A DNA stretch of 64,000 nucleotides from positions 340,803 through 404,802 of the forward strand of contig DASWXP010000002.1 of NCBI GenBank assembly GCA_036405415.1, written 5' to 3'. Made by a program: the position numbers and the translations under genes. Below, one piece after another: positions 1 through 64,000 of the stretch. This DNA is from Minisyncoccota bacterium. Its GTDB lineage: Bacteria; Patescibacteriota; Minisyncoccia; Phycocordibacterales; Phycocordibacteraceae. Positions within the stretch are counted from its first letter, which is position 1; every line of letters starts with the position of its first letter. A model generated the notes under the pieces. It ran no database searches, was not told the origin of the DNA, and saw only the letters and a program-made list of their open reading frames with translations.

Positions 1-686
1 TTTGCCTCAGCGAGACGCTTGTCCTCCTCGATCCTGAAGAGTTTCGCGCGCACTAGATCCATAGCCTTCTCGCGGTTGGCCTGCTGGCTGCGTTCTGAAG
101 ACACATGCGCTGACACCCCTGAAGGCGTATGCGTGATACGGACCGCAGTCTCCCGCTTGTTTACGTTCTGGCCGCCAGCGCCGCCTGAGCGCGCGAACTG
201 AATATCCAGGTCGTCAGGCGCAAGGACTATCTCCTCGTTCCCTGAGAGCACCGGCAACACCTCGACCAGCGCGAACGAAGTCTGGCGCTTGGCGTTCGCA
301 TTGAACGGCGAGATGCGCACCAGGCGGTGCACCCCGGCCTCATTCTTCAGCCTTCCGTACGCTCCTTTCCCTGAAACCTCAATAAGCACGTTGCGGAAAC
401 CGCCATGATCGTTCTCGTTGGCATGCAGTTCCCACGTATCCCACCCCTGGCTCGACGCATATCCCTCGTACATCCTGCGGAGCATGCGCGCGAAATCCTC
501 CGCGTCGTCACCTCCGGCTCCGGCAAGGATACCTATCGTTGCGGACCCTGCGTCATGCCCGTCTCCTGATCCTCCTTCTTTCAGGTTCTGATACTCGTGG
601 ATCACGCGCTGCGCGCTTACAGGGTCCTTCCAGAAATCCGGAGAGGCCATCAAAGCCTCGATCTCTGCGATGCGGTCCTCAGACAT
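1..686 (-). CDS. prfB: peptide chain release factor 2 (C-terminal part runs off the window edge; ATG at 686)
   Basis: Minus-strand reading frame open to position 1. Translation shows the GGQ loop (SGGAGGQNVNK), the SPF tripeptide typical of RF2 (RLVRISPFNANAKRQTSF) and a GAGGDDAEDFARMLRRMY block. An in-frame stop lies 7 codons upstream of the ATG at 686, and there is no CTTTGAC frameshift site. Confidence 0.8.
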   Translation of the reverse strand, partial: MSEDRIAEIEALMASPDFWKDPVSAQRVIHEYQNLKEGGSGDGHDAGSATIGILAGAGGDDAEDFARMLRRMYEGYASSQGWDTWELHANENDHGGFRNVLIEVSGKGAYGRLKNEAGVHRLVRISPFNANAKRQTSFALVEVLPVLSGNEEIVLAPDDLDIQFARSGGAGGQNVNKRETAVRITHTPSGVSAHVSSERSQQANREKAMDLVRAKLFRIEEDKRLAEA

Positions 687-711
687 AGGACGAGTGTACC
701 CTACCTAAGGA

Positions 712-749
712 CGAAGCGCCTGCGGAACTAGAGTTCCGCAGGCGCTTCG
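712..749. terminator. perfect 16-bp-stem hairpin (gaagcgcctgcggaac-taga-gttccgcaggcgcttc) between tRNA-Thr and the prfB start
   Basis: Inverted repeat read directly from the sequence; GC-rich stem. It sits immediately 3-prime of the minus-strand tRNA. Confidence 0.5.
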
Positions 750-752
750 CGC

Positions 753-828
753 TGGAGCCACCGGCCAGGATTGAACTGGCGACCTTTTCGTTACGAGTGA
801 AATGCTCTACCAACTGAGCTACGGTGGC
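753..828 (-). tRNA. tRNA-Thr (anticodon CGU), CCA encoded
   Basis: The reverse complement folds as a cloverleaf: 7-bp acceptor GCCACCG/CGGTGGC, D-arm GCTCAGTTGGTAGAGC, anticodon loop CTCGTAA, T-arm GGTCGCCAGTTCAATCCTGGC, then TCCA. Confidence 0.8.
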
Positions 829-863
829 GGTCCCGTCTACCATAGCGGGAAACGCGCTCCGGT

Positions 864-1481
864 TCAAGACTTCGGCTTCCAGAGCAGGCTCGCAGCAAGC
901 GCGCCGATAATAGCGCCGAGGAAGTTAACCGTAAGGTCGACCGCGGTGTTGTAGTACCCGCCGACATTCGAGTCCGGGACCGAGAGCTTGGCAGCGAACT
1001 CGATGATCTCGTTGATCGCCCCCATACCCATGGAAGCGAGGACCGCGAACACGAAGAGGCCGAACGCATGGAACCTACTGTCACGCCTCAAGAAGAAATA
1101 TGAAAGCACGCTCGCAACCAGCGATCCGTACGTATGCACGATCTGGTCGAACTTAATGAAGGTTAGGCCGGTCGGGTTCTCAATATAGACCGGCACGTAG
1201 TTGTACAGCACGTCGCCGTTAACGAGCACTGCTGCCCCGAGCATGTGCAACAGCCCAACGGAGGACAACATCCATAAAAGCCACGCCGGAACGCATTGAT
1301 GCGAGAGGACGCAGCCGCCAAGGATGACGAGCAGCACGATAACGGCTATGTATCCGAGGAATTCGCTGTTCCCTATGGAAACGAAATGGAACGCGGCGAA
1401 TACGGTGTAGAGGACGGTGAACAAGAGCGGCAGGAGGCGCGAGAGCGTGAGGTTCTCGAGCGAGGTTCGTATGAATTGCAT
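864..1481 (-). CDS. integral membrane protein, function unknown
   Basis: ORF 864..1688; the start was chosen at the internal ATG (MQFIRTS...) because upstream codons overlap a terminator hairpin. Multiple hydrophobic helices (LLPLLFTVLYTVFAAF, IAVIVLLVILGG, FGLFVFAVLASMGMG). Confidence 0.55.
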   Translation of the reverse strand: MQFIRTSLENLTLSRLLPLLFTVLYTVFAAFHFVSIGNSEFLGYIAVIVLLVILGGCVLSHQCVPAWLLWMLSSVGLLHMLGAAVLVNGDVLYNYVPVYIENPTGLTFIKFDQIVHTYGSLVASVLSYFFLRRDSRFHAFGLFVFAVLASMGMGAINEIIEFAAKLSVPDSNVGGYYNTAVDLTVNFLGAIIGALAASLLWKPKS

Positions 1482-1523
1482 GACGTGAAGATACCGATAC
1501 CTACATGAAGAGTTCATAAAGCA

Positions 1524-1547
1524 AAAGGGCGCGGTATGGTCCGCGCC
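1524..1547. terminator. hairpin gggcgcgg-tatggt-ccgcgccc
   Basis: 8-bp GC stem located 3-prime of the small ORF 1564..1743 on the minus strand. Confidence 0.4.
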
Positions 1548-1563
1548 CTCGAAAGCTTCTGCT

Positions 1564-1743
1564 TTATGGTCGATCATCGCGAGGATGACTGCCGTCCTGG
1601 TAGAGGTCGTCACCGGGGCGCGTGCGCGAGTCCGGCTGGTAGTCGTCCGGACGCGCATGACCCATGGTCCTGGGCTTGATCTCGCCAACGGAATGTTGTC
1701 CCGTCGGATCAGACCCGTCCCAGGTGTTTGTCGTCTCGGTCAT
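1564..1743 (-). CDS. small hydrophilic Asp/Pro/Arg-rich protein (59 aa), hypothetical
   Basis: ATG at 1743 is preceded by a strong GGGAGG Shine-Dalgarno sequence (ctgagggaggatttctgATG). Low-complexity composition, so coding is uncertain. Confidence 0.35.
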   Translation of the reverse strand: MTETTNTWDGSDPTGQHSVGEIKPRTMGHARPDDYQPDSRTRPGDDLYQDGSHPRDDRP

Positions 1744-1858
1744 CAGAAATCCTCCCTCAGGATCTGGTTGGAACAAAAATCAGGCTTCGCATTGCTGCGA
1801 AGCCACCACTCTCGCCCGTATCCGCCCTTTTGTAAAGCGGTGTTGTGCACTGTGTCGG

Positions 1859-1931
1859 AGCCGATGCCCGGGATTGAACCGGGGACCTCGTCCTTACCAT
1901 GGACGCGCTCTACCGACTGAGCTACATCGGC
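1859..1931 (-). tRNA. tRNA-Thr (anticodon GGU)
   Basis: The reverse complement gives GCCGATG acceptor, GCTCAGTCGGTAGAGC D-arm, anticodon stem CGTCC/GGACG with loop ATGGTAA, and T-arm CCCGGTTCAATCCCGGG. No CCA is encoded. Confidence 0.8.
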
Positions 1932-2040
1932 AATGTCCGCCGGAGCGGACTTTCTGAGAGTACGGCATTTCTCTCTGGTTTTCAACCGAAGGCAGCCCAC
2001 TTCACGATCCGTTCCGAAACCGCCCTGTACCATATATGGA

Positions 2041-2772
2041 ATGCAGATACGAATAGTGGTTGCGAACATCCAGTCGGGCATCGGCGTGACCAGAGGGTAC
2101 CGGCAGTACCTCACGAGCAGCTGGCGGTATATCCTCCCGCATGACGGTCCCGGGGCGCTCGGCGCAGGAGCGTTTCTGCGCGCGGAAGACGCTGATGTCG
2201 CGCTTCTCACAGAAGTCGACGCGGGTTCTCGCAGGTCGCGCGGCATCTCGCAGATCGATGCGATCGCTCTTGAAGCAGGACTCTCGCATGCCCGGTTCTT
2301 CCCTACGAGAAGCGTGGGAACCTCAATCAACGAAGGGAACGCGGTGCTGTCCCGCTTCCCTATCCTCAGCACTAGGACGCACCCACTCAAGAGCGGCGTG
2401 AACCCGAGAGTGCTTGGAGAAGCGATCATCAACGCAGGTGGCACACCGCTTACCGTGCTGGTCGCGCATCTTGCGCTCGGTACGCGCCTGCGCGAGTCGC
2501 AGATCGCGGAGATCGCCGCGCGCGTGAAGGAAGTCGAGGGGCCGCTCATACTCGGCGGCGACTTCAACGAGCGGGACCAGAGCGCCTTCAGGCTCCTGCT
2601 ACAAGCCGGTCTTGCTTCGGTTGCAGTGCCGAGCTACCCCTCCTGGAAGCCGCGCCATGCGCTCCAGATGCTCTTCCATACGAGAGACATACGCATCGAG
2701 AGCGCGGCCGTGCCTCCGGATTCTCGCTTCTCGGACCACCTCCCGCTTATCGTAGCGGCAGCACTGGATTGA
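2041..2772 (+). CDS. endonuclease/exonuclease/phosphatase (EEP) family protein
   Basis: ORF 1933..2772 trimmed to the ATG at 2041 (MQIRIVVANIQ). It carries the GDFNE and SDHLPL motifs characteristic of the EEP fold. Confidence 0.6.
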   Translation: MQIRIVVANIQSGIGVTRGYRQYLTSSWRYILPHDGPGALGAGAFLRAEDADVALLTEVDAGSRRSRGISQIDAIALEAGLSHARFFPTRSVGTSINEGNAVLSRFPILSTRTHPLKSGVNPRVLGEAIINAGGTPLTVLVAHLALGTRLRESQIAEIAARVKEVEGPLILGGDFNERDQSAFRLLLQAGLASVAVPSYPSWKPRHALQMLFHTRDIRIESAAVPPDSRFSDHLPLIVAAALD

Positions 2773-2841
2773 AGTGCTTACGAACGAGAACTCAACTGGC
2801 ACAAAGCACAAAACCGCCCTTCCGGACGGTTTCGTGACGTG

Positions 2842-2915
2842 CGCGGTCGACGAGACTTGAACTCGCAACCTCCCGCGTGACAGGCGGGTGCTCTAACCAG
2901 TTGAGCTACGACCGC
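2842..2915 (-). tRNA. tRNA-Asp (anticodon GUC)
   Basis: The reverse complement gives GCGGTCG acceptor, GCTCAACTGGTTAGAGC D-arm, anticodon loop CTGTCAC, and T-arm GCGAGTTCAAGTCTCGT. Confidence 0.8.
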
Positions 2916-2965
2916 AAACAGCGCACGAGTCGAAATATAGCCTGTTTATAGGCTATACACAACCC

Positions 2966-3042
2966 TGGTGTCGGGGGTGGGGAATGATCCCACGACCTTA
3001 GCGTTATGAGTGCTACGCTCTAACCAACTGAGCTACCCCGAC
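2966..3042 (-). tRNA. tRNA with CAU anticodon (elongator Met or lysidine-type Ile2), CCA encoded
   Basis: The reverse complement gives GTCGGGG acceptor paired with CCCCGAC, anticodon loop CTCATAA, then ACCA. Positions 1:72 are paired and the anticodon stem is not GC-triplet, so this is not an initiator. Confidence 0.7.
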
Positions 3043-3076
3043 AATACACGCACCATACTATATGGAGCGCAGCGGT

Positions 3077-3772
3077 TCAACGGCCGCTTGAGAGGATTTC
3101 CTCTGCTTTAGCGAGGTCCTCCGGCGCCGTTATCTGGATCCACGACGTGGCCGGCACGGCCCAGAGCGGAATCCCACTTTCCTTGGAGGCAGCGAGTACC
3201 GTCTGTGGCAAGCCGTACTCGTCGCTCCCTTCCGCTTTCGGAACCATTGGATAGTCAAAGACGCGGGGATCAAGCGCGAGCATGTTCGTATTCATAAGAC
3301 CTGGCTTGCCCCGATGATCCCCTTCCTCGATAGCGACGATATGCCCGGTATCGTCCATCACCATGCGGCCTCCTGAGCCCATCTGCTCTGTCTCTTCGAC
3401 AAGCACGCTCCAGTCCGGGGAACGAAGACAGGTCTCGACATCCTCGCGCGCGTAGAGGTCGTCCCCCATCATCACCACGAACCGGTCCGTGAGGTACGGC
3501 TTCGCGAGCGCGAGCGCGCCCATGGTCCCATCCAGGTTCTCCTGCACGGCATAGCGGATGGTTCTTCCCTCGAACGAACCTCCGAATGCGCTCCGGATAA
3601 CGTCGCCCTGGTAGCCGACGACAATGATGACCTCGTCGACCTCTGGCGGAAGCGCATCAAGCTTATGCTCGATGAGCGACTTCCCGTGCACAGTAAGCAT
3701 GGGCTTCGGAACGGAATCCGTAAGCTCCTTCATGCGAGTGCCGCGGCCTGCGGCGAGAATGACAGCTTGCAT
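3077..3772 (-). CDS. sugar-phosphate nucleotidyltransferase (NTP-transferase family)
   Basis: N-terminal signature MQAVILAAGRGTRM (G-x-G-T-R), typical of glucose-1-P thymidylyl/uridylyltransferases; 231 aa. Confidence 0.75.
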   Translation of the reverse strand: MQAVILAAGRGTRMKELTDSVPKPMLTVHGKSLIEHKLDALPPEVDEVIIVVGYQGDVIRSAFGGSFEGRTIRYAVQENLDGTMGALALAKPYLTDRFVVMMGDDLYAREDVETCLRSPDWSVLVEETEQMGSGGRMVMDDTGHIVAIEEGDHRGKPGLMNTNMLALDPRVFDYPMVPKAEGSDEYGLPQTVLAASKESGIPLWAVPATSWIQITAPEDLAKAEEILSSGR

Positions 3773-3774
3773 AC

Positions 3775-4869
3775 TTAGAGTGCTTCAAGCACAGAAGCCG
3801 CTTGGTTACTGTCTGGCACCACTACAGACGGCTCGCTCATGGCGTTATACGCAAGGACTGAGAGCGAGACGACAAGAATCGCGAGACCTCCGCTCAGCAC
3901 CTCTCGGTACGCAACCTTCGCATGGAAGACAATTGCGAGCGTAAGCAGGATACCTACCAGCACGGCAAGCGTGGCGAGTACATACATGAGCGTCTGTGCT
4001 GGAGACGTAGCCGCCTGCGCCGCAAAATCAGTTGCCGTAGTAACTACCTCTACTTCGGAACCTTCTTCTTGAGGCGTTGGAGCCGCTACTTCCGCTGGTA
4101 CCATCGGCTCAGTGACTGACGGCTCCTCTGCCATCGTTTCTGCCTCAATACCGAGCACTTGTTCTTCTCCGGTAGGCTCTGGCGCTTGCGTGAGAGAGCT
4201 TTCGATTTCTGCTTTAGGCTGGGGCGCTGCAGAAGCAGCGGCTTTCGGTGTTGCAAAGAACTGTACTACGAACGTAGTGTCCCGGCCCTGATAGGTTCCT
4301 TGCGCTACTCCGATACCAATACGCGTGTACTGAGACTTCACGATGTTTGCGTGATGAGTCGGCGACTTCATCCATGCCTCTTGAACGTCCTCTGAGTCCG
4401 TGAAGTTAACCGCGAGGTTCTCGCCCGCGTAGCTATACTCGTACCCCACCTGCTTCAGCCAGTACCATGGCTGCCGCCCTTCCGGATCAACGTGAGAGAA
4501 ATATCCGCGAGCGGCCATGTCCTCGGCCTTCAGCTGTGCCGCACGGGCAAGATGCGTATCTTCCTGGAGTGCGCTGATTCCGGCCTCTGCACGGTCTTCA
4601 TTAGTAAGCGTAGCAAGTACTCCGGGAAGGACCGATGCGAGGAAGTTCGTTTCCTGGAAGACGAACCGGGTCTGAACGAAATACGCCGCCTGGAGAAGAA
4701 GTATCAGCGCCACGACCGTGACCACGCCGCCAAGCGTGAACAATAGCGGCTTATACGCATTACGCTCATGCGGGAGAAGCGCGTCGTAGAAGTGGTGACG
4801 GAGCTTTTTTCGCGCCATTAATATAAACAATACAACAGGAATAGAAAACAGCAATCCCCGCCGTTTCAA
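3775..4869 (-). CDS. membrane-anchored CAP (SCP/PR1-like) domain protein
   Basis: N-terminal TM helix. CAP-domain block YFSHVDPEGRQPWYWLKQVGYEYSYAGENLAVNFTDSEDVQEAWMKSPTHHANI. Acidic Pro/Glu-rich linker and a second hydrophobic segment. Confidence 0.6.
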   Translation of the reverse strand: MKRRGLLFSIPVVLFILMARKKLRHHFYDALLPHERNAYKPLLFTLGGVVTVVALILLLQAAYFVQTRFVFQETNFLASVLPGVLATLTNEDRAEAGISALQEDTHLARAAQLKAEDMAARGYFSHVDPEGRQPWYWLKQVGYEYSYAGENLAVNFTDSEDVQEAWMKSPTHHANIVKSQYTRIGIGVAQGTYQGRDTTFVVQFFATPKAAASAAPQPKAEIESSLTQAPEPTGEEQVLGIEAETMAEEPSVTEPMVPAEVAAPTPQEEGSEVEVVTTATDFAAQAATSPAQTLMYVLATLAVLVGILLTLAIVFHAKVAYREVLSGGLAILVVSLSVLAYNAMSEPSVVVPDSNQAASVLEAL

Positions 4870-4900
4870 GGCGGGGATTGCTGTTTTACGTCCTTAGAAC

Positions 4901-6541
4901 CTAGTTCGCAGGCGTCGTAGTGCCTGTGGTTTGCGCCGTCATCGTCGCAGCGACTGCTGCGCGCGTAAGCGGACCAAAGTATCCCGTTGACGGAACACCA
5001 TGTGTTGCCTGCCACTGCTTGAGCGCGGCCTGAGTCATCGGGCCGAACCATCCAGTTGGTGCCGGGATCGCGAGAAGACCAGCGTCGATAAGCATCTGCT
5101 GGAGCGCGTTTACATCAGCGCCTGTCTTGCCGTACCAGAGGTCAACCGTGAAGTTGTAGGTCGAGGCACCAAGGACCTGGCCCTGGCCAGGCGTAACGCT
5201 ATTTACCTGACCCGTGACGCTAGCGTTAGCATTTGCGTTCGAGTTGGTGTTTACCGTGCGGCGACTGGAGCCGCTCCGGCCAGAACTGCCACCATTGTTA
5301 TCATCTTCTGGCTGAGCAATAACCGGAGCGATCGTCGCCCAGTCATGCTGTTCAGAGAGAGTCGTGTTTTCTGCAACGATACCATTGACTGTGATGATAG
5401 CCTTTGCAGGTTTCTCTGCTGACTCCCACTCGCCGAGCGTCCAGTACTCTTCAGTTCCGTACGTAAGGTTCTGCGTGATGAACGGGGTGCTGAACTGCGT
5501 CGTGTTCTGTGCAAGCAGTTCGTTTAGCTTCGCGAGATTACCCTCATTGACGGCAAGGGTGTTTCCACTCGCGTCCTGAAGTTCAACCGTGAGTTCAGTA
5601 AACGTGCTGATGTTCGACACATTGAAGCCAACATTGATACCTGTGTAGTCGGTACCTGCGTGAGTGTTGAAGTTCTCTGCATTCACAGCAGGGATGATGG
5701 ACTCCCACGCATGCTGTTCAGAAAGCGTCGTATTCTCTACCTCGATACCGTTAACGGTAATAACTGCGGTCGAAGGCTTTGCATAGGACTTCCACTCGCC
5801 GAGCGTCCAGTACTCTTCCGTTCCGTAGGTAAGGTTCTGCGTGATGAACGGGGTGCTGAGCTGAGCTGCACCATTGACGAGAAGTGGGTTGAGCTTAGCA
5901 GCTACACCCGTGTTAGTAACGATTTCATCGCCATTAGCGTCCCTGAGCTCGACCGTAACATCGTCAAGGTTTGCCATGTTCGTAACCCGGAATCCGACGT
6001 TGATGCCCTTGTAGTCAGTACCAGAATGGGTGTTGAAATTCTCAGCAGTTACACCAGGAACAATGCTTTCCCAGGTCGGCCAACTACCACCTTCGTTAAA
6101 GCTTGAGTTAGTGGTTACGAGATCGCCGTCAGCAGTACTTACGGTAATAGTAACGCTTACAGGTCGAGTATCGACACTCCATGCTGCAGGAGCAGGATTC
6201 CAATAGAGCGTGTCACCTGCCTCAGTAAAGGAACCTTCCTTTATAACGAATGGGGTCGTGAGCTGATTGGTGCCTGGTGAATTAATGATGCCAAGCACAC
6301 CAGCATTTGCTGTTTTAGTTACGCTTGAACCGTCTGCACGGTTCAAGGTTACAGTTACCGCTGTTGCGTTTGTAATATCGGTTGTACGGAAACCGACACT
6401 TATGCCCTTGTAGCTTCCATCGACGGTCACGAACTCCTCAGCATCCACCGCTGGAGCGGCATAGACGCTTACAGGAGCTATGGCTGTGAGAAGCGCGAAC
6501 GCAGAAACCATGCTCGCGAGCTTAGTAAAGGTATTAGTCAT
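4901..6541 (-). CDS. secreted repeat protein with C-terminal peptidoglycan-binding (PG_binding_1-like) domain
   Basis: Start taken at the internal ATG 6541 (MTNTFTKLASMVSAFALLTAIAPVSVYA, a signal peptide). Three ~124-aa repeats (NFNTH.GTDY.GINVGF ... STPFITQNLTYGTEEYWTLGEW). C-terminus GADVNALQQMLIDAGLL...GWFGPMTQAALKQWQ resembles a PG-binding domain. Confidence 0.65.
   Translation of the reverse strand: MTNTFTKLASMVSAFALLTAIAPVSVYAAPAVDAEEFVTVDGSYKGISVGFRTTDITNATAVTVTLNRADGSSVTKTANAGVLGIINSPGTNQLTTPFVIKEGSFTEAGDTLYWNPAPAAWSVDTRPVSVTITVSTADGDLVTTNSSFNEGGSWPTWESIVPGVTAENFNTHSGTDYKGINVGFRVTNMANLDDVTVELRDANGDEIVTNTGVAAKLNPLLVNGAAQLSTPFITQNLTYGTEEYWTLGEWKSYAKPSTAVITVNGIEVENTTLSEQHAWESIIPAVNAENFNTHAGTDYTGINVGFNVSNISTFTELTVELQDASGNTLAVNEGNLAKLNELLAQNTTQFSTPFITQNLTYGTEEYWTLGEWESAEKPAKAIITVNGIVAENTTLSEQHDWATIAPVIAQPEDDNNGGSSGRSGSSRRTVNTNSNANANASVTGQVNSVTPGQGQVLGASTYNFTVDLWYGKTGADVNALQQMLIDAGLLAIPAPTGWFGPMTQAALKQWQATHGVPSTGYFGPLTRAAVAATMTAQTTGTTTPAN
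5330..6075. repeat. two ~370-bp tandem DNA repeats inside CDS 4901..6541
   Basis: Near-identical stretches, e.g. 5417-5500 versus 5787-5870 (ctcgccgagcgtccagtactcttc.gttccgta.gtaaggttctgcgtgatgaacggggtgctga), with a 370-bp period. Confidence 0.7.
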
Positions 6542-6751
6542 AAGTTTGCCTAATAGAAGTAATCGCCCGTTATTACCCCAGGTATGCCACTGCAACCTGC
6601 CCCAGTAATACCTTCACCCTATTCTTCTCAACTCATTTGTCAATAAAAGTTTCTGTTGTGACATGATAAAAAATTCATGTTTTCTTTATGTCTATTCTGA
6701 TCACTTTCAGAGAACGATGCCGCCAGTTTGCGCATGCGGTACCATAGGTCT

Positions 6752-7846
6752 ATGAAATCCTTTAGCGCACTTCTACTTGGAGCACTTCTATTCCTTCCCT
6801 TCACAGGATTTGCTCAAGGAGTAGAAGAGCAGCGTCTCTTGAAGGCGCGTGTGCTCGAAGCCTCCCCTACCACCGAACGGGTCGTGGAAGGTACGAGCAT
6901 CGTGACCGAGACCCAGACCCTCACTATCGAGGTGCTCGAGGGCGAAGACCGGGGACGGACCGCTACCTTCGAGAACGATTTCACGCAGCTTGAGGAAGGC
7001 GACATATTCTACGTACGCCATACGGTCGGCGGATTCGATCTTGAGACCTGGGCGGTCTCAGACCCGTATCGCCTCGACGTACTCATGTGGGTGGGCCTCG
7101 CGTTCCTTGCACTAGTGTTCCTCTTCGGAGGACTCCAGGGCATCCGCGGACTCGCTTCGCTTGCCGGAAGCCTCGTGCTTATCTTCTACCTCCTCCTGCC
7201 CGGCATCTATAGCGGCGGGTCTCCAATTCTCATATCACTTGGCGTGGCAGGACTCATCATCATCGTGGGTTCCTACGTGACGCACGGCGTAAACAAGACC
7301 ACGACCGCAGCCATGCTCGGCATGCTCGCGACAATCCTCGTCACGGGCCTTGCGACCTATCTCGTTATCGGCATGGCCTCGCTCTCGGGATTCACTTCCG
7401 AGGAGAACGCGTACCTTAACTTCGCGACCAGCGGCACGCTCGACATGGTTGGCCTCCTGTTCGGCGGCATCATGATCGGTCTTCTCGGCGTCCTCTATGA
7501 CAGTGCGATTGGCCAGGCGGTCGCGGTAGAAGAGCTGTATACCGCGGGCACGAATTACACCCGCAAGCAGGTATATCTGCGCGCGCTTCGGATCGGGCGC
7601 GAGCATATCGGCGCCTTGGTTAACACGCTCGCTATCGCATACGTAGGTGCGTCGCTCCCGCTCCTGCTTCTCCTGAAGCAGTCGACGGCGAGTCCGCTCT
7701 ATCTTCTCAATAGCGAGATCTTCGCCACGGAGATCATCCGCATTCTCATGGGAAGCATCGGTGTGATACTCGCCGTGCCGATCACGACGCTCATCGCCAC
7801 ATCGCTCCTCAAGGGAACAAAGCCTTCTGGGATCCACGCGCATTAG
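6752..7846 (+). CDS. YibE/F-like multi-pass membrane protein
   Basis: ORF 6728..7846. Preferred start is ATG 6752 (MKSFSALLLGALLFLPFTGFAQG, a signal-like peptide) with aggt 8 nt upstream. Soluble N-domain followed by about 6 Gly-rich TM helices, as in the YibE/F family. Confidence 0.5.
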   Translation: MKSFSALLLGALLFLPFTGFAQGVEEQRLLKARVLEASPTTERVVEGTSIVTETQTLTIEVLEGEDRGRTATFENDFTQLEEGDIFYVRHTVGGFDLETWAVSDPYRLDVLMWVGLAFLALVFLFGGLQGIRGLASLAGSLVLIFYLLLPGIYSGGSPILISLGVAGLIIIVGSYVTHGVNKTTTAAMLGMLATILVTGLATYLVIGMASLSGFTSEENAYLNFATSGTLDMVGLLFGGIMIGLLGVLYDSAIGQAVAVEELYTAGTNYTRKQVYLRALRIGREHIGALVNTLAIAYVGASLPLLLLLKQSTASPLYLLNSEIFATEIIRILMGSIGVILAVPITTLIATSLLKGTKPSGIHAH

Positions 7847-7889
7847 CGCTTGACTCTATCCTCTGCTGGTATAGAGTGCTGGTATTACT

Positions 7890-7908
7890 AATGCAAATTA
7901 ATTGCATT
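7890..7908. promoter_or_regulatory. 19-bp AT-rich imperfect palindrome AATGCAAATTAATTGCATT (candidate Fur-family operator)
   Basis: 8 of 9 symmetric pairs. It sits 6 bp upstream of the CDF transporter ATG, in an operon that ends with a Fur-family regulator gene. Confidence 0.45.
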
Positions 7909-7913
7909 TACCC

Positions 7914-8564
7914 ATGTCACTTACCACGTTTGCTAAGAATCATCCGCTCGCGATATACGGACTCGTCTGGCTATTGAGTCTCTTCATCGTGTCGCTCGAG
8001 CTCGTGGGCTCGGGCGTCTCCGGGAGTCAGGCGCTCCTTGCGGACGTAGGACATGTCGCAAGTGATACCCTGCTCGCGCTCGTCCCGCTCGCAGCGCTCC
8101 TCTTCGTGCGCCTCGGATGGAACTACCGCAAAGTCGCGTTCGTGAGCAGCCTCGCCGCGGTAGCGATTCTCCTGTGGGTTGGCGTGCACGTAGGCGGCGA
8201 AGCATGGGAAGCGCTCATGGGAGAGGAGCATCACGACCATGAAGTTAATGGCGTATTCCTCTTCCTATTCTCAGGCGTAGCAGCGATCGCGAACCTGATC
8301 CAGCACCGCCTTCTCTCGCGCATCGATCCTGAGCATCATCATGGCGCGCACCAGGGCCTCCATTTCCATGTACTCATGGACCTCGTGAAGAACGTGGCGC
8401 TCCCGGTGCTCGGCATCCTGATCGCGCTCGAGTTCCTCCCTGACCACGCGGACCTCTGGGCAGCGCTTGTTATCGGGGTGCTTCTCATCATCCGCGCCCT
8501 CATGCTTCTATATACGACCCTCTTCCAGGAGAAGCGCCTGCATGCAGGTCATGACCACGCCTAG
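7914..8564 (+). CDS. cation diffusion facilitator (CDF) family transporter, short form lacking the C-terminal cytoplasmic domain
   Basis: Six TM helices and His-rich loops (EEHHDHE, EHHHGAHQGLHFH, HAGHDHA). ATG at 7914; the TTG at 7902 would overlap the palindrome. Confidence 0.6.
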   Translation: MSLTTFAKNHPLAIYGLVWLLSLFIVSLELVGSGVSGSQALLADVGHVASDTLLALVPLAALLFVRLGWNYRKVAFVSSLAAVAILLWVGVHVGGEAWEALMGEEHHDHEVNGVFLFLFSGVAAIANLIQHRLLSRIDPEHHHGAHQGLHFHVLMDLVKNVALPVLGILIALEFLPDHADLWAALVIGVLLIIRALMLLYTTLFQEKRLHAGHDHA

Positions 8565-8967
8565 CCACGAGCAGCTACTTCGCGATGCGGGACTGCGTGC
8601 CACGCCTGGGCGCATAGCCTTGCTCCACGCGCTCGCAAAGGAACCGAAGCCCGTACCGGTTGAGAAGCTCGCCAAGTCTCTCAAGGGGAAGCTCAACCAG
8701 GTGACCTTGTACCGAGCACTCGAGGCATTCGAGAACGCGAACATCGTGACCCGCGCAGGGCTCGGGCACGAGCACGCGCACTATGAACTTCTCCTTGACC
8801 GCCCGCATCACCACCATGCTGTATGCCGTGCCTGCGGACATGTCGAGGATATCGAGATCCCGCATTCACCTTCTCCCGAGAAGGATGCCGAACGACGCGC
8901 CAAGGGATTCGCTTCCATAGACCGCTATTCCCTTGAGTTCTTCGGGACCTGCCGCTCGTGCGCTTAG
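8542..8967 (+). CDS. Fur family transcriptional regulator (Zur/Fur/PerR-like)
   Basis: Winged-helix N-terminus (GLRATPGRIALLHAL), a C-terminal HHHAVCRACG...C..C metal site, and a His-rich patch. Overlaps the end of the CDF gene by about 23 nt (operonic). Confidence 0.75.
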   Translation: MQVMTTPSHEQLLRDAGLRATPGRIALLHALAKEPKPVPVEKLAKSLKGKLNQVTLYRALEAFENANIVTRAGLGHEHAHYELLLDRPHHHHAVCRACGHVEDIEIPHSPSPEKDAERRAKGFASIDRYSLEFFGTCRSCA

Positions 8968-9081
8968 CGCTATACACACAGGCAGTAGCAGCACCTGGAA
9001 GCGGCACTTGCGGTGCTAGAATCTAGGTACAAATATGAATCCTTCATTCGGGACGCGCAGTGCTGTCCCGGCAGCTCGCGT

Positions 9082-9750
9082 ATGAGGATACTTGTTGTCG
9101 AAGACGAGGCGCGTATCTCCCGCTTCCTCAAGGAATCGCTCGAAGCAGAGTTCTTCGCGGTCGATGTCGCTGAGGACGGCGAGCAAGGCTCGTACTTCGC
9201 GCGCACCAACGAGTATGATCTCGTCGTGCTCGATAACATGCTCCCGAAGAAGGACGGGTTGCAGGTATGCAAGGAAATCCGCGCGAGCGGCAAGACCATG
9301 CCGATACTCGTGGTGTCCGTGAAGACCGGAACGTTCGATAAGGTGGACCTACTCGACGCAGGTGCGGACGATTATCTCGCCAAGCCTTTCGTGCTTGAGG
9401 AGCTCCTCGCAAGAGTGCGCGCGCTCATGCGGCGACCTACCGTCATCGAGAGTGACGTGCTGCGGGTCGAGGACATCGAGCTCGACGCGAAGGCAGGAAC
9501 CGTTCGCCGCAGCGACCGCGACATCACACTCACGCGCAAGGAATTCATGCTCCTGCAGTACCTCATGCGGAACGAGGGGACGGTGCTTTCCCGCGGCATG
9601 ATACTTGAGCACGTATGGGATATGAGCGTGGACATCTTCTCCAACACCATTGAGTCCCACATCCTTTCCCTCCGCAAGAAGCTCGGGGACACGAAGGACG
9701 ACCGTATCATCCAGACCATCTCAGGACGCGGATACCGCATGGGCGGATAG
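9082..9750 (+). CDS. response regulator transcription factor, OmpR/PhoB family
   Basis: Receiver domain MRILVVEDE...DLVVLDNMLP (phospho-acceptor Asp)...LAKPF, then winged-helix TLTRKEFMLLQYLMRNEGTVLSR...GYRM. Confidence 0.85.
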   Translation: MRILVVEDEARISRFLKESLEAEFFAVDVAEDGEQGSYFARTNEYDLVVLDNMLPKKDGLQVCKEIRASGKTMPILVVSVKTGTFDKVDLLDAGADDYLAKPFVLEELLARVRALMRRPTVIESDVLRVEDIELDAKAGTVRRSDRDITLTRKEFMLLQYLMRNEGTVLSRGMILEHVWDMSVDIFSNTIESHILSLRKKLGDTKDDRIIQTISGRGYRMGG

Positions 9751-9831
9751 CCGCTATCTTTTCTTCATATTTTCGTTATCGCTCTCTGAGAGAGTGTGTG
9801 CGGACTGGTCATTACATACAGGGAGACTCTG

Positions 9832-10503
9832 ATGACCGATGAGATTAGTGATACGAAAGCCGCATACGATCGCATGGGCGTTGCGTACGACGCCCTTTCA
9901 GAAGACTTCCATCAACAGGTCGCCTACCCCGCACTCCTTGCGCTTCTTGAGCGAGGGCTCGGCCCGCTACGAGCCCGAACGATACTGGACGTGGGCTGCG
10001 GTTCAGGGAGACTCGTGCGGCTTCTGCAGCAGAAAGGCGCAATCGCTTCTGGCATCGATCTTTCCGATGGCATGGCGTCGCGTGGCAGAGCAGCGGGAGT
10101 TCCGATAACTACCGGCTCGATGCTCGATCTTCCTTACGAGGACGAATCGTTCGATGCGGTGGTCTCGTACCACTCGTTCAACTATGTTCCGTTCCCGTAT
10201 CAGAGGCGCGCCATCGAAGAGCAGTCTCGAGTGCTCAAGCGCGGAGGAACATTGCTCCTCTCCCTCTTCCATACAGACACACCTGTACGGACTCCGCGCG
10301 CGGTTACGAGCGAAGGCGAGGAGCTCATACTGTATCTCAGAACACTCGATGAGATGCGTGACTTGGTGAGCTCGTGCCACTGCATCACACACCAAGCGCC
10401 GGTAGCGACGCCCGCGCAAGCAGCGCTCGTCCCTGAGAATGTGCGTGCGCTCGTGACCGAACGCCCCTACGCTCTGTTCATCGTCGCGCACCGCATTGTC
10501 TGA
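9832..10503 (+). CDS. class I SAM-dependent methyltransferase
   Basis: Motif I ILDVGCGSGRL, acidic motif II GIDLS, post-II DAVVS. A GGGAG Shine-Dalgarno precedes the ATG. Confidence 0.75.
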   Translation: MTDEISDTKAAYDRMGVAYDALSEDFHQQVAYPALLALLERGLGPLRARTILDVGCGSGRLVRLLQQKGAIASGIDLSDGMASRGRAAGVPITTGSMLDLPYEDESFDAVVSYHSFNYVPFPYQRRAIEEQSRVLKRGGTLLLSLFHTDTPVRTPRAVTSEGEELILYLRTLDEMRDLVSSCHCITHQAPVATPAQAALVPENVRALVTERPYALFIVAHRIV

Positions 10504-10510
10504 ACCCTTC

Positions 10511-10540
10511 GACATCCCGCTTCTGCGGGATGTCTTCTTA
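10511..10540 (+). terminator. intrinsic terminator gacatcccgc-ttct-gcgggatgtc followed by TTCTTAT
   Basis: Perfect 10-bp stem immediately after the methyltransferase stop, then a T-rich tract. Confidence 0.6.
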
Positions 10541-10645
10541 TGCGAAATTCATATTTCGATTACCTTTTCTTGATCGTGGCTCTACATCGGGACTCGTACC
10601 CTTCACTCTGGTTGTTCCTTACACGCATCAGAAAAGGAGTTTGCG

Positions 10646-11620
10646 ATGCACATGTTTACCGGCGTCTCGCTTCCAGAGAATCCAGGCCACGATACGGTCT
10701 ACACGCTTCTGCCGAGCGCTTCAGACGATGCCTACTACCGCGAGCGCACCAACCGGAATATCGGCTGGATAACGGAGACCGAGCAGCAAATCCTCCGGGA
10801 TTCTGTAATCGGCATCGCCGGCTGCGGCGGCATGGGAGGCCTGCTCGCTTCCCTATTCTGCCGGATGGGCATCGGCGAGGTCCGGGTTGCGGATTCTGAG
10901 GTCTTCGATCTCTCGAACGTGAATCGGCAGTTCGGCGCGAGCCGCACGAGCATCGGGCGCTCAAAAGCGCTCGAGACCGCACGGCTCACCCGCGCCATAT
11001 GTGACGACAATACGCTCATGGTGTTCCCGCAGGGCATCACCGAGGAGTCTGCCCAGGATTTCGCCCAGGGATGCCATATCATTCTCGACGAGATCGAATT
11101 CTGGGCAGTAGGGTCCCGCATCCTCCTGCATCAAGCCGCCCGTTCCTTTGGCGCGTCGCTTCTTAACTGCAATGCCGTCGGGTTCGGATCACGATTGTTC
11201 CGCTTCGATCCCGAAGGATTCACCATGGAGGAGCTTCTCGATCTCTCCTATGAGGACGCGAAGGTCCTGCAGGAACGCATTCAGTCCGGGACGGCCAGTA
11301 CCGAGGAAGTAACGCTCGTGATGGAGCGTATGTTCCGCGGCCTGGTGCCGGAACTGCCTGAATACGCTTCGGAAGACGCGGGCTACAGCACCGTCTCTGC
11401 GGTGCGAACACGGCTTCTGACCGAGCAACGTGCATCCATCGTCTCGTCAACGCCGCTCCTCGCCTCAGGATTCCTCGCGACGCATACCGTCTTCGAGCTC
11501 CTGAGTAAGAGTACTATCCCGCGGGTATACCAGCGACCGCCTGCGGCACCGGGCTACCTGATCATCGACGCGGGCTTCCACGAGGCCCGGGTCGTACACC
11601 GGAAAGGATCCGACCTATGA
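10646..11620 (+). CDS. ThiF/MoeB/E1-like adenylyltransferase (no CxxC zinc motifs)
   Basis: Rossmann motif GIAGCGGMGGLLA, SNVNRQ arginine finger, and the conserved Lys and Asp positions (GRSKALE, IILDEIEF). A ~150-aa C-terminal region has no Cys pairs. Shine-Dalgarno aaaaggag. Confidence 0.75.
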   Translation: MHMFTGVSLPENPGHDTVYTLLPSASDDAYYRERTNRNIGWITETEQQILRDSVIGIAGCGGMGGLLASLFCRMGIGEVRVADSEVFDLSNVNRQFGASRTSIGRSKALETARLTRAICDDNTLMVFPQGITEESAQDFAQGCHIILDEIEFWAVGSRILLHQAARSFGASLLNCNAVGFGSRLFRFDPEGFTMEELLDLSYEDAKVLQERIQSGTASTEEVTLVMERMFRGLVPELPEYASEDAGYSTVSAVRTRLLTEQRASIVSSTPLLASGFLATHTVFELLSKSTIPRVYQRPPAAPGYLIIDAGFHEARVVHRKGSDL

Positions 11621-12198
11621 CCGAAGGATTGAGCGTCTTCCTGGCAGAGCGCGAGGAAGACATAAGCGAGGTACACCGCCTCGTTGAGCGCATCTATCTG
11701 GCTTCGTACGGCACCGTGCCAAAGTCAGCCCATGCGTACGGCGCGGTTCGCCGCGGAGATGAGGTGGTTGCATGCCTCGGGTTCGACCACGCCGAGCCTG
11801 ATGGCAGATTCGCGATAGAGCGTATCTACTCGCTCGACCGCAGCACCTATCCGGTTCCTGTCGAGAGCAAGAGCACTGCCCAGTTCGGCCGCCTCGTCTC
11901 GAGCGAGCCGTGTCTCGGTAGGCTCGCAGTACATACCGGCATCTGGTTTGCGGTCAGGTCCGGAAAGCGGCTCGGCATTATCGAGCACACCGATACTATC
12001 CATCGCGTGGCGCTCGGATTCGGCCTTGTGCTCATCGATATACCTGTATGGGAAATCGACCTCAGCGAGACTCTTCCCGGAGACCGCGGTTACTACGAGA
12101 AGCGCGAGGGCAAACCGTACCTCATGGACCTCGAGCGATCCCTTGAGCGTACGGCTGCAAAGCTCCCATCGGACGTTCTCGCGCTTTTCGGGGAATGA
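11617..12198 (+). CDS. hypothetical protein, possible LuxI/FeeM/thermostable-hemolysin-like (GNAT-fold) acyltransferase
   Basis: Start ATGA-overlaps the ThiF stop (translational coupling). ~193 aa. Contains FGRLV and EPCLGRLAV blocks reminiscent of the E-x-S-R-L-A-V motif of autoinducer-synthase-like acyltransferases. The assignment is tentative. Confidence 0.4.
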   Translation: MTEGLSVFLAEREEDISEVHRLVERIYLASYGTVPKSAHAYGAVRRGDEVVACLGFDHAEPDGRFAIERIYSLDRSTYPVPVESKSTAQFGRLVSSEPCLGRLAVHTGIWFAVRSGKRLGIIEHTDTIHRVALGFGLVLIDIPVWEIDLSETLPGDRGYYEKREGKPYLMDLERSLERTAAKLPSDVLALFGE

Positions 12199-12266
12199 TG
12201 TTTTTTCACGATACAAGCTTCTGGTGCGGGCTGCCTCGCATGCCCGCACCTCTATATACTTAGACC

Positions 12267-14222
12267 ATGGCACCGAACCTCACGCCGGATATCCTGCTGC
12301 TTGCGATCGTCGCGGTCGCTAACGTCTCTATCGGGACGTATGTGTTTCTGCGCAAGCCTGAGGACCGAGCGCGACAGGCCTTCTTCCTCTTTGTTACCGG
12401 AGGCGCGCTCTGGGTAGGAGGGTTCGTGCTGCTTTCGCTCACACATAATTTCTCGTTCGACATCGTGACGAACTACGGAGGGCTGCTCCTCATCGCCGGC
12501 ACCCTCTGGTTCGCGCAGAACTTCCCGCGCCCCATCATGCTTCCGGTGCGGTCTTGGCTGCTCTATTTCCCGTTCCTAATAATCGCGGCCGGTGTCATAC
12601 CGCAGCAGCTCATCGTGCTTGGCATTGAGCCGCTTCCGGGTGGCGGCTTCGTGCCGATCGTGGGGCCGCTGTTGCCGCTCTGGAGCCTCATAGCGGTTAC
12701 CTATACGCTCGCTGCAATCTTAATCCTTATATATCGATTCCGGAGATCAACCGGACGCGAGCGCCTGCAGCTCGGATACGTATTCGCCGGCGTAAGCACG
12801 TTCGCTTTGTCTGCCGTCGCGTTCGATATGGTACTGCCCGTATTCGGCGTCACGGAACTCAAAGGTATCGGTCCCCTTACCTCCATCGTCTTCGTGGGAG
12901 CGACCGCCTATGCGATAGCACGGCATCAGCTCATGGATATCCGCATCGTCATACAGCGAGGGTTCACGTACAGCGTCTTGCTCGGACTCATCGTCATCTG
13001 CTACCTGAGCGTGCTCTCCGTACTCGGAACGCTCTTCCCGAATGAGGCGAGCGGCATATCTCTCGCCGCGTCACTCGTTACTATCACGCTCGGCATCATC
13101 GGCGTTCCGTACATCGAACGCTGGTTCAGGAAAGCTACGGATCGCATATTCTTCAAGGGAACGTATGAGTACGCCACCGCTCTTGAGACCCTATCTGCGG
13201 TACTGCATGCGAACGTGGAGCTTTCAGACCTCGTGCGTGAATCAGAGCAGGCGCTTGCGCGTATCCTGAGAGCGACATCCGTCCGCATCGCGCTTGGCCA
13301 AAGCGCTCACAAGAACGCAGTGCTTCTCGTTCCTATTGGCCTTGATGGCGAGCACATCGGCTGCATCCAGGTTGAAGCGAAGCGATCCGGCGACCCGTAT
13401 ACTCCGCAGGACCTCCAGCTCCTCAAGACATTCGCATACCAGGCAGCCACAGCGCTCTCGCGCGCGCAGCTGTACGCTGACGTGAAAGAGCACGCGAGGG
13501 ATCTTGAAGCTAAGGTTGCGGAACGCACCCGGGAACTCTCGCAGACGCAGGCACGCGAGCGGCAGATGCTGAATGATCTCTCGCATAACCTGCAGACCCC
13601 ACTCACCGTGCTCCAGACGAGACTTGATCGCTTGAAGCCGATCCTGAAGGACCAGGCCGAGGTACGCGCGCTCGAGCAATCCCTCGGGAGTTTCTCGGGA
13701 TTCGTCTACGAGCTGCTTTCACTTGCGCGCCTTGAAGGAGGCAGGCGCGTGGCGCGAATCCCGCTTGATCTGAGCGCGCTCGTGAGCGAGCTCGTTGACG
13801 AGATCAGCGTTATCGCGGAGAATCGCGGCATATGGGTTGAAAGCCGTATCGATGAGGGCTTGTATGTAAAGGGCGACGAGAGGCAGCTTCGCGAGGCGCT
13901 CATGAATCTGGCGAGCAATGCACTCAAATACCTGAAACCAGACGGAGAACGGAGCATAGCTTTTACGCTCATGCGAGAGAGCGATGCTGTCGTGCTTGAG
14001 ATACGCGACACAGGTACGGGCATTGCTCCTGAGGATCTGCCACGCATATTCGAGCGGTTCTATCGGGGAAGCCGCGTTCGGGACGACCTGCAGGGCACGG
14101 GCCTCGGGCTCGCGATCGTCAAGCGCATAGTCGAGCAACATAAAGGCACCGTCTCAGCGCAAAGTGTTCATAGTCAGGGTACGACCATGACGGTGCGCTT
14201 GCCGCTCCTTTCGGAGCACTAG
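12267..14222 (+). CDS. sensor histidine kinase with N-terminal ~8-helix integral-membrane sensor module
   Basis: N-terminal 330 aa are almost entirely TM helices. This is followed by a GAF-like linker, HisKA (LSHNLQTPLTVLQTRLDRL with the phospho-His) and HATPase_c (NLASNALKY, DTGTGI, GTGLGLAIV). Confidence 0.8.
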   Translation: MAPNLTPDILLLAIVAVANVSIGTYVFLRKPEDRARQAFFLFVTGGALWVGGFVLLSLTHNFSFDIVTNYGGLLLIAGTLWFAQNFPRPIMLPVRSWLLYFPFLIIAAGVIPQQLIVLGIEPLPGGGFVPIVGPLLPLWSLIAVTYTLAAILILIYRFRRSTGRERLQLGYVFAGVSTFALSAVAFDMVLPVFGVTELKGIGPLTSIVFVGATAYAIARHQLMDIRIVIQRGFTYSVLLGLIVICYLSVLSVLGTLFPNEASGISLAASLVTITLGIIGVPYIERWFRKATDRIFFKGTYEYATALETLSAVLHANVELSDLVRESEQALARILRATSVRIALGQSAHKNAVLLVPIGLDGEHIGCIQVEAKRSGDPYTPQDLQLLKTFAYQAATALSRAQLYADVKEHARDLEAKVAERTRELSQTQARERQMLNDLSHNLQTPLTVLQTRLDRLKPILKDQAEVRALEQSLGSFSGFVYELLSLARLEGGRRVARIPLDLSALVSELVDEISVIAENRGIWVESRIDEGLYVKGDERQLREALMNLASNALKYLKPDGERSIAFTLMRESDAVVLEIRDTGTGIAPEDLPRIFERFYRGSRVRDDLQGTGLGLAIVKRIVEQHKGTVSAQSVHSQGTTMTVRLPLLSEH

Positions 14223-14481
14223 CTTCCCCATCCTCATACCGGACCAGCTATCCGACCTTCGATAGAAGACCGGTGTTGCGCAAGCTGGCCCGATATAAAG
14301 AAACGCAAGCGTGCGAGTCACTGGACAGAGTCTACTTGAACGACCTAAAGGAATTCTAAAATTTCCATAGAGCGAAGATGGAGTGGCAGTTATGCACCGT
14401 GTTCTGCAAAACCTGGTTCCCAGGGCCCATACTTACTAGGTGTCGCGATTATCCGGTTCCTTAAGAGTCATAACGTATCGT

Positions 14482-14685
14482 ATGTCTGCACTTAAGCCTG
14501 TCGCGTTCATCCTCGTTATCGTCGGTGCCCTCAACTGGGGGCTCGTCGGTCTAGGCGGGTTCATGGGTTCTGAATGGAATCTCGTGAACATGCTGTTCGG
14601 CATGTGGCCGATGGTCGAGTGGATCATCTATATCCTCGTCGGCCTTTCGGCTATCGTCCTCCTCGCAACCAAGCGCAGGATGTAG
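14482..14685 (+). CDS. DUF378-family small membrane protein
   Basis: MSALKPVAFILVIVGALNWGLVGL matches the hallmark VGALNWGL of DUF378 proteins; 67 aa with two TM helices. Confidence 0.65.
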   Translation: MSALKPVAFILVIVGALNWGLVGLGGFMGSEWNLVNMLFGMWPMVEWIIYILVGLSAIVLLATKRRM

Positions 14686-14700
14686 CGGCACCCCCAAGCG

Positions 14701-14731
14701 AGAAAGCGCCGCTTCAAAGCGGCGCTTTCTC
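14701..14731. terminator. bidirectional hairpin agaaagcgccgctt-caa-agcggcgctttct
   Basis: Perfect 14-bp stem between convergent genes 14482..14685 (+) and 14738..16426 (-). Confidence 0.65.
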
Positions 14732-14737
14732 TATCTC

Positions 14738-16426
14738 CTACCACCAGATGCCTTGCATCCCGGCTATCTTCATATGCGTTCTCGTTACCGGACCGAGGTA
14801 GCCTAGAGCGGGCGCGATGCCGTGCGCCGCCTGGTACCCAGCGAGTGCAGCGCGCGTCAGTGCACCAAAGAGATCAGTCTCGCTCCCTGCAGAACCAGGG
14901 CCCGTATTCGCAACTACGAATCCATTTGCATTCAATAGCTTCTGGAGCGACCGCACGTCCTCTCCCGACATGCCTGTCACAAGATCCCGGACCGGCAGCG
15001 GTACCGTGCTGTCATGCTTGTTCACTTCCTCCTCCGGGAAGAGTCTCGGGTACTGGCGCATGAGCTCCTCTGCGCGTGCGGTATTGCCCATTCGGATAAG
15101 TGCTTTCACGCGGGACTGGATGCTGGTCCCGGTTCTCCGGCTTGACGTCTCCTCGACCTCAGTCGGAGCAGGTTCCGGCTCAGTAGATATGTACTGGAAG
15201 AGGCGCACGCCGGGCGTGCCGTTCTGTCCTACCGCGACTGTTATGCGCTCATCCTCGTAATAGAGATGCGGCTCGCCGAGAAAGTCCATGGCGAGGTCGA
15301 CTACCCCGCTCGTTCCGAAGCTCGATATCGGATCCCCATCCAGATCGTAGGCGCGAAGCACGCCCTGGTCTCCGGAGAGAATGCCTCCTACCACGAGCGC
15401 CCCATCGCCATCAGCAACCATACCCTGGATCTGGTCGTTCACCGCCGAATCGTCCACGGTTACGACGTCGAAATCTTCTCCATCCTCGTCGATTCGGACA
15501 TAGAACGCATGACGGTCGAAGTTATCGCTCACGTACCCGCCGAGCATGATGCTTCCGTCGCTCGCGATCGAGAGGTGCTCGCTGCGGGCATAATCCACGC
15601 CAGGAACGGCTTCGGTGAAGATACCGTTCGACGCGAAGCTCGTATCGAGATCGCCATCGGCTTCAACCGCATAGACTGCCACATCGTCTCCCACATACCC
15701 GCCAAGCAGGAAGCTGCCGTCCTCGCGCATGGCCATGTCGGTCAGGTTCGTGTTCGCGAACGTGGTGATACCGTTGATACCGAACGAAGGATCAAGGACT
15801 CCGGCTTGGGAATAGCGCGCAAGGAACGAGTCTCCCTGATCGTTATCCTCGCCGAGCACGATGATGCGGTTGTTGCTGTCGACCTCGACCGCAAGGAAGC
15901 TGTACTGGTCGCCGATCATGAGCGCGTACCCGTCATGGGTCGTTCCGCTCTCGCTGTAATGGTTGCCGAAGGAGGTATCAAGGACTCCTCCTGAGGACAA
16001 CCGCCCGATAAAGCCGCCATAGCTGTCTGTCGTATTGCCGTAGTTTCCGACGAAGAGGATCTGGCTCCCCTGGAGCGCGATATCTCGCACCACCGCTAGG
16101 CCATTGATATCGAACGTGAACGAGCCTCCGGTGCCGAACGAGGTATCGAGCGCTCCGGCTGCGGTAACGCGCACGATGCTCGACGGGTAGGGATCCGGAC
16201 CCACGAACGAGTTCGCGGAGAATATGATCTTCCCGTCCGGCTGCTTCAGGAGTCCCGTTACCTCAGGCTCGCTGTCAGCAAGCCCTACCTGGGTCGCGGT
16301 GAAGAACACCGAACCATCGGTATCAAAAGCGGTATCAAGCCCGCCATACGCGGCGTGAACGAAAGTAGACGGCACTGCGAGAAGCGATAGGAGCATCGCA
16401 GCAAAAAATGCGGTATTCCTGAGCAT
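14738..16426 (-). CDS. secreted delta-60-type repeat protein with C-terminal peptidoglycan-binding domain
   Basis: Signal peptide MLRNTAFFAAMLLSLLAVPSTFVHA. About 8 repeats each containing D(T/P)SFG..G. C-terminal GEDVRSLQKLLNANGF...LFGALTRAALAGYQAAHGI resembles PG_binding_1. Confidence 0.6.
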   Translation of the reverse strand: MLRNTAFFAAMLLSLLAVPSTFVHAAYGGLDTAFDTDGSVFFTATQVGLADSEPEVTGLLKQPDGKIIFSANSFVGPDPYPSSIVRVTAAGALDTSFGTGGSFTFDINGLAVVRDIALQGSQILFVGNYGNTTDSYGGFIGRLSSGGVLDTSFGNHYSESGTTHDGYALMIGDQYSFLAVEVDSNNRIIVLGEDNDQGDSFLARYSQAGVLDPSFGINGITTFANTNLTDMAMREDGSFLLGGYVGDDVAVYAVEADGDLDTSFASNGIFTEAVPGVDYARSEHLSIASDGSIMLGGYVSDNFDRHAFYVRIDEDGEDFDVVTVDDSAVNDQIQGMVADGDGALVVGGILSGDQGVLRAYDLDGDPISSFGTSGVVDLAMDFLGEPHLYYEDERITVAVGQNGTPGVRLFQYISTEPEPAPTEVEETSSRRTGTSIQSRVKALIRMGNTARAEELMRQYPRLFPEEEVNKHDSTVPLPVRDLVTGMSGEDVRSLQKLLNANGFVVANTGPGSAGSETDLFGALTRAALAGYQAAHGIAPALGYLGPVTRTHMKIAGMQGIWW

Positions 16427-16474
16427 TACAACGTATCTAAGAGCAATGACTTCAGTATACAGGTCCTGATAGCA

Positions 16475-16500
16475 GAAAGACCGCTTCTGAGCGGTCTTTC
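16475..16500. terminator. hairpin gaaagaccgc-ttctga-gcggtctttc
   Basis: Perfect 10-bp stem located 3-prime of the minus-strand tRNA. Confidence 0.5.
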
Positions 16501-16513
16501 TGCGTAACGCGTG

Positions 16514-16584
16514 TTGCGGGGGCCGGAATCGAACCGGCGTCTGGAGGTTATGAGCCTCCCGAGGTACCTCTCCTCTACCCCGCT
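16514..16584 (-). tRNA. tRNA-Met (CAU), initiator-like
   Basis: The reverse complement gives AGCGGGG...CCCCGCA-A: a 1:72 A-A mismatch as in the bacterial initiator (which has C1-A72), anticodon loop CTCATAA, and T-arm GCCGGTTCGATTCCGGC. Ends AACA (CCA not encoded). Close to E. coli tRNA-fMet in the acceptor and T arms. Confidence 0.7.
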
Positions 16585-16624
16585 ATAGGCATATAATACG
16601 CCATATCCTGACGTATTGCAAGTC

Positions 16625-17221
16625 CTAAATCTCGCCGTGCTCGCGCATCACCGTCTCATAGAGCGCGATGGTTCGATGCGCCATGTGCTCCTCGAGCTGG
16701 TAGGCCGAACCGGAGTGCGCTATCTCATTGCGCACCTTGTGCGCGTCCCACGCGTTCTGGAGGGTATGGAAGCGGGATGGGTCCACCGCCTTGAGCTTCT
16801 CCCCTACCGAGTCGCCCGGATACCCGAGCTGCGAAAGGAGGTCGTCGAGCATGATGTCGGCTTCGATGATGGCCTGGCGCCAGTCGCTCTCATGCGGGCT
16901 CTCGATGAGCTGCCGCACATGCGCCCAGCGGCTATGGTCGCGTGTCTCCTCGGCATGCTCCGCATGGAGCGTCGCGTGACGCACTTCGTCCTCGTGCTCG
17001 GTCTGGTGGTACCGGATGACCGCGTTCACGAATACGATGAGGAGCGCTATGGAGATGACGAGCGAGAGCGCCGTCACGAGAAGCCAGATCTGGCTCGCGA
17101 GCGCCATGATGCCGCCCGCCTCGAACACGAACCCTCGCGGGCTCGTGATGAGCTCATAGAAGAGCCTGAAGAAGTACTCGACGTTGAGGAAATGTACGGT
17201 CGGTGCGGTAGTCGTTCCCAT
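16625..17221 (-). CDS. membrane-anchored hypothetical protein with an R-x4-H (HEPN-like) motif
   Basis: TM helix IWLLVTALSLVISIALLIVFV. The C-terminal helical domain contains KVRNEIAHSG. The alternative start ATG 17107 (MALASQIW) is probably the real one. Confidence 0.45.
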   Translation of the reverse strand: MGTTTAPTVHFLNVEYFFRLFYELITSPRGFVFEAGGIMALASQIWLLVTALSLVISIALLIVFVNAVIRYHQTEHEDEVRHATLHAEHAEETRDHSRWAHVRQLIESPHESDWRQAIIEADIMLDDLLSQLGYPGDSVGEKLKAVDPSRFHTLQNAWDAHKVRNEIAHSGSAYQLEEHMAHRTIALYETVMREHGEI

Positions 17222-17229
17222 TGAGACGA

Positions 17230-18663
17230 TTATAGCGTCTCTCCGGTCACATCGGCGCCGATTCTAAACAGTACGTCGTCCGCGCCAAGAGGCGCAGTGA
17301 AATGGATGCCGGTCGGAAGCGAGACATCGTCACGCGTTACGTCTCCCATAGGCACCGAGAGCGCAGGCATTCCGGTGAGGTCCGCGGTAACCGTGAACAC
17401 GTCCTCAAGGTACATCGAAACCGGGTCGCTCTTCTCCCCGAACCGGAACGCAGGAGACGGCGTCGTCGGGAACGCGATCACGTCGCACGACTTAAACGCT
17501 TCCTGGTACTCGGCACGCAGCATGTCGCGCGTGCGCTCGGCCTTGCGGTAGTACGCATCGATGTACCCTGAAGAGAGCACGAACGTGCCGAGAAGTATGC
17601 GGCGCACCGTCTCCCTGCCAAACCCCGCAGTCTTGGACTTAACATAATCCTCAAGCAGCGTATCGCCGCGCTCGGCGAGCCCGTAGCGGATGCCGTCGAA
17701 GCGCGCGAGGTTCGCAGACGCTTCCGCCGGCATGACCACGTAGTACGCAGGGAGCGCGTACCCGCTCGTCGGGAGCGATACCTCGACGAGCGTGTGACCC
17801 TTTGCCTTGAGCGCTTCCAGGGTGTTCCTGAAATTTGCAGCCACGTCCTCGTCCAAGCCTTCGCGAAGCAGATGCTCCGGCACGCCGATGCGGAGCGTCT
17901 TGCTCTCGGTTGGCGCAGGATAGGTATCTACCCCTATCGTGGTTGCGTCATTCGCGTCCTTGCAGCGCATCGCATCGAACAGAACCTTCGCATCCGCGAC
18001 CGTCTTTGCGATAGGACCTGCCTGGTCAAGCGAGCTCCCAAGCGCGATGAGACCGAAGCGCGAGATCGCGCCATAGGTAGGCTTGAGCCCTACGAGCCCG
18101 GTGTGTGCCGCCGGCTGGCGGATGGAGCCGCCGGTATCGGTGCCGAGTCCTCCGAGCGCCATATCAGCGCGCACGGCTGACGCGGAGCCGCCGGAAGAGC
18201 CGCCTGCGGTACGTGCCGTGTCGATAGGATTGCGCGCAACGCCATAGGCCGAGTTCTCGGTCGAGGAACCCATCGCGAACTCATCCATATTGGTGCGTCC
18301 TATGAAGAGCGCGCCTGCCTCCTTGAGCTTCTTCGTGATGGTCGCGTCGTACACGGCGCGATGATTCTCAAGCATCCGCGAAGCCGCGCTTGCGATCTTC
18401 CCTTCGATGAGAATGTTGTCCTTCATCGCAAGCGGTATGCCGCAGAGCAGCGGCGCATCGTCTCCCTTCTCGTCGATGCGCTTCTGTGCGGCAGCGATCG
18501 CATCCTCATCGGCTTCGAAGAGCTCGAGATACGCGTTCAGTTCAGGATTCTTCTCCTTCGCTCTAACAGCGCACGCGTCCCAGAGCTCGCGTACGGAAAA
18601 TTTCTTGGCGCGGAGCCCCTTCGCCGCTTCGGTTATGGAAAGCTCGTTCAAGGACTTAGTCAT
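17230..18663 (-). CDS. gatA: Asp-tRNA(Asn)/Glu-tRNA(Gln) amidotransferase subunit A
   Basis: Amidase signature GGSSGGSASAV; 477 aa; lies downstream of gatC with an 8-nt overlap. Confidence 0.85.
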   Translation of the reverse strand: MTKSLNELSITEAAKGLRAKKFSVRELWDACAVRAKEKNPELNAYLELFEADEDAIAAAQKRIDEKGDDAPLLCGIPLAMKDNILIEGKIASAASRMLENHRAVYDATITKKLKEAGALFIGRTNMDEFAMGSSTENSAYGVARNPIDTARTAGGSSGGSASAVRADMALGGLGTDTGGSIRQPAAHTGLVGLKPTYGAISRFGLIALGSSLDQAGPIAKTVADAKVLFDAMRCKDANDATTIGVDTYPAPTESKTLRIGVPEHLLREGLDEDVAANFRNTLEALKAKGHTLVEVSLPTSGYALPAYYVVMPAEASANLARFDGIRYGLAERGDTLLEDYVKSKTAGFGRETVRRILLGTFVLSSGYIDAYYRKAERTRDMLRAEYQEAFKSCDVIAFPTTPSPAFRFGEKSDPVSMYLEDVFTVTADLTGMPALSVPMGDVTRDDVSLPTGIHFTAPLGADDVLFRIGADVTGETL

Positions 18664-18952
18664 GGCTGATGATCTGCTTCACCTTGAGCGAATCGCCTTC
18701 GCGCTCGGGGAACTGCGCGGCTATCGCGTCGGTCCAGGTACCGGGCGCGCTCGGGTTCTCATCTTTGCGAAGCACGTTACGGACCGGCGAGAGGTTCCTG
18801 CCGGTCTCTGGCAAATCGAGTTCCTCGAGCTTCCCTACGTATTCGAGGATGCTGTCAAACTCGGCCGCGAAGCGTGGAAGGTCCGTTTCCGGAACCTCCA
18901 CGCGAGCGAGCGCTGCCAGGCGCTTCACGTCTTCTGCGGATGCCTTGCTCAT
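18656..18952 (-). CDS. gatC: Asp-tRNA(Asn)/Glu-tRNA(Gln) amidotransferase subunit C
   Basis: 98 aa (MSKASAEDVKRLAALARVEVPE...). Typical GatC size, and its position directly before gatA. Confidence 0.75.
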   Translation of the reverse strand: MSKASAEDVKRLAALARVEVPETDLPRFAAEFDSILEYVGKLEELDLPETGRNLSPVRNVLRKDENPSAPGTWTDAIAAQFPEREGDSLKVKQIISHD

Positions 18953-18968
18953 ATATAGGATAGGTATA

Positions 18969-21008
<2,040 letters not shown>

Positions 21009-21019
21009 CTACCCGGGCG

Positions 21020-21487
21020 CTAGTAGAAGACCTTGAGACCGCGCTCGATGCGGCGCGGATCGGTCGCGGTACAGGTGTTGTAGCCTGTAGCGTAGATGCA
21101 GCTTGTCGCGGATCCTGAGCTGCAGGAAGCGCCGGTGGTCTTGTAGACCGTGACCGACGCGGTCACCCCGTCTACGCACGGAGTCGCGAACGTCGAGGTC
21201 CTGGTCCCGCCGCTCACGCTTGAGGAGACGGAGATACTCGAGCCGGCGCACTGGATAGTGCCGATCGGTGCAGCGTATGCGAACGCATTCTCCTTCTGGT
21301 CCCAGTAGAGAGCGCACTCGATGGCAGAGTCCGCGGCATAGAACGCGTACTGCGACTGGCGCGCGGTCGAGGAGAGCACGATCTGCTTGTATGAGATATC
21401 GAGGAGCGCGAGCCCCACGGAAAGGAGGACCGAGGTCAGGATGACCGCGATGAGGAGCGTGAACCCGCGAGAAGGATGCGTCATCAT
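21020..21487 (-). CDS. type IV pilin-like minor pilin/pseudopilin
   Basis: N-terminal prepilin-like leader plus hydrophobic helix (SRGFTLLIAVILTSVLLSVGLALL); Ser/Thr/Cys-rich C-terminal domain. Confidence 0.55.
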   Translation of the reverse strand: MMTHPSRGFTLLIAVILTSVLLSVGLALLDISYKQIVLSSTARQSQYAFYAADSAIECALYWDQKENAFAYAAPIGTIQCAGSSISVSSSVSGGTRTSTFATPCVDGVTASVTVYKTTGASCSSGSATSCIYATGYNTCTATDPRRIERGLKVFY

Positions 21488-22026
21488 AGCCAGTTATGGA
21501 GACGGTCAGTCAAAGTTACCGTCTGCGTCTGCCCGAGCACGCTCCAGCTGACCGTCACAGTCACCACCATCTCGGTCGTACTGCCGGGGACCGCAGTGAG
21601 ACGGACCCTGCGCGTAAACTTCGTCGCAGACCCGCTCCCCTGCTGGTTATAGAGCCCTGCGGAACTGAGATAGAGCGGCGTGATCGTCCGCGAGATCGTG
21701 TTCTGCGTCGGGTCCACGACACAGTCGGCAGTGATGCAGTTCGCATATGAGGAGGTCCCTCCCTGAGTACCGTCGAATCCTGAAAGCCAGCTGCGACTGC
21801 CGGGAGATATGAGGTTTGTTATGTAGTTGCCGTCACGAACGGCGCGCACGTATTCGATCCCTTCTTGCGCGAGAGACGACGCGATAAGGACGTCTCGTGC
21901 AACCCTGGAGGCGTTCAGCGCCTGCTGTACTGCATACAACGGACCGATGATCGCAACCGCGATGATCGTGATCGCGACCAACGTCTCGACAAGAGTGAAT
22001 CCGCGCTGCTCCATTGTCTGCATCAT
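21484..22026 (-). CDS. type IV pilin-like minor pilin/pseudopilin
   Basis: Class III signal peptide QRGFTLVETLVAITIIAVAI (cleavage after G, Glu at +5). Confidence 0.65.
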   Translation of the reverse strand: MMQTMEQRGFTLVETLVAITIIAVAIIGPLYAVQQALNASRVARDVLIASSLAQEGIEYVRAVRDGNYITNLISPGSRSWLSGFDGTQGGTSSYANCITADCVVDPTQNTISRTITPLYLSSAGLYNQQGSGSATKFTRRVRLTAVPGSTTEMVVTVTVSWSVLGQTQTVTLTDRLHNWL

Positions 22027-22613
22027 ATCTCGATAAGCCGCTGCGTCGCTGCGGTCTGAATAGAGAAGCTCGTGCTCTCGCCTGAATCGGTCACCATCGT
22101 GCCCGAGACCACGAAGATGACTTGCGGCTGCAGATATGCATCCGCTCCTGAAGTCCCTACGCCGCGCACGTAGAAGCGCAGCGCATTCACGGTGATGCGC
22201 GGGTCCGTAAGGGATACGGCGGTCGCATCAGTACAGATGCTTCCGGTGCACTGCCCTATGCTGCCATCGCTCTTCAAGCGATAGGTCACGAGATACTGCG
22301 TTCCGCCTCCGCTCCGGCAATCCTGTCCCTCGAGACAGAACGAGATGCTCGTGCCGCCGCCGGAGCAGTTCGGCGAGGAAGTATTCCCGTTGCACGCATA
22401 TTCGCTGCCCGTACGCATCGAGCGCGCCATGCTTTCGGTCGCGAACGAGAGTGTTGCTGCGAGCTGATTGTTCGCGCGCGCCTGACGGTCGAGGCTTATG
22501 AGCGTCAGATACGCTCCGGTAACCACCAGCATCACGACGCTGAAGATCCCGAGCGACACGATGAGCTCGAGAAGCGAGTAGCCGCGCTGAGGTGTGTGGT
22601 TCGTCATGGGCAT
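22023..22613 (-). CDS. type IV pilin-like minor pilin/pseudopilin
   Basis: QRGYSLLELIVSLGIFSVVML prepilin N-terminus. Confidence 0.65.
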   Translation of the reverse strand: MPMTNHTPQRGYSLLELIVSLGIFSVVMLVVTGAYLTLISLDRQARANNQLAATLSFATESMARSMRTGSEYACNGNTSSPNCSGGGTSISFCLEGQDCRSGGGTQYLVTYRLKSDGSIGQCTGSICTDATAVSLTDPRITVNALRFYVRGVGTSGADAYLQPQVIFVVSGTMVTDSGESTSFSIQTAATQRLIEI

Positions 22614-23326
22614 CCTTCGTCTCCCTTCTGCGCGACCGATACGTGTCCCACCTTCGTCACGAGCACGCAGCGCTCCCCCACTCCGTCAGGAGATACCACG
22701 CGTATCGTCGCGTCCGTGAGCGCAACGCGCGAGGAAAGTGAAGGCGGCACCGCGCTTGAGGTGATGCCCGTGATGACGGACTGGGTGTTCGGGCGCATGT
22801 ACAGGATATCGAGCGCCAGGATGCCCGAGTCACTGCATACCTGCTGCCCGTTGCTTGCCCGGGTGCCGCAGAAGCTCTTGATGCGGAACCCGTTATTGAG
22901 CGAGTAGCTCCGGACCGTTTCGGTCGCCGTATCCTGGATGCAGTTGCCGGGCTTCGATTCGGGGTTAGCGCTTCCGAGGTTTGGGTGCCCTGGACACACG
23001 GTAGGATTGCTCACGTCGCCCGGACGCACCGGATCCACATCAGCGAACAGCGTATACGCGTTCGGCGAGCCTGCGGAGAAGTGCACGCCGTATCCGGCGT
23101 TCGTGGTGCTGCCTGAGCGCCTGCTCGAGATGCCGTAGGACTGCGCTTCGCGTATGGAAAACGCGATGGTGTAGGAGATGTCCGTAAGTACGAGCGAGCG
23201 GTTGAACGAGCTCTGACCGAGAAGCGCGATGGTCGTGATGATCACGATGATCGCGAGCACTACGACCATCTCCACGAGCGTGAAGCCTCGCGACGTTATC
23301 AAAGCGGAAGAAGGAGCGGATTCCAT
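22604..23326 (-). CDS. type IV pilin-like minor pilin/pseudopilin (GspH/FimT-like)
   Basis: SRGFTLVEMVVVLAIIVIITT prepilin N-terminus. Confidence 0.65.
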   Translation of the reverse strand: MESAPSSALITSRGFTLVEMVVVLAIIVIITTIALLGQSSFNRSLVLTDISYTIAFSIREAQSYGISSRRSGSTTNAGYGVHFSAGSPNAYTLFADVDPVRPGDVSNPTVCPGHPNLGSANPESKPGNCIQDTATETVRSYSLNNGFRIKSFCGTRASNGQQVCSDSGILALDILYMRPNTQSVITGITSSAVPPSLSSRVALTDATIRVVSPDGVGERCVLVTKVGHVSVAQKGDEGCP

Positions 23327-24057
23327 TGGGTGAAGTACGCGAGCAGGAAGCCTGCGGCGAGGAACGGTACGAACGGGACCTCAATACCCATTCTATGGCC
23401 TTTAGGGCGGCCTACCAATATCGCTATGCCCACGATAGCGCCAATCCAGAACGAGAACAGAAGCCCGGGAAGCGCGAGATATGGCCCAACGAGGAGCGCG
23501 AGCGAGAGCGCTACGGGAGTATCGCCGAGACCCATGGCCCTTCCCCGTGAGAGAGCATAGAAGAGAAAGAAGAAGAGACCGACGAACCCGGCAACCGAAA
23601 GCGCAAGACCGAACTCAGGAACCGCGCGCGCTGAGAGCCAGGCGAACCCGAGCGATAGGAACATGAGGAGCGTGGACGCCGCAACCGGGACCACGGTATG
23701 CCGGAGGTCGTAGAGGACGATGAACGCAAGCGCGAGCATCGCGAGCAAGAACGCTGGCAGCGGAACCCCAAAGCCGAGCTTCAGGTATGCGAGCGCGAAC
23801 ACGAGACCGAGCAGGAGCTCGCTCGCAACATACGTCCCCGGAAGTCGTGCGCCGCAGCATCGCGCCCTGCCCAGGGTCGTAACGTAGGAGAGCACGGGCA
23901 TCAGGTCCCGCCAGTCCAGAGGCTCGCTGCAAGAGTTACATCTCGAGCGGTCCCGGACCCAGGATTGCCCGGTGTGCACGCGCTCGGCGACCACTCCCAA
24001 GAAACTCGCGAGGACGCCTCCGAGAAGCGCGAACCCAATGACTCCGATGGAGAGCAT
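23299..24057 (-). CDS. pilD: prepilin peptidase (A24 family)
   Basis: Start at ATG 24057 (MLSIGVIGFALL). Zinc tetracysteine C-x-x-C...C-x-x-C (CNSCSEPL...CCGARL), a catalytic Asp within GLGD, and 6-8 TM helices. Confidence 0.8.
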   Translation of the reverse strand: MLSIGVIGFALLGGVLASFLGVVAERVHTGQSWVRDRSRCNSCSEPLDWRDLMPVLSYVTTLGRARCCGARLPGTYVASELLLGLVFALAYLKLGFGVPLPAFLLAMLALAFIVLYDLRHTVVPVAASTLLMFLSLGFAWLSARAVPEFGLALSVAGFVGLFFFLFYALSRGRAMGLGDTPVALSLALLVGPYLALPGLLFSFWIGAIVGIAILVGRPKGHRMGIEVPFVPFLAAGFLLAYFTQWNPLLLPL

Positions 24058-24059
24058 CT

Positions 24060-24533
24060 CTACGGGCACACGTAGATGGACGCGCCAAGTACGGCAGTCG
24101 CCTGCTCGGCGGTGCCGGTACTGTCTACGCAGAATCCTACGATCGATCCGCTTGCAGAAGCCTTGAGCGGCACCCACGCAGCCCAGGCGTTCGTGGAGTC
24201 ATGACACTGGCCGGTCTGCCAGGTGGAAGCGGTGCCGTCCGCGTACGTGGTCGGCGAGCCGTCGTATGCGTTCTCTGCAGCGTTCACGCTGTCGCCGATG
24301 CGGTTCGCGCCCGTGGTCGCGCACACGCCTTCGTAGCTCCAGCCGTTGCCGTCATAAAAGAGCTCGGCCTCGGAACGTGCGTTGGCAAGGTTCGACTTGA
24401 TGGATGAGTCTGCACCGCGGTTACGCGCGGTGTTAAGGGACGCGAGCACCACAGACGAGAGGATGCCGATGATCGCGATCACCACGAGAAGCTCGATGAG
24501 GGTGAAGCCTCGTGCAACGGGATTGTTTTTCAT
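24060..24533 (-). CDS. pilA: type IV major pilin (PilA-like), copy 1
   Basis: Start ATG 24533: MKNNPVARGFTLIELLVVIAIIGILSSVVLASLNTARNRG, the canonical type IVa pilin N-terminus; C-terminal disulfide pair (C...C). Confidence 0.85.
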   Translation of the reverse strand: MKNNPVARGFTLIELLVVIAIIGILSSVVLASLNTARNRGADSSIKSNLANARSEAELFYDGNGWSYEGVCATTGANRIGDSVNAAENAYDGSPTTYADGTASTWQTGQCHDSTNAWAAWVPLKASASGSIVGFCVDSTGTAEQATAVLGASIYVCP

Positions 24534-24589
24534 ACCTTCACTATACACGCTTCCCTGCAACGAACGTGGGATTCTGTGTATTAAACGCA

Positions 24590-24610
24590 AAAGCGCCCAA
24601 AGGGCGCTTT
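24590..24610 (-). terminator. intrinsic terminator aaagcgccc-aaa-gggcgcttt after pilin copy 2
   Basis: Perfect 9-bp stem directly 3-prime of the stop at 24632; flanking A/T runs. Confidence 0.6.
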
Positions 24611-24631
24611 TGCTATCCGAAAGATTCGGGA

Positions 24632-25090
24632 TTACGGGCAAGCGCCGTCCGTAAGGGTCGGAGCCGAGCTCGTGGTGCTTGCGTAGCCAGAGGAGTCAAC
24701 GCAGTAGTACTGCGAGGTGCTGCTCTTCATCTGTGCAGAAGCTGCCCAGAGAGTGTTGCTTGCGTAACACTGCACTGCGCCAGAGCCTGCCGAGGTTGCT
24801 GCAGCGATGTTATCGCCGATGACGTTGGTGCCGGAAGCTGCACAAACGCCTGCATTCGCAGTCACGGTGCCGCTTGATGCGTACGCGTTGCTGTTTCCGT
24901 CGTAGTAGAGCTCAGCCTCTGCGCGAGCGTTGGCGAGGTTCGACTTGATGGCAGCATCTGCACCGCGGTTACGCGCGGTGTTAAGGGACGCGAGCACCAC
25001 AGACGAGAGGATGCCGATGATCGCGATCACCACGAGAAGCTCGATGAGGGTGAAACCGCGGTCGGCCTTTGAGTGTCCGAGAAGGGTCAT
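24632..25090 (-). CDS. pilA: type IV major pilin (PilA-like), copy 2
   Basis: The N-terminal 33 codons are identical at the DNA level to copy 1 (RGFTLIELLVVIAIIGILSSVVLASLNTARNRGAD); divergent Ser/Thr/Ala-rich C-terminal domain. Confidence 0.85.
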   Translation of the reverse strand: MTLLGHSKADRGFTLIELLVVIAIIGILSSVVLASLNTARNRGADAAIKSNLANARAEAELYYDGNSNAYASSGTVTANAGVCAASGTNVIGDNIAAATSAGSGAVQCYASNTLWAASAQMKSSTSQYYCVDSSGYASTTSSAPTLTDGACP

Positions 25091-25192
25091 AGTATCAATT
25101 AGGGCGTAATTACTGGGCAGAATGCTAAATATCCGCTTGCTGCTAATTGTACGGCACTGCGGTTACGCGAGGCCCTGCCGTGGGGATAACCC

Positions 25193-26401
25193 TTAGGAAA
25201 TCGAGCCTGCGAGGTTGTAGATCGGAATGAGCACCGAGGCGAGCAAGGTTCCCACGCCGAGGCCGAGGAGCACGATCATCATCGGCTCGATGAGGTCGAC
25301 GAGCGTATCGACCGCGGTCGTCACCTCGCGCTGGTAGAACTTCGCGAGCGTCTGGAGGATATTTCCGAGCTCGCCTGTCTCCTCACCCACGCGCACCATG
25401 GCGGTCATGATGCCCGGGATCTCCGCATGCTGTGCGAGCGCGTCGGAAATGGACGCGCCGCCCTTCACCGCCTCCCCGACGTCCTTGAGTATGTTCTCGT
25501 AGGTGTTACTTCCCACCACCGACGCGGTGATCTCAACCGCCTCGACGACCGGAACGCCGGACACGAGCATCGTCGCGAAGTTGTCCGCAATGCGCGAGAG
25601 GTAGAGCTTCTGATAGAGATCGCCCACGTACGGAACCTGGAGCTTCACCTGGTCGAAGAACAGCTTGCCGGAAGGGGTCTGGAGCGAGCGGTATGCGAAG
25701 AATATACCCACGCCGATCGCGATCAGGATGAAGAATCCGAAGTTCACGAGGAAGTCGGAGATTGCGATGACGATAGCCGTATAGATCGGAATCTCCTGGC
25801 CGGAATCCTTGAGTATCGAGGAGATGCGCGGGATCACGAGCGTGAGCATGAGCGCCATCACGAGCACGAAGACGCCGATGACGAACGCCGGGTAGATAAG
25901 CGCGTTCTGCGCCTTGCTCATGACCTCGTATGTGCGATCGAGGTAGTCCGCGAGGTAGCCGAACGTCTCTGAGAGCTTTCCTGACTCCTCGCCCGAACGG
26001 ACCATGTTCACGTAGAACCCGGAGAACACCTTCGGATGGCGCGCAAGCGCCTTGGAGATCGGGCTTCCCCCCTGAAGGTCGTCCGCGATCTGCGTCATGA
26101 TGTCGGAGAGGTACTTATTCTCCACTTCTGCCGCGAGCAAACGGAAGATGCGGAGCGCCGAGACCTGCGCCTCGAACAGGGTCGCGATCTGGCGCGAGAG
26201 GATCACTACCTCCTTATTCGATACCTTCTTGAAGAAGCCGAACTCGATAGCGAGCGGCGACTTCTTCTCGATCGGCTCGATCGACGAGACGATAAGGCCG
26301 CGTCGCTGCAGCGTCGTGACCGCAACATCGACCGAGAGCGCCTCTACGGTTCCTGCGCGCTCATGGCCGTCCTTATCGAGTGCGTGATACGAGAAAAGCA
26401 T
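25193..26401 (-). CDS. pilC: type IV pilus assembly platform protein PilC (GspF family)
   Basis: Two GspF-type cytoplasmic domains and three TM segments; 402 aa. Confidence 0.85.
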   Translation of the reverse strand: MLFSYHALDKDGHERAGTVEALSVDVAVTTLQRRGLIVSSIEPIEKKSPLAIEFGFFKKVSNKEVVILSRQIATLFEAQVSALRIFRLLAAEVENKYLSDIMTQIADDLQGGSPISKALARHPKVFSGFYVNMVRSGEESGKLSETFGYLADYLDRTYEVMSKAQNALIYPAFVIGVFVLVMALMLTLVIPRISSILKDSGQEIPIYTAIVIAISDFLVNFGFFILIAIGVGIFFAYRSLQTPSGKLFFDQVKLQVPYVGDLYQKLYLSRIADNFATMLVSGVPVVEAVEITASVVGSNTYENILKDVGEAVKGGASISDALAQHAEIPGIMTAMVRVGEETGELGNILQTLAKFYQREVTTAVDTLVDLIEPMMIVLLGLGVGTLLASVLIPIYNLAGSIS

Positions 26402-26404
26402 AGA

Positions 26405-27472
26405 CTATAGGTAGCGTTCGAACGTCTTCGGATCGTTCGCGCGCTCGTACGCGTGCTCGATTGTCACTTCGCCGCGTCGCACGAGCTCAGCCAAAGAACG
26501 GTCCATGTCGATCATGCCCTCCTGGCTCGAGGTCTGGATCACGGTGGTGATCTCATGCGTGCGGCCCTCGCGGATAAGGTTCGCGATAGCGCTGTTATTT
26601 ATGAGAAGCTCGTACGCCGGAAGCTGCCCGCCCGAGATGCGCGGAATGAGGCGCTGCGAGAAGATGCCCGCGAGCGAGCCTGCGAGCTGCACGCGGACCT
26701 GGTCCTGCTGGTTCGGCGGGAACATGTCGATGATGCGGTCGATGGTCTGCGCCGCATTATTAGTGTGAAGCGTCGAGAGGACGAGGTGTCCGGTCTCAGC
26801 CGCGGTAACCGCCGAAGAGATGGTCTCCTGATCGCGCATCTCGCCCACCATGATCACGTTCACGTCCTCGCGGAACGCGGACTTGAGCGCTGCCGCGAAG
26901 TTCGGCGTATCGATGTGCACCTCGCGCTGGTGGATGAGCGACTTCTTCTGATCAAAGATGTACTCGATCGGATCCTCGATCGTAACGATATGCTCCGCGC
27001 GCGTCTCGTTGATTCGGTCGAGGATCGTCGCGAGCGTCGTCGACTTGCCCTGCCCCACCGGACCCACCACGAGGAAGAATCCCTGCGAGCGCTGGCTGAA
27101 GACTTCGAGGATCGGCGGGAGATTCAGGTTCTCGAACGAGCGGATCTCGTGCGGGATGAGGCGCATCGCGATCGCCACGTTCCCCTGCACGGTGTAGCCG
27201 TTCACGCGAAAGCGCGCTTTCTCGGTGTGCGCGTACGAAAAGTCTATGGCCTGCTCGCTCGAGAAAGCTGCATAGCGGTTCTCCGGCGCGATCGCCTTGA
27301 GGATGGTGGCGGTATCAGCGGGCGTAAGGACTGGGTGCTGCAGAAGCGGCACCAGGGAGCCTGAGATGCGGAGGATCGGGTTGTTCCCTGGAGAAAGATG
27401 GATGTCCGACGCGCCTTCGGAGACGACGGTATCGAGGAGCGTCTTTACCTGTGCACCTGCATCGGCGCTCAT
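26405..27472 (-). CDS. pilT: type IV pilus retraction ATPase PilT
   Basis: Walker A GPVGQGKST, Asp box, Walker B, His box (TLHTNNAAQTIDRI); 355 aa. Confidence 0.85.
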   Translation of the reverse strand: MSADAGAQVKTLLDTVVSEGASDIHLSPGNNPILRISGSLVPLLQHPVLTPADTATILKAIAPENRYAAFSSEQAIDFSYAHTEKARFRVNGYTVQGNVAIAMRLIPHEIRSFENLNLPPILEVFSQRSQGFFLVVGPVGQGKSTTLATILDRINETRAEHIVTIEDPIEYIFDQKKSLIHQREVHIDTPNFAAALKSAFREDVNVIMVGEMRDQETISSAVTAAETGHLVLSTLHTNNAAQTIDRIIDMFPPNQQDQVRVQLAGSLAGIFSQRLIPRISGGQLPAYELLINNSAIANLIREGRTHEITTVIQTSSQEGMIDMDRSLAELVRRGEVTIEHAYERANDPKTFERYL

Positions 27473-27855
27473 GCGGCCTCAATTATCTTGATAGTCTCTG
27501 CGAACACTTCAGACGGAATCGCGGAAGCCTTAATGATGTACCCGTCCGCGCCAAGCGCCTTCGCCTGCTCAATGTCTGATTCTTGTCCCTGGTTCGAGAG
27601 GATGATGACCTTCGTGCTGCGTTTGAGGTTCTCGCGCTTGATCACCTCGAGGATCTCAAGACCCGTCATGCCCGGCATCACGATATCAAGGAGAAGCGCG
27701 TCAGGACCTTCGCCTTCGCGCAGCACCTTGAGGAGCTCGTCGCCCCCTGAGAACGCGGTTACCGCATGCCCCGCCGCCTTGAACTTGACGGCATACATAT
27801 CAAGGAGGAATCGGTCGTCATCGACCAGGTAGAGCGTGTACGGGGCAGTAGGCAT
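27469..27855 (-). CDS. single-domain CheY-like response regulator (receiver only)
   Basis: DDD acidic pocket (LYLVDDDRF), phospho-Asp in LLLDIVMPGMTG, and the conserved Lys (GADGYIIKA); 128 aa; overlaps the pilT start. Confidence 0.75.
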   Translation of the reverse strand: MPTAPYTLYLVDDDRFLLDMYAVKFKAAGHAVTAFSGGDELLKVLREGEGPDALLLDIVMPGMTGLEILEVIKRENLKRSTKVIILSNQGQESDIEQAKALGADGYIIKASAIPSEVFAETIKIIEAA

Positions 27856-27866
27856 GATTCTGGTTC

Positions 27867-29615
27867 TTAGGCAGGCGTCTCTTCAGCATCGATGAGCATC
27901 TGTCCGCCGAGGGCGTTCACTTCCTCGAACGGAATCTCTCCTGCTAACGCCTTAATGATAGCATCCTCGCGCATCGTCAACATGCCCTTGGCGCGGGCTG
28001 CCGCGTACACGCTTTCCTCGGTCGGCTTCGTAAGGACGACGTGCTCGAGGTCCGCATCCATGCGCAGGAACTCGAACACCGCGAGACGGCCGCGCGTGCC
28101 GTTCGGACAGTCCGCGGTAGGGCTCGCCCGGTAGAACTGCTTGAACTCCGGAAGGTTCTTATGGAATTCCTGCGGGAGGTCCGCGAACTCCTTATCAAGG
28201 AGCCCACGCATGCTCTCAGAAAGCGGGATCGGCTGCCCTGCCCCCGGGCAGAGCCTTCTCACGAGGCGCTGGCCGATGGCTGCGATCAAGGTCGGCGCGA
28301 TGAGATACGGATCCACGCCCATGTCCACCAGGCGCGGGATCACGCCCGCGGCGGTATTCGTGTGGATGGTCGAGAACACCAAGTGTCCGGTGAGGGCCGC
28401 CTGGATCGCGAGCTGCGCGGTCTCCTTATCGCGGATCTCTCCCACCATGATGATGTCCGGGTCCTGACGGAGTATGGAGCGCAGACCTGACGCGAAGGTG
28501 TAGCCGATCTCGGGCTTCACCTGCGACTGCGCGACGCCCGGGATCTCGTACTCGACCGGGTCCTCGATGGACACCACGTTCGCGGCTTCGCGATCGAGCT
28601 CTGAGAGCATCGAGAACAGGGTCGTCGACTTACCTGAACCGGTCGGTCCTGCGATAAGCACGATGCCGTACGGCTGGCGGATGATCTCGCGAACCTGTTC
28701 GAGGTCGCGCTTGGAAAGACCCACGGTCTCAAGTGTTGCGACCGAACGCGCGCTATCGAGGATACGCATCACCACCTTCTCTCCTCCCTGTGTCGGGAAG
28801 GTCGAAACGCGGAAGTCGATGCGGCGTCCTTCCACGGTAGCGGAAAAGCGGCCGTCCTGCGGCTTTCGCTTCTCGTCGAGGCGGATCTGCGAGAGGATCT
28901 TGATACGCGCCACCACGGCCGCATGCACCTTTGCCGGAAGCTCGAGCGAAGTGTGGAGCTCGCCGTCCATGCGGAATCGTACCCGCGTCTTCTCTGGCGT
29001 CGGCTCGATATGGATATCAGACGCACCGCCTTCAACCGCATAGCGGAGGATCGTGGCGACGATTTTCGTTACCGGCGCGTCCGCCTTGATGGTGGTCTCA
29101 ACCGCCTCGGGAGCCGCGCCCTTCTCCTCCCCGTCTGCGGGCGCAGCGGTCGTGCCTTCAAACTCCGAGAGCGCTTCGCCCACTTCCCCGGAAAGGTTCT
29201 CGTACTCTTTCAACACGCGATCGAAGTCCGCTTCCGAGATCAGGAAGAGCTTGTACGGCATACCCACGCGGCTCGAGATGAACTGAAGCGCATCCAAGGC
29301 TTCTATATTGTCCGGATCGACGATACCGACCGAGAGCGCGCCATCCGCTACCGAGAGCGGGACGAAGCGGTAGTGCCGCGCAGACTCTTCCGGGATATAG
29401 CCGAGCGTCTCCTTGGAAGCCGGTTCCTGCGGGAGCGCGAGGTACGGGATCGAATAGTGCTCGCTTGCGACCTGGTACGCCTTCTCGATAGAGATCCCGC
29501 GCTTGTCGAGCGCGGACGCAAGCGTGCTGCCGGGCGCGCGCGCCTCTTCAGCAACGCGTGCCGCGTCTTCCTTTGAGAGAAGCCCCTGTTCCGTAAGCAG
29601 CGAAAGAAGATTCAT
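27867..29615 (-). CDS. pilB: type IV pilus assembly ATPase PilB (GspE family) with N-terminal T2SSE_N domain
   Basis: Walker A GPTGSGKST, His box, tetracysteine-less GspE core; 582 aa. Confidence 0.85.
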   Translation of the reverse strand: MNLLSLLTEQGLLSKEDAARVAEEARAPGSTLASALDKRGISIEKAYQVASEHYSIPYLALPQEPASKETLGYIPEESARHYRFVPLSVADGALSVGIVDPDNIEALDALQFISSRVGMPYKLFLISEADFDRVLKEYENLSGEVGEALSEFEGTTAAPADGEEKGAAPEAVETTIKADAPVTKIVATILRYAVEGGASDIHIEPTPEKTRVRFRMDGELHTSLELPAKVHAAVVARIKILSQIRLDEKRKPQDGRFSATVEGRRIDFRVSTFPTQGGEKVVMRILDSARSVATLETVGLSKRDLEQVREIIRQPYGIVLIAGPTGSGKSTTLFSMLSELDREAANVVSIEDPVEYEIPGVAQSQVKPEIGYTFASGLRSILRQDPDIIMVGEIRDKETAQLAIQAALTGHLVFSTIHTNTAAGVIPRLVDMGVDPYLIAPTLIAAIGQRLVRRLCPGAGQPIPLSESMRGLLDKEFADLPQEFHKNLPEFKQFYRASPTADCPNGTRGRLAVFEFLRMDADLEHVVLTKPTEESVYAAARAKGMLTMREDAIIKALAGEIPFEEVNALGGQMLIDAEETPA

Positions 29616-29690
29616 CGCGTAGGCCTTCGCGGAGGATTACACCTTCCGCAACGCATCGTTATGCACCCTGGTATGTACGTAGTGTAACGC

Positions 29691-29718
29691 GTAAGAGGCA
29701 CGTTGCCGTGCCTCTTAC
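29691..29718 (-). terminator. hairpin gtaagaggcacg-ttgc-cgtgcctcttac
   Basis: Perfect 12-bp stem just 3-prime of the minus-strand ORF 29739..30047, separating the pilMNO transcript from pilB. Confidence 0.55.
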
Positions 29719-29738
29719 TGCGGACCTGTGGGATATCG

Positions 29739-30047
29739 CTACTGCGCAGCGACGCCCGGGAGCGGCGAGAAGGGATCAGGACGACCGCCCGCTTCAGGGA
29801 GAATCGCGGTCTTGATGTCGATGAGCGCTGCGAAGCGCGGATCGCTCAGGATGCTCGCGTCGAACCCGATCGGTTCGAGCTGCGCGGCGAGCGTGAGGAA
29901 CGAGGCCTGGGCCTCGCTGGTCGGGCCGCCGTCCATATATGAGATATCAGGCTGCGCCGGCTGGCTTTGCCAGAGGAAATAGAGCGCTGCTCCGCCAACG
30001 ACGATAGCCAGAGCGATGTACATGAGGGTGTTCTTCTTGAGCGCCAT
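29739..30047 (-). CDS. small membrane-anchored protein (possible PilP-like pilus assembly component)
   Basis: 102 aa; TM helix MYIALAIVVGGAALYFLW; sits directly downstream of pilO in the same orientation. Confidence 0.45.
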   Translation of the reverse strand: MALKKNTLMYIALAIVVGGAALYFLWQSQPAQPDISYMDGGPTSEAQASFLTLAAQLEPIGFDASILSDPRFAALIDIKTAILPEAGGRPDPFSPLPGVAAQ

Positions 30048-30057
30048 AAGAGTACGG

Positions 30058-30630
30058 TTATCGGAGCCAGTAGAGGCGGAACGTTATGTCGTAGGTGTAC
30101 ACGCCCGTGTTCGAGTCGTCGACCGACAGCTCCACGATATCGAGCGGCCGCAGGCTCTGCTCCACGCCCGCGAGGAACGTGCGGAAGGCGCCGTAGCTGC
30201 CGGTAGCAGAGACCGAGAGCTCGAGCGAATCCGTGGTATCGGACGCCTCGAGCGGGATCGCGCCGCTATCAATAACGGGCTGCGTGCTCGTTCCAGCGGT
30301 CTCCCCTCCCTCGATATCGAAATCAGAGAGCGTAACCCCGGAGCGCGCTGCGAGCGAATTCAGATCGACGATGAGCTGCACGTTATCGACATTGTCGGGA
30401 AGGAACGCCTCGAGGCGCGCGAGCTGGTCCGCTGAGAGCGTGTTGCGTTCCTGCGTAAGTGCGAGCTCCTTCTCCTTGAACTGTCGTGCTGCCATAAGCG
30501 CCGAATCGAGATTCTCGATCTCGTCCTGCAGCACCGCGACGGATCCGCTGAACGTCGGCTGCACGTATGCGAGGAATATGCCTACCGCGAGGACTATGAA
30601 GAAGAGCGGGAGAAGTCGTGAGGAGATCAT
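30058..30630 (-). CDS. pilO: type IV pilus assembly protein PilO-like
   Basis: N-terminal TM helix then a coiled-coil periplasmic domain; gene order pilM-pilN-pilO. Confidence 0.6.
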   Translation of the reverse strand: MISSRLLPLFFIVLAVGIFLAYVQPTFSGSVAVLQDEIENLDSALMAARQFKEKELALTQERNTLSADQLARLEAFLPDNVDNVQLIVDLNSLAARSGVTLSDFDIEGGETAGTSTQPVIDSGAIPLEASDTTDSLELSVSATGSYGAFRTFLAGVEQSLRPLDIVELSVDDSNTGVYTYDITFRLYWLR

Positions 30631-31334
30631 AGGCGGTTGGTGGTTGTCGCGGTGGTCGTGGCCCTGGTACTCGTCGCAGGCGCCGATACCGGTGCTTGCG
30701 GCTGCGCAGGCGCTTCGGCACCTTCTGCCGGCGCCGAAGAATCAGGGATGCCTGGCAATACCTCCCCTGCGGTTATGAGGCGCGGATCGAGTGATGCGGT
30801 AAGCGTGAACGAGACCGTGCCGTTCGTGTTAACAGAGATGTTCGAGAATATCGCGCGCTTGATGCGACGCTCCCCTGCGAGCGCTGCGCTCTGCGCTGCA
30901 AGCGCGTTGAAGGAACGCGCCACGCCTTCGGTCTCGATCTCCGCAGTGCGATCATCCGCTACCGAGATGGAAAGCGTGCTGAAGCGCACGTTCTGGAGCG
31001 TGCGCGCCTCGAGCGTATCGAAGAACTCGGAAAGCGTAATGTGCTTGTTGAGGATCGTCTCGACCGATTCGAGGCGGTCGCGCAGACGCACGAAGTCCTC
31101 TACCGCATCGATATCGACGCTCTGCTGCGCGACCGCGAGCTCCGCTGCCTTCGCGTCGCGCGCGCTCTTGAGGTAGAACTCGTATCCGAAGGTGGCGAGC
31201 GCTCCCACGATGCTTACGCCAAGAAGCACGAGCGCCATGACAGAGAAGATATTCGTGCCGCTCTTCTGCCGCATCGATGGCGCGACAGGCTGTTTCGGCA
31301 CGAATGACGTCGGTATGGTCGGAGGAAGGGCCAC
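30627..31334 (-). CDS. pilN: type IV pilus assembly protein PilN-like
   Basis: TM helix IFSVMALVLLGVSIVGALATF followed by a coiled-coil; overlaps pilO by 4 nt. Confidence 0.6.
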   Translation of the reverse strand: MALPPTIPTSFVPKQPVAPSMRQKSGTNIFSVMALVLLGVSIVGALATFGYEFYLKSARDAKAAELAVAQQSVDIDAVEDFVRLRDRLESVETILNKHITLSEFFDTLEARTLQNVRFSTLSISVADDRTAEIETEGVARSFNALAAQSAALAGERRIKRAIFSNISVNTNGTVSFTLTASLDPRLITAGEVLPGIPDSSAPAEGAEAPAQPQAPVSAPATSTRATTTATTTNRL

Positions 31335-31390
31335 AGTAGTATCAGTATACGAGGCAGAAGCGCATTTTACGCCGCTTTATGCACAGCGCG

Positions 31391-32479
31391 CTATCCTTGC
31401 TCCTCGAGCTTGCGGAGTGCAAGCCCTACCGCAACCGCGAACTCAGGACCGATCTCCTCGAGCACCGGGCGCATGAATGCCGGAGCCTGCGTCTTCCCGA
31501 ACGGATTCGCGACATGCACTTCCATATTAAAGAAACTCTTCGCGTATGCCTGGAGCGCCTTGGTGACGCCGCCGCCGCCGGTAAGCACGAGTCCTGAAAC
31601 CTGGGTACCCTTCACTTGCTGGTACTGGTCCAGGGCCCGCTTCGCTTCCTCGAAGATGCGCGAGAACATGAGCTCTATTGAGCGCGGATCATAGGACCCG
31701 GATCCGTCAGCGAATCCGTGCTCTTTCTTGAGCGCTTCTGCGCTCGCGACCGGGATGCCGCTCGCGGTCGCGATGGTGCGCGTCACATCCTGCCCGCCGC
31801 GCGGGATGTTATGCGAGAGCGCGACGACGCCATGCTCGACCACGTATACCTTGGTTGCGGACGCACCGATATCAAGCACCAGCACCGGCTTCACCGGCTC
31901 GTCCACCACCGAGCGGATCGTACTGAAGATCTCGATCTCGTAGAACGTAGCCGCAAGCTGCGACGTGGTAACCACGCTCTCAAGGAGCGTGAGCTCGTCG
32001 TTATGTACCGCGACAAGTAGTACCTGCACCTTGGAAGGCGGTGCCGCACCCTCAGGAATCGCTTCGGGGATGATGAACCAGTCAAGCTGCACCTCGGAAA
32101 CCGGCACCGGGATGTACTTGCGCGCCTCAAGCTCGATAACCGTCTTCTGCTCATCCGGGTTCTCGCGGCGCGGAAGCTCCACGAGCGTGAGCAAGGAACG
32201 CGAGAACGGTATGGAAATACCCGCGTCCTTCGTAGTGACGTTCGCTTCGCGCAAGAGATCGTTCAGGCACTCCGCGATCTTCGCTGCCGGAAGGTTCGTC
32301 GCCTGCCCGATCTCGCCGCCTGCGTAGGGCCCGAGCGCGAGCTCGCCGTAGGTCTCAAGTATCGCGGCACCACCCTCGCGGCGCAGCTGCACCACTTTCA
32401 AGGATGACGAACCGATGTCGACGCCAATCACGCTCGCGCCTTTCTTTCCTCCGCCGAATAGTTTTGAGAGGAATCCCAT
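31391..32479 (-). CDS. pilM: type IV pilus assembly ATPase-fold protein PilM
   Basis: Start at ATG 32479 (MGFLSKLFGGGKKGASVIGVDIGSSSLKVV); actin/FtsA-like fold. Confidence 0.75.
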   Translation of the reverse strand: MGFLSKLFGGGKKGASVIGVDIGSSSLKVVQLRREGGAAILETYGELALGPYAGGEIGQATNLPAAKIAECLNDLLREANVTTKDAGISIPFSRSLLTLVELPRRENPDEQKTVIELEARKYIPVPVSEVQLDWFIIPEAIPEGAAPPSKVQVLLVAVHNDELTLLESVVTTSQLAATFYEIEIFSTIRSVVDEPVKPVLVLDIGASATKVYVVEHGVVALSHNIPRGGQDVTRTIATASGIPVASAEALKKEHGFADGSGSYDPRSIELMFSRIFEEAKRALDQYQQVKGTQVSGLVLTGGGGVTKALQAYAKSFFNMEVHVANPFGKTQAPAFMRPVLEEIGPEFAVAVGLALRKLEEQG

Positions 32480-32502
32480 CGCGCGAATTGTATCATGCAT
32501 GC

Positions 32503-33126
32503 ATGAAGCTTCTCCGGGCAATCCTCGACCTCCTGTTCCCGCCGCGCGACGCCGAAGCGCTCGTGAACGGGGCGACACAGGAATCGCTCGGCGCCCTCGT
32601 GCGCGTACGCACCCACGATGACGGAACGGTCTCGCTCCTTCCCTATCGCGCGCCCCAAGTGAAAGCATGCATAACGGAAACGAAGTTCAGGGACAGCGAG
32701 AACGCGCAGACGCTGCTCGCGTCCGTCCTCAGGGAATACGTAGCGGCGCTTGAAGAAGACCTCGAGAGCTTTGAGGCGCAGACCATCGTAGTAGTGCCGG
32801 TCCCGCTCTCAGAAGCCCGAAGAAAGGAACGCGGCTATAACCAGACCGAGCGCATCGCGACGAAGGCTCTTTCTGGATTAGCGGACACCACGCTCAACAC
32901 AAAGATCCTGGTACGTACCCGCGATACCCTGCCCCAGACCTCGCTCGGAGGCCGCGAACGCAGGGAGAACCTCAAGGACGCATTCGAAGCGTCTATTCCC
33001 GACGCAACACATACCTATATAGTGTTCGATGACGTCCGAACCACCGGAACCACCCTCTCTGAAGCCGTGCAAGCACTGAAGAACGCCGGAGCCCTCAAGG
33101 TATACGGCCTTTCATTGGCGCATTAG
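32503..33126 (+). CDS. comF: ComF family protein (phosphoribosyltransferase-domain competence protein)
   Basis: PRTase motif IVFDDVRTTGTTL near the C-terminus; divergent from pilM with only a 23-bp spacer. Confidence 0.75.
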   Translation: MKLLRAILDLLFPPRDAEALVNGATQESLGALVRVRTHDDGTVSLLPYRAPQVKACITETKFRDSENAQTLLASVLREYVAALEEDLESFEAQTIVVVPVPLSEARRKERGYNQTERIATKALSGLADTTLNTKILVRTRDTLPQTSLGGRERRENLKDAFEASIPDATHTYIVFDDVRTTGTTLSEAVQALKNAGALKVYGLSLAH

Positions 33127-33153
33127 GGCGGAAATGATACTTTGATACCTACA

Positions 33154-33243
33154 GGAGACGTGGCTGAGTGGTCGAAAGTACCTCACTGCTAACGAGGCGA
33201 GCTGTAAAAGGCTCCGAGGGTTCGAATCCCTCCGTCTCCGCCA
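33154..33243 (+). tRNA. tRNA-Ser (anticodon GCU), CCA encoded
   Basis: GGAGACG acceptor paired with CGTCTCC, anticodon loop CTGCTAA, a long variable arm (CGAGCTGTAAAAGGCTCC), T-arm GAGGGTTCGAATCCCTC, then GCCA. A gccccg-cc-cggggc terminator hairpin follows. Confidence 0.85.
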
Positions 33244-33304
33244 AGTCGAAGGCCCCGCCCGGGGCTTTCAGCCGTTTCTCACTCTCCATCCGTACAATCT
33301 GCGC

Positions 33305-33979
33305 ATGCACGCATGGAACATAAAGCCCCGCGACGCTATCGCGCTTCAGAAAGAGCTCGCCGAGGAAGTGAAACTCGTGCCGCTTGAGAAACAACCGGTG
33401 CTCATTGGAGGCTGCGACGTCTCTATGAACCGGTTCGCGAAGGACGGGTTCGCCGGATTCGTGACACTCACGTACCCCGAGCTTCAAACGGTAGACCATG
33501 CCGTACACAAGGGCGTGATTCCCTTCCCCTACATCCCCGGACTCCTCTCGTTTCGTGAGATACCGATGCTGCTTGAAGCATGGAAAGAACTCAAGCAGAA
33601 GCCTGACGTGCTGCTCGTTGACGGCATCGGCATCGCGCACCCTAGGCGCCTTGGCATCGCGTCGCACCTCGGCGTGCTCCTTGATATACCAACCATTGGC
33701 GTCGCCAAGAGCGTTCTTATAGGAAGCTTCGAGGCTCCAGGAAACGAACCAGGCGACACCAGCCCTCTCGTGGACCAAAAGAACGGCGAGACAATAGGCA
33801 TGGCGCTCCGCACCAAGAAGAACGTAAAACCCGTATTCATCTCTCCAGGACACCGCGTAACACTTGAAGATGCGGTCTCGCTCGTCGCTTCCTGCGTGCG
33901 GAAGCACCGCATCCCGGAACCGACTCGCGCGGCGCACAACCTCATGAACGAGTATCGGCGTAAGGATATGGCTTCCTGA
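33305..33979 (+). CDS. nfi: endonuclease V (deoxyinosine 3-prime endonuclease)
   Basis: Conserved GGCDVS, PYIPGLLSFRE and GIAHPRR blocks; 224 aa. Confidence 0.8.
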   Translation: MHAWNIKPRDAIALQKELAEEVKLVPLEKQPVLIGGCDVSMNRFAKDGFAGFVTLTYPELQTVDHAVHKGVIPFPYIPGLLSFREIPMLLEAWKELKQKPDVLLVDGIGIAHPRRLGIASHLGVLLDIPTIGVAKSVLIGSFEAPGNEPGDTSPLVDQKNGETIGMALRTKKNVKPVFISPGHRVTLEDAVSLVASCVRKHRIPEPTRAAHNLMNEYRRKDMAS

Positions 33980-34015
33980 TTCGTCTTCGTACGCGATACC
34001 TGGTATACAACCTAC

Positions 34016-34873
34016 ATGAACAAGCGTCTCAAGATAGCGCTCGTAGCGCTCCTCATCCTGTTTGCATTGATCGGTCTCCTCTTCACGGGAGTCTTTGTCG
34101 CCATGCAGCTCGGCCTCACCAATGTCCGGGGCTCTATCTCGGACCGTAACGCGTTCTTTCTCGGGAAGGATGAAGAGACTGCGGTCGCGTCGATCCCCAC
34201 AAAGCCTTGCATCGATGCAGGCGCGAACACCTGCGCATGGAACGAGACGCCTGAATGGGTGGTGGTCGAAGGCGGCCTTGCCAAAGACGCTGCTATTATC
34301 GCCCGCGTATCCGCCGAGACCGGCGTCCCGGCGCGCCTTATCGCCGCGAGCGTGGTTCCGGAGCAGATCCGCTTCTTCACCTCCGAACGCGAGGTGTTCA
34401 AGCGCTACTTCGAGCCGCTGAAGATCCTCGGCTCCCTCTCGCAGTTCTCGCTCGGCGTCTCAGGAATCAAGCAGGAGACGGCGCGACTCGTCGAAAAGCA
34501 TGCGCTTGACTCAGAGTCCCCGTTTTATCCGGGACCGGAAGCAGCACGCCTCATCGCGTACAGCGATCAGGTCGGCAAGGACGAGGAACTCTATCGCCGC
34601 CTCACCGACGAGAAGGACCACTATTACTCCTACCTCTACACCGCGCTCTACCTCAAGGAAGTCATGGCGCAATGGGAGCGTGCCGGGTTCCCGATAGAGG
34701 ACGATCCGTACGCGCTCGTGACGCTTTTCAACATCGGCTTTGCTAACTCCGTGCCGAAAGCCGACCCGAGGCCCGGCGGCGCGCCAATCACGGTTGGCGG
34801 CGTAACCTACGCGTTCGGACAGCTCGGCGGCGACTTCTTCGTGTCTGACGAACTGCGAGACGTGCTTCCCTAG
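34016..34873 (+). CDS. hypothetical membrane-anchored protein
   Basis: N-terminal TM helix IALVALLILFALIGLLFTGVFVAMQLGL, then a 250-aa soluble domain with no recognised motif. Confidence 0.5.
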   Translation: MNKRLKIALVALLILFALIGLLFTGVFVAMQLGLTNVRGSISDRNAFFLGKDEETAVASIPTKPCIDAGANTCAWNETPEWVVVEGGLAKDAAIIARVSAETGVPARLIAASVVPEQIRFFTSEREVFKRYFEPLKILGSLSQFSLGVSGIKQETARLVEKHALDSESPFYPGPEAARLIAYSDQVGKDEELYRRLTDEKDHYYSYLYTALYLKEVMAQWERAGFPIEDDPYALVTLFNIGFANSVPKADPRPGGAPITVGGVTYAFGQLGGDFFVSDELRDVLP

Positions 34874-35134
34874 CTTCACCGCCACATCATCAACATGTGC
34901 GTATAGTACGGAGCGTATGAACGTTCCGAGCATCGAGTCGCATCTCTCGCGCAGACAGGAAGAGCGCACGTATCCGATCGCAAAGCGCATGCATGACCTG
35001 CCGGTAGTGGGCATCATCGCGCGCGCCTGGGTGCGCGCTACGCAGTCTGAGGAGCCGAGGGTCTGGGCGAGCCTCCCTCCGGTCGTCGCGTAGAGCACGG
35101 TACACTGTAGGGAGCCAATTCCGGCTTAATCTCT

Positions 35135-35635
35135 TTGCCTATGAATGCCAAAGTCATCTGGATCGTACTCGTGCTTATCGGAATCATCGGTATCGGCTGG
35201 CTTGCCTTCGGCAGCCGCGCGGGCGCACCGGCTGATACCCAGACCGCGACGACTACCGAAATGACCCGAGGAGAGGAACCAGCTCCTATAATAGACGGCG
35301 AGGATGGCGGACCCGCATTCGCGGTCGTGACGCTCACCGACTCGGGATTCACTCCGAGCACGCTTACCGTGAATGCAGGCGAGACCGTGCGCTTCATTAA
35401 CGAATCGTCTCGCGGCATGTGGGTAGGCTCAGACGACCATCCGACGCATACCGATTACGACGGCACCGCCACCCGCGAGCACTGCGCGAACGGCATGGCT
35501 ACCAATGGCACCTTCGATCAGTGTGCTTCTGTAAACAAAGGTGACTACTGGGACTACACCTTTGAGCGCGCAGGTTCCTTCGGATATCACAATCACGTCG
35601 GCGCTTCCAACACCGGCACGATCGTAGTGCGCTAG
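35135..35635 (+). CDS. membrane-anchored cupredoxin-like domain protein (tentative)
   Basis: N-terminal TM helix. The beta-rich domain with VTLTDSGFTPSTLTVNAGETVRFINES...H..H resembles copper-binding cupredoxin folds. Confidence 0.35.
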   Translation: MPMNAKVIWIVLVLIGIIGIGWLAFGSRAGAPADTQTATTTEMTRGEEPAPIIDGEDGGPAFAVVTLTDSGFTPSTLTVNAGETVRFINESSRGMWVGSDDHPTHTDYDGTATREHCANGMATNGTFDQCASVNKGDYWDYTFERAGSFGYHNHVGASNTGTIVVR

Positions 35636-35636
35636 C

Positions 35637-36014
35637 ATGACTACCAACCCGCTCCATCTTCCTGCGCCCGAGCTGCTCCTGCGCGCAGGCCTTGCGATCT
35701 CGTTCCTGTATCCGGCGCTCCATGCGCTCACGGATCCCTACGCATGGGTCGGGTACTTCCCGCCGTTCCTACTGTCGCTCGCGGGCGAACACACTATCCT
35801 GATGCTCCATGCCTGGGGCGCGATCGAAGTAGTGCTCGCGCTCTGGGTCTTGTTCGCGCGGAATGTCTTTGTCCCGAGCGCGATCATGGCAGTCGCGCTC
35901 ATGGCGGTAGTCATCGCGAATCCTGCGCAGTTCCCTATCCTCTTCCGCGACGTGACGATAGCGCTCGCTGCTGGCGCGCTCGCATGGATGCATCGCCCGA
36001 AGCATGAAGCGTAG
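35637..36014 (+). CDS. DoxX-like small membrane protein (tentative)
   Basis: 125 aa, 4 predicted TM helices; its start overlaps the previous stop (tagcATG). Confidence 0.4.
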   Translation: MTTNPLHLPAPELLLRAGLAISFLYPALHALTDPYAWVGYFPPFLLSLAGEHTILMLHAWGAIEVVLALWVLFARNVFVPSAIMAVALMAVVIANPAQFPILFRDVTIALAAGALAWMHRPKHEA

Positions 36015-36444
36015 GACCCGTACCGCAGGCGGCGTGGTGCTGGGGGACAGCGGCACCATTGCGCTGGTGCGCACCACGGGCGGGAGCGGATGGACCTTCC
36101 CGAAGGGCCATATCGAGGAAGGCGAATCAGACGAAGACGCAGCGCGCCGCGAGATCGAAGAAGAGACCGGACTTACGGATCTCGAGCTCATCGATGACCT
36201 CGGTTCTTATGAACGCTACCGCATCGGCAGGGACGGTTCTGGCGACGACAAGTCTGAACTGAAAGAGATCCACCTGTATCTCTTCGCGGCACGTCCCTAT
36301 TGCGCCCTCGTCCCTGCGCACGAGATCGGCGAAGCAGAATGGGTAGCGATGCCGCGCATGATGGAAAGGCTCACCCACCCCAAGGACCGTGCGTGGTTCA
36401 CCACGGTATTCGAGCGCGTACGGCACGCGATCCAAAGAGACTAA
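36004..36444 (+). CDS. NUDIX hydrolase
   Basis: Nudix box GHIEEGESDEDAARREIEEETGL (G-x5-E-x7-REUxEExGU). Confidence 0.8.
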   Translation: MKRRTRTAGGVVLGDSGTIALVRTTGGSGWTFPKGHIEEGESDEDAARREIEEETGLTDLELIDDLGSYERYRIGRDGSGDDKSELKEIHLYLFAARPYCALVPAHEIGEAEWVAMPRMMERLTHPKDRAWFTTVFERVRHAIQRD

Positions 36445-36474
36445 GAGAAAGGCCCGCATCAGCGGGCCTTTCTC
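36445..36474. terminator. bidirectional hairpin gagaaaggcccgc-atca-gcgggcctttctc
   Basis: 13-bp stem between the convergent NUDIX (+) and malic enzyme (-) genes. Confidence 0.65.
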
Positions 36475-37623
36475 TTATCGAATCGCTTTCGCGATAGCGG
36501 GCACCACCCGCTTGTCCAGCACGTCAGGAATGATCTTCGTTGCCGCAGGCTTTGCGACGAGCGCTGCGAGCGCCTTGGCAGCGCGAACCTTGGACTCTTC
36601 CGTAATCCGGGTGACGCCGCGATCGAGCGCGCCGCGGAACACGCCTGGGAACACGAGCGCGTTGTTGATCTGGTTCGGGAAATCGGAACGGCCAGTCGCG
36701 ATGACCACGGCACCTCCCTTCTTCGCCTCTTCAGGCATGATCTCCGGGACCGGATTGGAGAGCGCGAATACGATGGCACGCTCCGCCATGGAAGAGACAT
36801 GCGCGCTCGTAAGGAGATTCGGTCCGGAGACGCCTATGAAGACGTCAGCGCCAGGAAGCACCGCAGAGAGTTCTCCTGAGACGTTGCGCGGATTAGTTAG
36901 CACGGCGAGCTCCTGCTTACTGTGGTTGAGGTCAGGACGCCCTTCGTAGATAGCGCCGCCGCGATCGAGCAAGACGATGTCGTCGATGCCCGAGATCTTA
37001 AGGAGCTTCGCAATCGCGACGCCGGCCGCGCCTGCGCCCGAGATGACGATACGAAGCTTCTTGAACGGCTTCCCCACGACCTTCGCCGCGTTCATGAGTC
37101 CTGCGAGCACGACGATGGCGGTGCCGTGCTGGTCGTCATGCATAACCGGGATGTTGAGCGACTCGATGAGCTTCTTCTCTATCTCGAAGCACTGCGGCGC
37201 CTTGATGTCCTCGAGGTTGATGCCGCCGAACGAGGGCGCGATAACGCGCACGGTACGGATGATCTCGTCCGGGTCCTGGGTATCGAGCACGATCGGCCAC
37301 GCATCGATTCCGGCGAGCTCTCGGAATATGAGCGCCTTCCCTTCCATGACAGGGAGCGCCCCGTACGCGCCAATATTCCCGAGCCCGAGCACGGCCGAGC
37401 CGTCTGAAATGACCGCGACCGAGTTCTTCTTTACGGACATTCTGCGCGCGTCTTCAGGATGCGTTGCGAGATGCGAGGATGCCGCGCCTACGCCAGGCGT
37501 ATAGAAGAGCGCGAACGCTTCCTTGGTCTTAAGCGGGACGCGCGCCTTCGTCTCGATACGCGGACCGGTCTTCTTAAAGGCTGCAACTATCTGCGCTGGA
37601 GTGCGCTTCTTTGGGTTCGGCAT
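36475..37623 (-). CDS. NAD(P)-dependent malic enzyme
   Basis: Start ATG 37623 (MPNPKKRTP). Malic-enzyme blocks FYTPGVG, VISDGSAVLGLGNIG, FGGINLEDIKAP and GAGAAGVAIA (NAD binding). Confidence 0.8.
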   Translation of the reverse strand: MPNPKKRTPAQIVAAFKKTGPRIETKARVPLKTKEAFALFYTPGVGAASSHLATHPEDARRMSVKKNSVAVISDGSAVLGLGNIGAYGALPVMEGKALIFRELAGIDAWPIVLDTQDPDEIIRTVRVIAPSFGGINLEDIKAPQCFEIEKKLIESLNIPVMHDDQHGTAIVVLAGLMNAAKVVGKPFKKLRIVISGAGAAGVAIAKLLKISGIDDIVLLDRGGAIYEGRPDLNHSKQELAVLTNPRNVSGELSAVLPGADVFIGVSGPNLLTSAHVSSMAERAIVFALSNPVPEIMPEEAKKGGAVVIATGRSDFPNQINNALVFPGVFRGALDRGVTRITEESKVRAAKALAALVAKPAATKIIPDVLDKRVVPAIAKAIR

Positions 37624-37642
37624 GTCGCAGAGTATCCCACGC

Positions 37643-39157
37643 CTAGTTCCCCGCTGTCGAACACCAGGCCAAAAGCTTCGCCTTGGTTGCCGGACCCACG
37701 AGGCCGTAGGCACTCGAGGAAGCGGTGACGATCGCTTCCTTCAGCTGGAAGCGCTTCACGGCGCGGTCCGTAGCAGGACCGTAGAAGCCGGTAATGAGTC
37801 CCTCGGGGTATATCTGCGTGTCCTTAGCGAGGATGGTCTGCAACCGCGTCACCTCGCCATTAGTGTCAGCATCCGTAGCATCAAGCGATAGCTCGCTCGT
37901 AAAGGCAGCGCACGCTGGAGCTGGCGTCACGGGAACCGATGGGGCCGGTGCCGCAGCGGCAACGCCCTGCGCCGCGTTAAGCGCCGCACGAGTGCGCGGC
38001 CCGAGCGTCCCTGTCTGCTCGAGATTGTTACGTGCCTGGAACGCCTTCACCGCGAGCGTCGTGCACTCGTTCGTAAGCCCTGAGATCGGACATACCCCGA
38101 GCGATGCTTCGCTTCCCGGATAGAGATCGAGGTCTCTAAGGAGCGCCTGAAGCGCATAGATGCCGGTTGCGTTCGTGCTGGTGGCGGTCGAGGTCGCAAG
38201 CAGGTCGCTACTGAAGGTGTATGGAAGCGCCTTGGTATCGAAGCGCGGACGGCCCGGCGAGCCGAAGAAATCCTTCACGCCCTGCGCGGTCTGGAACGCG
38301 AAATCCGCGAACACGGAGTCGCGCGCGCCGTCCCCTGTTATGCGTGGCTCGTAGATATAACCGTACTCGAGCAGAAGGCTCGGCGCCTCGCTCGTGTTGT
38401 AGGCGCCTACGGCGATCAGCTCGCGGTCCTCGACGATACCCTTTGTCTCGTAGCCGAAGTTCGATACCGCGCTCGTCGACTTGAGGCGCTCGAGCACCGG
38501 CTCCGCGATGGCGCGTGACGCATCCGCATTGCCGTATATCGCGTCCGGCACGTAGATCGCGGCGCCTGAGTACGCGCCCCGTTCGTTGGACCCATGTCCG
38601 GTCTCGTCGTTGAGGTGAAGGTGGATCACGAGGTCGATACCGTTCTCGTTCGCCCACTTCGAGACGCCGTAGAGGCGGGTTGCCACGTCCCCGGGAGCGG
38701 CGTTGTGCGACGCCTGCTCCTCGAACACGTCGATCCTGCCGCGCTTCACGAGCTTCTCGTAGTCCTCCTTATGGTCCTCCACAAAGCGCGTGATCTTCCG
38801 CATCTGGCGGTCGAAGTATGGAGCAAGGTCGTCATTCCACCCCAAACCGTCGCGTGCGACGGACACCTCGAAGTTCGGGTCGGTCTCGAGCTCACGCTTC
38901 AGGCGCTCCGCGATATCGACGACGAACTCGCGCTCGTAGTAGCCCATGAACTCAGCGCCGCCGTACATCGGCTCGTGTCCCGGCATGATGAGTATGCGCA
39001 CCTTCGCTCCCCCGAAGGAGGCTTCTTGATAGGCGATCGCAAGGTCGTCCGCGCTTACCGTCTCCTCATATGACTTGGACGCAGCCTGCACGCTCGTGCC
39101 GAACGTGAGCAATCCAATCAAGAGAACGGCGAGGGAAAGATGTAGGGTACGCTTCAT
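37643..39157 (-). CDS. N-acetylmuramoyl-L-alanine amidase (Amidase_3-like) with two C-terminal peptidoglycan-binding domains
   Basis: Signal peptide; zinc-amidase catalytic region (ILIMPGHEP...VIHLHLNDETGH); two C-terminal PG_binding_1-like repeats (LAVKAFQARNNLEQTG..LGPRTRAAL and LQTILAKDTQIYPEGLITGFYGPATDRAVKRFQ). Confidence 0.7.
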   Translation of the reverse strand: MKRTLHLSLAVLLIGLLTFGTSVQAASKSYEETVSADDLAIAYQEASFGGAKVRILIMPGHEPMYGGAEFMGYYEREFVVDIAERLKRELETDPNFEVSVARDGLGWNDDLAPYFDRQMRKITRFVEDHKEDYEKLVKRGRIDVFEEQASHNAAPGDVATRLYGVSKWANENGIDLVIHLHLNDETGHGSNERGAYSGAAIYVPDAIYGNADASRAIAEPVLERLKSTSAVSNFGYETKGIVEDRELIAVGAYNTSEAPSLLLEYGYIYEPRITGDGARDSVFADFAFQTAQGVKDFFGSPGRPRFDTKALPYTFSSDLLATSTATSTNATGIYALQALLRDLDLYPGSEASLGVCPISGLTNECTTLAVKAFQARNNLEQTGTLGPRTRAALNAAQGVAAAAPAPSVPVTPAPACAAFTSELSLDATDADTNGEVTRLQTILAKDTQIYPEGLITGFYGPATDRAVKRFQLKEAIVTASSSAYGLVGPATKAKLLAWCSTAGN

Positions 39158-39230
39158 GGGAGTACGGTATCACGCATACAAACAATCCCCAGTCTCGCCG
39201 ATCGGGGATGATGTAGGGATGAAGAGGCGC

Positions 39231-39620
39231 TTAGCGCTTCTTCGCGTGCACGAACACCTTGGCGGTGCAGGTCGAAGTCGCACCGTTCTTTCCGATAAAG
39301 GTCATCGGGAACTCATGCTTGCCGCGGACCGCGATTGTCACCTTCTGGCGGCCATCTGCCGGCCACTCCTTCTCTCCCTGTACGAGCCCAACCATCTTCA
39401 CGGCGTCCTTGCTCTTCCAGACGATGTCGACCGAGCTGCCGGAGGTCATGACCTTCTTCGACGCGCGCGCCTCACAGGTTGGCGGCTTCGGGATCATGGT
39501 CACGTTCTTCACCGTGAGCGCGATGTCCTGAGTGGCAGCGCGTGCTGCCAGCGGAAGCCCCATCAGAAGGAGCGTTGCGAGCATGAAGGATGCGCTGAAG
39601 CGCGATAGGTTCGTAGTCAT
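39231..39620 (-). CDS. small secreted protein, hypothetical
   Basis: Start ATG 39620 (MTTNLSRFSASFMLATLLLMGLPLAARAATQ, a signal peptide); 129 aa. Confidence 0.45.
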   Translation of the reverse strand: MTTNLSRFSASFMLATLLLMGLPLAARAATQDIALTVKNVTMIPKPPTCEARASKKVMTSGSSVDIVWKSKDAVKMVGLVQGEKEWPADGRQKVTIAVRGKHEFPMTFIGKNGATSTCTAKVFVHAKKR

Positions 39621-39696
39621 AGGTATATATATGAGAGCATTCTTCATCGAAAAATGCCAGATGCCCTGAACCGGTACTCGAGCGTATACTCTAGGC

Positions 39697-41871
39697 ATGA
39701 AGCCTACGGACCTGCTCACCGAACACTTCACGCGCCTCAAGCCTGACCAGAAGAAAGCGCTCGAGCGCCTCGGCATCAGGACCGTTCGCGACCTCCTCTA
39801 CCACTTCCCCTCCCGCTACGAAGCATCGGGTCCGACCGGTACCATCGGCAACGTCTCGCCCGGAAGCGAGGTGACTCTATACGGCACGATCAGGAAGCCT
39901 GAAGCGAAGAAGGCATGGAAGTCGAAGCGCCCCATGGCTGAAGCCTGGCTTGAGGACGCCTCAGGTCGTATCAAGCTGCGCTGGTTCTCGCAGCCGTACA
40001 TCGCGAAGACCCTTCAGGACGGGATGGTGGTAAAAGCGAGCGGCAAGGTAACCGGGACCGAGGGCAAGGTGTACCTCGCGAATCCAGAGATAGACCGCTC
40101 TCCAGTGCCGCCAGAGGACGTGCACGAGTCACTCTTCACACAGGACGAGGCGGTGCCACTCATCGAGGATACGCTGTTTGCGATTTATCCCGAATCAAAG
40201 GGCGTTTCCTCTCTGTGGCTTTCGCACGCGGTGAAGCGCGTATTCGAATCAGGCATGCACGAGACGCTTGTTGATCCGATACCTAAAGATATGCTCGACC
40301 GGTACAGCCTCCCCACCCTCCAGACCGCGCTCATCTGGATGCACGCGCCTCGGAAGCTACCTGACGCGCAGGCCGCGCGCAAGCGCTTCGCGTTCGAAGA
40401 AGTATTTGCCATACAGCTCACGACTCAAAGACGGCGGCTCGAAGCATCCAAGGAACGAGCGCTTCCCGTGCATGCCGATCGTGATCGCCTGAACGAGTTC
40501 ATCGCGTCTTTCCCGTTCCCGCCAACCGAAGCGCAGTCTTCTTCGATCGAGCGCATCGTCTCTGACTTCGAGAAGCCGCATCCGATGCGCCGCTTGCTTG
40601 AAGGTGACGTAGGAAGCGGCAAGACCGCGGTAGCGGCCGCAACCGCCTACATGGTTGCGACCTCGAAGCCGCCCGGAAGAATTGCCGGCGCGCTCCAGGT
40701 CGCGTATATGTGCCCCACCGAGATCCTCGCGAAGCAGCACTTCTCTACCTTCGTCTCCTATTTCAAGGACCATCCGATCCCTATCGGTCTCATAACCGGT
40801 ACCGAGTGTCGGAAGTTCCCCTCGAAGGTCCGGTACGAAGAGTCCGCGAAGGTATCGCGCGCGCAGTTTGCGAAATGGGTAGCCAACGGGGAGATCCCGA
40901 TCGTGATCGGTACCCACGCGCTCGTCTATAAGTCTCTGTCGTTCCAGAACCTCGCGTACGCCATCATCGACGAGCAGCATCGCTTCGGAAAGGCACACCG
41001 CCAGAAGCTCGCGCGCAAAGGCACGGAACCCATGCCGCATCTCCTTTCCATGACCGCGACCCCTATCCCGCGTACGCTCGCCCTATCTATTTACGGAGAC
41101 CTCGACCTCTCCCTGCTCGACCAGATGCCGCTCGGTCGCAAACCCATCATCACGGAAGTCCTTGGACCCGAGAAGCGCGAGCGCGCGTACGAACGCGTGC
41201 GCGAGGAACTCAAGAAAGGACACCAGGCATATGTCATCTGCCCACGCATCAACGAACCGGACCCCTCAAAGGAATCAGCAATCCAGGCGAAGAGCGTAAA
41301 AGCGGAAGCAGAGCGCCTTTCGCGCGACATATTCCCTGACGCTGCGATAGACATCCTTCACTCGAAGATGCTTCCGAAGGACAAGGAGGACGTGATGAAG
41401 CGGTTCGAGAAGAACGAGGTACAGATACTCGTCGCGACATCCGTGGTTGAAGTGGGCGTGAACGTCCCGAACGCGACCGTGATCCTAATCGAAGGCGCCG
41501 AGCGCTTCGGGCTCGCCCAGCTGCATCAGCTGCGCGGCCGCGTCATCCGCTCATCGAATCAGGCGTATTGTTTTGCACTCCCTGAGTCGTATGGTCCAAC
41601 CACGAAGGAGCGCCTGACCGCGCTTACTACCGCAAAGAACGGATTCGAGCTTGCCGAATACGATCTCGCGCTACGCGGTGCTGGAGAGCTCTACGGAGCG
41701 AAGCAATGGGGCGTCTCAGATATCGCTATGGAAGCACTCAAGAACGTGAAGATGGTGGAAGCGGCACGTAACGAGGCGCAGGCGCTCATCGAGAAGGATC
41801 CGGAACTAAAGAAGCATCCCCTACTCGCGACACTCGCAAAGGAAGTAGACGAGGAGGTGCATCCTGAATAA
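39697..41871 (+). CDS. recG: ATP-dependent DNA helicase RecG
   Basis: N-terminal wedge/OB domain; helicase motif I DVGSGKTAVAA, DEQHRFG (DEAH-like); motifs V/VI QLHQLRGRVIRS; 724 aa. Confidence 0.85.
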   Translation: MKPTDLLTEHFTRLKPDQKKALERLGIRTVRDLLYHFPSRYEASGPTGTIGNVSPGSEVTLYGTIRKPEAKKAWKSKRPMAEAWLEDASGRIKLRWFSQPYIAKTLQDGMVVKASGKVTGTEGKVYLANPEIDRSPVPPEDVHESLFTQDEAVPLIEDTLFAIYPESKGVSSLWLSHAVKRVFESGMHETLVDPIPKDMLDRYSLPTLQTALIWMHAPRKLPDAQAARKRFAFEEVFAIQLTTQRRRLEASKERALPVHADRDRLNEFIASFPFPPTEAQSSSIERIVSDFEKPHPMRRLLEGDVGSGKTAVAAATAYMVATSKPPGRIAGALQVAYMCPTEILAKQHFSTFVSYFKDHPIPIGLITGTECRKFPSKVRYEESAKVSRAQFAKWVANGEIPIVIGTHALVYKSLSFQNLAYAIIDEQHRFGKAHRQKLARKGTEPMPHLLSMTATPIPRTLALSIYGDLDLSLLDQMPLGRKPIITEVLGPEKRERAYERVREELKKGHQAYVICPRINEPDPSKESAIQAKSVKAEAERLSRDIFPDAAIDILHSKMLPKDKEDVMKRFEKNEVQILVATSVVEVGVNVPNATVILIEGAERFGLAQLHQLRGRVIRSSNQAYCFALPESYGPTTKERLTALTTAKNGFELAEYDLALRGAGELYGAKQWGVSDIAMEALKNVKMVEAARNEAQALIEKDPELKKHPLLATLAKEVDEEVHPE

Positions 41872-41893
41872 GGGTGCGTTACAGTAGCTTAAG

Positions 41894-41970
41894 CCACCCT
41901 TAGCTCAGTTGGTTAGAGCGCGGAGCTTATACCTCCGTGGTCCTTGGTTCGAGTCCAAGAGGGTGGACCA
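41894..41970 (+). tRNA. tRNA with UAU anticodon (tRNA-Ile reading AUA), CCA encoded
   Basis: CCACCCT acceptor paired with AGGGTGG, D-arm GCTCAGTTGGTTAGAGC, anticodon stem CGGAG/CTCCG with loop CTTATAC (U33, A37), T-arm CTTGGTTCGAGTCCAAG, then ACCA. Confidence 0.65.
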
Positions 41971-42028
41971 GAAATCTGATTCTGATATAAGGAAGCTAGT
42001 CTTGGCACCTTAGGAAAGGAGACGTTCC

Positions 42029-42466
42029 ATGGACTGCACGAACTGCGGCGCATGCTGCGTCGGCCAGATCATTCCGCTCACCAAGCTCGAGCGTGGCACC
42101 ACGCCGCCTGAGCTCATGGATGGAAAAGGTAATCTGAAATCCGTCGACGGGCACTGCATCCTCTTCGATCCGAAAACTCGAAGCTGTACCGACTACGAAC
42201 ACCGACCTCAAATATGCCGCGATTTCAAAAGCGGCTGCGATCGGTGCGTCGTTATGCGGGCGTTCGGGTCAGCGCGGCTCGGCATGGGCCCTGAACCCGT
42301 ACCGACACCAGTCGCTGAAAGCGCATTCGCCGACTTCGCAGTCCGTCTTCACCTTGAAGAAGACGGCGGGCGTATCCGACGGATATCTCACCCGGAACCT
42401 GACGCAGTAACACAAGCGGCACTTCTCATTGCGAACGAGGAGCTCCGGAATGCGGAAGGATACTGA
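42029..42466 (+). CDS. YkgJ/UPF0153 family Cys-cluster (zinc/iron-chelating) protein
   Basis: N-terminal CxxCxxCC motif (MDCTNCGACC) plus downstream Cys residues. Confidence 0.55.
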   Translation: MDCTNCGACCVGQIIPLTKLERGTTPPELMDGKGNLKSVDGHCILFDPKTRSCTDYEHRPQICRDFKSGCDRCVVMRAFGSARLGMGPEPVPTPVAESAFADFAVRLHLEEDGGRIRRISHPEPDAVTQAALLIANEELRNAEGY

Positions 42467-42499
42467 AACGGCGACCCTTTTGGGCCGCCGTTTTCTCTT

Positions 42500-44446
42500 T
42501 TACTTGTGCCCTGCCCCGACCGCAGGCGCTGAGATCTCCTCTTCAGGCTCGGGCGCCTTCGGCGTGATGCCGTTGGCGATGAGGATCTTCTCGAACTCCT
42601 CGCGCTCGATGGTCTCGACCTCTACGAGCTTCTCCGCGATCGCATCGAGCGCGCCGCGGTGCTGCTCGAGCACCTCGCGCGCACGGCCCTTCGCCTCCTC
42701 GATGATGCGTGCTACTTCCGCGTCGATCTTGCCAGCAACCTCCTGCGAGTACGCAGCGTCTCCATACCGATCTGCGGCGTACGCGACCGGACCGAGCGAA
42801 TCGCTCATGCCGTAGCGCGCCACCATATCGCGCGCGAGCGCCACGATAACCGCGAGGTCGTTCGAAGGGCCCGTCGTGAGGTCGCCGAAGATCATCTCTT
42901 CTGCGACGTAGCCGCCCAAGGTTCCTGCGATATCGTCCAGGAACGACTTCCTCGACTGCATCTTCTTATCGTCAAACGGAAGCTTCAGCGTGTAGCCTGC
43001 AGCACGCCCGCGGCTGATGATAGAGATCTTGTGGATCGGATCCGCGTGCTCGAGCACGGAACCAACGAGTGCATGACCCGCTTCGTGATACGCGGTGACC
43101 CGCTTCTCTTTCTTGCCGAGGATGTGGCTCTTTCGCTCCGGACCGAGCATCACCTTCTCGATGGAGCGGATGAGATCGTACTGGGTAATCTCCTTGCGAT
43201 TCTCACGCGCAGCAAGGATCGCGCCCTCGTTCATTAAGGAATAGAGCTCAGCGCCGGAGAAGCCCGGGGTGCGCTCTGCGATAACCTCAAGGTTCACGTC
43301 AGGACCGAGCGGCTTCTTGCGCGCATGTACGCCGAGGATCTCGAGGCGGTCCTTGCGGTCCGGAAGGTCGATCGTCACGCGACGATCGAAGCGACCCGGA
43401 CGAAGAAGCGCCGGATCAAGCACGTCAGGACGGTTGGTTGCTGCCATCACGATCACCTTCTCCGTCGGATCGAAGCCGTCCATCTCAACGAGGATCTGGT
43501 TTAAGGTCTGCTCACGCTCATCATTTCCGCCGCCAATACCGGTACCGCGCACGCGCCCAACGGCATCAATCTCGTCAACGAAGATGATCGCCGGAGAAGT
43601 GCGCTTTGCCATGAGGAAGAGGTCGCGCACGCGCGACGCGCCCACGCCCACGAACATCTCCACGAACTCAGAACCTGAGATGGAGAAGAAGGGCACGCCC
43701 GCCTCGCCCGCAACCGCGCGCGCAAGCAAGGTCTTTCCGGTTCCCGGTGCGCCCATGAGTAGGATGCCCTTCGGGATACGCGCACCGATATCGAGGAACT
43801 TCTTCGGGTTCTTGAGGAAGTCCACGATCTCAAGCAACTCTTCCTTCGCTTCCTTGGCGCCTGCGACGTCCGCGAACATCACGCGCTGCGACGTGTCCGC
43901 AGGATCGATCATGCGCGCCTTTGACTGTCCGAAGGAGAACGCCTGCATACCCGCGCCTCGCACCTGGCGCGTAAGGAACCAGAAGAGTACGGCAAGGAAG
44001 ACGATCGGAAGCAGGATCGGCGCGAGGTTGAAGAACCAGTACGTGAACCCGCCTTCCTTCTCAATGGAGGCAGAGACAACGGAAAGCTGCTCCGGTGTCA
44101 CGCCGTACGCGGAGAGCGTCTCCGGGAGCGACGCTTCCGGATCCTTCATCGAGGTCTTCTTCGTGCCGTCCTGGTACGTAAGCGCCACCTCGTTGCCGCT
44201 GATCTCGAGCGCAGACACCGAGCCCGCCTTCACGTCAGCGGCTACCTGCGAAAGCGAGATCTGCTCCGGCTTCGTGCTCTCGCCCATGAGGAGCGAGTAG
44301 ATGCCGGTGAGGGCGATGAGGATAAGGACCGTCGAAATGACGTTCGCCGTGAATCCCCCACCCTTAGGCATCGGGACCTTCCCTTTCGGGAGCTTCGGGC
44401 CTCCTTTCCTTGAAGCTTTCAACGCGGGTTTTTTAGTAGGTGCCAT
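42500..44446 (-). CDS. ftsH: ATP-dependent zinc metalloprotease FtsH
   Basis: Two TM helices; AAA Walker A GAPGTGKT; SRH; zinc site HEAGHA. Confidence 0.9.
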
Positions 44447-44505
44447 AGTCGTTCCAGTATACGCGAGCAGCGCATTTGCCGAAATCCTGCTACCTTTTAT
44501 AGGTC

Positions 44506-44952
44506 ATGGCACCCTTGCTCGAGAATAAGAAGGTACGGCTCCGTTTCGAGTCGCTTGAGACCTTCACCGCCGGGATCGAACTCTTCGGGTTCGAGGTTAA
44601 GTCGCTGCGCGCGAGGCTCGGAAGCCTCGAGGGCTCGCGCGTCGTGGTGCGCGGCGGCGAGGCCTTCCTAACAGGCATGACCATCCCGCCGTACCAGATG
44701 GCGAACGCTCCTAAGGAGTACGACCCTGAGCGCGCACGCCGCCTTCTCCTTTCTCGCAAGGAGATCGCTGAACTCCTTGATGCAGAATCTAAGAAAGGGT
44801 TGACAGTTGTGCCTTTTGAGGTATACAATAAGGGAAGATACCTGAAGGTGCGCATCGACATCGTGCGCGGCAAGAACAAGGCTGACAGACGCGAGGACAT
44901 CAAACGTCTGGAAGCGAAGAAGGAAGCCGATCGCGCGATGCGAGAGAAATAG
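44506..44952 (+). CDS. smpB: SsrA-binding protein
   Basis: 148 aa with conserved SmpB blocks (ENKKVR..FE..E....GIEL.G.EVKS..). Confidence 0.8.
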   Translation: MAPLLENKKVRLRFESLETFTAGIELFGFEVKSLRARLGSLEGSRVVVRGGEAFLTGMTIPPYQMANAPKEYDPERARRLLLSRKEIAELLDAESKKGLTVVPFEVYNKGRYLKVRIDIVRGKNKADRREDIKRLEAKKEADRAMREK

Positions 44953-44998
44953 TCGATCAGTCGCGTTCTACAACCGTTCTCCTGAACGGTTGTAGAAC

Positions 44999-45407
44999 GG
45001 GGGTGACCGGCTTTGACGGTCCTGTACCTTGAGAGACGTGCGACGCGGTGGAAGTGTGCTGACCACCTAAAAACGTACACAAAAATACTTGCAAAGAACA
45101 CTCTTGCAAGCGTGAAGTCTCCGTTCACCATGAACGACTTCGCGTTCGCTTACGTACGGACGGCTTAAGCCTCCTCGCCTAAGCGACGTTCGTACTTCCC
45201 CGTTCCTTCAGGGGGAAGTACGGGCGGAATCTTCTGAAGGATAGGTATCTGCGCTCTCCCAGGCGCAGACTGAAGCGACGGGATCAGGTAGAGGCGTTTT
45301 CGTTACCGTTCCTATTCCTCTACTGAATTGCTAACGGTAACTACGCGTCGTAGACTCGCTCTTGAGACGGGATTCGGACCGGAGTTCGACTCTCCGCACC
45401 TCCACAT
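44999..45407 (+). ncRNA. ssrA: tmRNA (transfer-messenger RNA)
   Basis: Lies directly downstream of smpB. The 5-prime end GGGGGUGACCGGCUUUGACGG resembles the tmRNA consensus. The 3-prime T-arm CGGAGTTCGACTCTCCG and acceptor CACCTCC pair with the 5-prime GGGGGTG, including the G3-U70 alanine identity pair. Followed by a strong terminator. A candidate tag reading frame ends at TAA 45166-45168. Confidence 0.7.
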
Positions 45408-45415
45408 AACCAATA

Positions 45416-45451
45416 AAAAGAACGCGGTCCCTAAAGGGACCGCGTTCTTTT
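45416..45451 (+). terminator. intrinsic terminator aaaagaacgcggtccc-taaa-gggaccgcgttctttt
   Basis: Perfect 16-bp stem plus a T-run immediately after the tmRNA 3-prime end. Confidence 0.7.
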
Positions 45452-45463
45452 TAGAGCGAATGC

Positions 45464-45715
45464 TTACGCCCTGCGAACGAGCTTCACGATCGCAAGCAGC
45501 ACAACCGCGCCAAGGATCGCGACGATGAGGCTGTAGAGGTTGAACCCGTCTACGCCGCCCTCGCCGAACGTGTTCATGATGAAACCGCCGAGGATCGCGC
45601 CGATGATACCGACGATGATATCGAGCAAGAGACCCTGCTGGCCGTTCGTCTTCATGATGAGAGACGCGATCCAGCCTGCAATAGCACCGAAGATGATCCA
45701 AAGAATGATTCCCAT
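45464..45715 (-). CDS. GlsB/YeaQ/YmgE family stress-response membrane protein
   Basis: 83 aa with Gly-zipper helices (WIIFGAIAGWIASLIM ... IVGIIGAILGGFI). Confidence 0.6.
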   Translation of the reverse strand: MGIILWIIFGAIAGWIASLIMKTNGQQGLLLDIIVGIIGAILGGFIMNTFGEGGVDGFNLYSLIVAILGAVVLLAIVKLVRRA

Positions 45716-45746
45716 AGTGTTGGTGAGTTAGAAGAGGTAAGGACTA

Positions 45747-45959
45747 TTACTGCGCTGCGCCGCCCATGTCTGGCGTCGGCACCTCGACATTGATCTGCGT
45801 TGGTGCCGGAGCTGCTGCCCCGCCCCCGAGGCCCGGCCACACGAAGATGGCTACGAGCGCGATGATGATGAGCAGCACGGCAGCGATAATCCATCCGCCT
45901 GCGCCTCCACTCCCTGAATCAGAATTGTTTACAACGGTTGCCATTTGAATTTGCATCAA
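45747..45959 (-). CDS. small membrane protein, hypothetical
   Basis: 70 aa; one TM helix (WIIAAVLLIIIALVAIFVW) flanked by Gly/Ala-rich tails. Confidence 0.35.
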   Translation of the reverse strand: MMQIQMATVVNNSDSGSGGAGGWIIAAVLLIIIALVAIFVWPGLGGGAAAPAPTQINVEVPTPDMGGAAQ

Positions 45960-46083
45960 CTTATATAGCCGCTGAGTATAGTCATCACGCGTGAAATCAA
46001 GATGAAGCCTTCAGGTCCAAGACTTCATGAAAGGCTCAGGCTTCCTTGTGTACGCTTCCTGCATACCCTAATAACGAAACCGC

Positions 46084-46518
46084 ATGAACCGAACCGGACT
46101 TATTGTGCTTATTATCGCTATCATCGGACTACTCGTGCTCTTCTTCGCATTCAATCGCCCCGCGATGGATGAGGCTCGCGAGAACACCGAGGACATGGCG
46201 ACTACCACTGCCTCGGCAATGAATCAGACGGCCACCCGCGCTGAGGCAGCCGCCGAGCTCACGGCGCTTCGTGCGCGCGTCGAGGCCGGCGAGACCTACG
46301 CAGACCTCCAGGAAGACTTCGCCCGGGTCCGCGCACGCGTTGCCACCTCCTATGAGAATGCTGAGGGAGCCGCAGCAGACGAGTGGGCTGAGGTTCAGGC
46401 TGATTTCGACAACCTCGAGGCATCCGCCCGCGCCGGAACGAGCTCCTTCCTTGATTCGCTTGCGTCCCTCATCGCCCGCCTCTCCGCAGACGTGCGCGTA
46501 GAGTCCGAGACCGAATAG
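46084..46518 (+). CDS. membrane-anchored hypothetical protein
   Basis: N-terminal TM helix LIVLIIAIIGLLVLFFAF followed by an Ala/Glu-rich helical domain. Confidence 0.45.
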   Translation: MNRTGLIVLIIAIIGLLVLFFAFNRPAMDEARENTEDMATTTASAMNQTATRAEAAAELTALRARVEAGETYADLQEDFARVRARVATSYENAEGAAADEWAEVQADFDNLEASARAGTSSFLDSLASLIARLSADVRVESETE

Positions 46519-46603
46519 GGGCTCTGAGGCCATACCAAGACTAAAATGCAATAAGCCGTACCTTGAGTACGGCCTATTTGCGTGCTAAAATGCTCTAAAC
46601 GCC

Positions 46604-47176
46604 TTGAATACGACCGAACGAATCCGCATAAACCGTGAGATCCGCGCAAGCGAGCTCCGGGTGATAGGCGCCGAGGGAGAGAACCTCGGCGTGATTTCGA
46701 CGTCTGAGGCCCTCAAAAAGGCCCAGGATGCGGGTCTAGACCTCATCGAAATCTCGCCGAACGCGGTCCCTCCCGTTGCGAAAATCATGGATTATGGTAA
46801 GTTTCAGTACGAGCATAAGAAGCGAGAGAGTGCTGCTCGAGCCAAGGTTAAGGTATCCGAGACCAAGGAAGTCCAGATCAAGGTCGGGACTGGAGAGAAC
46901 GACATGCGCCTCAAGGCCAAGAAGGCAGCCGAATGGCTCGCCGAAGGCCATCGAGTGCGTGTCGAGCTCTTCCTCAAGGGCCGATACAAGGGCATGGAGG
47001 AAGCATTCCTCAAGACCCGCCTCGAGAAGTTCGTGCTCCTCATCCCCTATCCGTATAAGATAGCCGAGCCTATCGCGCGCGCCCCGAAGGGCTTCGCCGG
47101 TATCCTCGAGCGGGATGCGAAGGCCGTGGCTGCCGGAACCAAAAAGCCAGAGAATCCTGACCCACAAACACCGTAA
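46604..47176 (+). CDS. infC: translation initiation factor IF-3
   Basis: Non-ATG (TTG) start, as is usual for infC. Conserved IN..IR..EVR..G..G...G and LDLVE..P blocks. Forms an infC-rpmI-rplT operon. Confidence 0.85.
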   Translation: MNTTERIRINREIRASELRVIGAEGENLGVISTSEALKKAQDAGLDLIEISPNAVPPVAKIMDYGKFQYEHKKRESAARAKVKVSETKEVQIKVGTGENDMRLKAKKAAEWLAEGHRVRVELFLKGRYKGMEEAFLKTRLEKFVLLIPYPYKIAEPIARAPKGFAGILERDAKAVAAGTKKPENPDPQTP

Positions 47177-47178
47177 CC

Positions 47179-47370
47179 ATGAAAACCAACAAGTCGTACA
47201 GCAAGCGCATCAAAGTGACCCGCAACGGGACGCTTGTTGCACGCAAGCCGGGTCAGAACCATTTCAACGCAAAGGAGCGCGGACGCACCAAGGGTGTGAA
47301 GGGTCGCACGAACATTCTCAATGTTCCAAAGCGCATCGTCCGCCAGTTCTTGAGCAAGACGAGCGCATAA
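47179..47370 (+). CDS. rpmI: 50S ribosomal protein L35
   Basis: MKTNKSYSKRIKVTRNG... 63 aa, basic. Confidence 0.85.
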   Translation: MKTNKSYSKRIKVTRNGTLVARKPGQNHFNAKERGRTKGVKGRTNILNVPKRIVRQFLSKTSA

Positions 47371-47390
47371 CTTTCAGTAACTAATTCCGT

Positions 47391-47741
47391 ATGGCACGAG
47401 TAAAGGGTGGTGTAATTGCAGCAAAGAAGCGTCGCAGCATTTTGAAGCGCGCGAAGGGCTACCGCCACGGCCGCTCCACGAAGGTTCGCCTCGCGAAGGA
47501 GTCCTTGGTACATGCAGGCAAGAACGCGTTCAACCACCGCCGCGACAAGAAGACCGACTTCCGCCAGCTCTGGATCGTGCGCCTCAACGCAGCGCTCCGC
47601 GATCTCGGCTTCAAGTCCTACAGCACCTTCATCGCCGCTAAGGCAAAGGCTGGCATCGAGCTCGACCGCAAGGTCCTCGCGACGCTTGCCGCAACCGAGC
47701 CTGAGGTATTTGCGCGCGTCGCAAAGAAGATTCAGGGCTAA
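47391..47741 (+). CDS. rplT: 50S ribosomal protein L20
   Basis: MARVKGGVIAAKKRR...; 116 aa. Confidence 0.9.
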   Translation: MARVKGGVIAAKKRRSILKRAKGYRHGRSTKVRLAKESLVHAGKNAFNHRRDKKTDFRQLWIVRLNAALRDLGFKSYSTFIAAKAKAGIELDRKVLATLAATEPEVFARVAKKIQG

Positions 47742-47758
47742 GCCCTTTCTTCATAGGG

Positions 47759-47783
47759 AAAGCCCCGCACTTAGCGGGGCTTT
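47759..47783 (+). terminator. hairpin aaagccccgc-actta-gcggggcttt followed by TCTTATTTCC
   Basis: Perfect 10-bp stem after the rplT stop. Confidence 0.65.
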
Positions 47784-47785
47784 TC

Positions 47786-48595
47786 TTATTTCCTGAACAG
47801 CTCGTCGACAAACGCGCAACTCTCGCCTATGTACCCATGCTCGGCAAGCTCTGCCCGGATCGCTTCATCAACCATTTCAGACGTACTTGAAGACAGGTCT
47901 TCTGGATCAAGATGCTGGAGTTGATTCGTATTGCAGTAGATATGGTCTTTGTCACGAGTAAGGCCTACGTTGGAGAGCGCCTCAGGAAGAAGTACAAATG
48001 TCTTCGGGTCAGCGCCTGCAACTATCCCAGTCCAGCAGCCACCTGGAATGCCACATGCGGAGATATAGACCTGCGAGCCATCAGTCGCAAAGGATTCTTC
48101 ATGTCTTAAAACCCCTATGAAACGGAACCGATCGGGATTGAAGCCGCTGATTATGAGTCTGTTCGAATAGACATGATTCTTGTCTAGGGCATATCCCCCA
48201 TCCTTAACTTGAAAGGTATCCCTATCAGCTTCAGGCATACCCAAAACTCTTTCTGAGTCGCGCTCGTATCCGGTGAGATGGAGTATCGAGTCTCCTTGCC
48301 GCGCAACAGAGACCTCCAGATCGCTAGCGTCAGGGTAGTGGACTATTTCACCAGAAGCAGAATCTGCGTATACCTTCCCATCTCGAACTGTGTAATGTGT
48401 CATCTCTTCAGGGAGCGACAGGAGCGGAACGAAAACATACTGTATCTCATCCCCGGGACTTGAGAGTCGCTCACTTTCATTTGAAACCAAATATCTTGAA
48501 TAGACCAAGAGACTAAGAACTATCGTGAGGAGTATGAACACTGTGCCCATTCCGATGATGTGCCATTTATTCTTAAATTGCTCAAGAATTCCCAT
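47786..48595 (-). CDS. DKNYY-repeat family protein, membrane-anchored
   Basis: N-terminal TM helix. Repeated DKNHVY / DKDHIY / DGKVY motifs. The local GC content is visibly lower (~45%) than the flanks. Confidence 0.5.
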   Translation of the reverse strand: MGILEQFKNKWHIIGMGTVFILLTIVLSLLVYSRYLVSNESERLSSPGDEIQYVFVPLLSLPEEMTHYTVRDGKVYADSASGEIVHYPDASDLEVSVARQGDSILHLTGYERDSERVLGMPEADRDTFQVKDGGYALDKNHVYSNRLIISGFNPDRFRFIGVLRHEESFATDGSQVYISACGIPGGCWTGIVAGADPKTFVLLPEALSNVGLTRDKDHIYCNTNQLQHLDPEDLSSSTSEMVDEAIRAELAEHGYIGESCAFVDELFRK

Positions 48596-48597
48596 AT

Positions 48598-49986
48598 CTA
48601 TAGTTTCTTAACTCCCTCCTTCCCTATCTCCCACACCTCCCCCTGACTCGGCACCACCGCCTTCGCCCCGAGGAAGTCATGGATACGCTGCGCGAGAAAT
48701 CTTTGTGCGCTCGGCTCGCCGATAGACACGAAGATCGCTTTTGCGCGTGGAAGTGAGCCCTTTGCGAACCTGAGAAGCCCTTCCCTGTCCGCATGCGCGG
48801 ACCAGCTCGTAAGGCTTTCTATTGTTGCGCGCACCTTCACCTCCTGTCCGTCGATTCGTACCTTCTTCGCCCCGTCCTGAAGCAGACGTCCCGGAGAGCC
48901 TGGTGCCTGGTACCCCACGATAAAGAGCGTGGTGTCGGGGTCCGGAAGATACTTCCGCTCCCATTTCCCGATGCGGCCGCCATGAGACATGCCGGCACCC
49001 GCGATGATGAGCTTCGGATCCGGCTCGCCTGCGATGGTCTCCGAGTCCTCCCTGCTCTGCGTCATGGTTAAAAACGGGAATCGGAAGATGCTCGTCTCCT
49101 TCTTCGTCTCAGCCTTCGCGGCGTCATTGAAATACTCTGCCGCATGCTGCTCGTAGATATCCGTAACCCCAATCGCAAGTGGCGAATCGAGGAACACCGG
49201 GAACTTCGGAAGCTCCCCTGCTTCCATAAGGTTCGAGAGCTCGTACAGCATGAGCTGCGTGCGCTCCATGGAGAAAGCCGGCATGAGCATGGTTCCGCCA
49301 CGAGCAAGCGCGCGCTTGAGCGCATCGCGAAGCGCAGGTACGCGTTCCTCCACATGCTCGTGCACCCGGTCCCCGTACACCGCCTCCATGATAAGCGCGT
49401 CCGCATCAGGCACGGGTTCTGCATCGCGCAGGTACGGGTTCGGCGAGTTCCCGATGTCTCCCGTGAACGCTGCAGTGGTCCCATCCGCGTCCTTCACGCG
49501 CACGCTCCCCGCGCCAAGGATATGCCCGGTATCACGCAGGTATACGGAAAGTCCCGGCGCTATCTCCCGCTCTTCGTGATACGGAAGGATCTCAACCAGC
49601 GAGAGGAGGCGTGTCACGTCCTCCTCGCCATAGAGCGGCGTCTGTCCGTAGCGCTTCGCTTCCTGCGCGAGCAGCCCTACGCTGTCGGTCAGCATGAGCG
49701 CCATGAGGTCGCGCGTCGCCTCCGTCATATACGCTTTGCCGCGGAATCCTTCGCGCACGAGCTTCGGAGCGCGCCCTATATGATCGAGGTGCGCGTGTGT
49801 AATGACGAGCGCATCGATCTTGGTCGTGTCATATGGGAATGGCGCGTACATGCACGGAACGCAAAAGTCCTTGCCCTGCTCGAGCCCGCAGTCTATGAGG
49901 ATCCTTCCCCCTTTGATGCCCTCGACGAGGAAGTTCGAGCCGGTGACGGCACCGGCGCCGCCATGGAAGGTTACGCGGAGCGCCAT
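48598..49986 (-). CDS. MBL-fold metallo-hydrolase of the beta-CASP family (RNase J/CPSF-like ribonuclease)
   Basis: HxHxDH motif (ITHAHLDHIG), beta-CASP region, and a C-terminal RNA-metabolising domain; 462 aa. Confidence 0.7.
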   Translation of the reverse strand: MALRVTFHGGAGAVTGSNFLVEGIKGGRILIDCGLEQGKDFCVPCMYAPFPYDTTKIDALVITHAHLDHIGRAPKLVREGFRGKAYMTEATRDLMALMLTDSVGLLAQEAKRYGQTPLYGEEDVTRLLSLVEILPYHEEREIAPGLSVYLRDTGHILGAGSVRVKDADGTTAAFTGDIGNSPNPYLRDAEPVPDADALIMEAVYGDRVHEHVEERVPALRDALKRALARGGTMLMPAFSMERTQLMLYELSNLMEAGELPKFPVFLDSPLAIGVTDIYEQHAAEYFNDAAKAETKKETSIFRFPFLTMTQSREDSETIAGEPDPKLIIAGAGMSHGGRIGKWERKYLPDPDTTLFIVGYQAPGSPGRLLQDGAKKVRIDGQEVKVRATIESLTSWSAHADREGLLRFAKGSLPRAKAIFVSIGEPSAQRFLAQRIHDFLGAKAVVPSQGEVWEIGKEGVKKL

Positions 49987-50330
49987 AGCGTATAGCGGGC
50001 TATCAGGTATCCGAGCGACATGCCGACCGCATCCATCAACAGATCAAGCGACGTATCAAAGCCGAAATTCGCTTCCCGTTCAGCGTTGATACCGAGCTCA
50101 AACAGCTCCCACCCCACGGCGATAGCGAACATGCCGGAGAGGAATACGATCGCCCGATGCTTGTCCAAGAGCGCGATAAGGAAGGCCGAGACCGTAAGGC
50201 CTCCCAGGAAGTGCATGAACGTATCGAGCCAGAGGTACCGCCAGTACAGGTAGTACTCGAGCGCGACGTACTGGAAGTACGCAAGAAGCGAGGCGAGCAC
50301 GAGCGCAGCAAGGAGCCAGAAAAGGCGCAT
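49971..50330 (-). CDS. small multi-pass membrane protein, hypothetical
   Basis: 119 aa with 4 hydrophobic helices; its start overlaps the MBL gene end. Confidence 0.45.
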   Translation of the reverse strand: MRLFWLLAALVLASLLAYFQYVALEYYLYWRYLWLDTFMHFLGGLTVSAFLIALLDKHRAIVFLSGMFAIAVGWELFELGINAEREANFGFDTSLDLLMDAVGMSLGYLIARYTLWRSA

Positions 50331-50350
50331 GGCTACACTCTAGCACGCGA

Positions 50351-50376
50351 AAACCCGAGACCTTCGTCTCGGGTTT
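50351..50376. terminator. hairpin aaacccgagac-cttc-gtctcgggttt
   Basis: Perfect 11-bp stem 3-prime of the gene 49971..50330 (minus strand). Confidence 0.6.
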
Positions 50377-50379
50377 CTC

Positions 50380-50530
50380 GGAAGAACCGTCCCTAGTGGC
50401 AACTTTTGGATGCCACGTGGGTGCCCGCATCGCGGTCCCGTGAAAGCCCGAAAGCTTTGTGGAAACGCGGAATATAAGGCTCCCTGAAATTGAGCAAGTT
50501 GCGTTTTGGGACGGCTCTGAAGGCAGTATA
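50380..50530. ncRNA. candidate structured small RNA (unidentified family)
   Basis: A ~150-nt intergenic segment bracketed by two intrinsic terminators. Nested long-range complementarity (ccgtccc...gggacgg enclosing gcaactt...aagttgc) plus local hairpins (gtggc/gccac, aagc-ccgaa-gctt). No ORF with a ribosome-binding site. Confidence 0.3.
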
Positions 50531-50533
50531 CCA

Positions 50534-50556
50534 AAATCCGGCCAGAGGCCGGATTT
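50534..50556. terminator. hairpin aaatccggcc-aga-ggccggattt
   Basis: 10-bp stem 3-prime of ndk (minus strand). Confidence 0.55.
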
Positions 50557-50563
50557 CCGTGGA

Positions 50564-51172
50564 TTACTCGAGGATGCCGTCGAGGTTCACGTCGTAGAGG
50601 ATCTGGTCTCCTACGAGGCGATAGTCGATAAGCTCGTCGTCCTTGAACCAGAGCGCGATCTCCGTCTCCGCATTCTCCGGGGTGTCGGAGCAGTGGATCA
50701 GGTTGCGCACCGCGCGATCGTCGATAGCCGCGATGTTGTAGGAATCGACCGTGAAGTCGCCACGGATGGTTCCCACATCGGACGAGGACGGCTCGGTATC
50801 GCCCACGAGCTTGGTCACAACCGATACCGCGGAATTGCCCTCCCACGCCATCATCACGACAGGACCCGAAGTCATGAAGCGCTCAAGCGCGCGGATGATG
50901 TCCTTGCCGTACTCTATCGGCTCCTTCTCAGCGGAAAGGCCGGCAGCGGCACGGTCCTCGGCGATCTTCGTTCCCTTCTTGATGAACCAGGCGTCGTCCT
51001 TGTTGTAGTGCTTCCAGATGCGGTCTGCATCGAGAACGGCGAGCTTGAGGCCCACGAGCTTGAGGCCCGTGCGCTCGAAGCGCTTAATAATCTCACCGAT
51101 GAGAGAACGCTGGACGCCGTCTGGCTTCACGATAACGAACGTTCGCTCAAGCTTCGGGTGCGGAATAGGCAT
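50564..51172 (-). CDS. ndk: nucleoside diphosphate kinase (long form)
   Basis: Start ATG 51172 (MPIPHPKLERTFVIVKPDGVQRSLIGEII). NDK active-site region with the catalytic His in NLIHCSD; C-terminal extension of about 50 aa. Confidence 0.75.
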   Translation of the reverse strand: MPIPHPKLERTFVIVKPDGVQRSLIGEIIKRFERTGLKLVGLKLAVLDADRIWKHYNKDDAWFIKKGTKIAEDRAAAGLSAEKEPIEYGKDIIRALERFMTSGPVVMMAWEGNSAVSVVTKLVGDTEPSSSDVGTIRGDFTVDSYNIAAIDDRAVRNLIHCSDTPENAETEIALWFKDDELIDYRLVGDQILYDVNLDGILE

Positions 51173-51323
51173 GGATTCGATACTAAAAATCGCCCTGGGG
51201 CGTATTAATGCCATGAGTATACCCTGTTATGGAAGGAGTTACCATAATTTTGACAATAGATTTCTCAAGTTGTACATTCCTAATTAAGTTCTTTAACTGC
51301 CATGTTTACGGAAGGGTCTGGCA

Positions 51324-51686
51324 ATGGATTACGCGGATTTAAAGGCTATCGAGCCGATAGTCACAATCGGGACCACTCGCTATAAGGAGGAGATCGAAAG
51401 CTTTCTTCGTAAGGCTCTCGCCTCCGAAGGGGAAGCGTTCCCTCACTACACCATCGTCAGGGGAGGACCTGGATCTATGAGGCTCCACCTGCAAACACCG
51501 TATGCAGATTCGATAGATCTGCCGGCGAAATATCCTGATCAACTGGCGGAGGCGTATGTCGGCTTCATCGAGAATGAAGCACGGTATCCGGATCAGCCGC
51601 ATCCAGACAGGGTTCGTGGCATCGCAGTACGCACAGCGAGCATCAACGGCAAGCGCGCTGCGCTCGTCGAAGCGGTGTGGATCTGA
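51324..51686 (+). CDS. hypothetical protein
   Basis: 120-aa ORF downstream of an AT-rich 110-bp region; no motif recognised. Confidence 0.35.
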   Translation: MDYADLKAIEPIVTIGTTRYKEEIESFLRKALASEGEAFPHYTIVRGGPGSMRLHLQTPYADSIDLPAKYPDQLAEAYVGFIENEARYPDQPHPDRVRGIAVRTASINGKRAALVEAVWI

Positions 51687-51731
51687 AAAAGATCAAACGA
51701 TGAAGGGTCGCTCCGCTAGAGCGACCCTTTC

Positions 51732-52514
51732 CTATTTCTTCTCGTCTGGCCGTCTCGTCACCACAATCGTCCCTTCCTCTTCGATAAGAATCGTATGCTC
51801 TGAATGCGACGAGATGGAACCATCCTTCGATCGGTACGTATGTCCGTCCGGCGCAATGATAACCGTACCCTTTCCTGCGTTCGCAATCGGCTCGAGCGCG
51901 AGTACCATGCCCGGTACGAGCTCCTCTCCGGTGCCTGCGTGCCCGAAGTTCGCAATGTACGGCTCCTCGTGCACCTTGCGCCCCACCGCGTGCCCGCCGA
52001 GCACCTTCACGATGGAAAACGGCGAGCTCTTGAAGGTAGCACCAATGGCTGCCGAGATGTCGCCGATACGGCCACCAACCTTCGCCGCCTTGATGCCCTC
52101 TTCGAGCGCGTACTCGGTAGCCGCGATGAGCGCAGCAGCTTCCTTGGAGACCTTTCCGACCGGCACCGTAACCGCGGAATCCGTGAAGTACCCCTGGTGC
52201 ACGATGCCGAAATCAAGCGACACGATATCGCCCTCCTTGAGGATGCGCGGATTCTCATTCGGGATGCCGTGGACCACCTCCTCGTTCACCGACACGCAGA
52301 GCGCCGCAGGGAACGGGCGCGGCGCGCCTTCTGGCGTGTAGCCCTTGAACGCAGGCTTATCGCCGCCTTCCTCGATAAGGCGCACGGCTTCGTCCTCAAG
52401 CGTCTGCGTAGAAACTCCCGGCGCAACCATGGCTTCGAGCTTCCCAAGGATCACGCCGAGCCGGCGACCCGACTCGATGATACCCTCGCGTTCCTCAAGC
52501 GTGCGTACGACCAT
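51732..52514 (-). CDS. map: type I methionine aminopeptidase
   Basis: Metal ligands D..D..H..E..E in conserved blocks (VHGIP, DIVSLDFG, GHAVG, LALEP); 260 aa. Confidence 0.85.
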   Translation of the reverse strand: MVVRTLEEREGIIESGRRLGVILGKLEAMVAPGVSTQTLEDEAVRLIEEGGDKPAFKGYTPEGAPRPFPAALCVSVNEEVVHGIPNENPRILKEGDIVSLDFGIVHQGYFTDSAVTVPVGKVSKEAAALIAATEYALEEGIKAAKVGGRIGDISAAIGATFKSSPFSIVKVLGGHAVGRKVHEEPYIANFGHAGTGEELVPGMVLALEPIANAGKGTVIIAPDGHTYRSKDGSISSHSEHTILIEEEGTIVVTRRPDEKK

Positions 52515-52516
52515 GG

Positions 52517-53131
52517 CTATAGTGAAGCACGGATTGCCGCAGCAACCTCGTCCGGAGTCTGCATACCGTCGAGCTCTGTGAAGGCGCCCTTCTCCCGGAA
52601 GAAGTCGAGCATGGGCGCGGTGTGGTTCTCGTAGACCTTGAGACGGGCGCGAACCTGAGCATCGGTACCGCTATCCGGGCGGTCCTCTACGAGCGCGCGG
52701 GTCTTCATGCGAGAAATGGCCTCCTCTTCCTCGACGGCAAGATCAAGCACGATGTAGGGGCGCTCGAGCCACTGCATAACCGCATGAAACCGCTCCGCCT
52801 GCTGGCGGGTGCGCGGATACCCGTCGCACACGAGGCCCTGGCCCTCGGGAAGCGAAAGCGCTACTTCCTCAAACAGGTAGTTCGCGAACCAGTCCGGAAG
52901 AAGCTCACCCGCGTCGTACGCCTCCTTCACATGGGCCGCAATAGGGCCGGTACCGTCGCGCAGCTGCTTGAAGCGCTCGCCGGTCGAGAAGTGGGTCCAG
53001 CCGAATTCAGCCGCAAGGCGCTTTGCCTGAGTGCCCTTCCCTGAACCAGGGCGGCCGGTAAGAAGCACGCTATGAAAAGATGATGATTGCATATGTATCG
53101 CTACTGTATCAATAAAGCTGCTGGCGCGCAC
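52517..53131 (-). CDS. adk: adenylate kinase paralog 2 (short type, no LID zinc finger)
   Basis: P-loop GRPGSGKGTQA and NMP-binding region; the probable start is the internal MQSSSFHSVLL. Lies immediately downstream of another adk copy. Confidence 0.7.
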   Translation of the reverse strand: MRASSFIDTVAIHMQSSSFHSVLLTGRPGSGKGTQAKRLAAEFGWTHFSTGERFKQLRDGTGPIAAHVKEAYDAGELLPDWFANYLFEEVALSLPEGQGLVCDGYPRTRQQAERFHAVMQWLERPYIVLDLAVEEEEAISRMKTRALVEDRPDSGTDAQVRARLKVYENHTAPMLDFFREKGAFTELDGMQTPDEVAAAIRASL

Positions 53132-53133
53132 CG

Positions 53134-53721
53134 CTACGCGATGCCAAGGACACGTGCGACCTCGCCTGCAACCTCGTCGGGACTCTGCTCGCCGTCTATA
53201 TCGATACAGACGCCTCCAGCACGGAACCGCGCGAGCGCGTGCTCCGTATAGCGTGCGTATTCTTCAAGGCGTACCGAGACGAAATGGTCGTCCGCACGCC
53301 CAGACTCTCCTTTGCGCGTATCCAGCCTCCGGTGCACCTCTTCGTCTGAAACGGATATGTTGATTACCGTGAATGGTCTCTCGAGGAATTCCGAAGCTGC
53401 GAAGATGAGCTCCGCTTCCTCGATCTTACGATTAAATCCGTCGAATATGACGCTTTCTCCGTCCGGAAGCCTGAGTGCAATCTTCAAATAGAGATACTCA
53501 ACGAACCACGGCGGCGAGAGCAGGCCCTGGTCTATCTCAAAGCGTGTCTTTCGGCCGGCAGGAGTGTCCTCCGTCGCGATAGCGCGGAACTGGTCGCCGG
53601 AGCCGAACACGCTCCACCCCGTGCGCTCCGCAAGGCGCTTGGCCTGGGTGCCCTTCCCGCTTCCCGGCTTTCCAAGAAAGAATACGGTCTGTGTATCCAT
53701 GGATTGTATAGACTCTATCAC
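53134..53721 (-). CDS. adk: adenylate kinase paralog 1 (short type)
   Basis: P-loop GKPGSGKGTQAKRLA; conserved R..D.GLL...W and DGFNRK blocks; in the canonical position after secY. Confidence 0.75.
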   Translation of the reverse strand: MIESIQSMDTQTVFFLGKPGSGKGTQAKRLAERTGWSVFGSGDQFRAIATEDTPAGRKTRFEIDQGLLSPPWFVEYLYLKIALRLPDGESVIFDGFNRKIEEAELIFAASEFLERPFTVINISVSDEEVHRRLDTRKGESGRADDHFVSVRLEEYARYTEHALARFRAGGVCIDIDGEQSPDEVAGEVARVLGIA

Positions 53722-53759
53722 CCCAAAACGCAGAAAGCCTCCCGGAGGAGGCCTCGCTG

Positions 53760-55028
53760 CTAGTACTCCCTAAGGGACGCCTGCGCGTCAATCTTACGGA
53801 TGAGGTCGAGGACCACGTTCACCACGATGAGGAGCGCCGTACCGCCCACGAGGATCGCCGTGATGCCGGTGAGGCCCTGCACGATGAACGGAATAACCGC
53901 GACGAAGCCGAGGAAGAGCGCGCCCGGAAGGGTGACGCGATTAACCACGTTCCCGATGAAGGTCTCCGTCTCGCGACCAGGGCGCACGCCTGGCACGAAG
54001 GCACCCGACTTCTGGAGATTGTCCGCTACGCGCTTAGGCTCGAACGTGATGGAGGTGTAGAAGTACGTGAACATAATGACGAGCACGAAGTACACCGCGC
54101 CGTGCCACCACGGATTCGCACTGAATGCCTGGTATGCCGCGAGCGCGCCAGCCGTACCTGCGACGCCGATCGCAGAGAGACCCGTAAGGACCATCTGCGG
54201 AAGGAGGAGGAGGGAGAGCGCGAAGATGATCGGCATCACGCCGGCCTGAAGGAGGCGGATCGGAAGATAGGTCGGTGCCATAGACATCGCGCCGCGCGTC
54301 GCGCGCGCGTAATGGATCGGGATGGAACGTTCAGCCTCGGACACGAGCACCACCGCGAAGATGATCGCAAGGCCGATGAGGGCGAACCCAAGGTATGCCG
54401 GGATGTTCGCCGCGGTCGCGGTGAAGAGCACCTGCGAGAGGCCTGCCGGAAGCGCAGCCACGATACCTGCGAAGATGATGAGCGAGACGCCGTTGCCGAT
54501 GCCGAACTCCGTGATGAGCTCGCCGATCCACATGAGGAGGATGGAACCTGCCGCGACGAGGAAGACGTTAACCGCGAAATCGAACGGGGTGAGCGAGCGG
54601 ACGATGCCCTGACTCTCAAGCAAGGAGAGGAACGCCACGCCCTGAAGCACCGCAAGCGGAATGGTGAGCGCACGCGCGATAGACGTGAACTTCGTGCGTC
54701 CTGCGTCCCCTTCCTCGGTGTACATAGCCTTCACCTTCGGGATGAGCACGGTCGCGAGCTGCATAATGATGGACGCGGTAATGTACGGTCCTACGCCGAG
54801 CATAACGATCGAGAGGCTCGAGAGGCCGCCGCCCGAGAAGATATTCAAAAGGCCGAGGAACTGATTGTTCGCGAAGAACTGGGAGAGCGCTACCTGGTCG
54901 ACGCCCGGGATCGGGATCGCGGCAAGGAAGCGGAACACCGCGAACGCGGCAAGGATGAAGAGGATCCGGTTCCTGATGACCCGATCCGAGAAGACGACCT
55001 TGAGCTTGTGCATCGCCTTTCCGAACAT
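53760..55028 (-). CDS. secY: preprotein translocase subunit SecY
   Basis: 10-TM protein with conserved SecY blocks (FLGLLNIFSGG, GVGPYITASII); 422 aa. Confidence 0.9.
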   Translation of the reverse strand: MFGKAMHKLKVVFSDRVIRNRILFILAAFAVFRFLAAIPIPGVDQVALSQFFANNQFLGLLNIFSGGGLSSLSIVMLGVGPYITASIIMQLATVLIPKVKAMYTEEGDAGRTKFTSIARALTIPLAVLQGVAFLSLLESQGIVRSLTPFDFAVNVFLVAAGSILLMWIGELITEFGIGNGVSLIIFAGIVAALPAGLSQVLFTATAANIPAYLGFALIGLAIIFAVVLVSEAERSIPIHYARATRGAMSMAPTYLPIRLLQAGVMPIIFALSLLLLPQMVLTGLSAIGVAGTAGALAAYQAFSANPWWHGAVYFVLVIMFTYFYTSITFEPKRVADNLQKSGAFVPGVRPGRETETFIGNVVNRVTLPGALFLGFVAVIPFIVQGLTGITAILVGGTALLIVVNVVLDLIRKIDAQASLREY

Positions 55029-55032
55029 ACGA

Positions 55033-55482
55033 TTAGACGAGAGAGCCGCCGGCAGCCTCGATAGCTGCCTTCGCTGCCGCAGAGGCCGTGCAGTCAGAAA
55101 CCTTGAGCGCCTTAGTGATGGAACCGGTGCCGAGAATCTTCACGTACGCGATACGGCCGCCACGTGCTGGGATAAGCCCCTTCTTGTAGAGGGTCTCTGG
55201 AGTTACTGCGTCGCCTGCAGCGAACGCTGCCTCGAGAGTCGCGAGGTTGACCGGTGCGTACTCGCGTCGCTTCGCGCGCACGGTGCGAGCGCGGTTCTGG
55301 CCGTGACCGCGAAGCTTCGGGAGCTTCTTCAAGATGTCACGCATCTCCGGGCGCTTCCTATGACCGGCGCGCGCGTTCTGGCCCTTGGTGCCGCGACCTG
55401 AGGTCTTGCCGCGCTTACCGCCACGACCTACGCGAGGTGAGGTGATGCGCTCTGTCTTCGGGGCGAGAGTGTTGGACTGCAT
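55033..55482 (-). CDS. rplO: 50S ribosomal protein L15
   Basis: Gly/Arg-rich N-terminus GRGGKRGKTSGRGTKGQ; 149 aa. Confidence 0.85.
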   Translation of the reverse strand: MQSNTLAPKTERITSPRVGRGGKRGKTSGRGTKGQNARAGHRKRPEMRDILKKLPKLRGHGQNRARTVRAKRREYAPVNLATLEAAFAAGDAVTPETLYKKGLIPARGGRIAYVKILGTGSITKALKVSDCTASAAAKAAIEAAGGSLV

Positions 55483-55493
55483 GGTAAATGGGA

Positions 55494-56090
55494 TTATCGG
55501 CTGCCTGCCTGCGCAAGCGCTGCTACGGTCGCGCGAGCAATGGTGAGCTTGTTCTTGGTGCGCGTGAGGATCTTCGCGATCACGTTGGTCACGCCAGCGT
55601 GCTCGAGCACCTGACGCATAGCGGAACCGGCGACGATACCGCGGCCCGGGGACGGGATGATGGTAACGATCGAGGAAGAATTCTTCACGGTCACGTCGTG
55701 CGCAATGGAGTTGTCCGCGGTGCGGTTAACCGTTACGAGGTGCTTCTTCGCATCACGTACTGCCTTGTCGATAGCGAGTGCGGTATCAGCACCCTTTCCA
55801 AGACCAACACCGACACGACCCTTCTTGTCGCCGATGACAACTGTTACGGAGAAGGAGAAGCGGCGACCGCCGGCCATAACGCGGGCCACGCGGCGAACCT
55901 CAAGCGTTGCCTGCTCGAACTCAGAGCGCTCGCGCGGGGCACGAGGACCGCGGCCACGAGCGTCGCCGCCACGGCCACGCATGCCGCCACGACCGCGAGG
56001 AGCGCCACGACGATCGTCGCGGGCAGGAGCTGCAGCCTGTGCGCCTGCTGCCGGAGCGTTCGTATTCGTGTCGAGAGTGGTATCAGTCAT
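55494..56090 (-). CDS. rpsE: 30S ribosomal protein S5 with a Gly/Arg-rich N-terminal extension
   Basis: Start ATG 56090. S5 core VRRVARVMAGGRRFSFSVTVVIGDKKGRVGVGLGKG, preceded by an RGRGG-repeat tail. Confidence 0.85.
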   Translation of the reverse strand: MTDTTLDTNTNAPAAGAQAAAPARDDRRGAPRGRGGMRGRGGDARGRGPRAPRERSEFEQATLEVRRVARVMAGGRRFSFSVTVVIGDKKGRVGVGLGKGADTALAIDKAVRDAKKHLVTVNRTADNSIAHDVTVKNSSSIVTIIPSPGRGIVAGSAMRQVLEHAGVTNVIAKILTRTKNKLTIARATVAALAQAGSR

Positions 56091-56094
56091 GTGT

Positions 56095-56439
56095 TTAGAA
56101 AGTAAGCCCTGCCTCGCGAGCGGCGTCAGCGAGTCCCTTAACCTGTCCTGCGTAGGCGTACCCGCCGCGATCGAACACGACGCTCGAGATGCCTGCTGCC
56201 TTCGCCTTCTCGGCGATAGCCTTGCCGACACCTGCTGCCTGGGCGCTCTGCGCGCCGCCGATGGTCTTGCCGTGCGCTGCTGCTACGGTCTTCCCTGCTA
56301 CGTCGTCGATAAGCTGTGCGGACACGAACTTGTTCGACTTGTATACCGCAAGGCGAGGACGCGCTGCAGTGCCAGAGACCTTGGCGCGTACGCGGTTATG
56401 ACGGCGATCGCGAAGCTGCTTGTTAGTGAGAGTTGCCAT
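56095..56439 (-). CDS. rplR: 50S ribosomal protein L18
   Basis: 114 aa ([21 protein letters not shown]...). Confidence 0.85.
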
Positions 56440-56448
56440 ACGTAAATA

Positions 56449-56982
56449 CTAGACGGCCTTCTTGCCCTGCTTACGGCGGATAACCTCGTTGTCGTAGGCG
56501 ATGCCCTTTCCGAGGTACGGCTCGGGCGGCTTGATGCCACGGACCTCAGCCGCGAACTGGCCGACCTTCTGCTTGTCTGCACCCTCAACCGTGATGGTGA
56601 GCTTCTCAACCTTCACTTCGATACCCTCAGGAACGGCAAGGGATACCGGGTGCGAGAAGCCTACGTTGAGCACGAGCTCGCGGCCACGAAGCTCAACCTT
56701 GTATCCGACGCCCTTCATGATGAGGACCTTCTTGAACGGGGTCTCGACGCCAGAAATCATCGCGCGAGCGTGTGCGGCGTAGGTGCCGGTAAGCGCACGA
56801 GCGAGCTTGGAATCGTCGCTCGGCGCAACGACGACGCCCTCAGGGGTGATCGAAAGGGTTACGGCCGGATGGATCGGGCGCTCGAGGGCAGCGGAAGGAC
56901 CCTTCACCGAGAGGAGGCCGCCGTCAGTGGAGACAGTTACCTTGGAAGGGATTGCGATTGGCTTGCGTGCGAGGCGGGACAT
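56449..56982 (-). CDS. rplF: 50S ribosomal protein L6
   Basis: Start ATG 56982 (MSRLARKPIAIPSKVTV...); two L6 repeats. Confidence 0.85.
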   Translation of the reverse strand: MSRLARKPIAIPSKVTVSTDGGLLSVKGPSAALERPIHPAVTLSITPEGVVVAPSDDSKLARALTGTYAAHARAMISGVETPFKKVLIMKGVGYKVELRGRELVLNVGFSHPVSLAVPEGIEVKVEKLTITVEGADKQKVGQFAAEVRGIKPPEPYLGKGIAYDNEVIRRKQGKKAV

Positions 56983-56992
56983 AGTACGGGTA

Positions 56993-57382
56993 TTACCAGA
57001 TCTCAAAGAGGTTCTCGCCACCTACGCGCACCTTGCGCGCCTCAGCGTCCGTAAGGACGCCCTTCGGGGTCGAGATGAGGCGTGCACCGATGCCGTTCTT
57101 CACGCTGTGCGCCTCGGCTGCAGGGACGTAGAGACGACGGCCCGGCTTCGAGATACGCTTTACGCCCTTGATCTTGTGGCGGCCGCGCTCGTCGTACGCG
57201 AGGGTAACCTCGAACGAGTACGGGCTCTTTCCCTTCTCAACGTCTGCGACGTAGCCGAGAGCCTTAAGCTTGTGCGCGATCTCCTCGACGTGCTTTGAGA
57301 ACGGAACCGTGACCGTCGGCTTGTTAATAGCGCCGGCGTTCTTGAGACGGATGATGAAATCTCCTACGCGATCAGTAACCAT
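56993..57382 (-). CDS. rpsH: 30S ribosomal protein S8
   Basis: Start ATG 57382 (MVTDRVGDFIIRLKNA...ENLFEIW). Confidence 0.85.
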   Translation of the reverse strand: MVTDRVGDFIIRLKNAGAINKPTVTVPFSKHVEEIAHKLKALGYVADVEKGKSPYSFEVTLAYDERGRHKIKGVKRISKPGRRLYVPAAEAHSVKNGIGARLISTPKGVLTDAEARKVRVGGENLFEIW

Positions 57383-57392
57383 ATACGAAAAT

Positions 57393-57662
57393 CTACCAGG
57401 AAGCCTTCTTAACGCCCGGGATCTTGCCCTCGCGCGCGAGCTCGCGGAACGCGATGCGGGAGAGGCCAAAATCGCGCATGAATCCGCGCTGGCGGCCGGT
57501 GATGGCGCAGCGGTTCTTGATGCGGACCGGGCTTGAATTCTTCGGAAGCTTCTGGAGGCCCTCATAATCGCCAGCAGCCTTAAGCTCAGCACGCTTGGCA
57601 GCGTACTTGGCCGCAAGCTTAATGCGGCGCTCGTTCTTTGCGATTGATGAGGTCTTGGCCAT
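57393..57662 (-). CDS. rpsN: 30S ribosomal protein S14 (long, non-zinc type)
   Basis: 89 aa ending ...[18 protein letters not shown]. Confidence 0.85.
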
Positions 57663-57733
57663 AAGAAAAATAAGCTCCGGGGAGCCGTGGAAGTAATCTA
57701 TCAGTCAGGAAGTAGGCTGTCAAATCAATGAAG

Positions 57734-57790
57734 GCTCCTTTCTTAGGAGCTGAGATACAACTCGGGGGCCCGCAACCAAATGCGGGCCCC
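57734..57790. terminator. two hairpins (gctcct-ttctt-aggagc and ggggcccgca-accaaa-tgcgggcccc) between the inserted ORF and rpsN
   Basis: A perfect 10-bp GC stem at 57765-57790 and a 6-bp stem at 57734-57750, 3-prime of ORF 57801..58130 on the minus strand. Confidence 0.45.
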
Positions 57791-57800
57791 AGGGCAGTAT

Positions 57801-58130
57801 CTATTTCCAGCTGACGAGCATTCTAAGGCGTCGCGGGTTCTCGATCGGCACGTCCGGTTGTACGAAATACACCGTTAAATCGCCCAGTATCTCCGCTATG
57901 GCCCGTTGAGCCATTCTGTCCTCTGCTAGGAACGGAGTAACGATTTCTACCTTAAAAGCACGGCTTCCAGCAGCCTCCATGAGGATCGGCTGCCAATACA
58001 TTTCGCACTCGTAGTAAATGCGCTTGTAGAGCCGACTCATCTTGAGGGAACGCTCGACTGCCCTCCTCTTGTGTCCAGCTTTCTGTACTTGGCGACCGTG
58101 GGCGCCGAGAGGTAATCTTAGATCTCGCAT
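57801..58130 (-). CDS. hypothetical protein inserted between rplE and rpsN (lower-GC island)
   Basis: Start at ATG 58130, preceded by a perfect AGGAGG Shine-Dalgarno sequence; 109 aa with a basic N-terminus and an acidic C-terminus. The TTG at 58199 used by the ORF track overlaps the upstream terminator stem. Local GC is about 52%. Confidence 0.45.
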   Translation of the reverse strand: MRDLRLPLGAHGRQVQKAGHKRRAVERSLKMSRLYKRIYYECEMYWQPILMEAAGSRAFKVEIVTPFLAEDRMAQRAIAEILGDLTVYFVQPDVPIENPRRLRMLVSWK

Positions 58131-58197
58131 CGGCACCTCCTTCTGAGAATCCAGATTGGGTATACCACTGACACATCTAAGTGTCGATATTAAATGC

Positions 58198-58222
58198 AAA
58201 AGACCCGCATCGCGGGTCTTTT
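58198..58222 (-). terminator. intrinsic terminator aaaagacccgc-atc-gcgggtctttt after rplE
   Basis: Perfect 11-bp stem directly 3-prime of the rplE stop (58239), inside the ribosomal-protein operon. Confidence 0.65.
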
Positions 58223-58238
58223 GCTTAGAACGTAAATA

Positions 58239-58772
58239 CTAGTCCTTCTTGAACGGAATGCCGAGGTGGCGGAAGAACGCATCTGCCTCCTCCTTGGTCT
58301 TCGCGGTGGTCACGAGGGTGATCGCAAGGCCGAATACGTCCTTGAGGTCCTCGTCTGCGGTCTCAGGAAAGATCGTGTGATCCTTGATTCCGATAGTGAG
58401 GTTGCCCATCTCATCGATCGCGGTCGCGTTAAGGCCGCGGAAGTCGCGGGTACGCGGAAGCGTGATGTGGATGAGCTTGTCGAGGAACTCGCGCATGCGC
58501 TCTCCGCGAAGCGTCACCTGGTAGCCGATTATCTCGCCCTGGCGCATCTTGAACTGCGCGATGGACTGCTTGGACGCGCGAGGCGCTGCCTTCTGGCCCG
58601 TGATGCGGGCGAGGCGGTCCTCAACGAGCGCCTTCTTGGTCTTGTCTGCCTTACCGACGCCGGAAGATACGACGATCTTAAGGAGACGCGGGGACGCGTT
58701 CACGTTGGTGTAGCCGAACTGCTCCTTGAGAGTGTCGAATGCACCGGCGAGCTTTTCTTTGGTCATCATCAT
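58239..58772 (-). CDS. rplE: 50S ribosomal protein L5
   Basis: 177 aa with conserved L5 blocks (NVMQVPRLEKIVVNMGVG-like: SPRLLKIVVSSGVG). Confidence 0.85.
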   Translation of the reverse strand: MMMTKEKLAGAFDTLKEQFGYTNVNASPRLLKIVVSSGVGKADKTKKALVEDRLARITGQKAAPRASKQSIAQFKMRQGEIIGYQVTLRGERMREFLDKLIHITLPRTRDFRGLNATAIDEMGNLTIGIKDHTIFPETADEDLKDVFGLAITLVTTAKTKEEADAFFRHLGIPFKKD

Positions 58773-58783
58773 ACTGAGTATCG

Positions 58784-59125
58784 TTAGCCGAGCTTGGTGC
58801 CGCTCTTAACGGTGACACGAACCTTCTTGCCGTCTACGGTCTCGCGCTTTACGCGGGTTCCCTTCTTCTCCTTGGGATCCTGGAGCATGACGTTTGAGAT
58901 GGAGATAGCGCGTGGCTTCTCGACGATGCGGCCGGTCTGGCCAGCGCGTCCGCGGTTGTGGCGCTTTACGAGCGCGACACCCTCAACCACTACCTTCGCG
59001 TCCTCGCGAAGCACCATCTCGACCTTGCCGGTCTTGCCCTTATCCTTTCCAGAAATAACGACAACGGTGTCGCCCTTCTTGATCTTGAACTTTGCGGTCT
59101 GGAGACCCTTAGATGCCTTGGACAT
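58784..59125 (-). CDS. rplX: 50S ribosomal protein L24
   Basis: KOW motif KIKKGDTVVVISGKDKGKTGKV. Confidence 0.85.
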   Translation of the reverse strand: MSKASKGLQTAKFKIKKGDTVVVISGKDKGKTGKVEMVLREDAKVVVEGVALVKRHNRGRAGQTGRIVEKPRAISISNVMLQDPKEKKGTRVKRETVDGKKVRVTVKSGTKLG

Positions 59126-59136
59126 AATCGTATGCG

Positions 59137-59514
59137 TTAGACGACCTCAGGGGCGATGCTTGCAATGTTCTGCCAGCCGCGATCAACGAGATCGCGCGGC
59201 ACCGGACCGAAGACACGGTTCCCCTTCGGACCCATCTCCTTACCCTGCTTCTCGATGAGGACAACGGCGTTGTCATCGAAGCGGACGTAAATGCCTGATG
59301 CGCGGCGGAACGCCTTCTTCTGGCGGACGACGACGGCCTTGTAGATGTCCTTCTTCTTTACGGGCTTCCTCGGCTCTGCGGTCTGGATCGATACGACCAC
59401 GACGTCGCCGATCTCCGCGTAGCGGCGCTTTGAACCGCCGAGCACCTTGAAGACGCGGGCTACCTTGCCTCCTGAGTTATCTGCGACGGTGACGATTGTC
59501 TGTGGCTGTACCAT
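59137..59514 (-). CDS. rplN: 50S ribosomal protein L14
   Basis: MVQPQTIVTVADNSGGK...LAPEVV-type C-terminus; 125 aa. Confidence 0.9.
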   Translation of the reverse strand: MVQPQTIVTVADNSGGKVARVFKVLGGSKRRYAEIGDVVVVSIQTAEPRKPVKKKDIYKAVVVRQKKAFRRASGIYVRFDDNAVVLIEKQGKEMGPKGNRVFGPVPRDLVDRGWQNIASIAPEVV

Positions 59515-59525
59515 AACTAAAAGTA

Positions 59526-59765
59526 TTACTTAGCGATCTTGAAGGTCTTCAGCTTCGAGACCGGCGCGCAGGCGACGATGGTTACCTGATCCCCCACCTT
59601 TACGGTGTTGCCCTCGTCATGCACGAGGAACTTCTTGGTGCGGGTCTGGTACTTCTTGTACTTTGCGTGCTTCACGTAGCGGGAGACCGCGACGGTAGCC
59701 GTGTCCTTCATCGCCGTCTTTACGACGGTTCCCTGGAACGACTGAGGCTTGGTGGTGTTTTCCAT
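59526..59765 (-). CDS. rpsQ: 30S ribosomal protein S17
   Basis: 79 aa (GTVVKTAMKDTATVAV...KTFKI). Confidence 0.85.
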   Translation of the reverse strand: MENTTKPQSFQGTVVKTAMKDTATVAVSRYVKHAKYKKYQTRTKKFLVHDEGNTVKVGDQVTIVACAPVSKLKTFKIAK

Positions 59766-59773
59766 AGTAAATG

Positions 59774-59971
59774 TTATGCAGCCTTCTCTTTCGCGGTCTT
59801 CTCAGTAAGGAGGCGTGCGATATCCTTACGAACCTTCTTGCGTGCGGACGGATCCTTCGCGCGACCACCGGTCGCCTCGAAGCGGAGCGTGCGGAGCTCC
59901 TCGCGCTTCTCGACGAGAAGCTTTGCGATGTCCTCAGCACTCGTATCCTTGAATGAAGTCTTCTTTGCCAT
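59774..59971 (-). CDS. rpmC: 50S ribosomal protein L29
   Basis: 65 aa helical protein (ELRTLRFEATGG). Confidence 0.8.
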   Translation of the reverse strand: MAKKTSFKDTSAEDIAKLLVEKREELRTLRFEATGGRAKDPSARKKVRKDIARLLTEKTAKEKAA

Positions 59972-59977
59972 ACCAGG

Positions 59978-60397
59978 TTATCGGGTGATCACGGTCGTCT
60001 TAAGCGGAAGCTTCGCGCCAGCACGGCGAAGTGCATCGCGTGCCTTAGCATCCTCAACACCGTCGAGCTCGAAGAGGATACGCCCTGGACGTACCTCGAA
60101 CACGAAGTGCTTCGGATCTCCCTTACCCTTACCCATACCCACCTCAGCCGGCTTGTTCGTGATCGGACGGTCCGGGAAGATGCGGATCCAGAGCTTGCCG
60201 CCCTTACCGGTTACGCGGGTAAGCACCTTACGAGCTGCCTCGATCTGATTCGAAGTGATGCGGGACGGGGTGGTCGCGCGAAGGCCGTAGGAGCCAAAGG
60301 ACACGGTGATGCCGCGGGTATCGGGACGCGCGAGCTTCTCCGGGGACTTGCGTCCGGTCTGCCACTTGCGGTGCTTTACTTTCTTAGGAAAAAGCAT
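59978..60397 (-). CDS. rplP: 50S ribosomal protein L16
   Basis: MLFPKKVKHRKWQTGR...; 139 aa. Confidence 0.9.
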   Translation of the reverse strand: MLFPKKVKHRKWQTGRKSPEKLARPDTRGITVSFGSYGLRATTPSRITSNQIEAARKVLTRVTGKGGKLWIRIFPDRPITNKPAEVGMGKGKGDPKHFVFEVRPGRILFELDGVEDAKARDALRRAGAKLPLKTTVITR

Positions 60398-60408
60398 AGG
60401 TCGAAGTA

Positions 60409-61119
60409 TTAGCGGCGCGGGCCGTTAGTGCGCTCCTGTGCCGGGCGTGCGCTCTGCTCCTGAGTAAAGGTCTCACCGAGGTATACCCATACCTTGATGC
60501 CGATGACGCCGTACGGAAGGAGTGCCTCCGTGTGTGCGTAATCGATGTTCGCGCGGAAGGTCTGAAGCGGGATACGACCACGCTTGATCTGCTCGGTGCG
60601 GCTCATGTCTGCGCCACCAAGGCGACCGGACACCACGATACGGACACCCACAACCTCGCGGACTGCCATGACCTTCTCAACCGTCTGCTTGAGGACGCGG
60701 CGGAACGGCATGCGCTTCTCAAGGCCCTCAGCCACCATGTAGCCGATAACCTGAGCGCTGGTCTCCGGCTGGCGGATCTCCATGATGTCGAGCTTCACCT
60801 GAGGCTTCGCTGCACCCGTGGTCTTTGCATGCACGAGCTTGGTTACCTCGGCGCGGAGCTTGGTTGCGTTCTCGCCAGAGCGGCCGATAACCATACCTGG
60901 GCGTGCGGTGTGGAGGATGACGCGAACCTCGTTTGCGCCGCGCTCGATCTCGATGTCAGAGATGTGCATCTGCTTGCCGCGCTTCTTGAAGAAGGCACGG
61001 ACAGCCGCATCCGCCGCAATGTTCTCGCGGTAGGACTTCTTATCACCAGCGAACCAGCGGCTCTTCCAGTCACGGATGATGCCGAGGCGGTGTGCGTACG
61101 GATGGACAGTGTGAGTCAT
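60409..61119 (-). CDS. rpsC: 30S ribosomal protein S3
   Basis: KH domain and the C-terminal S3 domain; MTHTVHPYAHRLGIIRDWKSRWFA. Confidence 0.9.
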   Translation of the reverse strand: MTHTVHPYAHRLGIIRDWKSRWFAGDKKSYRENIAADAAVRAFFKKRGKQMHISDIEIERGANEVRVILHTARPGMVIGRSGENATKLRAEVTKLVHAKTTGAAKPQVKLDIMEIRQPETSAQVIGYMVAEGLEKRMPFRRVLKQTVEKVMAVREVVGVRIVVSGRLGGADMSRTEQIKRGRIPLQTFRANIDYAHTEALLPYGVIGIKVWVYLGETFTQEQSARPAQERTNGPRR

Positions 61120-61124
61120 GGTAA

Positions 61125-61517
61125 TTACTTGGAATCAGCGGAAAGGCGCACGACGATGCGGCTGCGGCGCTTGCGGATAGGCGCTGCACGGCCCATAGCG
61201 CGCGGCATGAAGCGCACGAGCATGCCCGCAGAGTCAACGCGGATATCCTCGACACGGAGGCTCTCTACGTTCTCGCCGCGAGCCTTCGCGTTAGCAACGG
61301 CAGACTGGATGAGCTTCTTAACCGGCTCAGCAGCGCGCTTTGAGAGGAAGGAGAGCTCGGCGATAGCCTCCTCTGCCTTCTTGCCCTTAACGAGGTCAGT
61401 AACGAGGCGCACCTTGCGAGGCGACTGGTTGTAGGTATCGATAGACGCACGGATGGCCTTCTTTGCCTCCTCCTTACGTGCCTTTGCTGGCTGCTTGTGG
61501 GTGCCGACGGATGCCAT
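61125..61517 (-). CDS. rplV: 50S ribosomal protein L22
   Basis: 130 aa with the conserved L22 hairpin region (FMPRAMGRAAPIRKRRSRI). Confidence 0.85.
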   Translation of the reverse strand: MASVGTHKQPAKARKEEAKKAIRASIDTYNQSPRKVRLVTDLVKGKKAEEAIAELSFLSKRAAEPVKKLIQSAVANAKARGENVESLRVEDIRVDSAGMLVRFMPRAMGRAAPIRKRRSRIVVRLSADSK

Positions 61518-61520
61518 ACG

Positions 61521-61868
61521 CTACTTCTTCTTAGCTGGAGCAGGCGCTGCCTTAGCGGCCTTTGCGGCTGCGATCTCGGCCTGCTTCTTCTTCTCCTCGA
61601 GCTGCTTCTGCATCTTACCGCCGTGACGTACGAACTTCTTGGTCGGCGAGAACTCGCCGAGGCGGTGGCCTACCATCTCCTCTGCTACGAGGACGTCTAC
61701 GTGCTGCTTGCCGTTATGTACGCCGAAAGTGAATCCGACGAACTCAGGCGGGATCTGGCTTGCGCGAGCCCACGTCTTAATCACGCCGGTCTCCGACGGC
61801 TTCTTGCCCTGAACCTTTTTCATAAGCTTCAGGTCAACGTATGGGCCTTTCTTGAGTGAGCGTGACAT
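61521..61868 (-). CDS. rpsS: 30S ribosomal protein S19 with Lys/Ala-rich C-terminal tail
   Basis: S19 core [19 protein letters not shown]...[18 protein letters not shown], followed by [25 protein letters not shown]. Confidence 0.85.
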
Positions 61869-61996
61869 GGGATAGACAATGGAAAGCCCGCCAAGCGGGA
61901 TAGATAGAATCTATAGGAAACGTGAATCTATGTCAAATTTAGGGCCTCCGTGCTAGGGTTCTGGCAGGTGTTCAATTCCTCGATGGGGCAGATTCG

Positions 61997-62452
61997 ATGC
62001 GCATATCACCGGTTATTGGAATCCAATTCTGGAATTCCTACCCAGGACGGGCTTCTTGGCAGCCTGGAGACCTAGATACGACCCGCCTTCGGTGCGGAGA
62101 CCCGTGCAAGGTGCTTATGCCGCTTTTAGAGCGGCTCGACAAGCTTGATAGGAGCGAGCAAATCGCTGAACGAAGGCTTTGGGGAGCCACCAACCGCCCT
62201 ATCCAGCTCTTCTGGAGTTGGCGCATGAGTCATCTCAGACGGTCAGGCGTAAAGACCCTAGCCAAGGCCAAAGCGCACATTCAGAAGCTTCTGGAAGGGA
62301 GACTGCCGGAAAGAAAAGGACGTGAAGTCTTCTTGATAGAGCGTGGCGAGGATGGATTTCTTCCTATGCACGAAAATGAGCGCAGGCACATCTCGCGCAA
62401 ACTCGCAGATTCAGTCCGGACTGTGCTATTCCTGGCGAGCCCTTCCACCTGA
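61997..62452 (+). CDS. hypothetical protein (possibly shorter, starting at ATG 62117)
   Basis: Plus-strand ORF in the insertion between rpsS and rplB, followed by its own terminator. Trp/Arg-rich N-terminus, so the coding assignment is tentative. Confidence 0.3.
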   Translation: MRISPVIGIQFWNSYPGRASWQPGDLDTTRLRCGDPCKVLMPLLERLDKLDRSEQIAERRLWGATNRPIQLFWSWRMSHLRRSGVKTLAKAKAHIQKLLEGRLPERKGREVFLIERGEDGFLPMHENERRHISRKLADSVRTVLFLASPST

Positions 62453-62466
62453 TACGCTTTCCGACC

Positions 62467-62490
62467 GGGTCCTTGCTTCAGCAAGGACCC
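62467..62490 (+). terminator. intrinsic terminator gggtccttgc-ttca-gcaaggaccc followed by GTTTCTTT
   Basis: Perfect 10-bp stem plus a T-tract after ORF 61997..62452. Confidence 0.6.
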
Positions 62491-62516
62491 GTTTCTTTAG
62501 GCTATACTTTCCACAT

Positions 62517-63332
62517 ATGATCGACCTCACTTCCCCGTCTGCTAGGCGTGCAGAACTCCTCGGTGCCGCAGCCCTCATAGCCCTCGTTCTCGGCTTCACG
62601 CTCTGGTATATGGCCACGCACCAGGCTCCAGAGCCGTATTCCCCGACTCCTGAGACCGAAGAGGTGGCTGAGTCGCTTCCGCCAGAGACCTACGAAGAGC
62701 ACGGCCAGTACTTCGATATAGAGGCCACCTACCCTGCCGAGACCCCGCTCAAGGCAACCGCAGGCGAAGACGCAGACGCCGCGGCCGTAGCGCTCATGGA
62801 GGATTTCGTAGATGAGACTATCGCGGACTTCAAGCGCCAGGGCAATTTCGACAACCTCACCCCTGAGGACGTGCAGATCATGGGTCTCTCAGACACCCGC
62901 AAAGAGTCCCTTACCCTTCTTTACGAGGAGCGCATGGGAGACGACACTATTACCTACGTATTCACGCTCCACGTTGATACCCTCGGCGCGCACCCGAACA
63001 CCTTCTACCGCTCCTTCACCTTCGATCGGATCTCAGGCAAGGAAATTGCTATACAGAACCTATTCGTATCAGGTTCCGGATACCTTACCCGACTTTCCGC
63101 AATTGCTGAGTTTGAGCTTTCGAAGCTCCTCGGCGAGTTCGCAGATCTCGACTACATCCGCCAGGGCGTGGCCGCAGAGGCAATAAACTTCCAGAGCTAC
63201 GCTATAGAAGGCCAGGATCTCATCCTCATCTTCCCGCCGTATCAGGTAGCGCCCTACGCCGCAGGCACGCAGACCGTCGCGATCCCGCTTGCGCAGCTCG
63301 CAGAGATTCTGAAGCCTGAGTATCGTCCCTAG
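62517..63332 (+). CDS. DUF3298/DUF4163-type (RsiV/PdaC-like) membrane-anchored protein
   Basis: Start ATG 62517 (MIDLTSPSARRAELLGAAALIALVLGFTLWY, a TM anchor). The C-terminal block IFPPYQVAPYAAGTQTVAIP is the hallmark of DUF3298 domains. Confidence 0.65.
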   Translation: MIDLTSPSARRAELLGAAALIALVLGFTLWYMATHQAPEPYSPTPETEEVAESLPPETYEEHGQYFDIEATYPAETPLKATAGEDADAAAVALMEDFVDETIADFKRQGNFDNLTPEDVQIMGLSDTRKESLTLLYEERMGDDTITYVFTLHVDTLGAHPNTFYRSFTFDRISGKEIAIQNLFVSGSGYLTRLSAIAEFELSKLLGEFADLDYIRQGVAAEAINFQSYAIEGQDLILIFPPYQVAPYAAGTQTVAIPLAQLAEILKPEYRP

Positions 63333-63401
63333 TGCACGCGACATAAGGGTTCGTTTCTGCTATAAACGACATCAGTCTGTACACAACAACCGGGGGCAAG
63401 T

Positions 63402-63713
63402 ATGAATCAATGCACGCCGTGCAAACGAGTCATTCAGGCGATCGCAAAATCGCTTGCGCAACTCGATGCAGCGACAGGGTCTGACCCTACGAAGGCCATA
63501 CAATATGTTCGCGTGAACTCGAAATTCGAAACTCTTCCTCGGAAGGTATTCACGAATATTTTTATCGAGCCTATACAGATCTCTGACATGGTCCGTGAAG
63601 TGATCGTCAGGATCACGAGAATGCTTGGAGACTTCATGCAGGACATCATCGTGCTTACCGTGCGTCTCGAATGGCATGACGGCCGCTGGAGGCGTATCGG
63701 TCCTTGCTATTGA
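63402..63713 (+). CDS. hypothetical protein (lower-GC)
   Basis: GGGGG Shine-Dalgarno 8 nt upstream of the ATG; 103 aa; followed by a terminator hairpin at 63732-63754. An overlapping antisense ORF 63372..63677 is considered less likely. Confidence 0.4.
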   Translation: MNQCTPCKRVIQAIAKSLAQLDAATGSDPTKAIQYVRVNSKFETLPRKVFTNIFIEPIQISDMVREVIVRITRMLGDFMQDIIVLTVRLEWHDGRWRRIGPCY

Positions 63714-63773
63714 ACTGTACGCCCGGTTCCGAGGGGTCCTAGAACGGGACCCCTTCGCTTATATAAAGAAAAA

Positions 63774-63791
63774 GCCCCGCTTCCGCGGGGC
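63774..63791 (-). terminator. intrinsic terminator gccccgc-ttcc-gcggggc with a T-run (on the minus strand) after rplB
   Basis: GC-rich 7-bp stem 7 nt after the rplB stop codon (63798-63800). A run of A on the plus strand at 63765-73 gives a U-tract on the rplB transcript. Confidence 0.6.
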
Positions 63792-63797
63792 CTTCTC

Positions 63798-64000
63798 TTA
63801 TCGCTTCTTTCCGACCTTGCGGCGGCTAACGATAAATTTGTTCGAGTACTTCTTCGGGGTACGGGTCTTCTGGCCCTTGCCGGTTGGCTTACCCCACATG
63901 CTCTTGGCACGGCGGAGACCGCGGCCCTGAACGCCCTCACCGCCTCCGTGCGGATGGTCTACCGGGTTCATGGCAGTACCGCGGACGGTTGGGCGGATGC
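63798..64000 (-). CDS. rplB: 50S ribosomal protein L2 (C-terminal end; runs off the window)
   Basis: The minus-strand translation ends ...[55 protein letters not shown], the conserved L2 C-terminus. Confidence 0.8.

Follow-up and report, generated by a model that had tools for sequence, protein, structure and literature searches.

Decoding of the AUA codon is a textbook case in which one modification, lysidine, switches both the codon read by a tRNA and its amino-acid identity. TilS, on which the tRNA-Ile2(CAU) route depends, is regarded as near-universal, essential and specific to bacteria, and hence as a possible drug target and phylogenetic marker; tilS is found in about 98% of annotated genomes. 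Bacterial isoleucine tRNAs with a genomically encoded UAU anticodon, tRNA-Ile(UAU), were known from nine species in 2013, when 371 unassigned TAT tDNAs were also reported from metagenomes (PMC3575796). A tRNAscan-SE 2.0 survey counted 17 bacterial genomes with such a gene (PMC8450103), and a 2026 preprint still describes bacterial tRNA-Ile(UAU) as 'rare cases'.

The best studied of these is Mycoplasma mobile (Taniguchi et al. 2013, PMC3575796), where a genomic UAU tRNA-Ile, which a C34-to-U change produced from a tRNA-Ile2-type gene, reads AUA without lysidine. The trait is confined there to a single species in a tilS-positive clade, the absence of tilS has been shown, the type 1 isoleucyl-tRNA synthetase (IleRS) carries a Trp-to-Arg change in its zinc-binding domain, and U34 is unmodified, the only bacterial case in which this has been characterised. 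Bifidobacterium and Neorickettsia (PMC3575796; counted in PMC8450103) combine a UAU tRNA-Ile, a lack of tilS established from complete genomes and a type 2 IleRS, a class proposed to accept the UAU anticodon. In the Firmicutes Lactobacillus plantarum and L. casei, a UAU tRNA-Ile and tilS coexist, which has been proposed to be an intermediate stage (PMC3575796). Outside the bacteria, UAU isoleucine tRNAs work with archaeal- or eukaryote-type IleRS: the archaea Nanoarchaeum and Korarchaeum have a tRNA-Ile3(UAU), and eukaryotes a tRNA-Ile(UAU) in which U34 and U36 become pseudouridine by an intron-dependent route. Among bacteria of the Candidate Phyla Radiation (CPR), the Saccharibacterium Southlakia epibionticum uses the lysidine system: Tn-seq found its TilS (SEML1_0730, 294 aa, PF01171) to be essential, tilS is the gene directly upstream of ftsH, the three genes annotated as tRNA-Met (SEML1_0733, SEML1_0739 and SEML1_0741) all lie no more than 6 kb from the tilS-ftsH pair, and only one tRNA-Ile is annotated (PMC10633639). 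Because of this organism, the CPR cannot be called uniformly tilS-less, and a tilS-ftsH linkage exists in the radiation.

The stretch of DNA analysed here (the window) is 64 kb long and 59% GC, and includes type IV pilus genes, a ribosomal-protein operon, ligA and gatA. Its closest RecG proteins in a collection of 5.8 billion proteins are 98% identical and, where named, are assigned to Candidatus Paceibacterota, the Parcubacteria group or the Patescibacteria group. By these names the host is an ultrasmall member of the CPR/Patescibacteria, of the Candidatus Paceibacterota, Paceibacteria (Parcubacteria) type. ARAGORN found eight RNA genes in the window. The features that concern us are the following.

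2966-3042, minus strand: CAU tRNA, elongator-like (ARAGORN, Rfam, sequence, comparison with E. coli)
16513-16584, minus strand: CAU tRNA, initiator-like (ARAGORN, Rfam, sequence)
39697-41871, plus strand: recG (Pfam RecG_wedge, DEAD, Helicase_C, RecG_dom3_C), the conserved upstream neighbour
41894-41970, plus strand: tRNA-Ile(UAU) (ARAGORN, Rfam RF00005, sequence)
42029-42466, plus strand: small CxxCxxCC (YkgJ-like) metal-binding protein (Pfam PF03692), between the tRNA and ftsH
42500-44446, minus strand: ftsH (Pfam Peptidase_M41, AAA, FtsH_ext), a conserved neighbour
44506-44952, plus strand: smpB (Pfam SmpB, synteny), divergent from ftsH
44999-45407, plus strand: tmRNA (Rfam, 115.6 bits)

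The tRNA at 41894-41970 consists of a body (41894-41967) and an encoded CCA (41968-41970). ARAGORN calls it tRNA-Ile(tat), with the anticodon TAT at gene positions 35-37 (window 41928-41930), in a loop of seven nucleotides, CUUAUAC (C32-U33-U34-A35-U36-A37-C38). Rfam RF00005 matches the body over its full length with 67.9 bits (gathering score 29, E = 1.2e-12) and flags no non-canonical pair. The features that define this family, namely a cloverleaf, a 7-nt anticodon loop, U8, G18-G19, a T-loop GTTCRA motif and U33, are all present; the discriminator is A73, the acceptor stem begins with C1-G72 and C2-G71, and the gene lacks an intron. The original prediction, that this is a tRNA with a UAU anticodon, is thus confirmed by two programs, and an 8-nt loop or a pseudogene signature, either of which might have undermined it, was looked for and found in neither case. 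An assembly error at T34 can be dismissed because the independently assembled locus L202 (GCA_036405295.1), from a related species whose RecG is 98% identical in amino acids and whose nucleotide identity is about 86-90%, likewise carries a UAU tRNA-Ile in the recG-ftsH interval; there the tRNA has the opposite orientation and other genes are inserted. The gene is genuine and expected for its lineage. The recG stop codon lies 22 nt upstream. A scan of the surroundings of the tRNA found no promoter or terminator consensus; recG and the tRNA may possibly share a transcript.

We compared the tRNA with three E. coli reference tRNAs, each verified against annotated E. coli genomes. It shares 58 matching positions with tRNA-Ile2(CAU), as against 49 with tRNA-Ile1 and 48 with elongator tRNA-Met. 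Common to the window tRNA and E. coli tRNA-Ile2 are C4-G69, C5-G68, U7-A66, the variable loop UGGUC and A73. The one defining feature of tRNA-Ile2(CAU) that is missing is C34, which is replaced by T; since the rest of the body is Ile2-like, we regard the gene as a derivative rather than a member of that family. The simplest reading of such a body is that a C34-to-U change in a tRNA-Ile2 gene with a CAU anticodon most likely gave rise to the tRNA. The isoleucine identity elements of E. coli are A73, C4-G69, U12-A23, C29-G41, A37 and A38. Measured against these elements, which were worked out with a type 1 IleRS and may not suit a type 2 enzyme, the window tRNA has A73, C4-G69, U12-A23 and A37; it departs from them in having G-C in place of C-G at 29-41 and C in place of A at position 38.

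To see how widespread the gene is, we scanned GTDB, with one genome per species, using a degenerate pattern (D-arm AGAGC, loop CTTATA, variable-loop GGTC, T-loop GTTCNANNC). The scan returned at least 120 loci, and ARAGORN called tRNA-Ile(tat) in 118 of the 120 matches listed. At least 68 of the listed loci bear CPR names, spanning Kaiser-, Adler-, Vogel-, Taylor-, Nomura-, Uhr-, Falkow-, Kuenen-, Woese-, Shapiro- and Dojkabacteria, Peribacteria, Minisyncoccia and others; at least 25 are unclassified, and the remainder belong to Planctomycetota, Chloroflexota, Dormibacterota, DPANN archaea and single other taxa. DPANN or unclassified archaea account for at least five matches of the scan. In about 40 of the listed loci ftsH flanks the UAU tRNA. 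The Minisyncoccia loci L030, L049 and L101 are among those with the gene. This sample was selected through the tRNA itself and gives no frequencies, so we drew a second one through RecG alone, ignoring the tRNA: 80 metagenome loci whose RecG is 53-91% identical to that of the window. Where at least 3 kb of sequence was available downstream of recG, 41 of 43 loci had a tRNA-Ile(tat), and all 36 loci that contained ftsH had it between recG and ftsH. As in the window, smpB is usually divergent from ftsH. A CAU tRNA occurred in none of the 80 loci. Almost all of the relatives sampled have the UAU tRNA, which makes it the rule in this CPR/Paceibacterota lineage, a lineage trait and not a one-off oddity. 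The original prediction had called a UAU tRNA-Ile rare; according to the literature this is right for cultured bacteria, but it does not apply to this lineage, given the RecG-based counts and the predominance of CPR among the listed GTDB matches.

Some of the NCBI labels on TPA_asm metagenome-assembled genomes in these samples are unreliable: genomes labelled 'uncultured Candidatus Saccharibacteria' or 'uncultured Gammaproteobacteria' have contents that do not fit. Locus L065, labelled Saccharibacteria, encodes an FtsH 83% identical to Yanofskybacteria proteins, and L012 and L095, whose labels likewise do not fit, have the Paceibacteria recG-tRNA-ftsH synteny.

We then aligned 50 syntenic copies of the tRNA (46 distinct sequences) and analysed the stems, which lie outside the search pattern. 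Across the alignment 99.4% of cells in the cloverleaf are paired, compensatory double changes occur in 16 of 21 pairs, and the covariation score is 0.788, compared with 0.179 for shuffles and at most 0.18 for slid partners. This pattern of substitution indicates selection acting on the gene as a tRNA. A single compensatory pair of the T stem separates the nearest copy, in L121, from that of the window. In every copy of the RecG-based sample the loop reads CUUAUA and then C or U (position 38), and 29 of 57 copies begin, like the window's, with C1-G72 and C2-G71.

These data bear on the idea that the tRNA is a recent phage- or island-borne AUA tRNA, or a C-to-T pseudogene of tRNA-Ile2 or tRNA-Met. 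Sporadic UAU tRNAs do occur in unrelated taxa among the listed GTDB matches (Alistipes, Actinosynnema and Virgisporangium), and among relatives of the window the genes of the recG-ftsH interval vary and the tRNA changes orientation. A mobile or decaying gene would nevertheless have to be reconciled with the same recG-ftsH location in 36 of 36 relatives, down to 53% RecG identity, with the extensive compensatory covariation and with a perfect cloverleaf scoring far above the gathering threshold. Pfam annotation, moreover, revealed no phage or integrase genes among the neighbours of the tRNA, which are recG, the CxxCxxCC protein, ftsH, smpB, tmRNA and infC-rpmI-rplT. We strongly disfavour this reading and consider it very improbable.

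The recG-ftsH interval (window 41872-42499; L202 8176-10837; also L121-L200) is a small variable spot in its own right. Between close relatives the tRNA flips its orientation and the passenger genes differ. The CxxCxxCC gene has a homologue in L121 and L199 only, other genes occupying its slot in L202, and is a variable passenger outside the conserved unit. The L202 interval holds a DHO_dh-family gene and two further ORFs, and a bestrophin-like gene lies between ftsH and smpB. Further downstream, the tmRNA of the window has a long predicted tag, AKNTLASVKSPFTMNDFAFAYVRTA*, and the tags of relatives have 20-28 residues and the form AKNTLASVKSPYFG..DFAFAYATA. Model bacteria have short tags of the ALAA type; those of the window and its relatives are longer, and several, the window's own included, do not end in LAA.

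We wondered which amino acid AUA specifies in this lineage. In alignments of RecG orthologues, 509 ATA codons stand opposite isoleucine in 54% of cases, valine in 18.5%, leucine in 12.7% and methionine in 4%; the recG of the window has seven ATA codons, and the alignment partners of both sets are mainly ATC and ATT. By this measure AUA is read as isoleucine. Reassignment of AUA, to methionine as in many mitochondria or to another amino acid, would give the UAU tRNA an identity other than isoleucine. Some CPR lineages do recode UGA, and a tRNA with U34 might in principle read AUG as well as AUA. The alignment partners of ATA, mainly isoleucine codons with valine and leucine next and methionine rarely, speak against it, however, as do the Ile2-like body with A73, C4-G69 and U12-A23 and the presence of separate elongator and initiator CAU tRNAs in the window. 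Of all the readings considered here we give this one the least credence; it is extremely unlikely.

AUA is also used freely. Across 38 genes of the window we counted 567 ATC, 109 ATA and 83 ATT codons, so that ATA makes up 14.4% of isoleucine codons, or 8.75 per 1000 codons. In a recent published survey E. coli, at 51.8% GC, has 4.9 AUA per 1000 codons, and Burkholderia cenocepacia, at 67.4% GC, has 0.6. For a genome of 59% GC the use of AUA is unusually high, which suggests that AUA is no penalised codon here.

The window also carries two CAU tRNAs, and these proved to be of the types given in the original prediction, one elongator-like and one initiator-like. The gene at 2966-3042 has G4-C69 and G5-C68 and an anticodon arm, CACUCAUAA, like that of E. 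coli tRNA-Met. Its raw identity to E. coli Met, Ile1 and Ile2 (54, 54 and 53 matches) is uninformative for its class. From these features it is most likely the elongator tRNA-Met, tRNA-Ile2(CAU) being the alternative. It has an odd T-loop, AUCAUUC, in which A54 and U58 replace the near-universal T54 and A58, and its anticodon stem ends at the bottom in an A31xC39 mismatch. Because a CAU tRNA of Patescibacteria BroJett034 (L092, 5543-5617, minus strand) also has A54 and U58, in a T-loop AUCGUUC, this loop looks like a lineage feature and not an error. The initiator-like gene at 16513-16584 has an A1xA72 mismatch and A11-U24; of the three G-C pairs that are canonical at the base of the anticodon stem it has only G30-C40 and G31-C39.

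A plain UAU anticodon raises the question of whether the organism retains TilS. With T at position 34 the window tRNA is not a TilS substrate, and the original claim of a dedicated AUA decoder that does without lysidine is borne out to the extent that the gene is a tRNA-Ile(UAU) with a genomically encoded anticodon. No ORF with a PP-loop (SGGxDS) motif exists in the 64 kb of the window, and none adjoins ftsH in the window or in any ftsH-containing locus examined. In 1.6 Mb of sampled loci of 8-14 kb each, a non-random genome sample informative mainly on the ftsH neighbourhood, there were one SGGxDS ORF (L163) and two weaker SGGKD matches away from ftsH. The L163 ORF was considered as a TilS candidate and rejected, being an unrelated, non-TilS PP-loop protein. 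The slot upstream of ftsH, held by tilS in Southlakia, is occupied in the window by smpB, and in relatives too it contains a divergent smpB and is free of tilS. Because this slot lacks tilS in the window and in every ftsH-containing locus examined, loss of tilS from the genome of the window organism is likely.

The main competitor to such a loss is redundancy, with a functional and conserved UAU tRNA working alongside TilS and a tRNA-Ile2(CAU) encoded elsewhere in the genome. The lactobacilli show that the two can coexist, a cultured CPR bacterium depends on an essential tilS, and most annotated genomes have the gene; in addition, the CAU tRNA at 2966-3042 is only most likely a tRNA-Met, and the view of the window organism's genome is 64 kb. 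Against redundancy stand the consistent absence of tilS at ftsH just described and the lack of a third CAU tRNA in the ftsH-adjoining clusters of L093, L104 and L055, in which tRNA-fMet and tRNA-Met accompany the UAU tRNA. A weaker point is that no lysidine, tilS or K04075 entry occurs in 46% of the genes of the cultured Minisyncoccus, a portion that ends before ftsH. We judge redundancy to be possible, with a chance clearly short of even. The reading we prefer, and consider reasonably probable, is that the UAU tRNA is a functional, vertically inherited AUA decoder of Paceibacterota that replaces TilS and tRNA-Ile2(CAU).

The surroundings of ftsH in other CPR groups are of interest here. In Woesebacteria (L093) and Dojkabacteria (L104 and L055) the order is tRNA-Ile(UAU), tRNA-fMet, tRNA-Met, ftsH. 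Clusters of tRNAs for the AUN box are thus found upstream of ftsH at L093 2932-7886, L104 3072-7854 and L055 1751-6695, and in Southlakia at SEML1_0729-0741, where three CAU tRNAs lie beside tilS-ftsH. These arrangements suggest an ancient neighbourhood devoted to AUN decoding in CPR bacteria. The patterns seen at ftsH, either smpB or the series UAU-fMet-Met, are what replacement at an ancestral locus would leave. In a DPANN-type archaeal metagenome-assembled genome (L046, 863-3858), tRNA-Ile(UAU) directly adjoins an isoleucyl-tRNA synthetase gene, and in another archaeal locus (L071) an IleRS-like match (59% identity over 267 aa) lies just past tRNA-Ile(UAU).

A UAU tRNA must also be charged. 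There is no ileS within the window, and we turned to its relatives. L139, whose RecG is about 75% identical, encodes an IleRS N-terminus with the motif GPPFATGLPHYGH, and the database relatives of this protein are CPR-named. The IleRS of L201 has PF00133, PF08264 and DUF5915 and no match to zf-FPG_IleRS; its best structure matches are the eukaryotic cytoplasmic, T. thermophilus and P. megaterium IleRS2 enzymes, at about 1e-130, versus 6e-49 for IleRS1. DUF5915 is likewise present in the IleRS of the cultured Minisyncoccus. By motif, domain content and structure matches the enzymes of the relatives are type 2, eukaryote-like IleRS, as are many CPR-named database proteins, and that of the window organism is presumably of the same type. 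Synthetase genes that adjoin UAU tRNAs were also tried as candidate CPR IleRS genes and set aside, the KMSKS proteins among them being ValRS, LeuRS or archaeal IleRS. The L201 enzyme is called as two overlapping ORFs (6001-8831, plus strand; 259 and 692 aa, with a 28-nt overlap), and the best 120 database matches to the CPR IleRS N-terminus are all at most 431 aa long, including entries not marked partial and from contigs of several hundred kb. The two ORFs in L201 could reflect a frameshift, an assembly artefact or a truly split gene.

Using this information, we propose how AUA may be decoded in the preferred case of a replaced TilS. U34 would pair directly with the A of AUA codons. The type 2 IleRS of the lineage, a class that may accept U34, would presumably charge tRNA-Ile(UAU), and TilS would then be unnecessary. 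TilS would have gone from its position upstream of ftsH, and probably from the genome as a whole. Misreading of AUG through U-G wobble might be avoided by a modification of U34 or by ribosomal discrimination like that of M. mobile; tRNA-Met could compete for the codon instead, or the lineage-specific loop with C32 and a pyrimidine at 38 could tune the reading. In a broader form of the proposal, tRNA-Ile(UAU) and type 2 IleRS together are a replacement at an ancestral ftsH-linked AUN-box tRNA cluster, UAU decoding is the normal mode of reading AUA for a substantial share of bacterial diversity, and the C32/pyrimidine-38 loop, the C1-G72 acceptor and the relaxed avoidance of AUA are adaptations against AUG misreading. 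We regard this broader form as about equally likely to be right or wrong.

How does the locus compare with the systems described at the outset? It resembles that of M. mobile in its genomic UAU tRNA with a tRNA-Ile2-type body, but the IleRS of the window's relatives is type 2 where that of M. mobile is an altered type 1, the trait spans a large radiation and not one species, and the absence of tilS is here deduced from the loci sampled. The closest match in mechanism is to Bifidobacterium and Neorickettsia, which have the same combination of tRNA and synthetase class and belong to other phyla; the C1-G72/C2-G71 acceptor and C38 of the window tRNA do not appear in the descriptions of these tRNAs, by which the comparison was made. 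The lactobacilli share the UAU tRNA-Ile, but they have tilS, which is missing at ftsH here. With the tRNA-Ile2(CAU)/TilS system, Southlakia included, the locus has in common the codon, the type of tRNA body and the neighbourhood of AUN-box tRNAs and ftsH; it differs by T in place of C at position 34 and by having no tilS beside ftsH. The archaeal and eukaryotic UAU tRNAs belong to other domains, and the window tRNA has no intron such as the eukaryotic pseudouridine route depends on.

The mechanism class, AUA decoding by a UAU tRNA-Ile, is therefore already known, and its spread across a CPR lineage is the main point. In the searchable literature we found no statement that Paceibacteria and many other CPR groups rely on a UAU tRNA as their standard AUA decoder, nothing relevant that links CPR/Patescibacteria with tilS, lysidine or UAU, and no description of the ftsH-linked contrast with tilS-bearing CPR bacteria. 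If a large radiation routinely uses a plain UAU tRNA, the 'rare cases', the 17 genomes and the 98% reflect culture bias. CPR genomes would then be penalised in completeness estimates whose markers include TilS, and the UAU-bearing Minisyncoccia and the tilS-bearing Southlakia would offer a natural comparison of how the ribosome and type 2 IleRS handle U34.

What the first reader, a model, noticed from the sequence alone, without database searches (positions are those of the whole stretch)
52517..53721. Tandem adenylate kinase paralogs between secY and map
Two complete adk genes (195 and about 190-204 aa), both with an intact P-loop and both short-type without the LID zinc finger, sit head-to-tail in the canonical adk slot. 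Their sequences are clearly diverged (not a recent duplicate), which suggests sub-functionalisation, for example different nucleotide specificity, in a lineage with a minimal nucleotide metabolism.
Basis: seen in the sequence. Interest (0 to 1): 0.5.

Follow-up and report, generated by a model that had tools for sequence, protein, structure and literature searches.

The report
Two unlike adenylate-kinase-type genes in tandem
A tiny-genome bacterium (Paceibacteria, candidate phyla radiation) carries an ordinary adenylate kinase next to a divergent relative with a rebuilt substrate pocket, and because sister genomes have a guanylate kinase in exactly that relative's place, it may phosphorylate GMP, which would help explain why many of these bacteria seem to lack standard nucleotide kinases.

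Summary
Two intact short-LID ADK-family genes lie head-to-tail between secY and map, and they are 39% identical.

They are not a local duplicate.
- **Upstream copy (G1):** it belongs to a Paceibacteria subfamily with an invariant remodelled NMP pocket (Q92E, P87N, T89K, T31S/A; E. coli numbering). All catalytic residues are kept. In 76 of 80 related genomes G1 is the only ADK-type gene in the slot.
- **Downstream copy (G2):** it keeps the canonical AMP-recognition set (T31, D61, P87, Q92).

In the window's own subclade the gene upstream of G2 is either G1 or a bona fide guanylate kinase (gmk). It is never both, and G2 is never alone. The gmk genes have at least three different origins, whereas G1 and G2 track the species tree. 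Both ADK copies are under purifying selection.

My best reading is that G2 is the AMP kinase and G1 supplies a function that gmk can replace, most likely GMP phosphorylation.

This is inference. I could not establish genome-wide absence of gmk, and no enzymology exists.

I rate it a new variant of a known kind, of moderate to high interest. It makes the 2015 "missing NMP kinases in Parcubacteria" puzzle testable.

The parts
53760..55028 (-). secY, the upstream flank of the slot
   Evidence: Pfam PF00344, 317 bits. It occupies the same position in all related loci.
53734..53755 (-). Terminator-like GC hairpin plus T-run directly after the secY stop
   Evidence: Terminator scan hit GAGGCCTCCTCCGGGAGGCTTT/CTGCGTTTTG. 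A comparable hairpin is seen in the config A and B relatives L001, L002, L004, L006, L016, L018 and L022.
53712..53720 (-). Extended -10-like motif TGATAGAGT, 12 nt upstream of the G1 ATG
   Evidence: Read in the sequence. The same position holds TGCTAGAGT, TGCTAAAGT or TGTTAGAGT in G1-only and tandem relatives. That it acts as a promoter is inferred only.
53134..53700 (-). G1: divergent ADK-family NMP kinase (188 aa) with a remodelled NMP pocket (S31, P61, N87, K89, E92; E. coli numbering)
   Evidence: Pfam ADK 70 bits. It falls below every NCBIfam adk equivalog cut-off. Identical to P0001, named 'nucleoside monophosphate kinase', Ca. Paceibacterota. Residue table. AF2 model has pLDDT 85.5 and an ADK fold. 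dN/dS is 0.06-0.16.
53103..53111 (-). Extended -10-like motif TGATACAGT upstream of G2
   Evidence: The promoter scan hit 53112..53083 spans this stretch, but its own -10 hexamer is AATCAT further downstream. The same stretch is conserved upstream of G2 in tandem relatives and in gmk-carrying relatives.
52517..53092 (-). G2: canonical-type short adenylate kinase (191 aa). T31, D61, P87, R88 and Q92 are kept; R36 is replaced by K.
   Evidence: Pfam ADK 102 bits. Best PDB matches are short bacterial ADKs. Residue table. Its orthologs sit downstream of gmk in sister genomes.
51732..52514 (-). map (methionine aminopeptidase), the downstream flank; it starts 2 nt after the G2 stop
   Evidence: Pfam PF00557, 137 bits; sequence read.
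50564..51172 (-). ndk (nucleoside-diphosphate kinase), a conserved neighbour in all three locus configurations
   Evidence: NCBIfam NF001908, 145.7 bits; conserved order.

Best explanation
The two genes are non-redundant NMP kinases of the adenylate-kinase fold.

G2 (downstream) is the AMP-specific adenylate kinase. G1 (upstream) belongs to a Paceibacteria/CPR-specific subfamily. It retains the phosphoryl-transfer machinery, but its base-recognition pocket is rebuilt around a Glu in place of the AMP-specifying Gln92.

G1 supplies an activity that G2 lacks and that a guanylate kinase can replace. That activity is most likely phosphorylation of GMP. Where G1 is the only such gene in the slot, it would phosphorylate both AMP and GMP.

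Evolutionary path (inferred):
1. The large clade carried secY-G1-map.
2. One subclade added G2 downstream, giving the tandem seen in the window.
3. G1 was then displaced at least three times by gmk genes of different origin.

Shown: the residue patterns, the gene orders, the phylogenies and purifying selection. Inferred: the substrate specificity and the direction of the events.
For: 1. **Pocket residues.** Across 120 orthologs each, K13, R88, R119, R123, R156, D158 and R167 are invariant or nearly so (at least 99%) in both families. G1 has invariant or nearly invariant (98-100%) E92, K89 and N87, plus S/A31 and H/P61. G2 has Q92, P87, T31 and D61. Among 81 ordinary bacterial ADKs, 98% have Q92, 98% P87, 97% D61 and 92% T31. 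Gln92 OE1 and Gly85 O contacting adenine N6 are described as the AMP-versus-GMP discriminators (PMC3369945).
2. **Gene order.** At rplO-secY-[X]-map-ndk there are about 80 loci with an E-type ADK alone, 9 loci (7 distinct) with gmk plus a Q-type ADK, and 5 with E-type plus Q-type. None has a Q-type alone, and none has gmk plus an E-type (contexts).
3. **Species tree.** SecY+Map+RplO NJ bootstraps give the tandem/gmk subclade 97% and its nesting inside G1-only genomes 100%. The window pairs with gmk-carrying L168 at 100%, and tandem L004 pairs with gmk-carrying L083 at 100%.
4. **Gene histories.** The G1 of tandem genomes is monophyletic and placed near its species neighbours. G2 is 58-68% identical within the clade and 38-49% to outgroups. 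The gmk genes are 45-55% identical between sub-lineages, as distant as to outgroups (43-59%), while SecY is 82-88%. This implies at least three independent gmk acquisitions at the same position.
5. **The gmk genes are genuine.** They score 158-178 bits on TIGR03263 over the full length, against a cut-off of 160.45.
6. **Selection.** dN/dS is 0.06-0.16 for G1 and 0.06-0.30 for G2 in tandem genomes, with dS saturated.
7. **Contig-length matches.** G2 and gmk hit lists share 25 contig lengths, G1 and G2 share 12, and G1 and gmk share only 1 (about 1 is my rough estimate for chance).
8. **Literature.** gmk, cmk and tmk are 'poorly represented' in Parcubacteria while adk is well represented, and relaxed ADK specificity was already speculated (PMC4508563).
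Against: - No biochemical data exist for any E92-type ADK.
- Genome-wide absence of gmk in the window genome and in G1-only genomes was not established. The contig-length trick is weak as negative evidence, because the listed contig appears to belong to the cluster representative only (the window's own G2 is hidden in cluster P0121).
- A carboxylate at position 92 would still accept a hydrogen bond from adenine N6. In the canonical binding pose it would repel guanine O6, so GMP binding would need a different pose (my inference).
- gmk may simply be dispensable in CPR that obtain NDPs from RNA through PNPase (bioRxiv 10.64898/2026.06.21.733656). Microgenomatia are reported to lack gmk (PMC9166423).
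- A Q-type ADK occurs outside the slot in one Parcubacteria genome (L171), so G1-only genomes might hide another ADK elsewhere.
- The trees are NJ only.
Confidence: 0.5

Rival explanations
1. Both genes are plain adenylate kinases. G1 is the lineage's resident ADK with a harmless lineage-specific pocket variant, and G2 is a second laterally acquired ADK kept for dosage or differential expression. The G1/gmk alternation is then a by-product of homologous recombination in a conserved operon, with gmk dispensable or encoded elsewhere.
For: G1 is the only ADK-type gene in the slot in 76 of 80 relatives, so it presumably does phosphorylate AMP. E92 can still accept a hydrogen bond from adenine N6 (inference). 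G1 and G2 each have their own promoter-like motif. gmk is reported absent in whole CPR classes without a known substitute.
Against: Redundant genes are not expected to persist under dN/dS of about 0.1 past synonymous saturation in genomes of about 0.6 Mb. This reading does not explain why a Q-type ADK is never alone in the slot, why gmk never sits next to an E-type ADK, or why gmk of three different origins landed exactly in G1's place. The whole base-contacting set (31, 61, 87, 89, 92) is changed and then frozen in G1.
Confidence: 0.2
2. G1 has a changed specificity, but not for GMP. It could be a CMP/UMP or dNMP kinase, or a broad-spectrum NMP kinase substituting for several missing kinases (cmk, tmk, pyrH), as eukaryotic UMP/CMP kinases of the ADK fold do.
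For: The ADK fold has evolved pyrimidine specificity before: UMP/CMP kinases are among the Foldseek hits (1uke, 2ukd, 7e9v, 1tev). A Glu could accept a hydrogen bond from the cytosine N4 amino group or from uracil N3-H (inference). cmk and tmk are also poorly represented in Parcubacteria.
Against: The gene that alternates with G1 is always gmk, never cmk, tmk or pyrH. G1 scores only 73 bits on the UMP-CMP kinase family model TIGR01359, whose cut-off is 207.6, and it scores higher on adk models.
Confidence: 0.2
3. One copy is a decaying pseudogene or an assembly or duplication artefact.
For: None found. The only oddity is R36 replaced by K in G2.
Against: Both are full-length with all catalytic residues. 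The tandem recurs in L001-L004 and in about a dozen further contigs. dN/dS is far below 1. K36 is the majority state (83%) in G2 orthologs, including those that are the only ADK next to gmk.
Confidence: 0.02

Closest known systems
Short-type bacterial adenylate kinase (e.g. Thermus thermophilus 3CM0, Mycobacterium tuberculosis 2CDN/1P4S)
   Same: Both copies share the fold, length, P-loop, short LID, catalytic arginines and the secY-adk-map position. G2 also shares the AMP-recognition residues T31, D61, P87 and Q92.
   Different: G1 replaces the AMP-recognition set with S/A31, H/P61, N87, K89 and E92. Both copies have W62 and fall below the NCBIfam adk equivalog cut-offs. G2 has K36 and S159.
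Guanylate kinase Gmk (PF00625 / TIGR03263)
   Same: It occupies exactly G1's position (secY-gmk-G2-map) in sister genomes and in more distant Paceibacteria, and is mutually exclusive with G1 there. Both are P-loop NMP kinases of about 190 aa.
   Different: G1 has no sequence membership: Pfam gives no PF00625 hit, and my gmk HMM scores 3.7 bits. It is a different NMP-binding domain architecture. Functional equivalence is inferred, not shown.
Eukaryotic UMP/CMP kinases and AK isoforms (AK1-AK9, AK3 GTP:AMP)
   Same: These are a precedent for ADK-fold paralogs within one genome that differ in nucleotide specificity through changes at the positions equivalent to 89-92. They are structural neighbours of the G1 model.
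   Different: From my own knowledge, they carry an Asn or other residues rather than Glu at the position-92 equivalent, and none is known to take GMP as acceptor. They are unrelated in origin to the CPR E92 clade.
The 'missing NMP kinases' puzzle in Parcubacteria (Nelson & Stegen 2015, PMC4508563)
   Same: The same organisms and the same idea: adk is present, gmk, cmk and tmk are often absent, and relaxed ADK specificity is proposed.
   Different: That paper gave no sequence or genomic evidence. Here a defined E92 subfamily, its pocket signature and its alternation with gmk are identified.

Membership tests
Adenylate kinase family (Pfam PF00406, NMP-kinase fold) | Sequence match above the Pfam gathering score, and an ADK fold | tested here: met
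   G1 scores 70.3 bits and G2 101.9 bits against a cut-off of 26.8. The G1 AF2 model (pLDDT 85.5) matches ADK structures at TM 0.77-0.84.
Adenylate kinase family | P-loop GxPGxGKGT and catalytic residues K13, R88, R119, R123, R156, D158, R167 | tested here: met
   All are present in both window genes and conserved at 99-100% in 120 orthologs of each.
Adenylate kinase (AMP-specific enzyme, NCBIfam equivalogs) | Score above the curated equivalog cut-off | tested here: not met
   Best scores are G1 99.2 and G2 138.4 bits against 187 (NF001381), and G2 124.8 against 162 (NF011105). NCBI names both 'nucleoside monophosphate kinase'.
Adenylate kinase (AMP-specific enzyme) | AMP base-recognition residues T31, Q92 (plus P87, D61) and AMP-phosphate ligand R36 | tested here: not met
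   For G1 this is not met: S31, P61, N87, K89 and E92, with E92 in 120 of 120 orthologs. For G2 it is met, except that R36 is K (83% of orthologs). Ordinary ADKs have Q92 in 98% and P87 in 98%.
Adenylate kinase | Gene position between secY and map in the ribosomal-protein operon | tested here: met
   Both genes lie there. G1 alone fills the slot in 76 relatives, and G2 fills it with gmk in 7 distinct loci.
Adenylate kinase | ATP:AMP phosphotransferase activity | not testable with these tools
   This needs enzymology. It is inferred for G2, and inferred for G1 only in genomes where G1 is the sole ADK-type gene.
Guanylate kinase (PF00625 / TIGR03263) | Sequence membership | tested here: not met
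   Pfam gives no PF00625 hit for G1 or G2. My gmk HMM scores 3.7 and 5.5 bits. The true gmk genes of sister loci score 158-178 bits on TIGR03263.
Guanylate kinase (function) | ATP:GMP phosphotransferase activity | not testable with these tools
   There is only indirect support: positional, mutually exclusive and repeated alternation of G1 with gmk.
UMP-CMP kinase family (TIGR01359) | Score above the family cut-off | tested here: not met
   G1 scores 73.1 and G2 83.9 bits against 207.6.

The most novel reading that the evidence does not exclude
E92-type ADK-fold kinases are widespread. They make up 44 of 54 single-domain 50%-identity representatives nearest G1, and the narrower G1 signature occurs in at least about 400 GTDB species genomes. 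The most novel reading is that they are bifunctional AMP/GMP or broad-spectrum NMP kinases that took over the role of guanylate kinase, and possibly other NMP kinases, across much of the Patescibacteria. The window would then catch an intermediate state in which a canonical ADK has been re-added and G1 is kept only for its non-AMP activity.
Probability: 0.35. Interest if true: 0.8.

Novelty: new variant of a known kind. Interest (0 to 1): 0.6.

Why it matters
Patescibacteria have no de novo nucleotide synthesis and must turn salvaged NMPs into NTPs. Yet gmk, cmk and tmk are often missing from their genomes, a puzzle raised in 2015 and again in 2022-2026 papers.

A defined ADK subfamily with a rebuilt base pocket that trades places with guanylate kinase gives a concrete candidate for the missing activity. 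It could be tested with two recombinant proteins and five substrates.

It would also be the first ADK-fold enzyme known to accept GMP, and a clean natural example of repeated non-orthologous gene displacement in a universal operon. If G1 turns out to be an ordinary AMP kinase, the finding reduces to an unusual but harmless paralog pair.

Tried and rejected
- **Metagenome scan.** The scan with the G2 alignment chose over-general peptide patterns and returned only unrelated ADKs (30-40% identity). I used them only as an 'ordinary ADK' control.
- **Representative search.** The 1.84-billion representative search with the G1 profile was dominated by long (up to 2,651 aa) multi-ADK-domain proteins. 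Only the single-domain hits were useful.
- **Contig-length matching as negative evidence.** I tried to show that the window genome lacks gmk and rejected the approach: the listed contig seems to belong to the cluster representative only.
- **Taxonomy of other E-type representatives.** The listing of cluster members gave no names.
- **Rfam scan.** The long secY-G1 spacers in L005, L008, L014 and L079 gave no relevant family.
- **Regex residue labels.** Labelling residue 92 by regex slipped register, so I redid it from the alignment. A first dN/dS run had a 2-nt frame error and was corrected.
- **Recent tandem duplication.** Rejected: 39% identity and separate ortholog families.
- **Pseudogene.** Rejected: conserved and under purifying selection.
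- **Other NMP kinases in the window.** No gmk-like or further ADK-family gene was found in the 64-kb window: a gmk HMM, the two ADK HMMs and a Walker-A scan were run. cmk, tmk and pyrH were not searched with their own models. This says little about the whole genome.

Full report
**1. Observation**

The minus strand carries, in order, these genes:

| Gene | Coordinates |
|---|---|
| rplO | 55033..55482 |
| secY | 53760..55028 |
| ADK-family ORF, upstream (G1) | 53134..53721 |
| ADK-family ORF, downstream (G2) | 52517..53131 |
| map | 51732..52514 |
| ndk | 50564..51214 |

The upstream ORF is 195 aa from a GTG. Its ortholog-supported start is the ATG at 53700, giving 188 aa, identical to the NCBI protein P0001 from a 622,084-bp Candidatus Paceibacterota contig. 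I call it G1.

The downstream ORF is 204 aa from a GTG. Ortholog lengths point to the ATG at 53092, giving 191 aa. I call it G2.

Both exceed the Pfam ADK gathering score. Both have intact P-loops and short LIDs, and both align end to end with the short ADKs of T. thermophilus and M. tuberculosis. They are 39% identical.

**2. Two families, not one duplicate**

Each copy retrieves its own set of more than 100 orthologs at 50-95% identity.

I aligned 120 orthologs of each with E. coli ADK. In both families K13, R88, R119, R123, R156, D158 and R167 are invariant or nearly so (at least 99%). The residues around the NMP base differ and are frozen within each family. A control set of 81 ordinary bacterial ADKs is shown alongside.

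| Position | G2 | G1 | Ordinary bacterial ADKs (n=81) |
|---|---|---|---|
| 31 | T 100% | S 81% / A 18% | T 92% |
| 61 | D 99% | H 76% / P 23% | D 97% |
| 87 | P 100% | N 98% | P 98% |
| 89 | S/T | K 99% | T 55% / N 40% |
| 92 | Q 100% | E 100% | Q 98% |

Published simulation work on E. coli ADK names Thr31-N7, Gly85 O-N6 and Gln92 OE1-N6 as the contacts that select AMP over GMP (PMC3369945). G2's only departures are K36 (83% of orthologs) and S159.

Neither copy reaches the NCBIfam adk equivalog cut-offs, so NCBI calls both 'nucleoside monophosphate kinase'.

An AF2 model of G1 (pLDDT 85.5) has the ADK fold. Its nearest solved structures are ADKs, AK1, AK5 and UMP/CMP kinases.

**3. What relatives carry in the slot**

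A scan of one genome per GTDB species with the G1 signature peptides found 426 encoding stretches. The best 80 loci are Paceibacterota, Kaiserbacteria and Parcubacteria MAGs. Only the four closest (L001-L004) have the tandem. The other 76 have G1 alone between secY and map.

G2 orthologs in other genomes tell a different story. L081-L085 and L168 all read secY - guanylate kinase (PF00625) - G2 - map - ndk. More distant Paceibacteria with a Q92-type ADK also have gmk in that slot (L166, L167, L170).

Other E92-type ADKs sit alone, with no gmk upstream of the ADK in L169, L173 or L174; in L172 only 176 nt of upstream sequence is available.

The tally over CPR-type loci is as follows:

| Slot content | Loci |
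|---|---|
| E-type ADK alone | about 80 |
| gmk + Q-type ADK | 9 (7 distinct) |
| E-type + Q-type ADK | 5 |
| Q-type ADK alone | 0 |
| gmk + E-type ADK | 0 |

Matching contig lengths between the three hit lists adds 25 gmk+G2 pairs and 12 G1+G2 pairs, and only one G1+gmk coincidence (about one is my rough estimate for chance).

The gmk genes are genuine. They score 158-178 bits on TIGR03263 over the full length, against a cut-off of 160.45.

**4. Phylogeny**

I built an NJ tree of concatenated SecY+Map+RplO. The tandem and gmk+G2 genomes form one clade (bootstrap 97%), nested inside G1-only genomes (100%). The window pairs with gmk-carrying L168 (100%), and tandem L004 pairs with gmk-carrying L083 (100%).

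The three genes have different histories:
- **G1.** The G1 of tandem genomes is monophyletic and sits among the G1 genes of its species-tree neighbours, which indicates vertical inheritance.
- **G2.** It is 58-68% identical within the clade and 38-49% to outgroups, which also indicates vertical inheritance. In a G2 tree labelled by partner gene, G1-partnered and gmk-partnered sequences interleave repeatedly.
- **gmk.** L168 and L085 are 78% identical, but L083 and L081 are only 45-55% identical to them and to each other. That is as far as to the outgroups L166 and L167 (43-59%), although SecY is 82-88% identical. This implies at least three independent gmk acquisitions, each occupying exactly G1's place.

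The sequence about 30 nt upstream of G2 (TGATACAGT-like) is shared by tandem and gmk loci. In gmk loci, gmk follows the secY stop within 4-5 nt. G1 is instead preceded by a terminator-like hairpin and a TGnTAGAGT motif, as in G1-only genomes.

**5. Selection**

Between tandem genomes, dN/dS is 0.06-0.16 for G1 and 0.06-0.30 for G2, with synonymous sites near saturation. Both genes have been maintained for a long time side by side.

G1 of tandem genomes differs from G1-only genomes at six positions. Three lie in the NMP-binding domain (H61P, A64V, M65E). These may simply be clade synapomorphies. G2 shows no position that separates G1-partnered from gmk-partnered genomes.

**6. Interpretation**

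Shown:
- Two intact kinases differ in their acceptor pockets.
- G1 is the resident gene and G2 is an addition in one subclade.
- G1 and gmk alternate at one position, repeatedly and exclusively.
- G2 is never alone.

Inferred:
- G1 provides something G2 cannot and gmk can, and the simplest candidate is GMP phosphorylation.
- Where G1 is the only ADK-type gene, it must also phosphorylate AMP, so the G1-only form would be bifunctional.
- Chemically, a carboxylate at 92, a Lys at 89 and loss of Pro87 (which frees a backbone NH) are the kinds of groups that read guanine N1-H/N2-H2 and O6. This is my reasoning, not a test. In the canonical adenine pose a Glu would repel O6, so a shifted pose would be needed.

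Literature fits the reading. gmk, cmk and tmk are poorly represented in Parcubacteria while adk is present, and relaxed ADK specificity was suggested (PMC4508563).

**7. Caveats and rivals**

- I could not see whole genomes, so a gmk elsewhere in the window genome is not excluded.
- The 'longest_contig' field cannot be used as negative evidence.
- gmk may be dispensable where PNPase yields NDPs from host RNA, and Microgenomatia are reported to lack it.
- One Parcubacteria genome has a Q-type ADK outside the slot (L171).

The rivals are two redundant AMP kinases (confidence 0.2), G1 specific for another NMP or broad-spectrum (0.2), and a pseudogene (0.02, rejected).

**8. Novelty**

E at position 92 is not confined to G1. 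Of the 54 single-domain 50%-identity representatives nearest the G1 profile, 44 have E92.

The paper library returned no description of this subfamily or of its alternation with gmk.

I rate it a new variant of a known kind: an ADK-fold NMP kinase with altered acceptor recognition. The genes themselves are already deposited and generically named.

Noticed in passing
L005:3796-4000, L008:3808-4000, L014:3809-4000, L079:3887-3990: In the G1-only genomes closest to the window's clade, the secY-G1 spacer is 100-200 nt instead of about 60. It holds a conserved element (GTTGCGGGTCCCGA.TCGTCGCT.CGTCGTACTGCTAGTACGCCTCCGCT...CCCGCGCC). No Rfam family matches it, so it could be a leader or another structured RNA.
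   Followed up: partly
window 53734-53755 and 53712-53720; window 53103-53111: A terminator-like hairpin follows secY, and extended -10-like motifs lie just upstream of G1 (TGATAGAGT) and of G2 (TGATACAGT). Both motifs are conserved in relatives. This suggests that each kinase gene has its own short-leader promoter inside the ribosomal-protein operon.
   Followed up: partly
L171:3001-3573 (GCA_028286505.1, Parcubacteria): A Q92-type ADK (P0453) lies outside the ribosomal operon, between recJ and RNase H/comEC. Some Parcubacteria may therefore carry an ADK away from the canonical slot.
   Followed up: no
window 50564-51214: The ndk product is about 202 aa against a 141-position NCBIfam model (NF001908). 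It matches the NCBIfam ndk models in two stretches and stays just below cut-off (145.7 against 155), which suggests an internal insertion. Relatives have the same length.
   Followed up: no
L167:5597-6163: The ADK next to gmk in this outgroup genome has an unusual P-loop, GKPASGKET, with Glu in place of the usual Gly after the catalytic Lys.
   Followed up: no
L121:about 4001-4732 (metagenome contig Ga0105047_10048395): An unrelated metagenome contig also carries two adjacent ADK-type ORFs, both with Q92 (DGMPRNVRQ and DGLPRSVKQ). Tandem ADKs therefore occur elsewhere, with a different pocket pattern.
   Followed up: no
window 21020-32668: A type IV pilus-like cluster lies here: PilB-like ATPase with MshEN domain (27867-29615), PilT-like ATPase (26405-27472), PilC-like T2SSF (25193-26401) and several pseudopilins with N-methylation motifs. 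This is typical of CPR DNA-uptake or attachment machinery.
   Followed up: partly
L081:7162-8271 and L168:8158-8774 versus window 50330-50564: Between ndk and the DUF2238/beta-CASP genes, some sister genomes have Fic or MazE-Fic modules that the window lacks. This neighbourhood therefore takes up small insertions.
   Followed up: no
window 51324-51686 (+) and 49971-50330 (-): Two conserved-position small ORFs (120 and 119 aa) have no Pfam hit. The 119-aa ORF occupies the position of the DUF2238-type membrane protein of relatives.
   Followed up: no

Follow-up and report, generated by a model that had tools for sequence, protein, structure and literature searches.

The S10-spc-alpha cluster of ribosomal protein genes is the textbook example of a change-resistant gene order, and its genes are standard for CPR phylogenies and MAG binning. 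Comparative genomics also knows, as a general concept, chromosomal hotspots where accessory genes turn over between conserved core genes. In the canonical cluster of the E. coli or Bacilli type, the rplE-rpsN junction is an internal, contiguous operon junction, and the insertions detailed in the Brandis 2021 survey are mostly between operons, with one within the rpoBC operon (PMC8046335). In S. pneumoniae, rpsN isoforms are replaced by recombination within rplE-rpsN-rpsH (PMC8046335). No earlier description of an interruption of rplE-rpsN in CPR bacteria was found in the literature searched. The locus described here carries a small orphan gene at exactly this junction.

The window is a stretch of 64,000 nt from a Minisyncoccota bacterium (contig DASWXP010000002.1, positions 340,803 to 404,802), and all features below are on its minus strand, where the order is rplN, rplX, rplE, spacer, rpsN, rpsH, rplF, rplR, and rpsE. 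The genes rplN (59514-59137) and rplX (59125-58784) precede rplE (58772-58239; uL5, 177 aa; Pfam Ribosomal_L5 and L5_C, E=3e-30), which forms the left anchor of the slot; the right anchor is rpsN (57662-57393; uS14 in the long 89-aa form; Pfam Ribosomal_S14, E=3e-29). The spacer between them (between 58239 and 57662) measures 576 nt, whereas every other ribosomal junction in the window is 12 nt or less. Its GC content is 0.51 versus 0.60 in the flanks (0.50-0.53 versus 0.59-0.64 by sliding windows), so the contrast of 52% with 63% given in an earlier note on this DNA was right in direction and slightly overstated in size. The stretch from rplE to the 109-aa open reading frame in the spacer (ORF109) was 100% identical to the window in four independent Logan contigs (runs SRR11449183-188), and because these come from separate runs, the junction is no assembly chimera; being identical, they supplied no strain variants of ORF109 for a selection test. 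The slot in the window holds a predicted monocistronic unit consisting of a strong Shine-Dalgarno sequence, ORF109, and 3' hairpins.

For comparison, 80 species-representative loci were retrieved by rplE product, 15 metagenome loci by DNA pattern, and a few more through protein look-ups; gap statistics were taken from the 75 loci holding both rplE and rpsN. The rplE-rpsN gap ranged from 36 to 3540 nt (median 726 nt) and reached at least 200 nt in 71 of the 75 loci, while the median gaps in the same loci were 11 nt for L14-L24, 10 nt for L24-L5, -7 nt for S14-S8, and 9 nt for S8-L6. Interruption is therefore the rule in the lineage and is specific to rplE-rpsN, and the earlier note's premise of a normally unbroken L5-S14 junction is right for well-studied bacteria and wrong for this lineage; the survey of this spacer that it had proposed did find a different occupant in the relatives, and the interruption is no one-off. 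The S14 protein itself switches between 89-aa and 61-aa versions among the loci studied. The near clade was defined as 34 loci, all with the 89-aa S14, and 32 of them had at least one ORF in the slot on the same strand as the ribosomal genes; the two empty slots were L017 (68 nt) and L046 (157 nt).

Directly after rplE lies T1 (58196-58224), a hairpin with a stem of 13 perfect pairs (58224-58212 / 58208-58196), a GAU loop, and the U-rich tail AUUUAAUAU. Its fold was -23.4 kcal/mol with z = -6.9, and none of 200 shuffles was equally stable. With a GC-rich perfect stem, a short loop, and a U tract after the stop codon, T1 has the features of an intrinsic (Rho-independent) terminator, as had been claimed, and is predicted to close the rplN-rplX-rplE unit. 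An equivalent GC hairpin followed by a T run was present 3' of rplE in the cassette-bearing near-clade relatives; in L017, which has no cassette, there was no terminator and the promoter block described below stood directly 3' of rplE. Two further hairpins precede rpsN, also in agreement with the earlier reading. T2 (57765-57790), just past the ORF109 stop, is a strong GC hairpin with a 10-bp stem and no U tract (-27.5 kcal/mol, z = -4.5), and a hairpin occupies the corresponding place in relatives. The other (57734-57750) is a marginal 6-bp GCUCCU/AGGAGC stem of low stability (-9.1 kcal/mol, z = -2.0) with the U-rich CUUCAUUGAUUU behind it, and it lies at the border of the segment that cannot be aligned with relatives.

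Alignment of the window spacer with relatives succeeded only for the final 62-72 nt, where most relatives were 78-92% identical to it. This block contains, in order, a predicted rpsN promoter at 57695-57723 (TTGACA, 17-nt spacer, TG-A-TAGATT), about 7 nt, the hairpin GGCUC-CCCG-GAGCU, and a U-rich stretch up to the rpsN ATG. The promoter was matched by the scanner at 10 of 12 positions plus the TG, and TTGACA-N14-TGATA[GC]A[TG]T was present in all 34 near-clade loci, where the only variable sites were spacer bases and -10 positions 3 and 5. The element has the TTGACA, the 17-nt spacing, and the TGnTAnnnT of a sigma-70 extended -10 promoter, and since this conservation pattern is that expected of a promoter, it is read as such rather than as an RNA structure. 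The rpsN leader (57663-57694), with its 5-bp hairpin containing GGAG (57686-57673), is conserved in sequence throughout the near clade and folds weakly (-5.5 kcal/mol, z = -1.1). The spacer body gave no sign of RNA conservation when aligned with relatives, and a search of the spacer against Rfam returned no match. A structured ribosomal-protein leader RNA was thus discarded, with only the last 62-72 nt alignable, a promoter and a 5-bp hairpin accounting for that block, and no informative covariation; the conserved structured leader that had been named beforehand as the refuting alternative to a gene does not apply. Some distant relatives have a true structured element upstream of rpsN, which is absent from the window; L079, a relative with the 61-aa S14, has such a stem-loop, with an A(U)AC bulge. 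A search of the window and the near clade for this putative S8-site mimic gave none that was convincing. Activity of the rpsN promoter and termination at T1 are both predicted from these sequence features. From the rplE terminator and the rpsN promoter, we conclude that rplE|rpsN is a predicted conserved operon boundary in the clade, interrupted in 71 of the 75 related loci; the slot would not represent a breached operon.

What lies between T1 and the conserved block differs from species to species. Pairs of loci with 90-96% identical flank DNA (L002/L087, L003/L006, L004/L006, L004/L003, L005/L092, and the window with L086) lost alignment about 10-60 nt after rplE and regained it about 70-100 nt before rpsN, leaving a middle of roughly 450-1100 nt unalignable by blastn at word size 11. 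BLASTP clustering of the slot ORFs from the 32 occupied near-clade slots gave five multi-member families and 23 singletons, that is, more than 20 unrelated ORF groups. The slot mostly holds one gene (110-190 aa) and sometimes two to four, all small and co-oriented with the ribosomal genes. The occupants include putative lipoproteins and other signal-peptide proteins, a membrane protein, a HlyIII-like protein, a NADAR protein (PF08719, E=2e-31), pyrE/pyrF-like genes recognised by eye, and many orphans. In a tree built from six concatenated ribosomal proteins, some families (B, C, and E) follow clades, but in the shallow clade that includes the window the families are mixed; there L003 and L006 fall among carriers of family A, and L002 (family D) and L087 have nearly identical ribosomal proteins and unrelated slot genes. 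Family D is also found in L086, which with 90.5% identity in ribosomal proteins is the nearest relative of the window, so ORF109, which is absent from the window's nearest relatives, either replaced a different occupant or came after the loss of one since the split from L086. Clade-wide interruption, sharp homology breakpoints, and unrelated occupants are thus direct observations, and the slot has the hallmarks of a hotspot, with the same core flanks, different genes in close relatives, and abrupt loss of homology. The breakpoints and the distribution of the occupants point to recombination as the mechanism of exchange.

The occupants are constrained genes under purifying selection: six pairs gave dN/dS of 0.06-0.30. 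The dS of the occupants was 1.1-2.8, mostly above that of the adjacent rpsN (0.3-0.5), which fits the exchange of old alleles; codon bias lowering the rpsN dS may contribute. Cassette GC correlated weakly with flank GC (r=0.28, p=0.12) and deviated from it in both directions (-0.06 to +0.10), so that the GC dip in the window is not special, and GC was set aside as evidence of foreign origin. In a systematic scan, a clear sigma-70-like site was found in 6 of 32 near-clade cassettes versus 3 expected by chance, and the impression from a few loci that every cassette has its own promoter was rejected on that count.

ORF109 runs from an ATG at 58130 to a stop at 57803-57801 and has the textbook ribosome-binding site that had been described, an AAGGAGG (58136-58142) 5 nt before the ATG. 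The NCBI annotation gives only a 79-aa version, whose start is an internal Met lacking a Shine-Dalgarno sequence; an independent gene call on the Logan contigs gave the 109-aa form. By codon log-likelihood, its frame was the best of six (+0.04 versus -0.17 to -0.75 bits per codon), and GC1/2/3 of 0.60/0.40/0.59 has the coding-type shape (GC1>GC2). The codon-usage score was low (0.04, where genes average 0.30) and was equalled or exceeded by 39% of decoy ORFs. Upstream, a weak candidate promoter was found by reading the sequence (58159-58187; TCGACA, 17-nt spacer, TG-n-TATACC); its -10 element lacks the critical final T, and it did not pass the scanner's criteria. ORF109 may instead be transcribed by read-through of T1. 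The basic N-terminus and acidic C-terminus noted earlier were borne out, with a pI of 11.6 for residues 1-40 and 5.0 for residues 41-109 (10.1 for the whole protein). The single-sequence AF2 model (pTM 0.61, pLDDT about 80 for residues 30-109) has the topology H-E-H-E-E, with H22-54, E59-68, H72-81, E86-90, and E101-108 behind a disordered basic tail. The product is probably small and cytoplasmic; its very basic N-terminus would be disordered or helical, and the domain that follows is acidic, with the order alpha-beta-alpha-beta-beta. In its size and its two-layer alpha/beta sandwich, the modelled domain resembles the small nucleic-acid-binding domains of the R3H, Smr, and KhpB-YlmH types; ORF109 has the basic tail in addition. 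Assignment to an R3H or Smr-like nucleic-acid-binding domain was dropped, as neither a significant fold match in the databases searched nor the motif was obtained, and the sequence, read by eye, contains no Arg-x3-His (R3H) motif.

Searches of Pfam, PHROGs, NCBIfam, and PADLOC gave no significant match to ORF109 (best DUF7676, E=0.07), and no relative was found in JGI metagenomes, IMG/VR, phage and plasmid tblastn searches, or PDB sequences. ORF109 matched only itself both in a word-indexed search of 5.8 billion proteins and in an exhaustive phmmer search of 1.84 billion representatives. The one probable distant homologue is an unannotated 121-aa protein, P0003, from the same slot of another species, together with the 90% identical L006 protein. 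These share with ORF109 the slot and orientation, the basic-N/acidic-C layout, a predicted helix-strand-helix-strand-strand topology, and the motifs LM[ED]AA..SRAF and C-terminal [LM]VSW in the same order. Identity, in contrast, is just 24-32% and the statistics are marginal: hhalign aligned 71 columns at 32% identity, reaching both C-termini (P=0.009; candidates were chosen partly by eye), local alignment gave z=3.1 against shuffles, and a leave-one-out HMM search ranked ORF109 6th of 4101 ORFs (E=0.44). BLASTP alone was not significant (E=1.6), and for this reason the kinship is called probable and not proven. The cassette DNA of the two is unalignable, while their flanks are about 89% identical over the alignable promoter block. 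For the L006/L100 pair, dN/dS was 0.13 with dS similar to that of the flanks, and the P0003/L006 family therefore encodes a real protein. ORF109 probably belongs to a fast-diverging family that also occupies the slot of another species. A wider family including L042b, L042c, P0002, P0004, and P0005, which have LMxAA and a C-terminal [IV]SW, was rejected as unproven (hhalign P=0.2-0.3; L042b fails leave-one-out); the L042c and P0005 proteins also sit in the rplE-rpsN slot.

Several other explanations of ORF109 were weighed against this record. The spacer could be non-coding, comprising only a terminator, a promoter, and a leader RNA, with the 109-codon frame arising by chance and untranslated. 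High-GC DNA readily produces long frames of this kind, and antisense ORFs longer than 100 aa are numerous in the window; the lack of ORF109 conservation in relatives, the weak codon score with its 39% of decoys, the 79-aa NCBI call, and the missing clear promoter all fit this explanation. It has to contend, however, with the AAGGAGG at ideal spacing, a frame that is clearly the best of six with coding-type GC1>GC2, an 80-residue alpha/beta domain modelled at pLDDT of about 80 and pTM of 0.61, and a probable homologue of the same topology in the same slot under purifying selection; the other occupants are demonstrably constrained genes, and the spacer body has neither RNA conservation nor an Rfam match. 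We regard a chance frame as unlikely, and ORF109 is probably a real gene, a functional orphan in a clade-wide accessory-gene slot. The claim that it is foreign to the ancestral ribosomal cluster holds in that it looks protein-coding and the closest relatives carry something else there. It is presumed to be expressed, and any function is likewise presumptive; our best guess, a speculative one, is a strain-variable and possibly nucleic-acid-binding accessory factor.

The earlier note had gone further and suggested a selfish or regulatory insertion, perhaps toxin-like. A small mobile or addiction element, for instance one carrying a toxin-like gene, that entered an intact spc operon would explain why ORF109 is absent from all relatives and all databases searched, why its GC is below that of the flanks, and why it has its own strong Shine-Dalgarno sequence and flanking hairpins; the protein is also small and basic. 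Yet the 576-nt spacer contains no transposase or recombinase, no terminal inverted repeats, and no target-site duplication. A transposable element, MITE, or IS was rejected on similar grounds: the sole spacer ORF of at least 100 aa has no Pfam match, and the repeats are the hairpins and chance repeats of 9-15 nt, none of them at the edges of the insert. An integron cassette array is improbable too, as there is no integrase between or beside rplE and rpsN, the neighbours are all ribosomal, and the hairpins on either side look like ordinary terminator stems rich in GC. Without a PADLOC, Pfam, PHROG, or NCBIfam match and with no further gene to act as antitoxin, a toxin-like protein was not upheld, and a toxin-antitoxin or anti-phage defence system was rejected for want of both a family match and a partner gene. 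Nothing similar was found in the phages, plasmids, and viral contigs searched, the cassette has a single location, the same site is filled by ordinary, unrelated genes in 71 of 75 relatives, and the framing terminator and promoter are conserved host features rather than insert-borne. A selfish element is accordingly very unlikely. A regulatory insertion in the spc operon is also unlikely, given that relatives carry genes of unrelated function at this place. The position inside the ribosomal-protein cluster and the basic, ribosomal-protein-like N-terminal tail might still suggest a lineage-specific ribosomal, assembly, or regulatory protein, such as an RNA-binding regulator of the rpsN unit. 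Conservation would then be expected, but the slot contains many orphans along with lipoproteins, membrane proteins, NADAR, and pyrE/F-like genes, ORF109 is missing from the nearest relatives of the window, and no R3H motif was read in its sequence. This reading is highly improbable, and we speculate that ORF109 takes no part in ribosome synthesis.

The explanation we favor, as probable, is a lineage-wide accessory-gene slot at an operon boundary that serves as a recombination hotspot and is at present filled by ORF109. The ribosomal supercluster of this Paceibacterota clade would break between rplE and rpsN, giving one transcription unit that closes at the intrinsic terminator after rplE and another that opens at the strongly conserved extended -10 promoter and the short leader hairpin containing the Shine-Dalgarno sequence. 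The gap between terminator and promoter would hold one, sometimes two to four, co-oriented small genes whose identity differs by species, and recombination, with the conserved flanks (rplE on one side, promoter and rpsN on the other) as its anchors, would replace the segment. In a bolder and rather doubtful version, the gap would be a dedicated hypervariable cassette locus, with the flanks as recombination anchors and high transcription as an expression platform; the small proteins rapidly exchanged there, many being secreted or located at the surface, would mediate host and phage interactions of an episymbiont, and ORF109 and P0003 would form a new, fast-evolving, basic-tailed alpha/beta family under diversifying selection.

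If the lineage-wide split at rplE|rpsN is as predicted, operon boundaries in the S10-spc-alpha cluster are not universal. The conserved flanks are possible primer or bait sites for strain-level accessory variation in uncultured CPR bacteria, and annotation pipelines that assume contiguity, or that call the 79-aa ORF, misdescribe the locus. ORF109 itself is of modest value as one more orphan small protein; its predicted fold and probable homologue make it testable.

Compared with known systems, the window has the canonical S10-spc-alpha order rplN-rplX-rplE-rpsN-rpsH-rplF-rplR-rpsE and the same tight spacing at the other junctions. It differs in having a predicted terminator, a variable gene, and a putative dedicated promoter inside the equivalent of the spc operon, clade-wide. 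The replacement of rpsN in S. pneumoniae resembles it in that recombination, here the likely mechanism, acts on the same three-gene neighbourhood, whereas there the ribosomal gene itself is exchanged and here an extra, non-ribosomal neighbour. Accessory-gene hotspots in general offer the closest parallel, with constant core flanks, variable content, abrupt homology edges, and no need for mobility genes; compared with these, the slot is very small, lies in the most conserved bacterial gene cluster and in reduced CPR genomes, and has co-oriented occupants. In its behaviour the slot belongs to this known class of hotspots flanked by core genes, and ORF109 is not a unique selfish or regulatory insertion.

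The rpsN leader contains a conserved 5-bp hairpin (57673-57686, minus strand; homologous positions in 34 loci), whose 3' arm includes the only GGAG upstream of rpsN, 12 nt before the ATG. If transcription starts as the rpsN promoter predicts, the hairpin would sit close to the 5' end of the mRNA, where it may act as a translational operator or stabilise the message. Its fold is weak (-5.5 kcal/mol), and no informative covariation was found in its 5 bp across the window and the homologous positions of the 34 loci. Three Logan contigs, independent contigs matching the window locus, end exactly within the hairpin, at 57676. In the related loci L007 and L016, and also in L084, an additional segment of ~80-110 nt lies between the hairpin and the rpsN ATG. 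Its insertion 3' of the conserved promoter-leader block places the promoter 111-115 nt before the ATG, compared with the usual ~30 nt. The segment has strong internal complementarity; a small repeat that has inserted here and an extra structure in the leader are both possible readings.

Some slots, the gaps between rplE and rpsN, carry two small genes in tandem, encoding proteins of ~130-142 aa with the C-terminal motif ...[IV]SW[RP].PKK (L042 and L096-L099; in L042, the ORFs are at spacer positions 988-1416 and 1549-1971). Genes of this type recur in 16 metagenome contigs, in each directly 5' of rpsN, and are sometimes adjoined by an antisense HlyIII-like gene. Possibly they represent another family confined to the slot, the second of its kind.

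Elsewhere in the window, a tRNA-Ile gene with anticodon UAU was located at 41894-41970 (plus strand). In most bacteria, AUA is decoded by a lysidine-modified CAU tRNA, so the UAU isoacceptor is uncommon, and its presence may point to how AUA is decoded in this lineage. The tmRNA gene at 44999-45405 (plus strand; Rfam, 115.6 bits) encodes AKNTLASVKSPFTMNDFAFAYVRTA as its tag peptide, a long one by tmRNA standards. Two low-scoring ORFs overlapping this gene are probably spurious.

Among related Paceibacteria, S14 at the rplE-rpsN junction alternates between a long 89-aa form and a short 61-aa form, as seen when loci L026-L080 are set against L001-L025, and the promoter and leader architecture changes together with the S14 form. 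This joint switch suggests that exchange at the junction has extended to rpsN itself. A conserved stem-loop, absent from the window, is found upstream of rpsN in more distant Paceibacteria, mostly those with the short S14. Alignment A4 comprises the stem-loop loci L030, L032, L033, L035, L037-L040, L043, L045, L047, L048, L053, L054, L057, L060, L064, L066, L068, L074, and L079, in which the structure is positioned 20-320 nt upstream of rpsN. Its consensus is GGGAG-uAA-GUCACC-aCAUCUA-GGUGAUAC-u-CUCC, often with GCCGGAUUAUUAG on its 5' side. In the alignment, 91% of cells are paired, and compensatory changes occur at 8 of the 11 pairs; slid controls gave 36-44% pairing, and 0 of 500 shuffles attained either the pairing percentage or the covariation score of the real alignment. 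The stem-loop had no match in Rfam at the gathering threshold.

Standing before rpsN-rpsH, the stem-loop of the distant Paceibacteria looks like an S8 autoregulatory operator. The S8 recognition core in 16S helix 21 consists of G597-C643, U641, A642, and A595/A596-U644 (PMC4176348). In the rpsN stem-loop this core is matched by the G-C, the U-A, and the bulged A(U)AC, all invariant, together with the AA...U.

Follow-up and report, generated by a model that had tools for sequence, protein, structure and literature searches.

The gap between rplB and rpsS in Paceibacteria: a probable long-standing breakpoint between two ribosomal-protein transcription units

In the 64,000-bp stretch of Minisyncoccota DNA analysed here (the window), the ribosomal-protein genes rplB and rpsS, whose adjacency is among the most conserved in prokaryotes, are parted by 1,929 bp (61869-63797) that carry three plus-strand genes. 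We consider it very probable that this region is an old standing breakpoint between two ribosomal-protein transcription units of Paceibacteria (Parcubacteria, Patescibacteria), namely rplC-rplD-rplW-rplB and rpsS to rplE. Immediately past rplB, transcription of the upstream unit would end at a strong intrinsic terminator that works in both directions. For the downstream unit, a conserved sigma-70-type promoter would set the start some 40 nt ahead of rpsS, and the transcript would open with a short GC hairpin, then a U-rich leader lacking a Shine-Dalgarno sequence. As the two units would be transcriptionally insulated, the space between them would tolerate other genes and become a slot for gene turnover. 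This genome is a member of a high-GC (Kaiserbacteria-like) subclade, in which the slot would be held by a vertically inherited, membrane-anchored DUF3298 protein. A conserved module of back-to-back promoters would drive its gene in the direction opposite to rpsS, and the gene is accompanied here by a rare partner upstream (orf151) and a small gene downstream (orf103). Transcript boundaries, promoter, terminators and insulation are all predicted from sequence signals and their conservation.

The layout is as follows (window coordinates, strand, feature):

61521-61868, minus: rpsS (uS19), Pfam Ribosomal_S19 E=3.6e-32 over residues 3-82 of 115
61887-61899, minus: predicted 5'-proximal leader hairpin CCCGC-UUG-GCGGG, followed by the U-rich leader
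61908-61936, minus: predicted sigma-70-type promoter of the rpsS-rplE unit, TTGACA-17-TAGATT (10/12 consensus match)
61951-61959, plus: candidate extended -10 of a divergent promoter, TGcTAGGGT (TGnTAGGGT in 7/8 aligned relatives)
61949-62499, no strand: segment with orf151 and its terminator, present here, whereas the close relative L081 has 33 bp in its place (blastn)
61997-62452, plus: orf151, 151 aa, homologues P0123, P0125 and P0126
62466-62499, plus: predicted intrinsic terminator after orf151, 11-bp stem (hairpin proper 62466-62491) followed by TTTCTTT, dG -21.8, z -5.0
62517-63332, plus: DUF3298 (RsiV/MPT64-like) gene, 271 aa, Pfam DUF3298 E=6.9e-11
63402-63713, plus: orf103, 103 aa, 86% identity over all 103 aa in L082/L083, also in P0121/P0122/P0134
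63730-63757, plus: second hairpin downstream of orf103 (fold of 63714-63800)
63766-63799, no single strand: predicted bidirectional intrinsic terminator, GC hairpin between an A-tract and a T-tract, dG -26.7 kcal/mol
63798-64000, minus: 3' end of rplB (uL2), partial as the gene leaves the window, Ribosomal_L2_C E=2.3e-10

An earlier note on this DNA had reported the separation of rplB and rpsS by three opposite-strand genes, and its coordinates proved exact. All three ORFs are genuine genes, as judged from Pfam and homologues for the DUF3298 gene, from dN/dS for orf103 and from an exhaustive homologue search for orf151. The lower GC content described in the same note is real for the region as a whole, which at 0.548 falls on the 5.5th percentile of equally long tiles (0.591 +/- 0.023). 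The drop is modest, and the DUF3298 gene, at 0.58, is typical in composition; the 128 bp upstream of rpsS have a GC content of 0.49.

To place the split in its lineage, the ribosomal junctions of about 80 related species, chosen by S19 similarity, were surveyed with flanks of at most 6 kb. Of 54 loci, 45 have an rplB|rpsS gap wider than 150 bp and 41 have one wider than 500 bp (median 1,072 bp, maximum 5.6 kb); these distances are lower bounds, as rplB is absent from the flank in several loci, and the class is unevenly sampled. Only two other junctions are comparably open: rplE|rpsN (median 522 bp, above 150 bp in 28/52) and rpsJ|rplC (median 177 bp). The remaining 14 junctions measured have medians below 45 bp and none is wider than 240 bp, except for a single rplX|rplE outlier of 2,239 bp. 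A split is thus essentially universal in the lineage, which counts against taking the insertion described in the earlier note for a recent one. The gene content of the gap varies between relatives (DUF3298 in 14, diacylglycerol kinase in 9, assorted others elsewhere). Our literature search, with incomplete coverage, returned no account of a break between rplB and rpsS, nor any of DUF3298 proteins from Patescibacteria.

The E. coli S10 operon (rpsJ-rplC-rplD-rplW-rplB-rpsS-rplV-rpsC-rplP-rpmC-rpsQ) is read from one promoter under L4-mediated leader control. The ribosomal genes of the cluster in the window are the same, their relative order and orientation are unchanged, and they lie in one neighbourhood with spc-type genes. 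Downstream of the gap the order rpsS-rplV-rpsC-rplP-rpmC-rpsQ followed by spc genes is conserved (ORF list, 56000-61868), with tight junctions between these genes in the relatives. In this genome and the majority of its relatives, unlike in E. coli, the cluster is broken at rplB|rpsS and rplE|rpsN, and in many cases at rpsJ|rplC; each break has a predicted terminator, a predicted internal promoter and non-ribosomal genes. In the window rpsS does not directly follow rplB as in a contiguous S10 operon: the 1,929-bp gap lies between them, with a terminator signal after rplB and a promoter signal before rpsS. Conversely, the E. coli unit boundary rpsQ|rplN is a tight junction in this lineage. The split reveals no new kind of molecular system. 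Contiguous ribosomal-protein blocks are, however, standard markers for the binning, placement and quality control of genomes from uncultured bacteria, and as the cluster is interrupted at two or three fixed points throughout a class of Patescibacteria, such gaps should not be taken for misassemblies or recent insertions. The comparison also yields defined candidate promoter, leader and terminator sequences in a group where transcription signals are barely known.

The new promoter that the earlier note had implied for the rpsS block is borne out by the predicted TTGACA-17-TAGATT element; 62 of 84 relatives carry its general form (TTGAC-N16-19-TANNNT) ahead of rpsS. The same motif precedes rpsN in 18/23 cases, against 0-1 for each of the other 10 ribosomal-protein genes tested. 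Positions 61869-61948 are 100% identical to L081, whereas the aligned segment as a whole, most of it coding, is 82% identical. Within the leader, a hairpin is present in 55 of the 61 promoter-bearing relatives (18.9 expected); its stems vary (CCCGC/GCGGG, GAGCUC/GAGCUU, CUCGCG/CGCGGG), although the number of independent substitutions behind these types may be small. The structure is weak in itself (-7.5 kcal/mol, z -0.96, not significant on energy alone), and we infer that it acts on mRNA stability or on translation. The gene it would precede, rpsS, is the first of the downstream unit, and its product ends in a tail of some 33 aa rich in Lys and Ala. On the opposite strand, the TGcTAGGGT element would act as a plus-strand promoter; it reads TAGGTT in L008 and is kept whichever gene follows.

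At the other end of the gap, the terminator that the earlier note had assigned to rplB was recovered as the bidirectional hairpin at 63766-63799 (z -5.2, with 0/200 shuffles as good), which is conserved in relatives and would stop transcription of rplC-rplB (minus strand) as well as of the convergent orf103 (plus strand). A hairpin with a T-run lies within 80 nt after rplB in 28/55 relatives, and rplB itself is about 80% identical at the nucleotide level to that of the relatives. The hairpin at 63730-63757 may serve as an extra terminator of the plus-strand unit. The idea that each inserted gene has its own terminator was two-thirds right: none was detected directly after the DUF3298 gene, which probably shares the hairpins at 63730-63799 with orf103.

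The central gene of the gap scores 43.4 bits against Pfam DUF3298 (PF11738; gathering cut-off 24.1) and its product is named 'RsiV family protein' at NCBI (HEY0948330.1). Its start lies at 62517 rather than at position 62343 of a 329-aa ORF, the homologues (n=244) being 270-273 aa long. The AF2 model (pLDDT 92.4, helix 7-34) describes a protein with about six cytoplasmic residues, one transmembrane helix and an extracytoplasmic two-domain fold. Foldseek matches the model to 3cyg (1e-10, TM 0.77 on target), 4e72, 3s5t, RsiV (5jen_C, E=1.9e-8 over 232 columns) and MPT64, and about 215 columns align with the two-domain DUF3298 structures; profile matches in PDB include 2hhi (E=3.3e-11) and RsiV 5jen (E=6.4e-6). 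The earlier description as a DUF3298/DUF4163 RsiV/PdaC-like membrane protein holds for DUF3298, the RsiV-like fold and the transmembrane helix; DUF4163 itself gave no Pfam match, despite the two-domain alignment of the predicted fold.

RsiV acts in Bacillus and Clostridioides as anti-sigma-V factor and as lysozyme receptor. The DUF3298 protein shares with it the predicted single-pass topology and the extracytoplasmic DUF4163/DUF3298-type fold. It differs in that only about six residues precede the helix in the AF2 model, with no N-terminal Pfam domain, so that a cytoplasmic anti-sigma domain would be absent. Moreover, the NCBIfam RsiV equivalog model gives 14.9 bits (cut-off 250) and matches residues 156-265 only, and no sigma-factor gene is found nearby, the neighbours rpsS, orf151, orf103 and rplB being without sigma-factor domains. 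The best profile and fold matches are MPT64/Rv3036c and DUF3298 structures (2hhi, 3cyg, 3s5t, 4e72), but identity to these is only 15-19% and the NCBIfam Rv3036c esterase model reaches 50 bits against a cut-off of 200. Unlike the window protein, MPT64 is secreted and is not anchored by an N-terminal transmembrane helix. To our knowledge, no general function has been defined for MPT64/Rv3036c or for any of the DUF3298 proteins from structural genomics. The three-gene cassette likely has a role in the cell envelope, as judged from the analogy to RsiV, PdaC and MPT64.

Orf151 had at first raised doubts, with a weak GC3, no Pfam family, no word-indexed match and no tblastn match in 80 relatives, and might have been taken for a spurious high-GC ORF. 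This was overturned by exhaustive HMMER matches and their gene contexts: P0123 (45% identity, E=4e-23), P0125 and P0126 all lie between rpsS and DUF3298, at 27-45% identity, and in the homologues found the gene is always directly upstream of the DUF3298 gene. The product is soluble and belongs to a rare, fast-evolving family with an N-terminal FWNSYPG motif; its AF2 model has a pLDDT of 81.6 and the best fold match in PDB, FemA, is not significant (E=0.45). A 170-aa gene occupying the same slot in L001 was considered as a diverged orf151 and rejected (hhalign probability 0.4%). Segment 61949-62499 is a presence/absence polymorphism between the window and L081; given the homologues at 27-45% identity in the same slot, the gene would be old, and lost in L081 rather than gained here.

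Two readings would make the gap a peculiarity of this genome or of its assembly. The source is a metagenome-assembled genome, and it might be argued that a chimeric join has put unrelated DNA between the two operon halves; three Logan contigs moreover start at the same point, 61918, a hint of an assembly-graph branch. Yet the Logan per-run assembly of SRR11449182 (L094) is 100% identical over 61107-64000 and spans both junctions, and in three further runs the sequence agrees letter for letter over 61918-64000. With four independent assemblies in full agreement with the window, and the same architecture in many unrelated samples and assemblers, such a join is excluded for all practical purposes and its probability is close to nil. 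Alternatively, the gap could be a recently acquired, lower-GC islet of horizontal origin. Its low-percentile GC content fits such an origin, as do the absence of the orf151 segment from L081 and the weak GC3 and very few homologues of both orf151 and orf103. Orf151 is patchy, whereas the main gene is not: besides its typical composition, DUF3298 occupies the same slot, on the opposite strand to the ribosomal genes, in 26 loci with protein identities of 33-94%. Nor does the region carry hallmarks of mobility (no integrase or transposase domains in Pfam, no tRNA, and only chance-level short repeats, none of them flanking it). Integration hotspots and variable slots resemble this site in having conserved flanks (here rplB and rpsS) around content that differs between genomes, but the site has no recombinase, tRNA or repeat, DUF3298 is stably inherited, and the slot sits inside a ribosomal-protein cluster. 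Together with the age indicated for orf151 and the junction being open in most relatives, this makes a recent arrival highly improbable, and we favour the old breakpoint.

A further reading is compatible with the old breakpoint and adds a function to it: the DUF3298 cassette might stay back-to-back with the rpsS promoter because a bidirectional control region common to both couples expression of the envelope protein to ribosome synthesis. The module of about 95 bp at 61869-61960, including the divergent TGnTAGGGT, is nearly invariant in relatives whichever gene follows, and DUF3298 persists at its position as the genes on either side are replaced. On the other hand, gaps in other Paceibacteria hold unrelated genes (dgkA, pyrF, helicases, others) or nothing, a same-strand gene stands between DUF3298 and the rpsS promoter in L084, and retained synteny can be passive. 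We regard coupling as rather doubtful. More speculatively, and with a similarly low chance of being right in full, Paceibacteria might have re-partitioned the ribosomal super-operon into rpsS- and rpsN-headed units, each with a conserved promoter, a 5' hairpin and a U-rich leader without Shine-Dalgarno. The leader would then be a previously undescribed cis-regulatory, possibly autoregulatory RNA that replaces the classical L4/S8-type feedback, and the insulated gaps would be lineage-wide slots of gain and loss, including a conserved orf151-DUF3298 envelope pair tied to ribosome synthesis.

With respect to RNA, a structured element seen by eye in 61950-62100 (tmRNA- or T-loop-like) was discarded, as ARAGORN finds nothing there and places the tmRNA at 44999-45405. 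An Rfam scan by E-value over 57000-64000 gives only BjrC68, below its gathering score, and this hit corresponds to the orf151 terminator.

Finally, the gaps point to a few unannotated genes that persist among the most highly expressed genes of these reduced genomes, namely orf151, orf103 and a 109-aa gene at rplE|rpsN. Orf103 has a narrow distribution and no family in Pfam or NCBIfam, and PGAP annotates only its C-terminal 66 aa. An antisense ORF of 101 aa opposite to it was rejected as the coding frame, dN/dS being 1.35 in that frame against 0.19 for the plus strand. The latter value, obtained against L082 with 5/8/20 differences over the three codon positions, indicates that orf103 is under purifying selection.

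The ribosomal-protein cluster of the window lies on the minus strand, and ORF calls combined with Pfam put 1,929 bp between rpsS and rplB, in agreement with the coordinates of the gap (61869-63797) in the earlier note. The host belongs to the Paceibacteria/Parcubacteria (Patescibacteria) and has ~59% GC; its nearest S19 loci all come from MAGs under labels such as Paceibacterota, Kaiserbacteria and Nomurabacteria, and the DUF3298 protein encoded in the gap is NCBI HEY0948330.1, on a 622-kb 'Candidatus Paceibacterota' contig. The cluster is broken a second time, between rplE and rpsN, where a terminator, a 109-aa gene and the rpsN promoter follow in order.

Features of the two breaks (window coordinates, strand, description)
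57663-58238: rplE-rpsN break
57723..57663, minus: rpsN promoter (hexamers identical to the rpsS promoter) and leader (hairpin GCUC-CCCG-GAGC, U-rich)
58130-57801, minus (ribosomal strand): 109-aa gene
58196-58224, minus: strong terminator after rplE, opening the second gap (dG -23.4)
61521-61868, minus: rpsS (Pfam S19, E=3.6e-32)
61936..61908, minus: rpsS promoter TTGACA-17-TAGATT, predicted from sequence
61951-61959, plus: extended -10 element TGnTAGGGT, back-to-back with the rpsS promoter
61997-62452, plus: orf151 (homologues by exhaustive HMMER scan)
62466-62499, plus: orf151 terminator, 11-bp stem (dG -21.8)
62517 (start ATG), plus: DUF3298 gene, 271 aa (Pfam DUF3298)
63402-63713, plus: orf103 (dN/dS; homologues in two JGI contigs)
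63766-63799, both: bidirectional terminator, perfect A-tract/GC-stem/T-tract palindrome (dG -26.7, z -5.2)
63798-64000, minus: 3' end of rplB (Ribosomal_L2_C, E=2.3e-10)

Survey of 80 species-representative loci centred on S19 and 17 loci from metagenome look-ups shows that three junctions are commonly open in relatives. Several additional loci showed no rplB within 6 kb.

Spacing at cluster junctions in relatives (median; >150 bp; >500 bp; maximum)
rplB-rpsS: 1,072 bp; 45/54; 41/54; 5,576 bp
rplE-rpsN: 522 bp; 28/52; 27/52; 2,012 bp
rpsJ-rplC: 177 bp; 22/39; 13/39; 2,227 bp
Other 14 junctions measured: medians <45 bp; 0-3 each; a single case (an rplX-rplE outlier of 2,239 bp); 240 bp barring that outlier

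The promoter for rpsS implied by the earlier note is borne out by the predicted TTGACA-17-TAGATT: of 84 distinct relatives, 62 have the motif TTGAC-N16-19-TANNNT no more than 117 nt before rpsS, and 18 of 23 have it before rpsN, against 0-1 occurrences apiece for the ten other r-protein genes that were checked; unlike rpsS and rpsN, rplC is preceded by such a promoter in only 1/44. Nine nt past the rpsS promoter of the window stands a hairpin (CCCGC-UUG-GCGGG), after which the leader is U-rich and lacks a Shine-Dalgarno sequence. A leader hairpin (stem of 4 bp or more, its 5' arm with 3 or more G/C bases) is found in 55 of 61 rpsS promoters (shuffles predict 18.9), starting ~8 nt after the -10, and a hairpin with T-run lies within 80 nt after rplB in about half of the relatives (28/55). 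Given these gap, promoter, hairpin and terminator statistics, the division into one unit ending at rplB and another headed by rpsS characterises the lineage and is not peculiar to this genome. What we see is a familiar gene cluster in a form specific to this lineage, not a system of a new kind; the finding is useful and, with rplB-rpsS adjacency so strongly conserved, moderately surprising. Our literature search on the operon architecture, its internal promoters and the cassette found no description.

Promoter, 5' hairpin and U-rich leader without Shine-Dalgarno head rpsS and rpsN units across the Paceibacteria (L001-L080). The leader, for which Rfam gave no match, is a candidate new motif. 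Stems vary between subclades (CCCGC/GCGGG, CUCGCG/CGCGGG, GAGCUC/GAGCUU, GCUCU/AGAGC and others). Most plausibly the hairpin protects the mRNA 5' end or modulates initiation without Shine-Dalgarno; a binding site for an r-protein, serving autoregulation, is possible, yet the generic role is favoured because rpsS and rpsN leaders have a common design but different stem sequences.

The earlier note regarded the gap as a lower-GC insertion. Its GC is indeed low (0.548, 5.5th percentile of same-length tiles), but the deficit comes from the two small genes and the intergenic stretches, whereas the DUF3298 gene (0.58) is near the window's 0.59; no tRNA, recombinase or flanking repeat was found at the gap. 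The window is matched at 100% identity by the Logan per-run assemblies SRR11449179, -181, -182 and -183, of which one covers 61107-64000 and thereby crosses both junctions; this excludes a chimeric join. Moreover, the gap is open in 45/54 relatives, and 26 loci of the high-GC subclade have DUF3298 there in the opposite orientation (identity 94% down to 33%). Logan identity and synteny therefore reject both misassembly and a recent horizontal insertion. The contigs of the other three, independent assemblies all start at the very same base, 61918, within the rpsS promoter, which suggests an assembly-graph branch, perhaps from co-existing strains differing in the orf151 segment.

Gap contents in relatives are heterogeneous: DUF3298 in 14 of 65 ORFs scanned, prokaryotic diacylglycerol kinase in 9, and OMP decarboxylase, phosphoribosyltransferases, helicases, NUDIX, HIT and others. 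The kinase, like the DUF3298 protein a membrane protein resident in this gap, occurs in nine lower-GC Paceibacteria (including L004, L016, L023, L025, L038 and L044). The flanks of DUF3298 vary as well: in locus L001 the position of orf151 is taken by a gene of 170 aa unrelated to it, in L084-87 DUF3298 is flanked on its two sides by genes of 212 and 224 aa that lie on the ribosomal strand, L088 and L089 have orf151 homologues plus other genes, and in L081 (DUF3298 94% identical) 33 bp replaces 61949-62499. The ~95-bp module (61869-61960) is almost invariant in relatives (100% identity to L081, against 82% over the whole, mostly coding, aligned segment); TGnTAGGGT is kept in 7/8 aligned relatives regardless of the following gene (L008 has TAGGTT). 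Most likely, two insulated ribosomal transcription units bracket a permissive intergenic slot; the DUF3298 cassette would reside there by vertical inheritance and be transcribed from the divergent side of this conserved module, a bidirectional promoter.

All three plus-strand ORFs are real genes, as the earlier note had them, on the basis of homologue lengths, dN/dS and same-slot homologues; GenBank labels the gap genes 'RsiV family protein' and 'hypothetical protein'. Copies of orf103 (PGAP annotates the last 66 residues only) in two JGI contigs show 86% identity along its full 103 residues, with a dN/dS of 0.19 (differences by codon position 5/8/20); the overlapping antisense frame gives 1.35. 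An initial impression of orf151 as spurious was overturned by the exhaustive HMMER matches P0123 (45% identity, full length, E=4e-23), P0125 and P0126, whose genes (3/3) are divergent from rpsS and directly upstream of a DUF3298 gene. Its AF2 model is reasonable (pLDDT 81.6), with no significant structure neighbour in the PDB; orf151 has long occupied the gap but is dispensable. That each ORF has its own terminator holds for orf151 and for the hairpin 3' of orf103, but none was found 3' of the DUF3298 gene, which thus probably has one terminator in common with orf103. The palindrome at 63766-63799 should be able to terminate both rplB and the convergent orf103.

The start at 62517 for the DUF3298 gene, in preference to the 329-aa ORF from 62343, follows from the lengths of 244 homologues, which cluster at 270-273 aa. 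The protein scores 43 bits against Pfam DUF3298 (cut-off 24), and a PDB profile search matches MPT64, 3cyg, 3s5t and RsiV. Its confident AF2 model (pLDDT 92) places a TM helix at residues 7-34, with ~6 residues before it and, after it, an ectodomain of two domains that superposes on 3cyg, 4e72, 3s5t and RsiV-lysozyme 5jen. Although the ectodomain fold is that of RsiV, the cytoplasmic anti-sigma domain is missing, the score is 14.9 bits against the NCBIfam RsiV cut-off of 250, and no adjoining sigma-factor gene was found: the protein is no RsiV anti-sigma factor. Our best guess at the role of the cassette, of low confidence, draws on the analogy of RsiV, PdaC and MPT64: it would act outside the cytoplasm, in the cell envelope or in peptidoglycan/muramidase binding. 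A -10-like TATACT ends 8 nt 5' of the ATG (62500-62519) and is kept in L081, so the predicted mRNA may be leaderless or nearly so.

The 109-aa gene of the second gap is preceded by a AAGGAGGTG Shine-Dalgarno sequence and possibly by its own promoter (TCGACA-17-TATACC); its product has no Pfam or NCBIfam family, and a homologue with 31% identity occupies the equivalent slot of L088. The rpsJ-rplC junction of L084-86 holds three small unannotated genes. Finally, uS19 of the window (115 aa) has a Lys/Ala-rich C-terminal tail of ~33 residues past the Pfam domain (61521-61622), its length kept in most relatives; ARAGORN calls a tRNA-Ile with anticodon TAT, uncommon among bacteria, at 41894-41970, and a tmRNA lies at 44999-45405.
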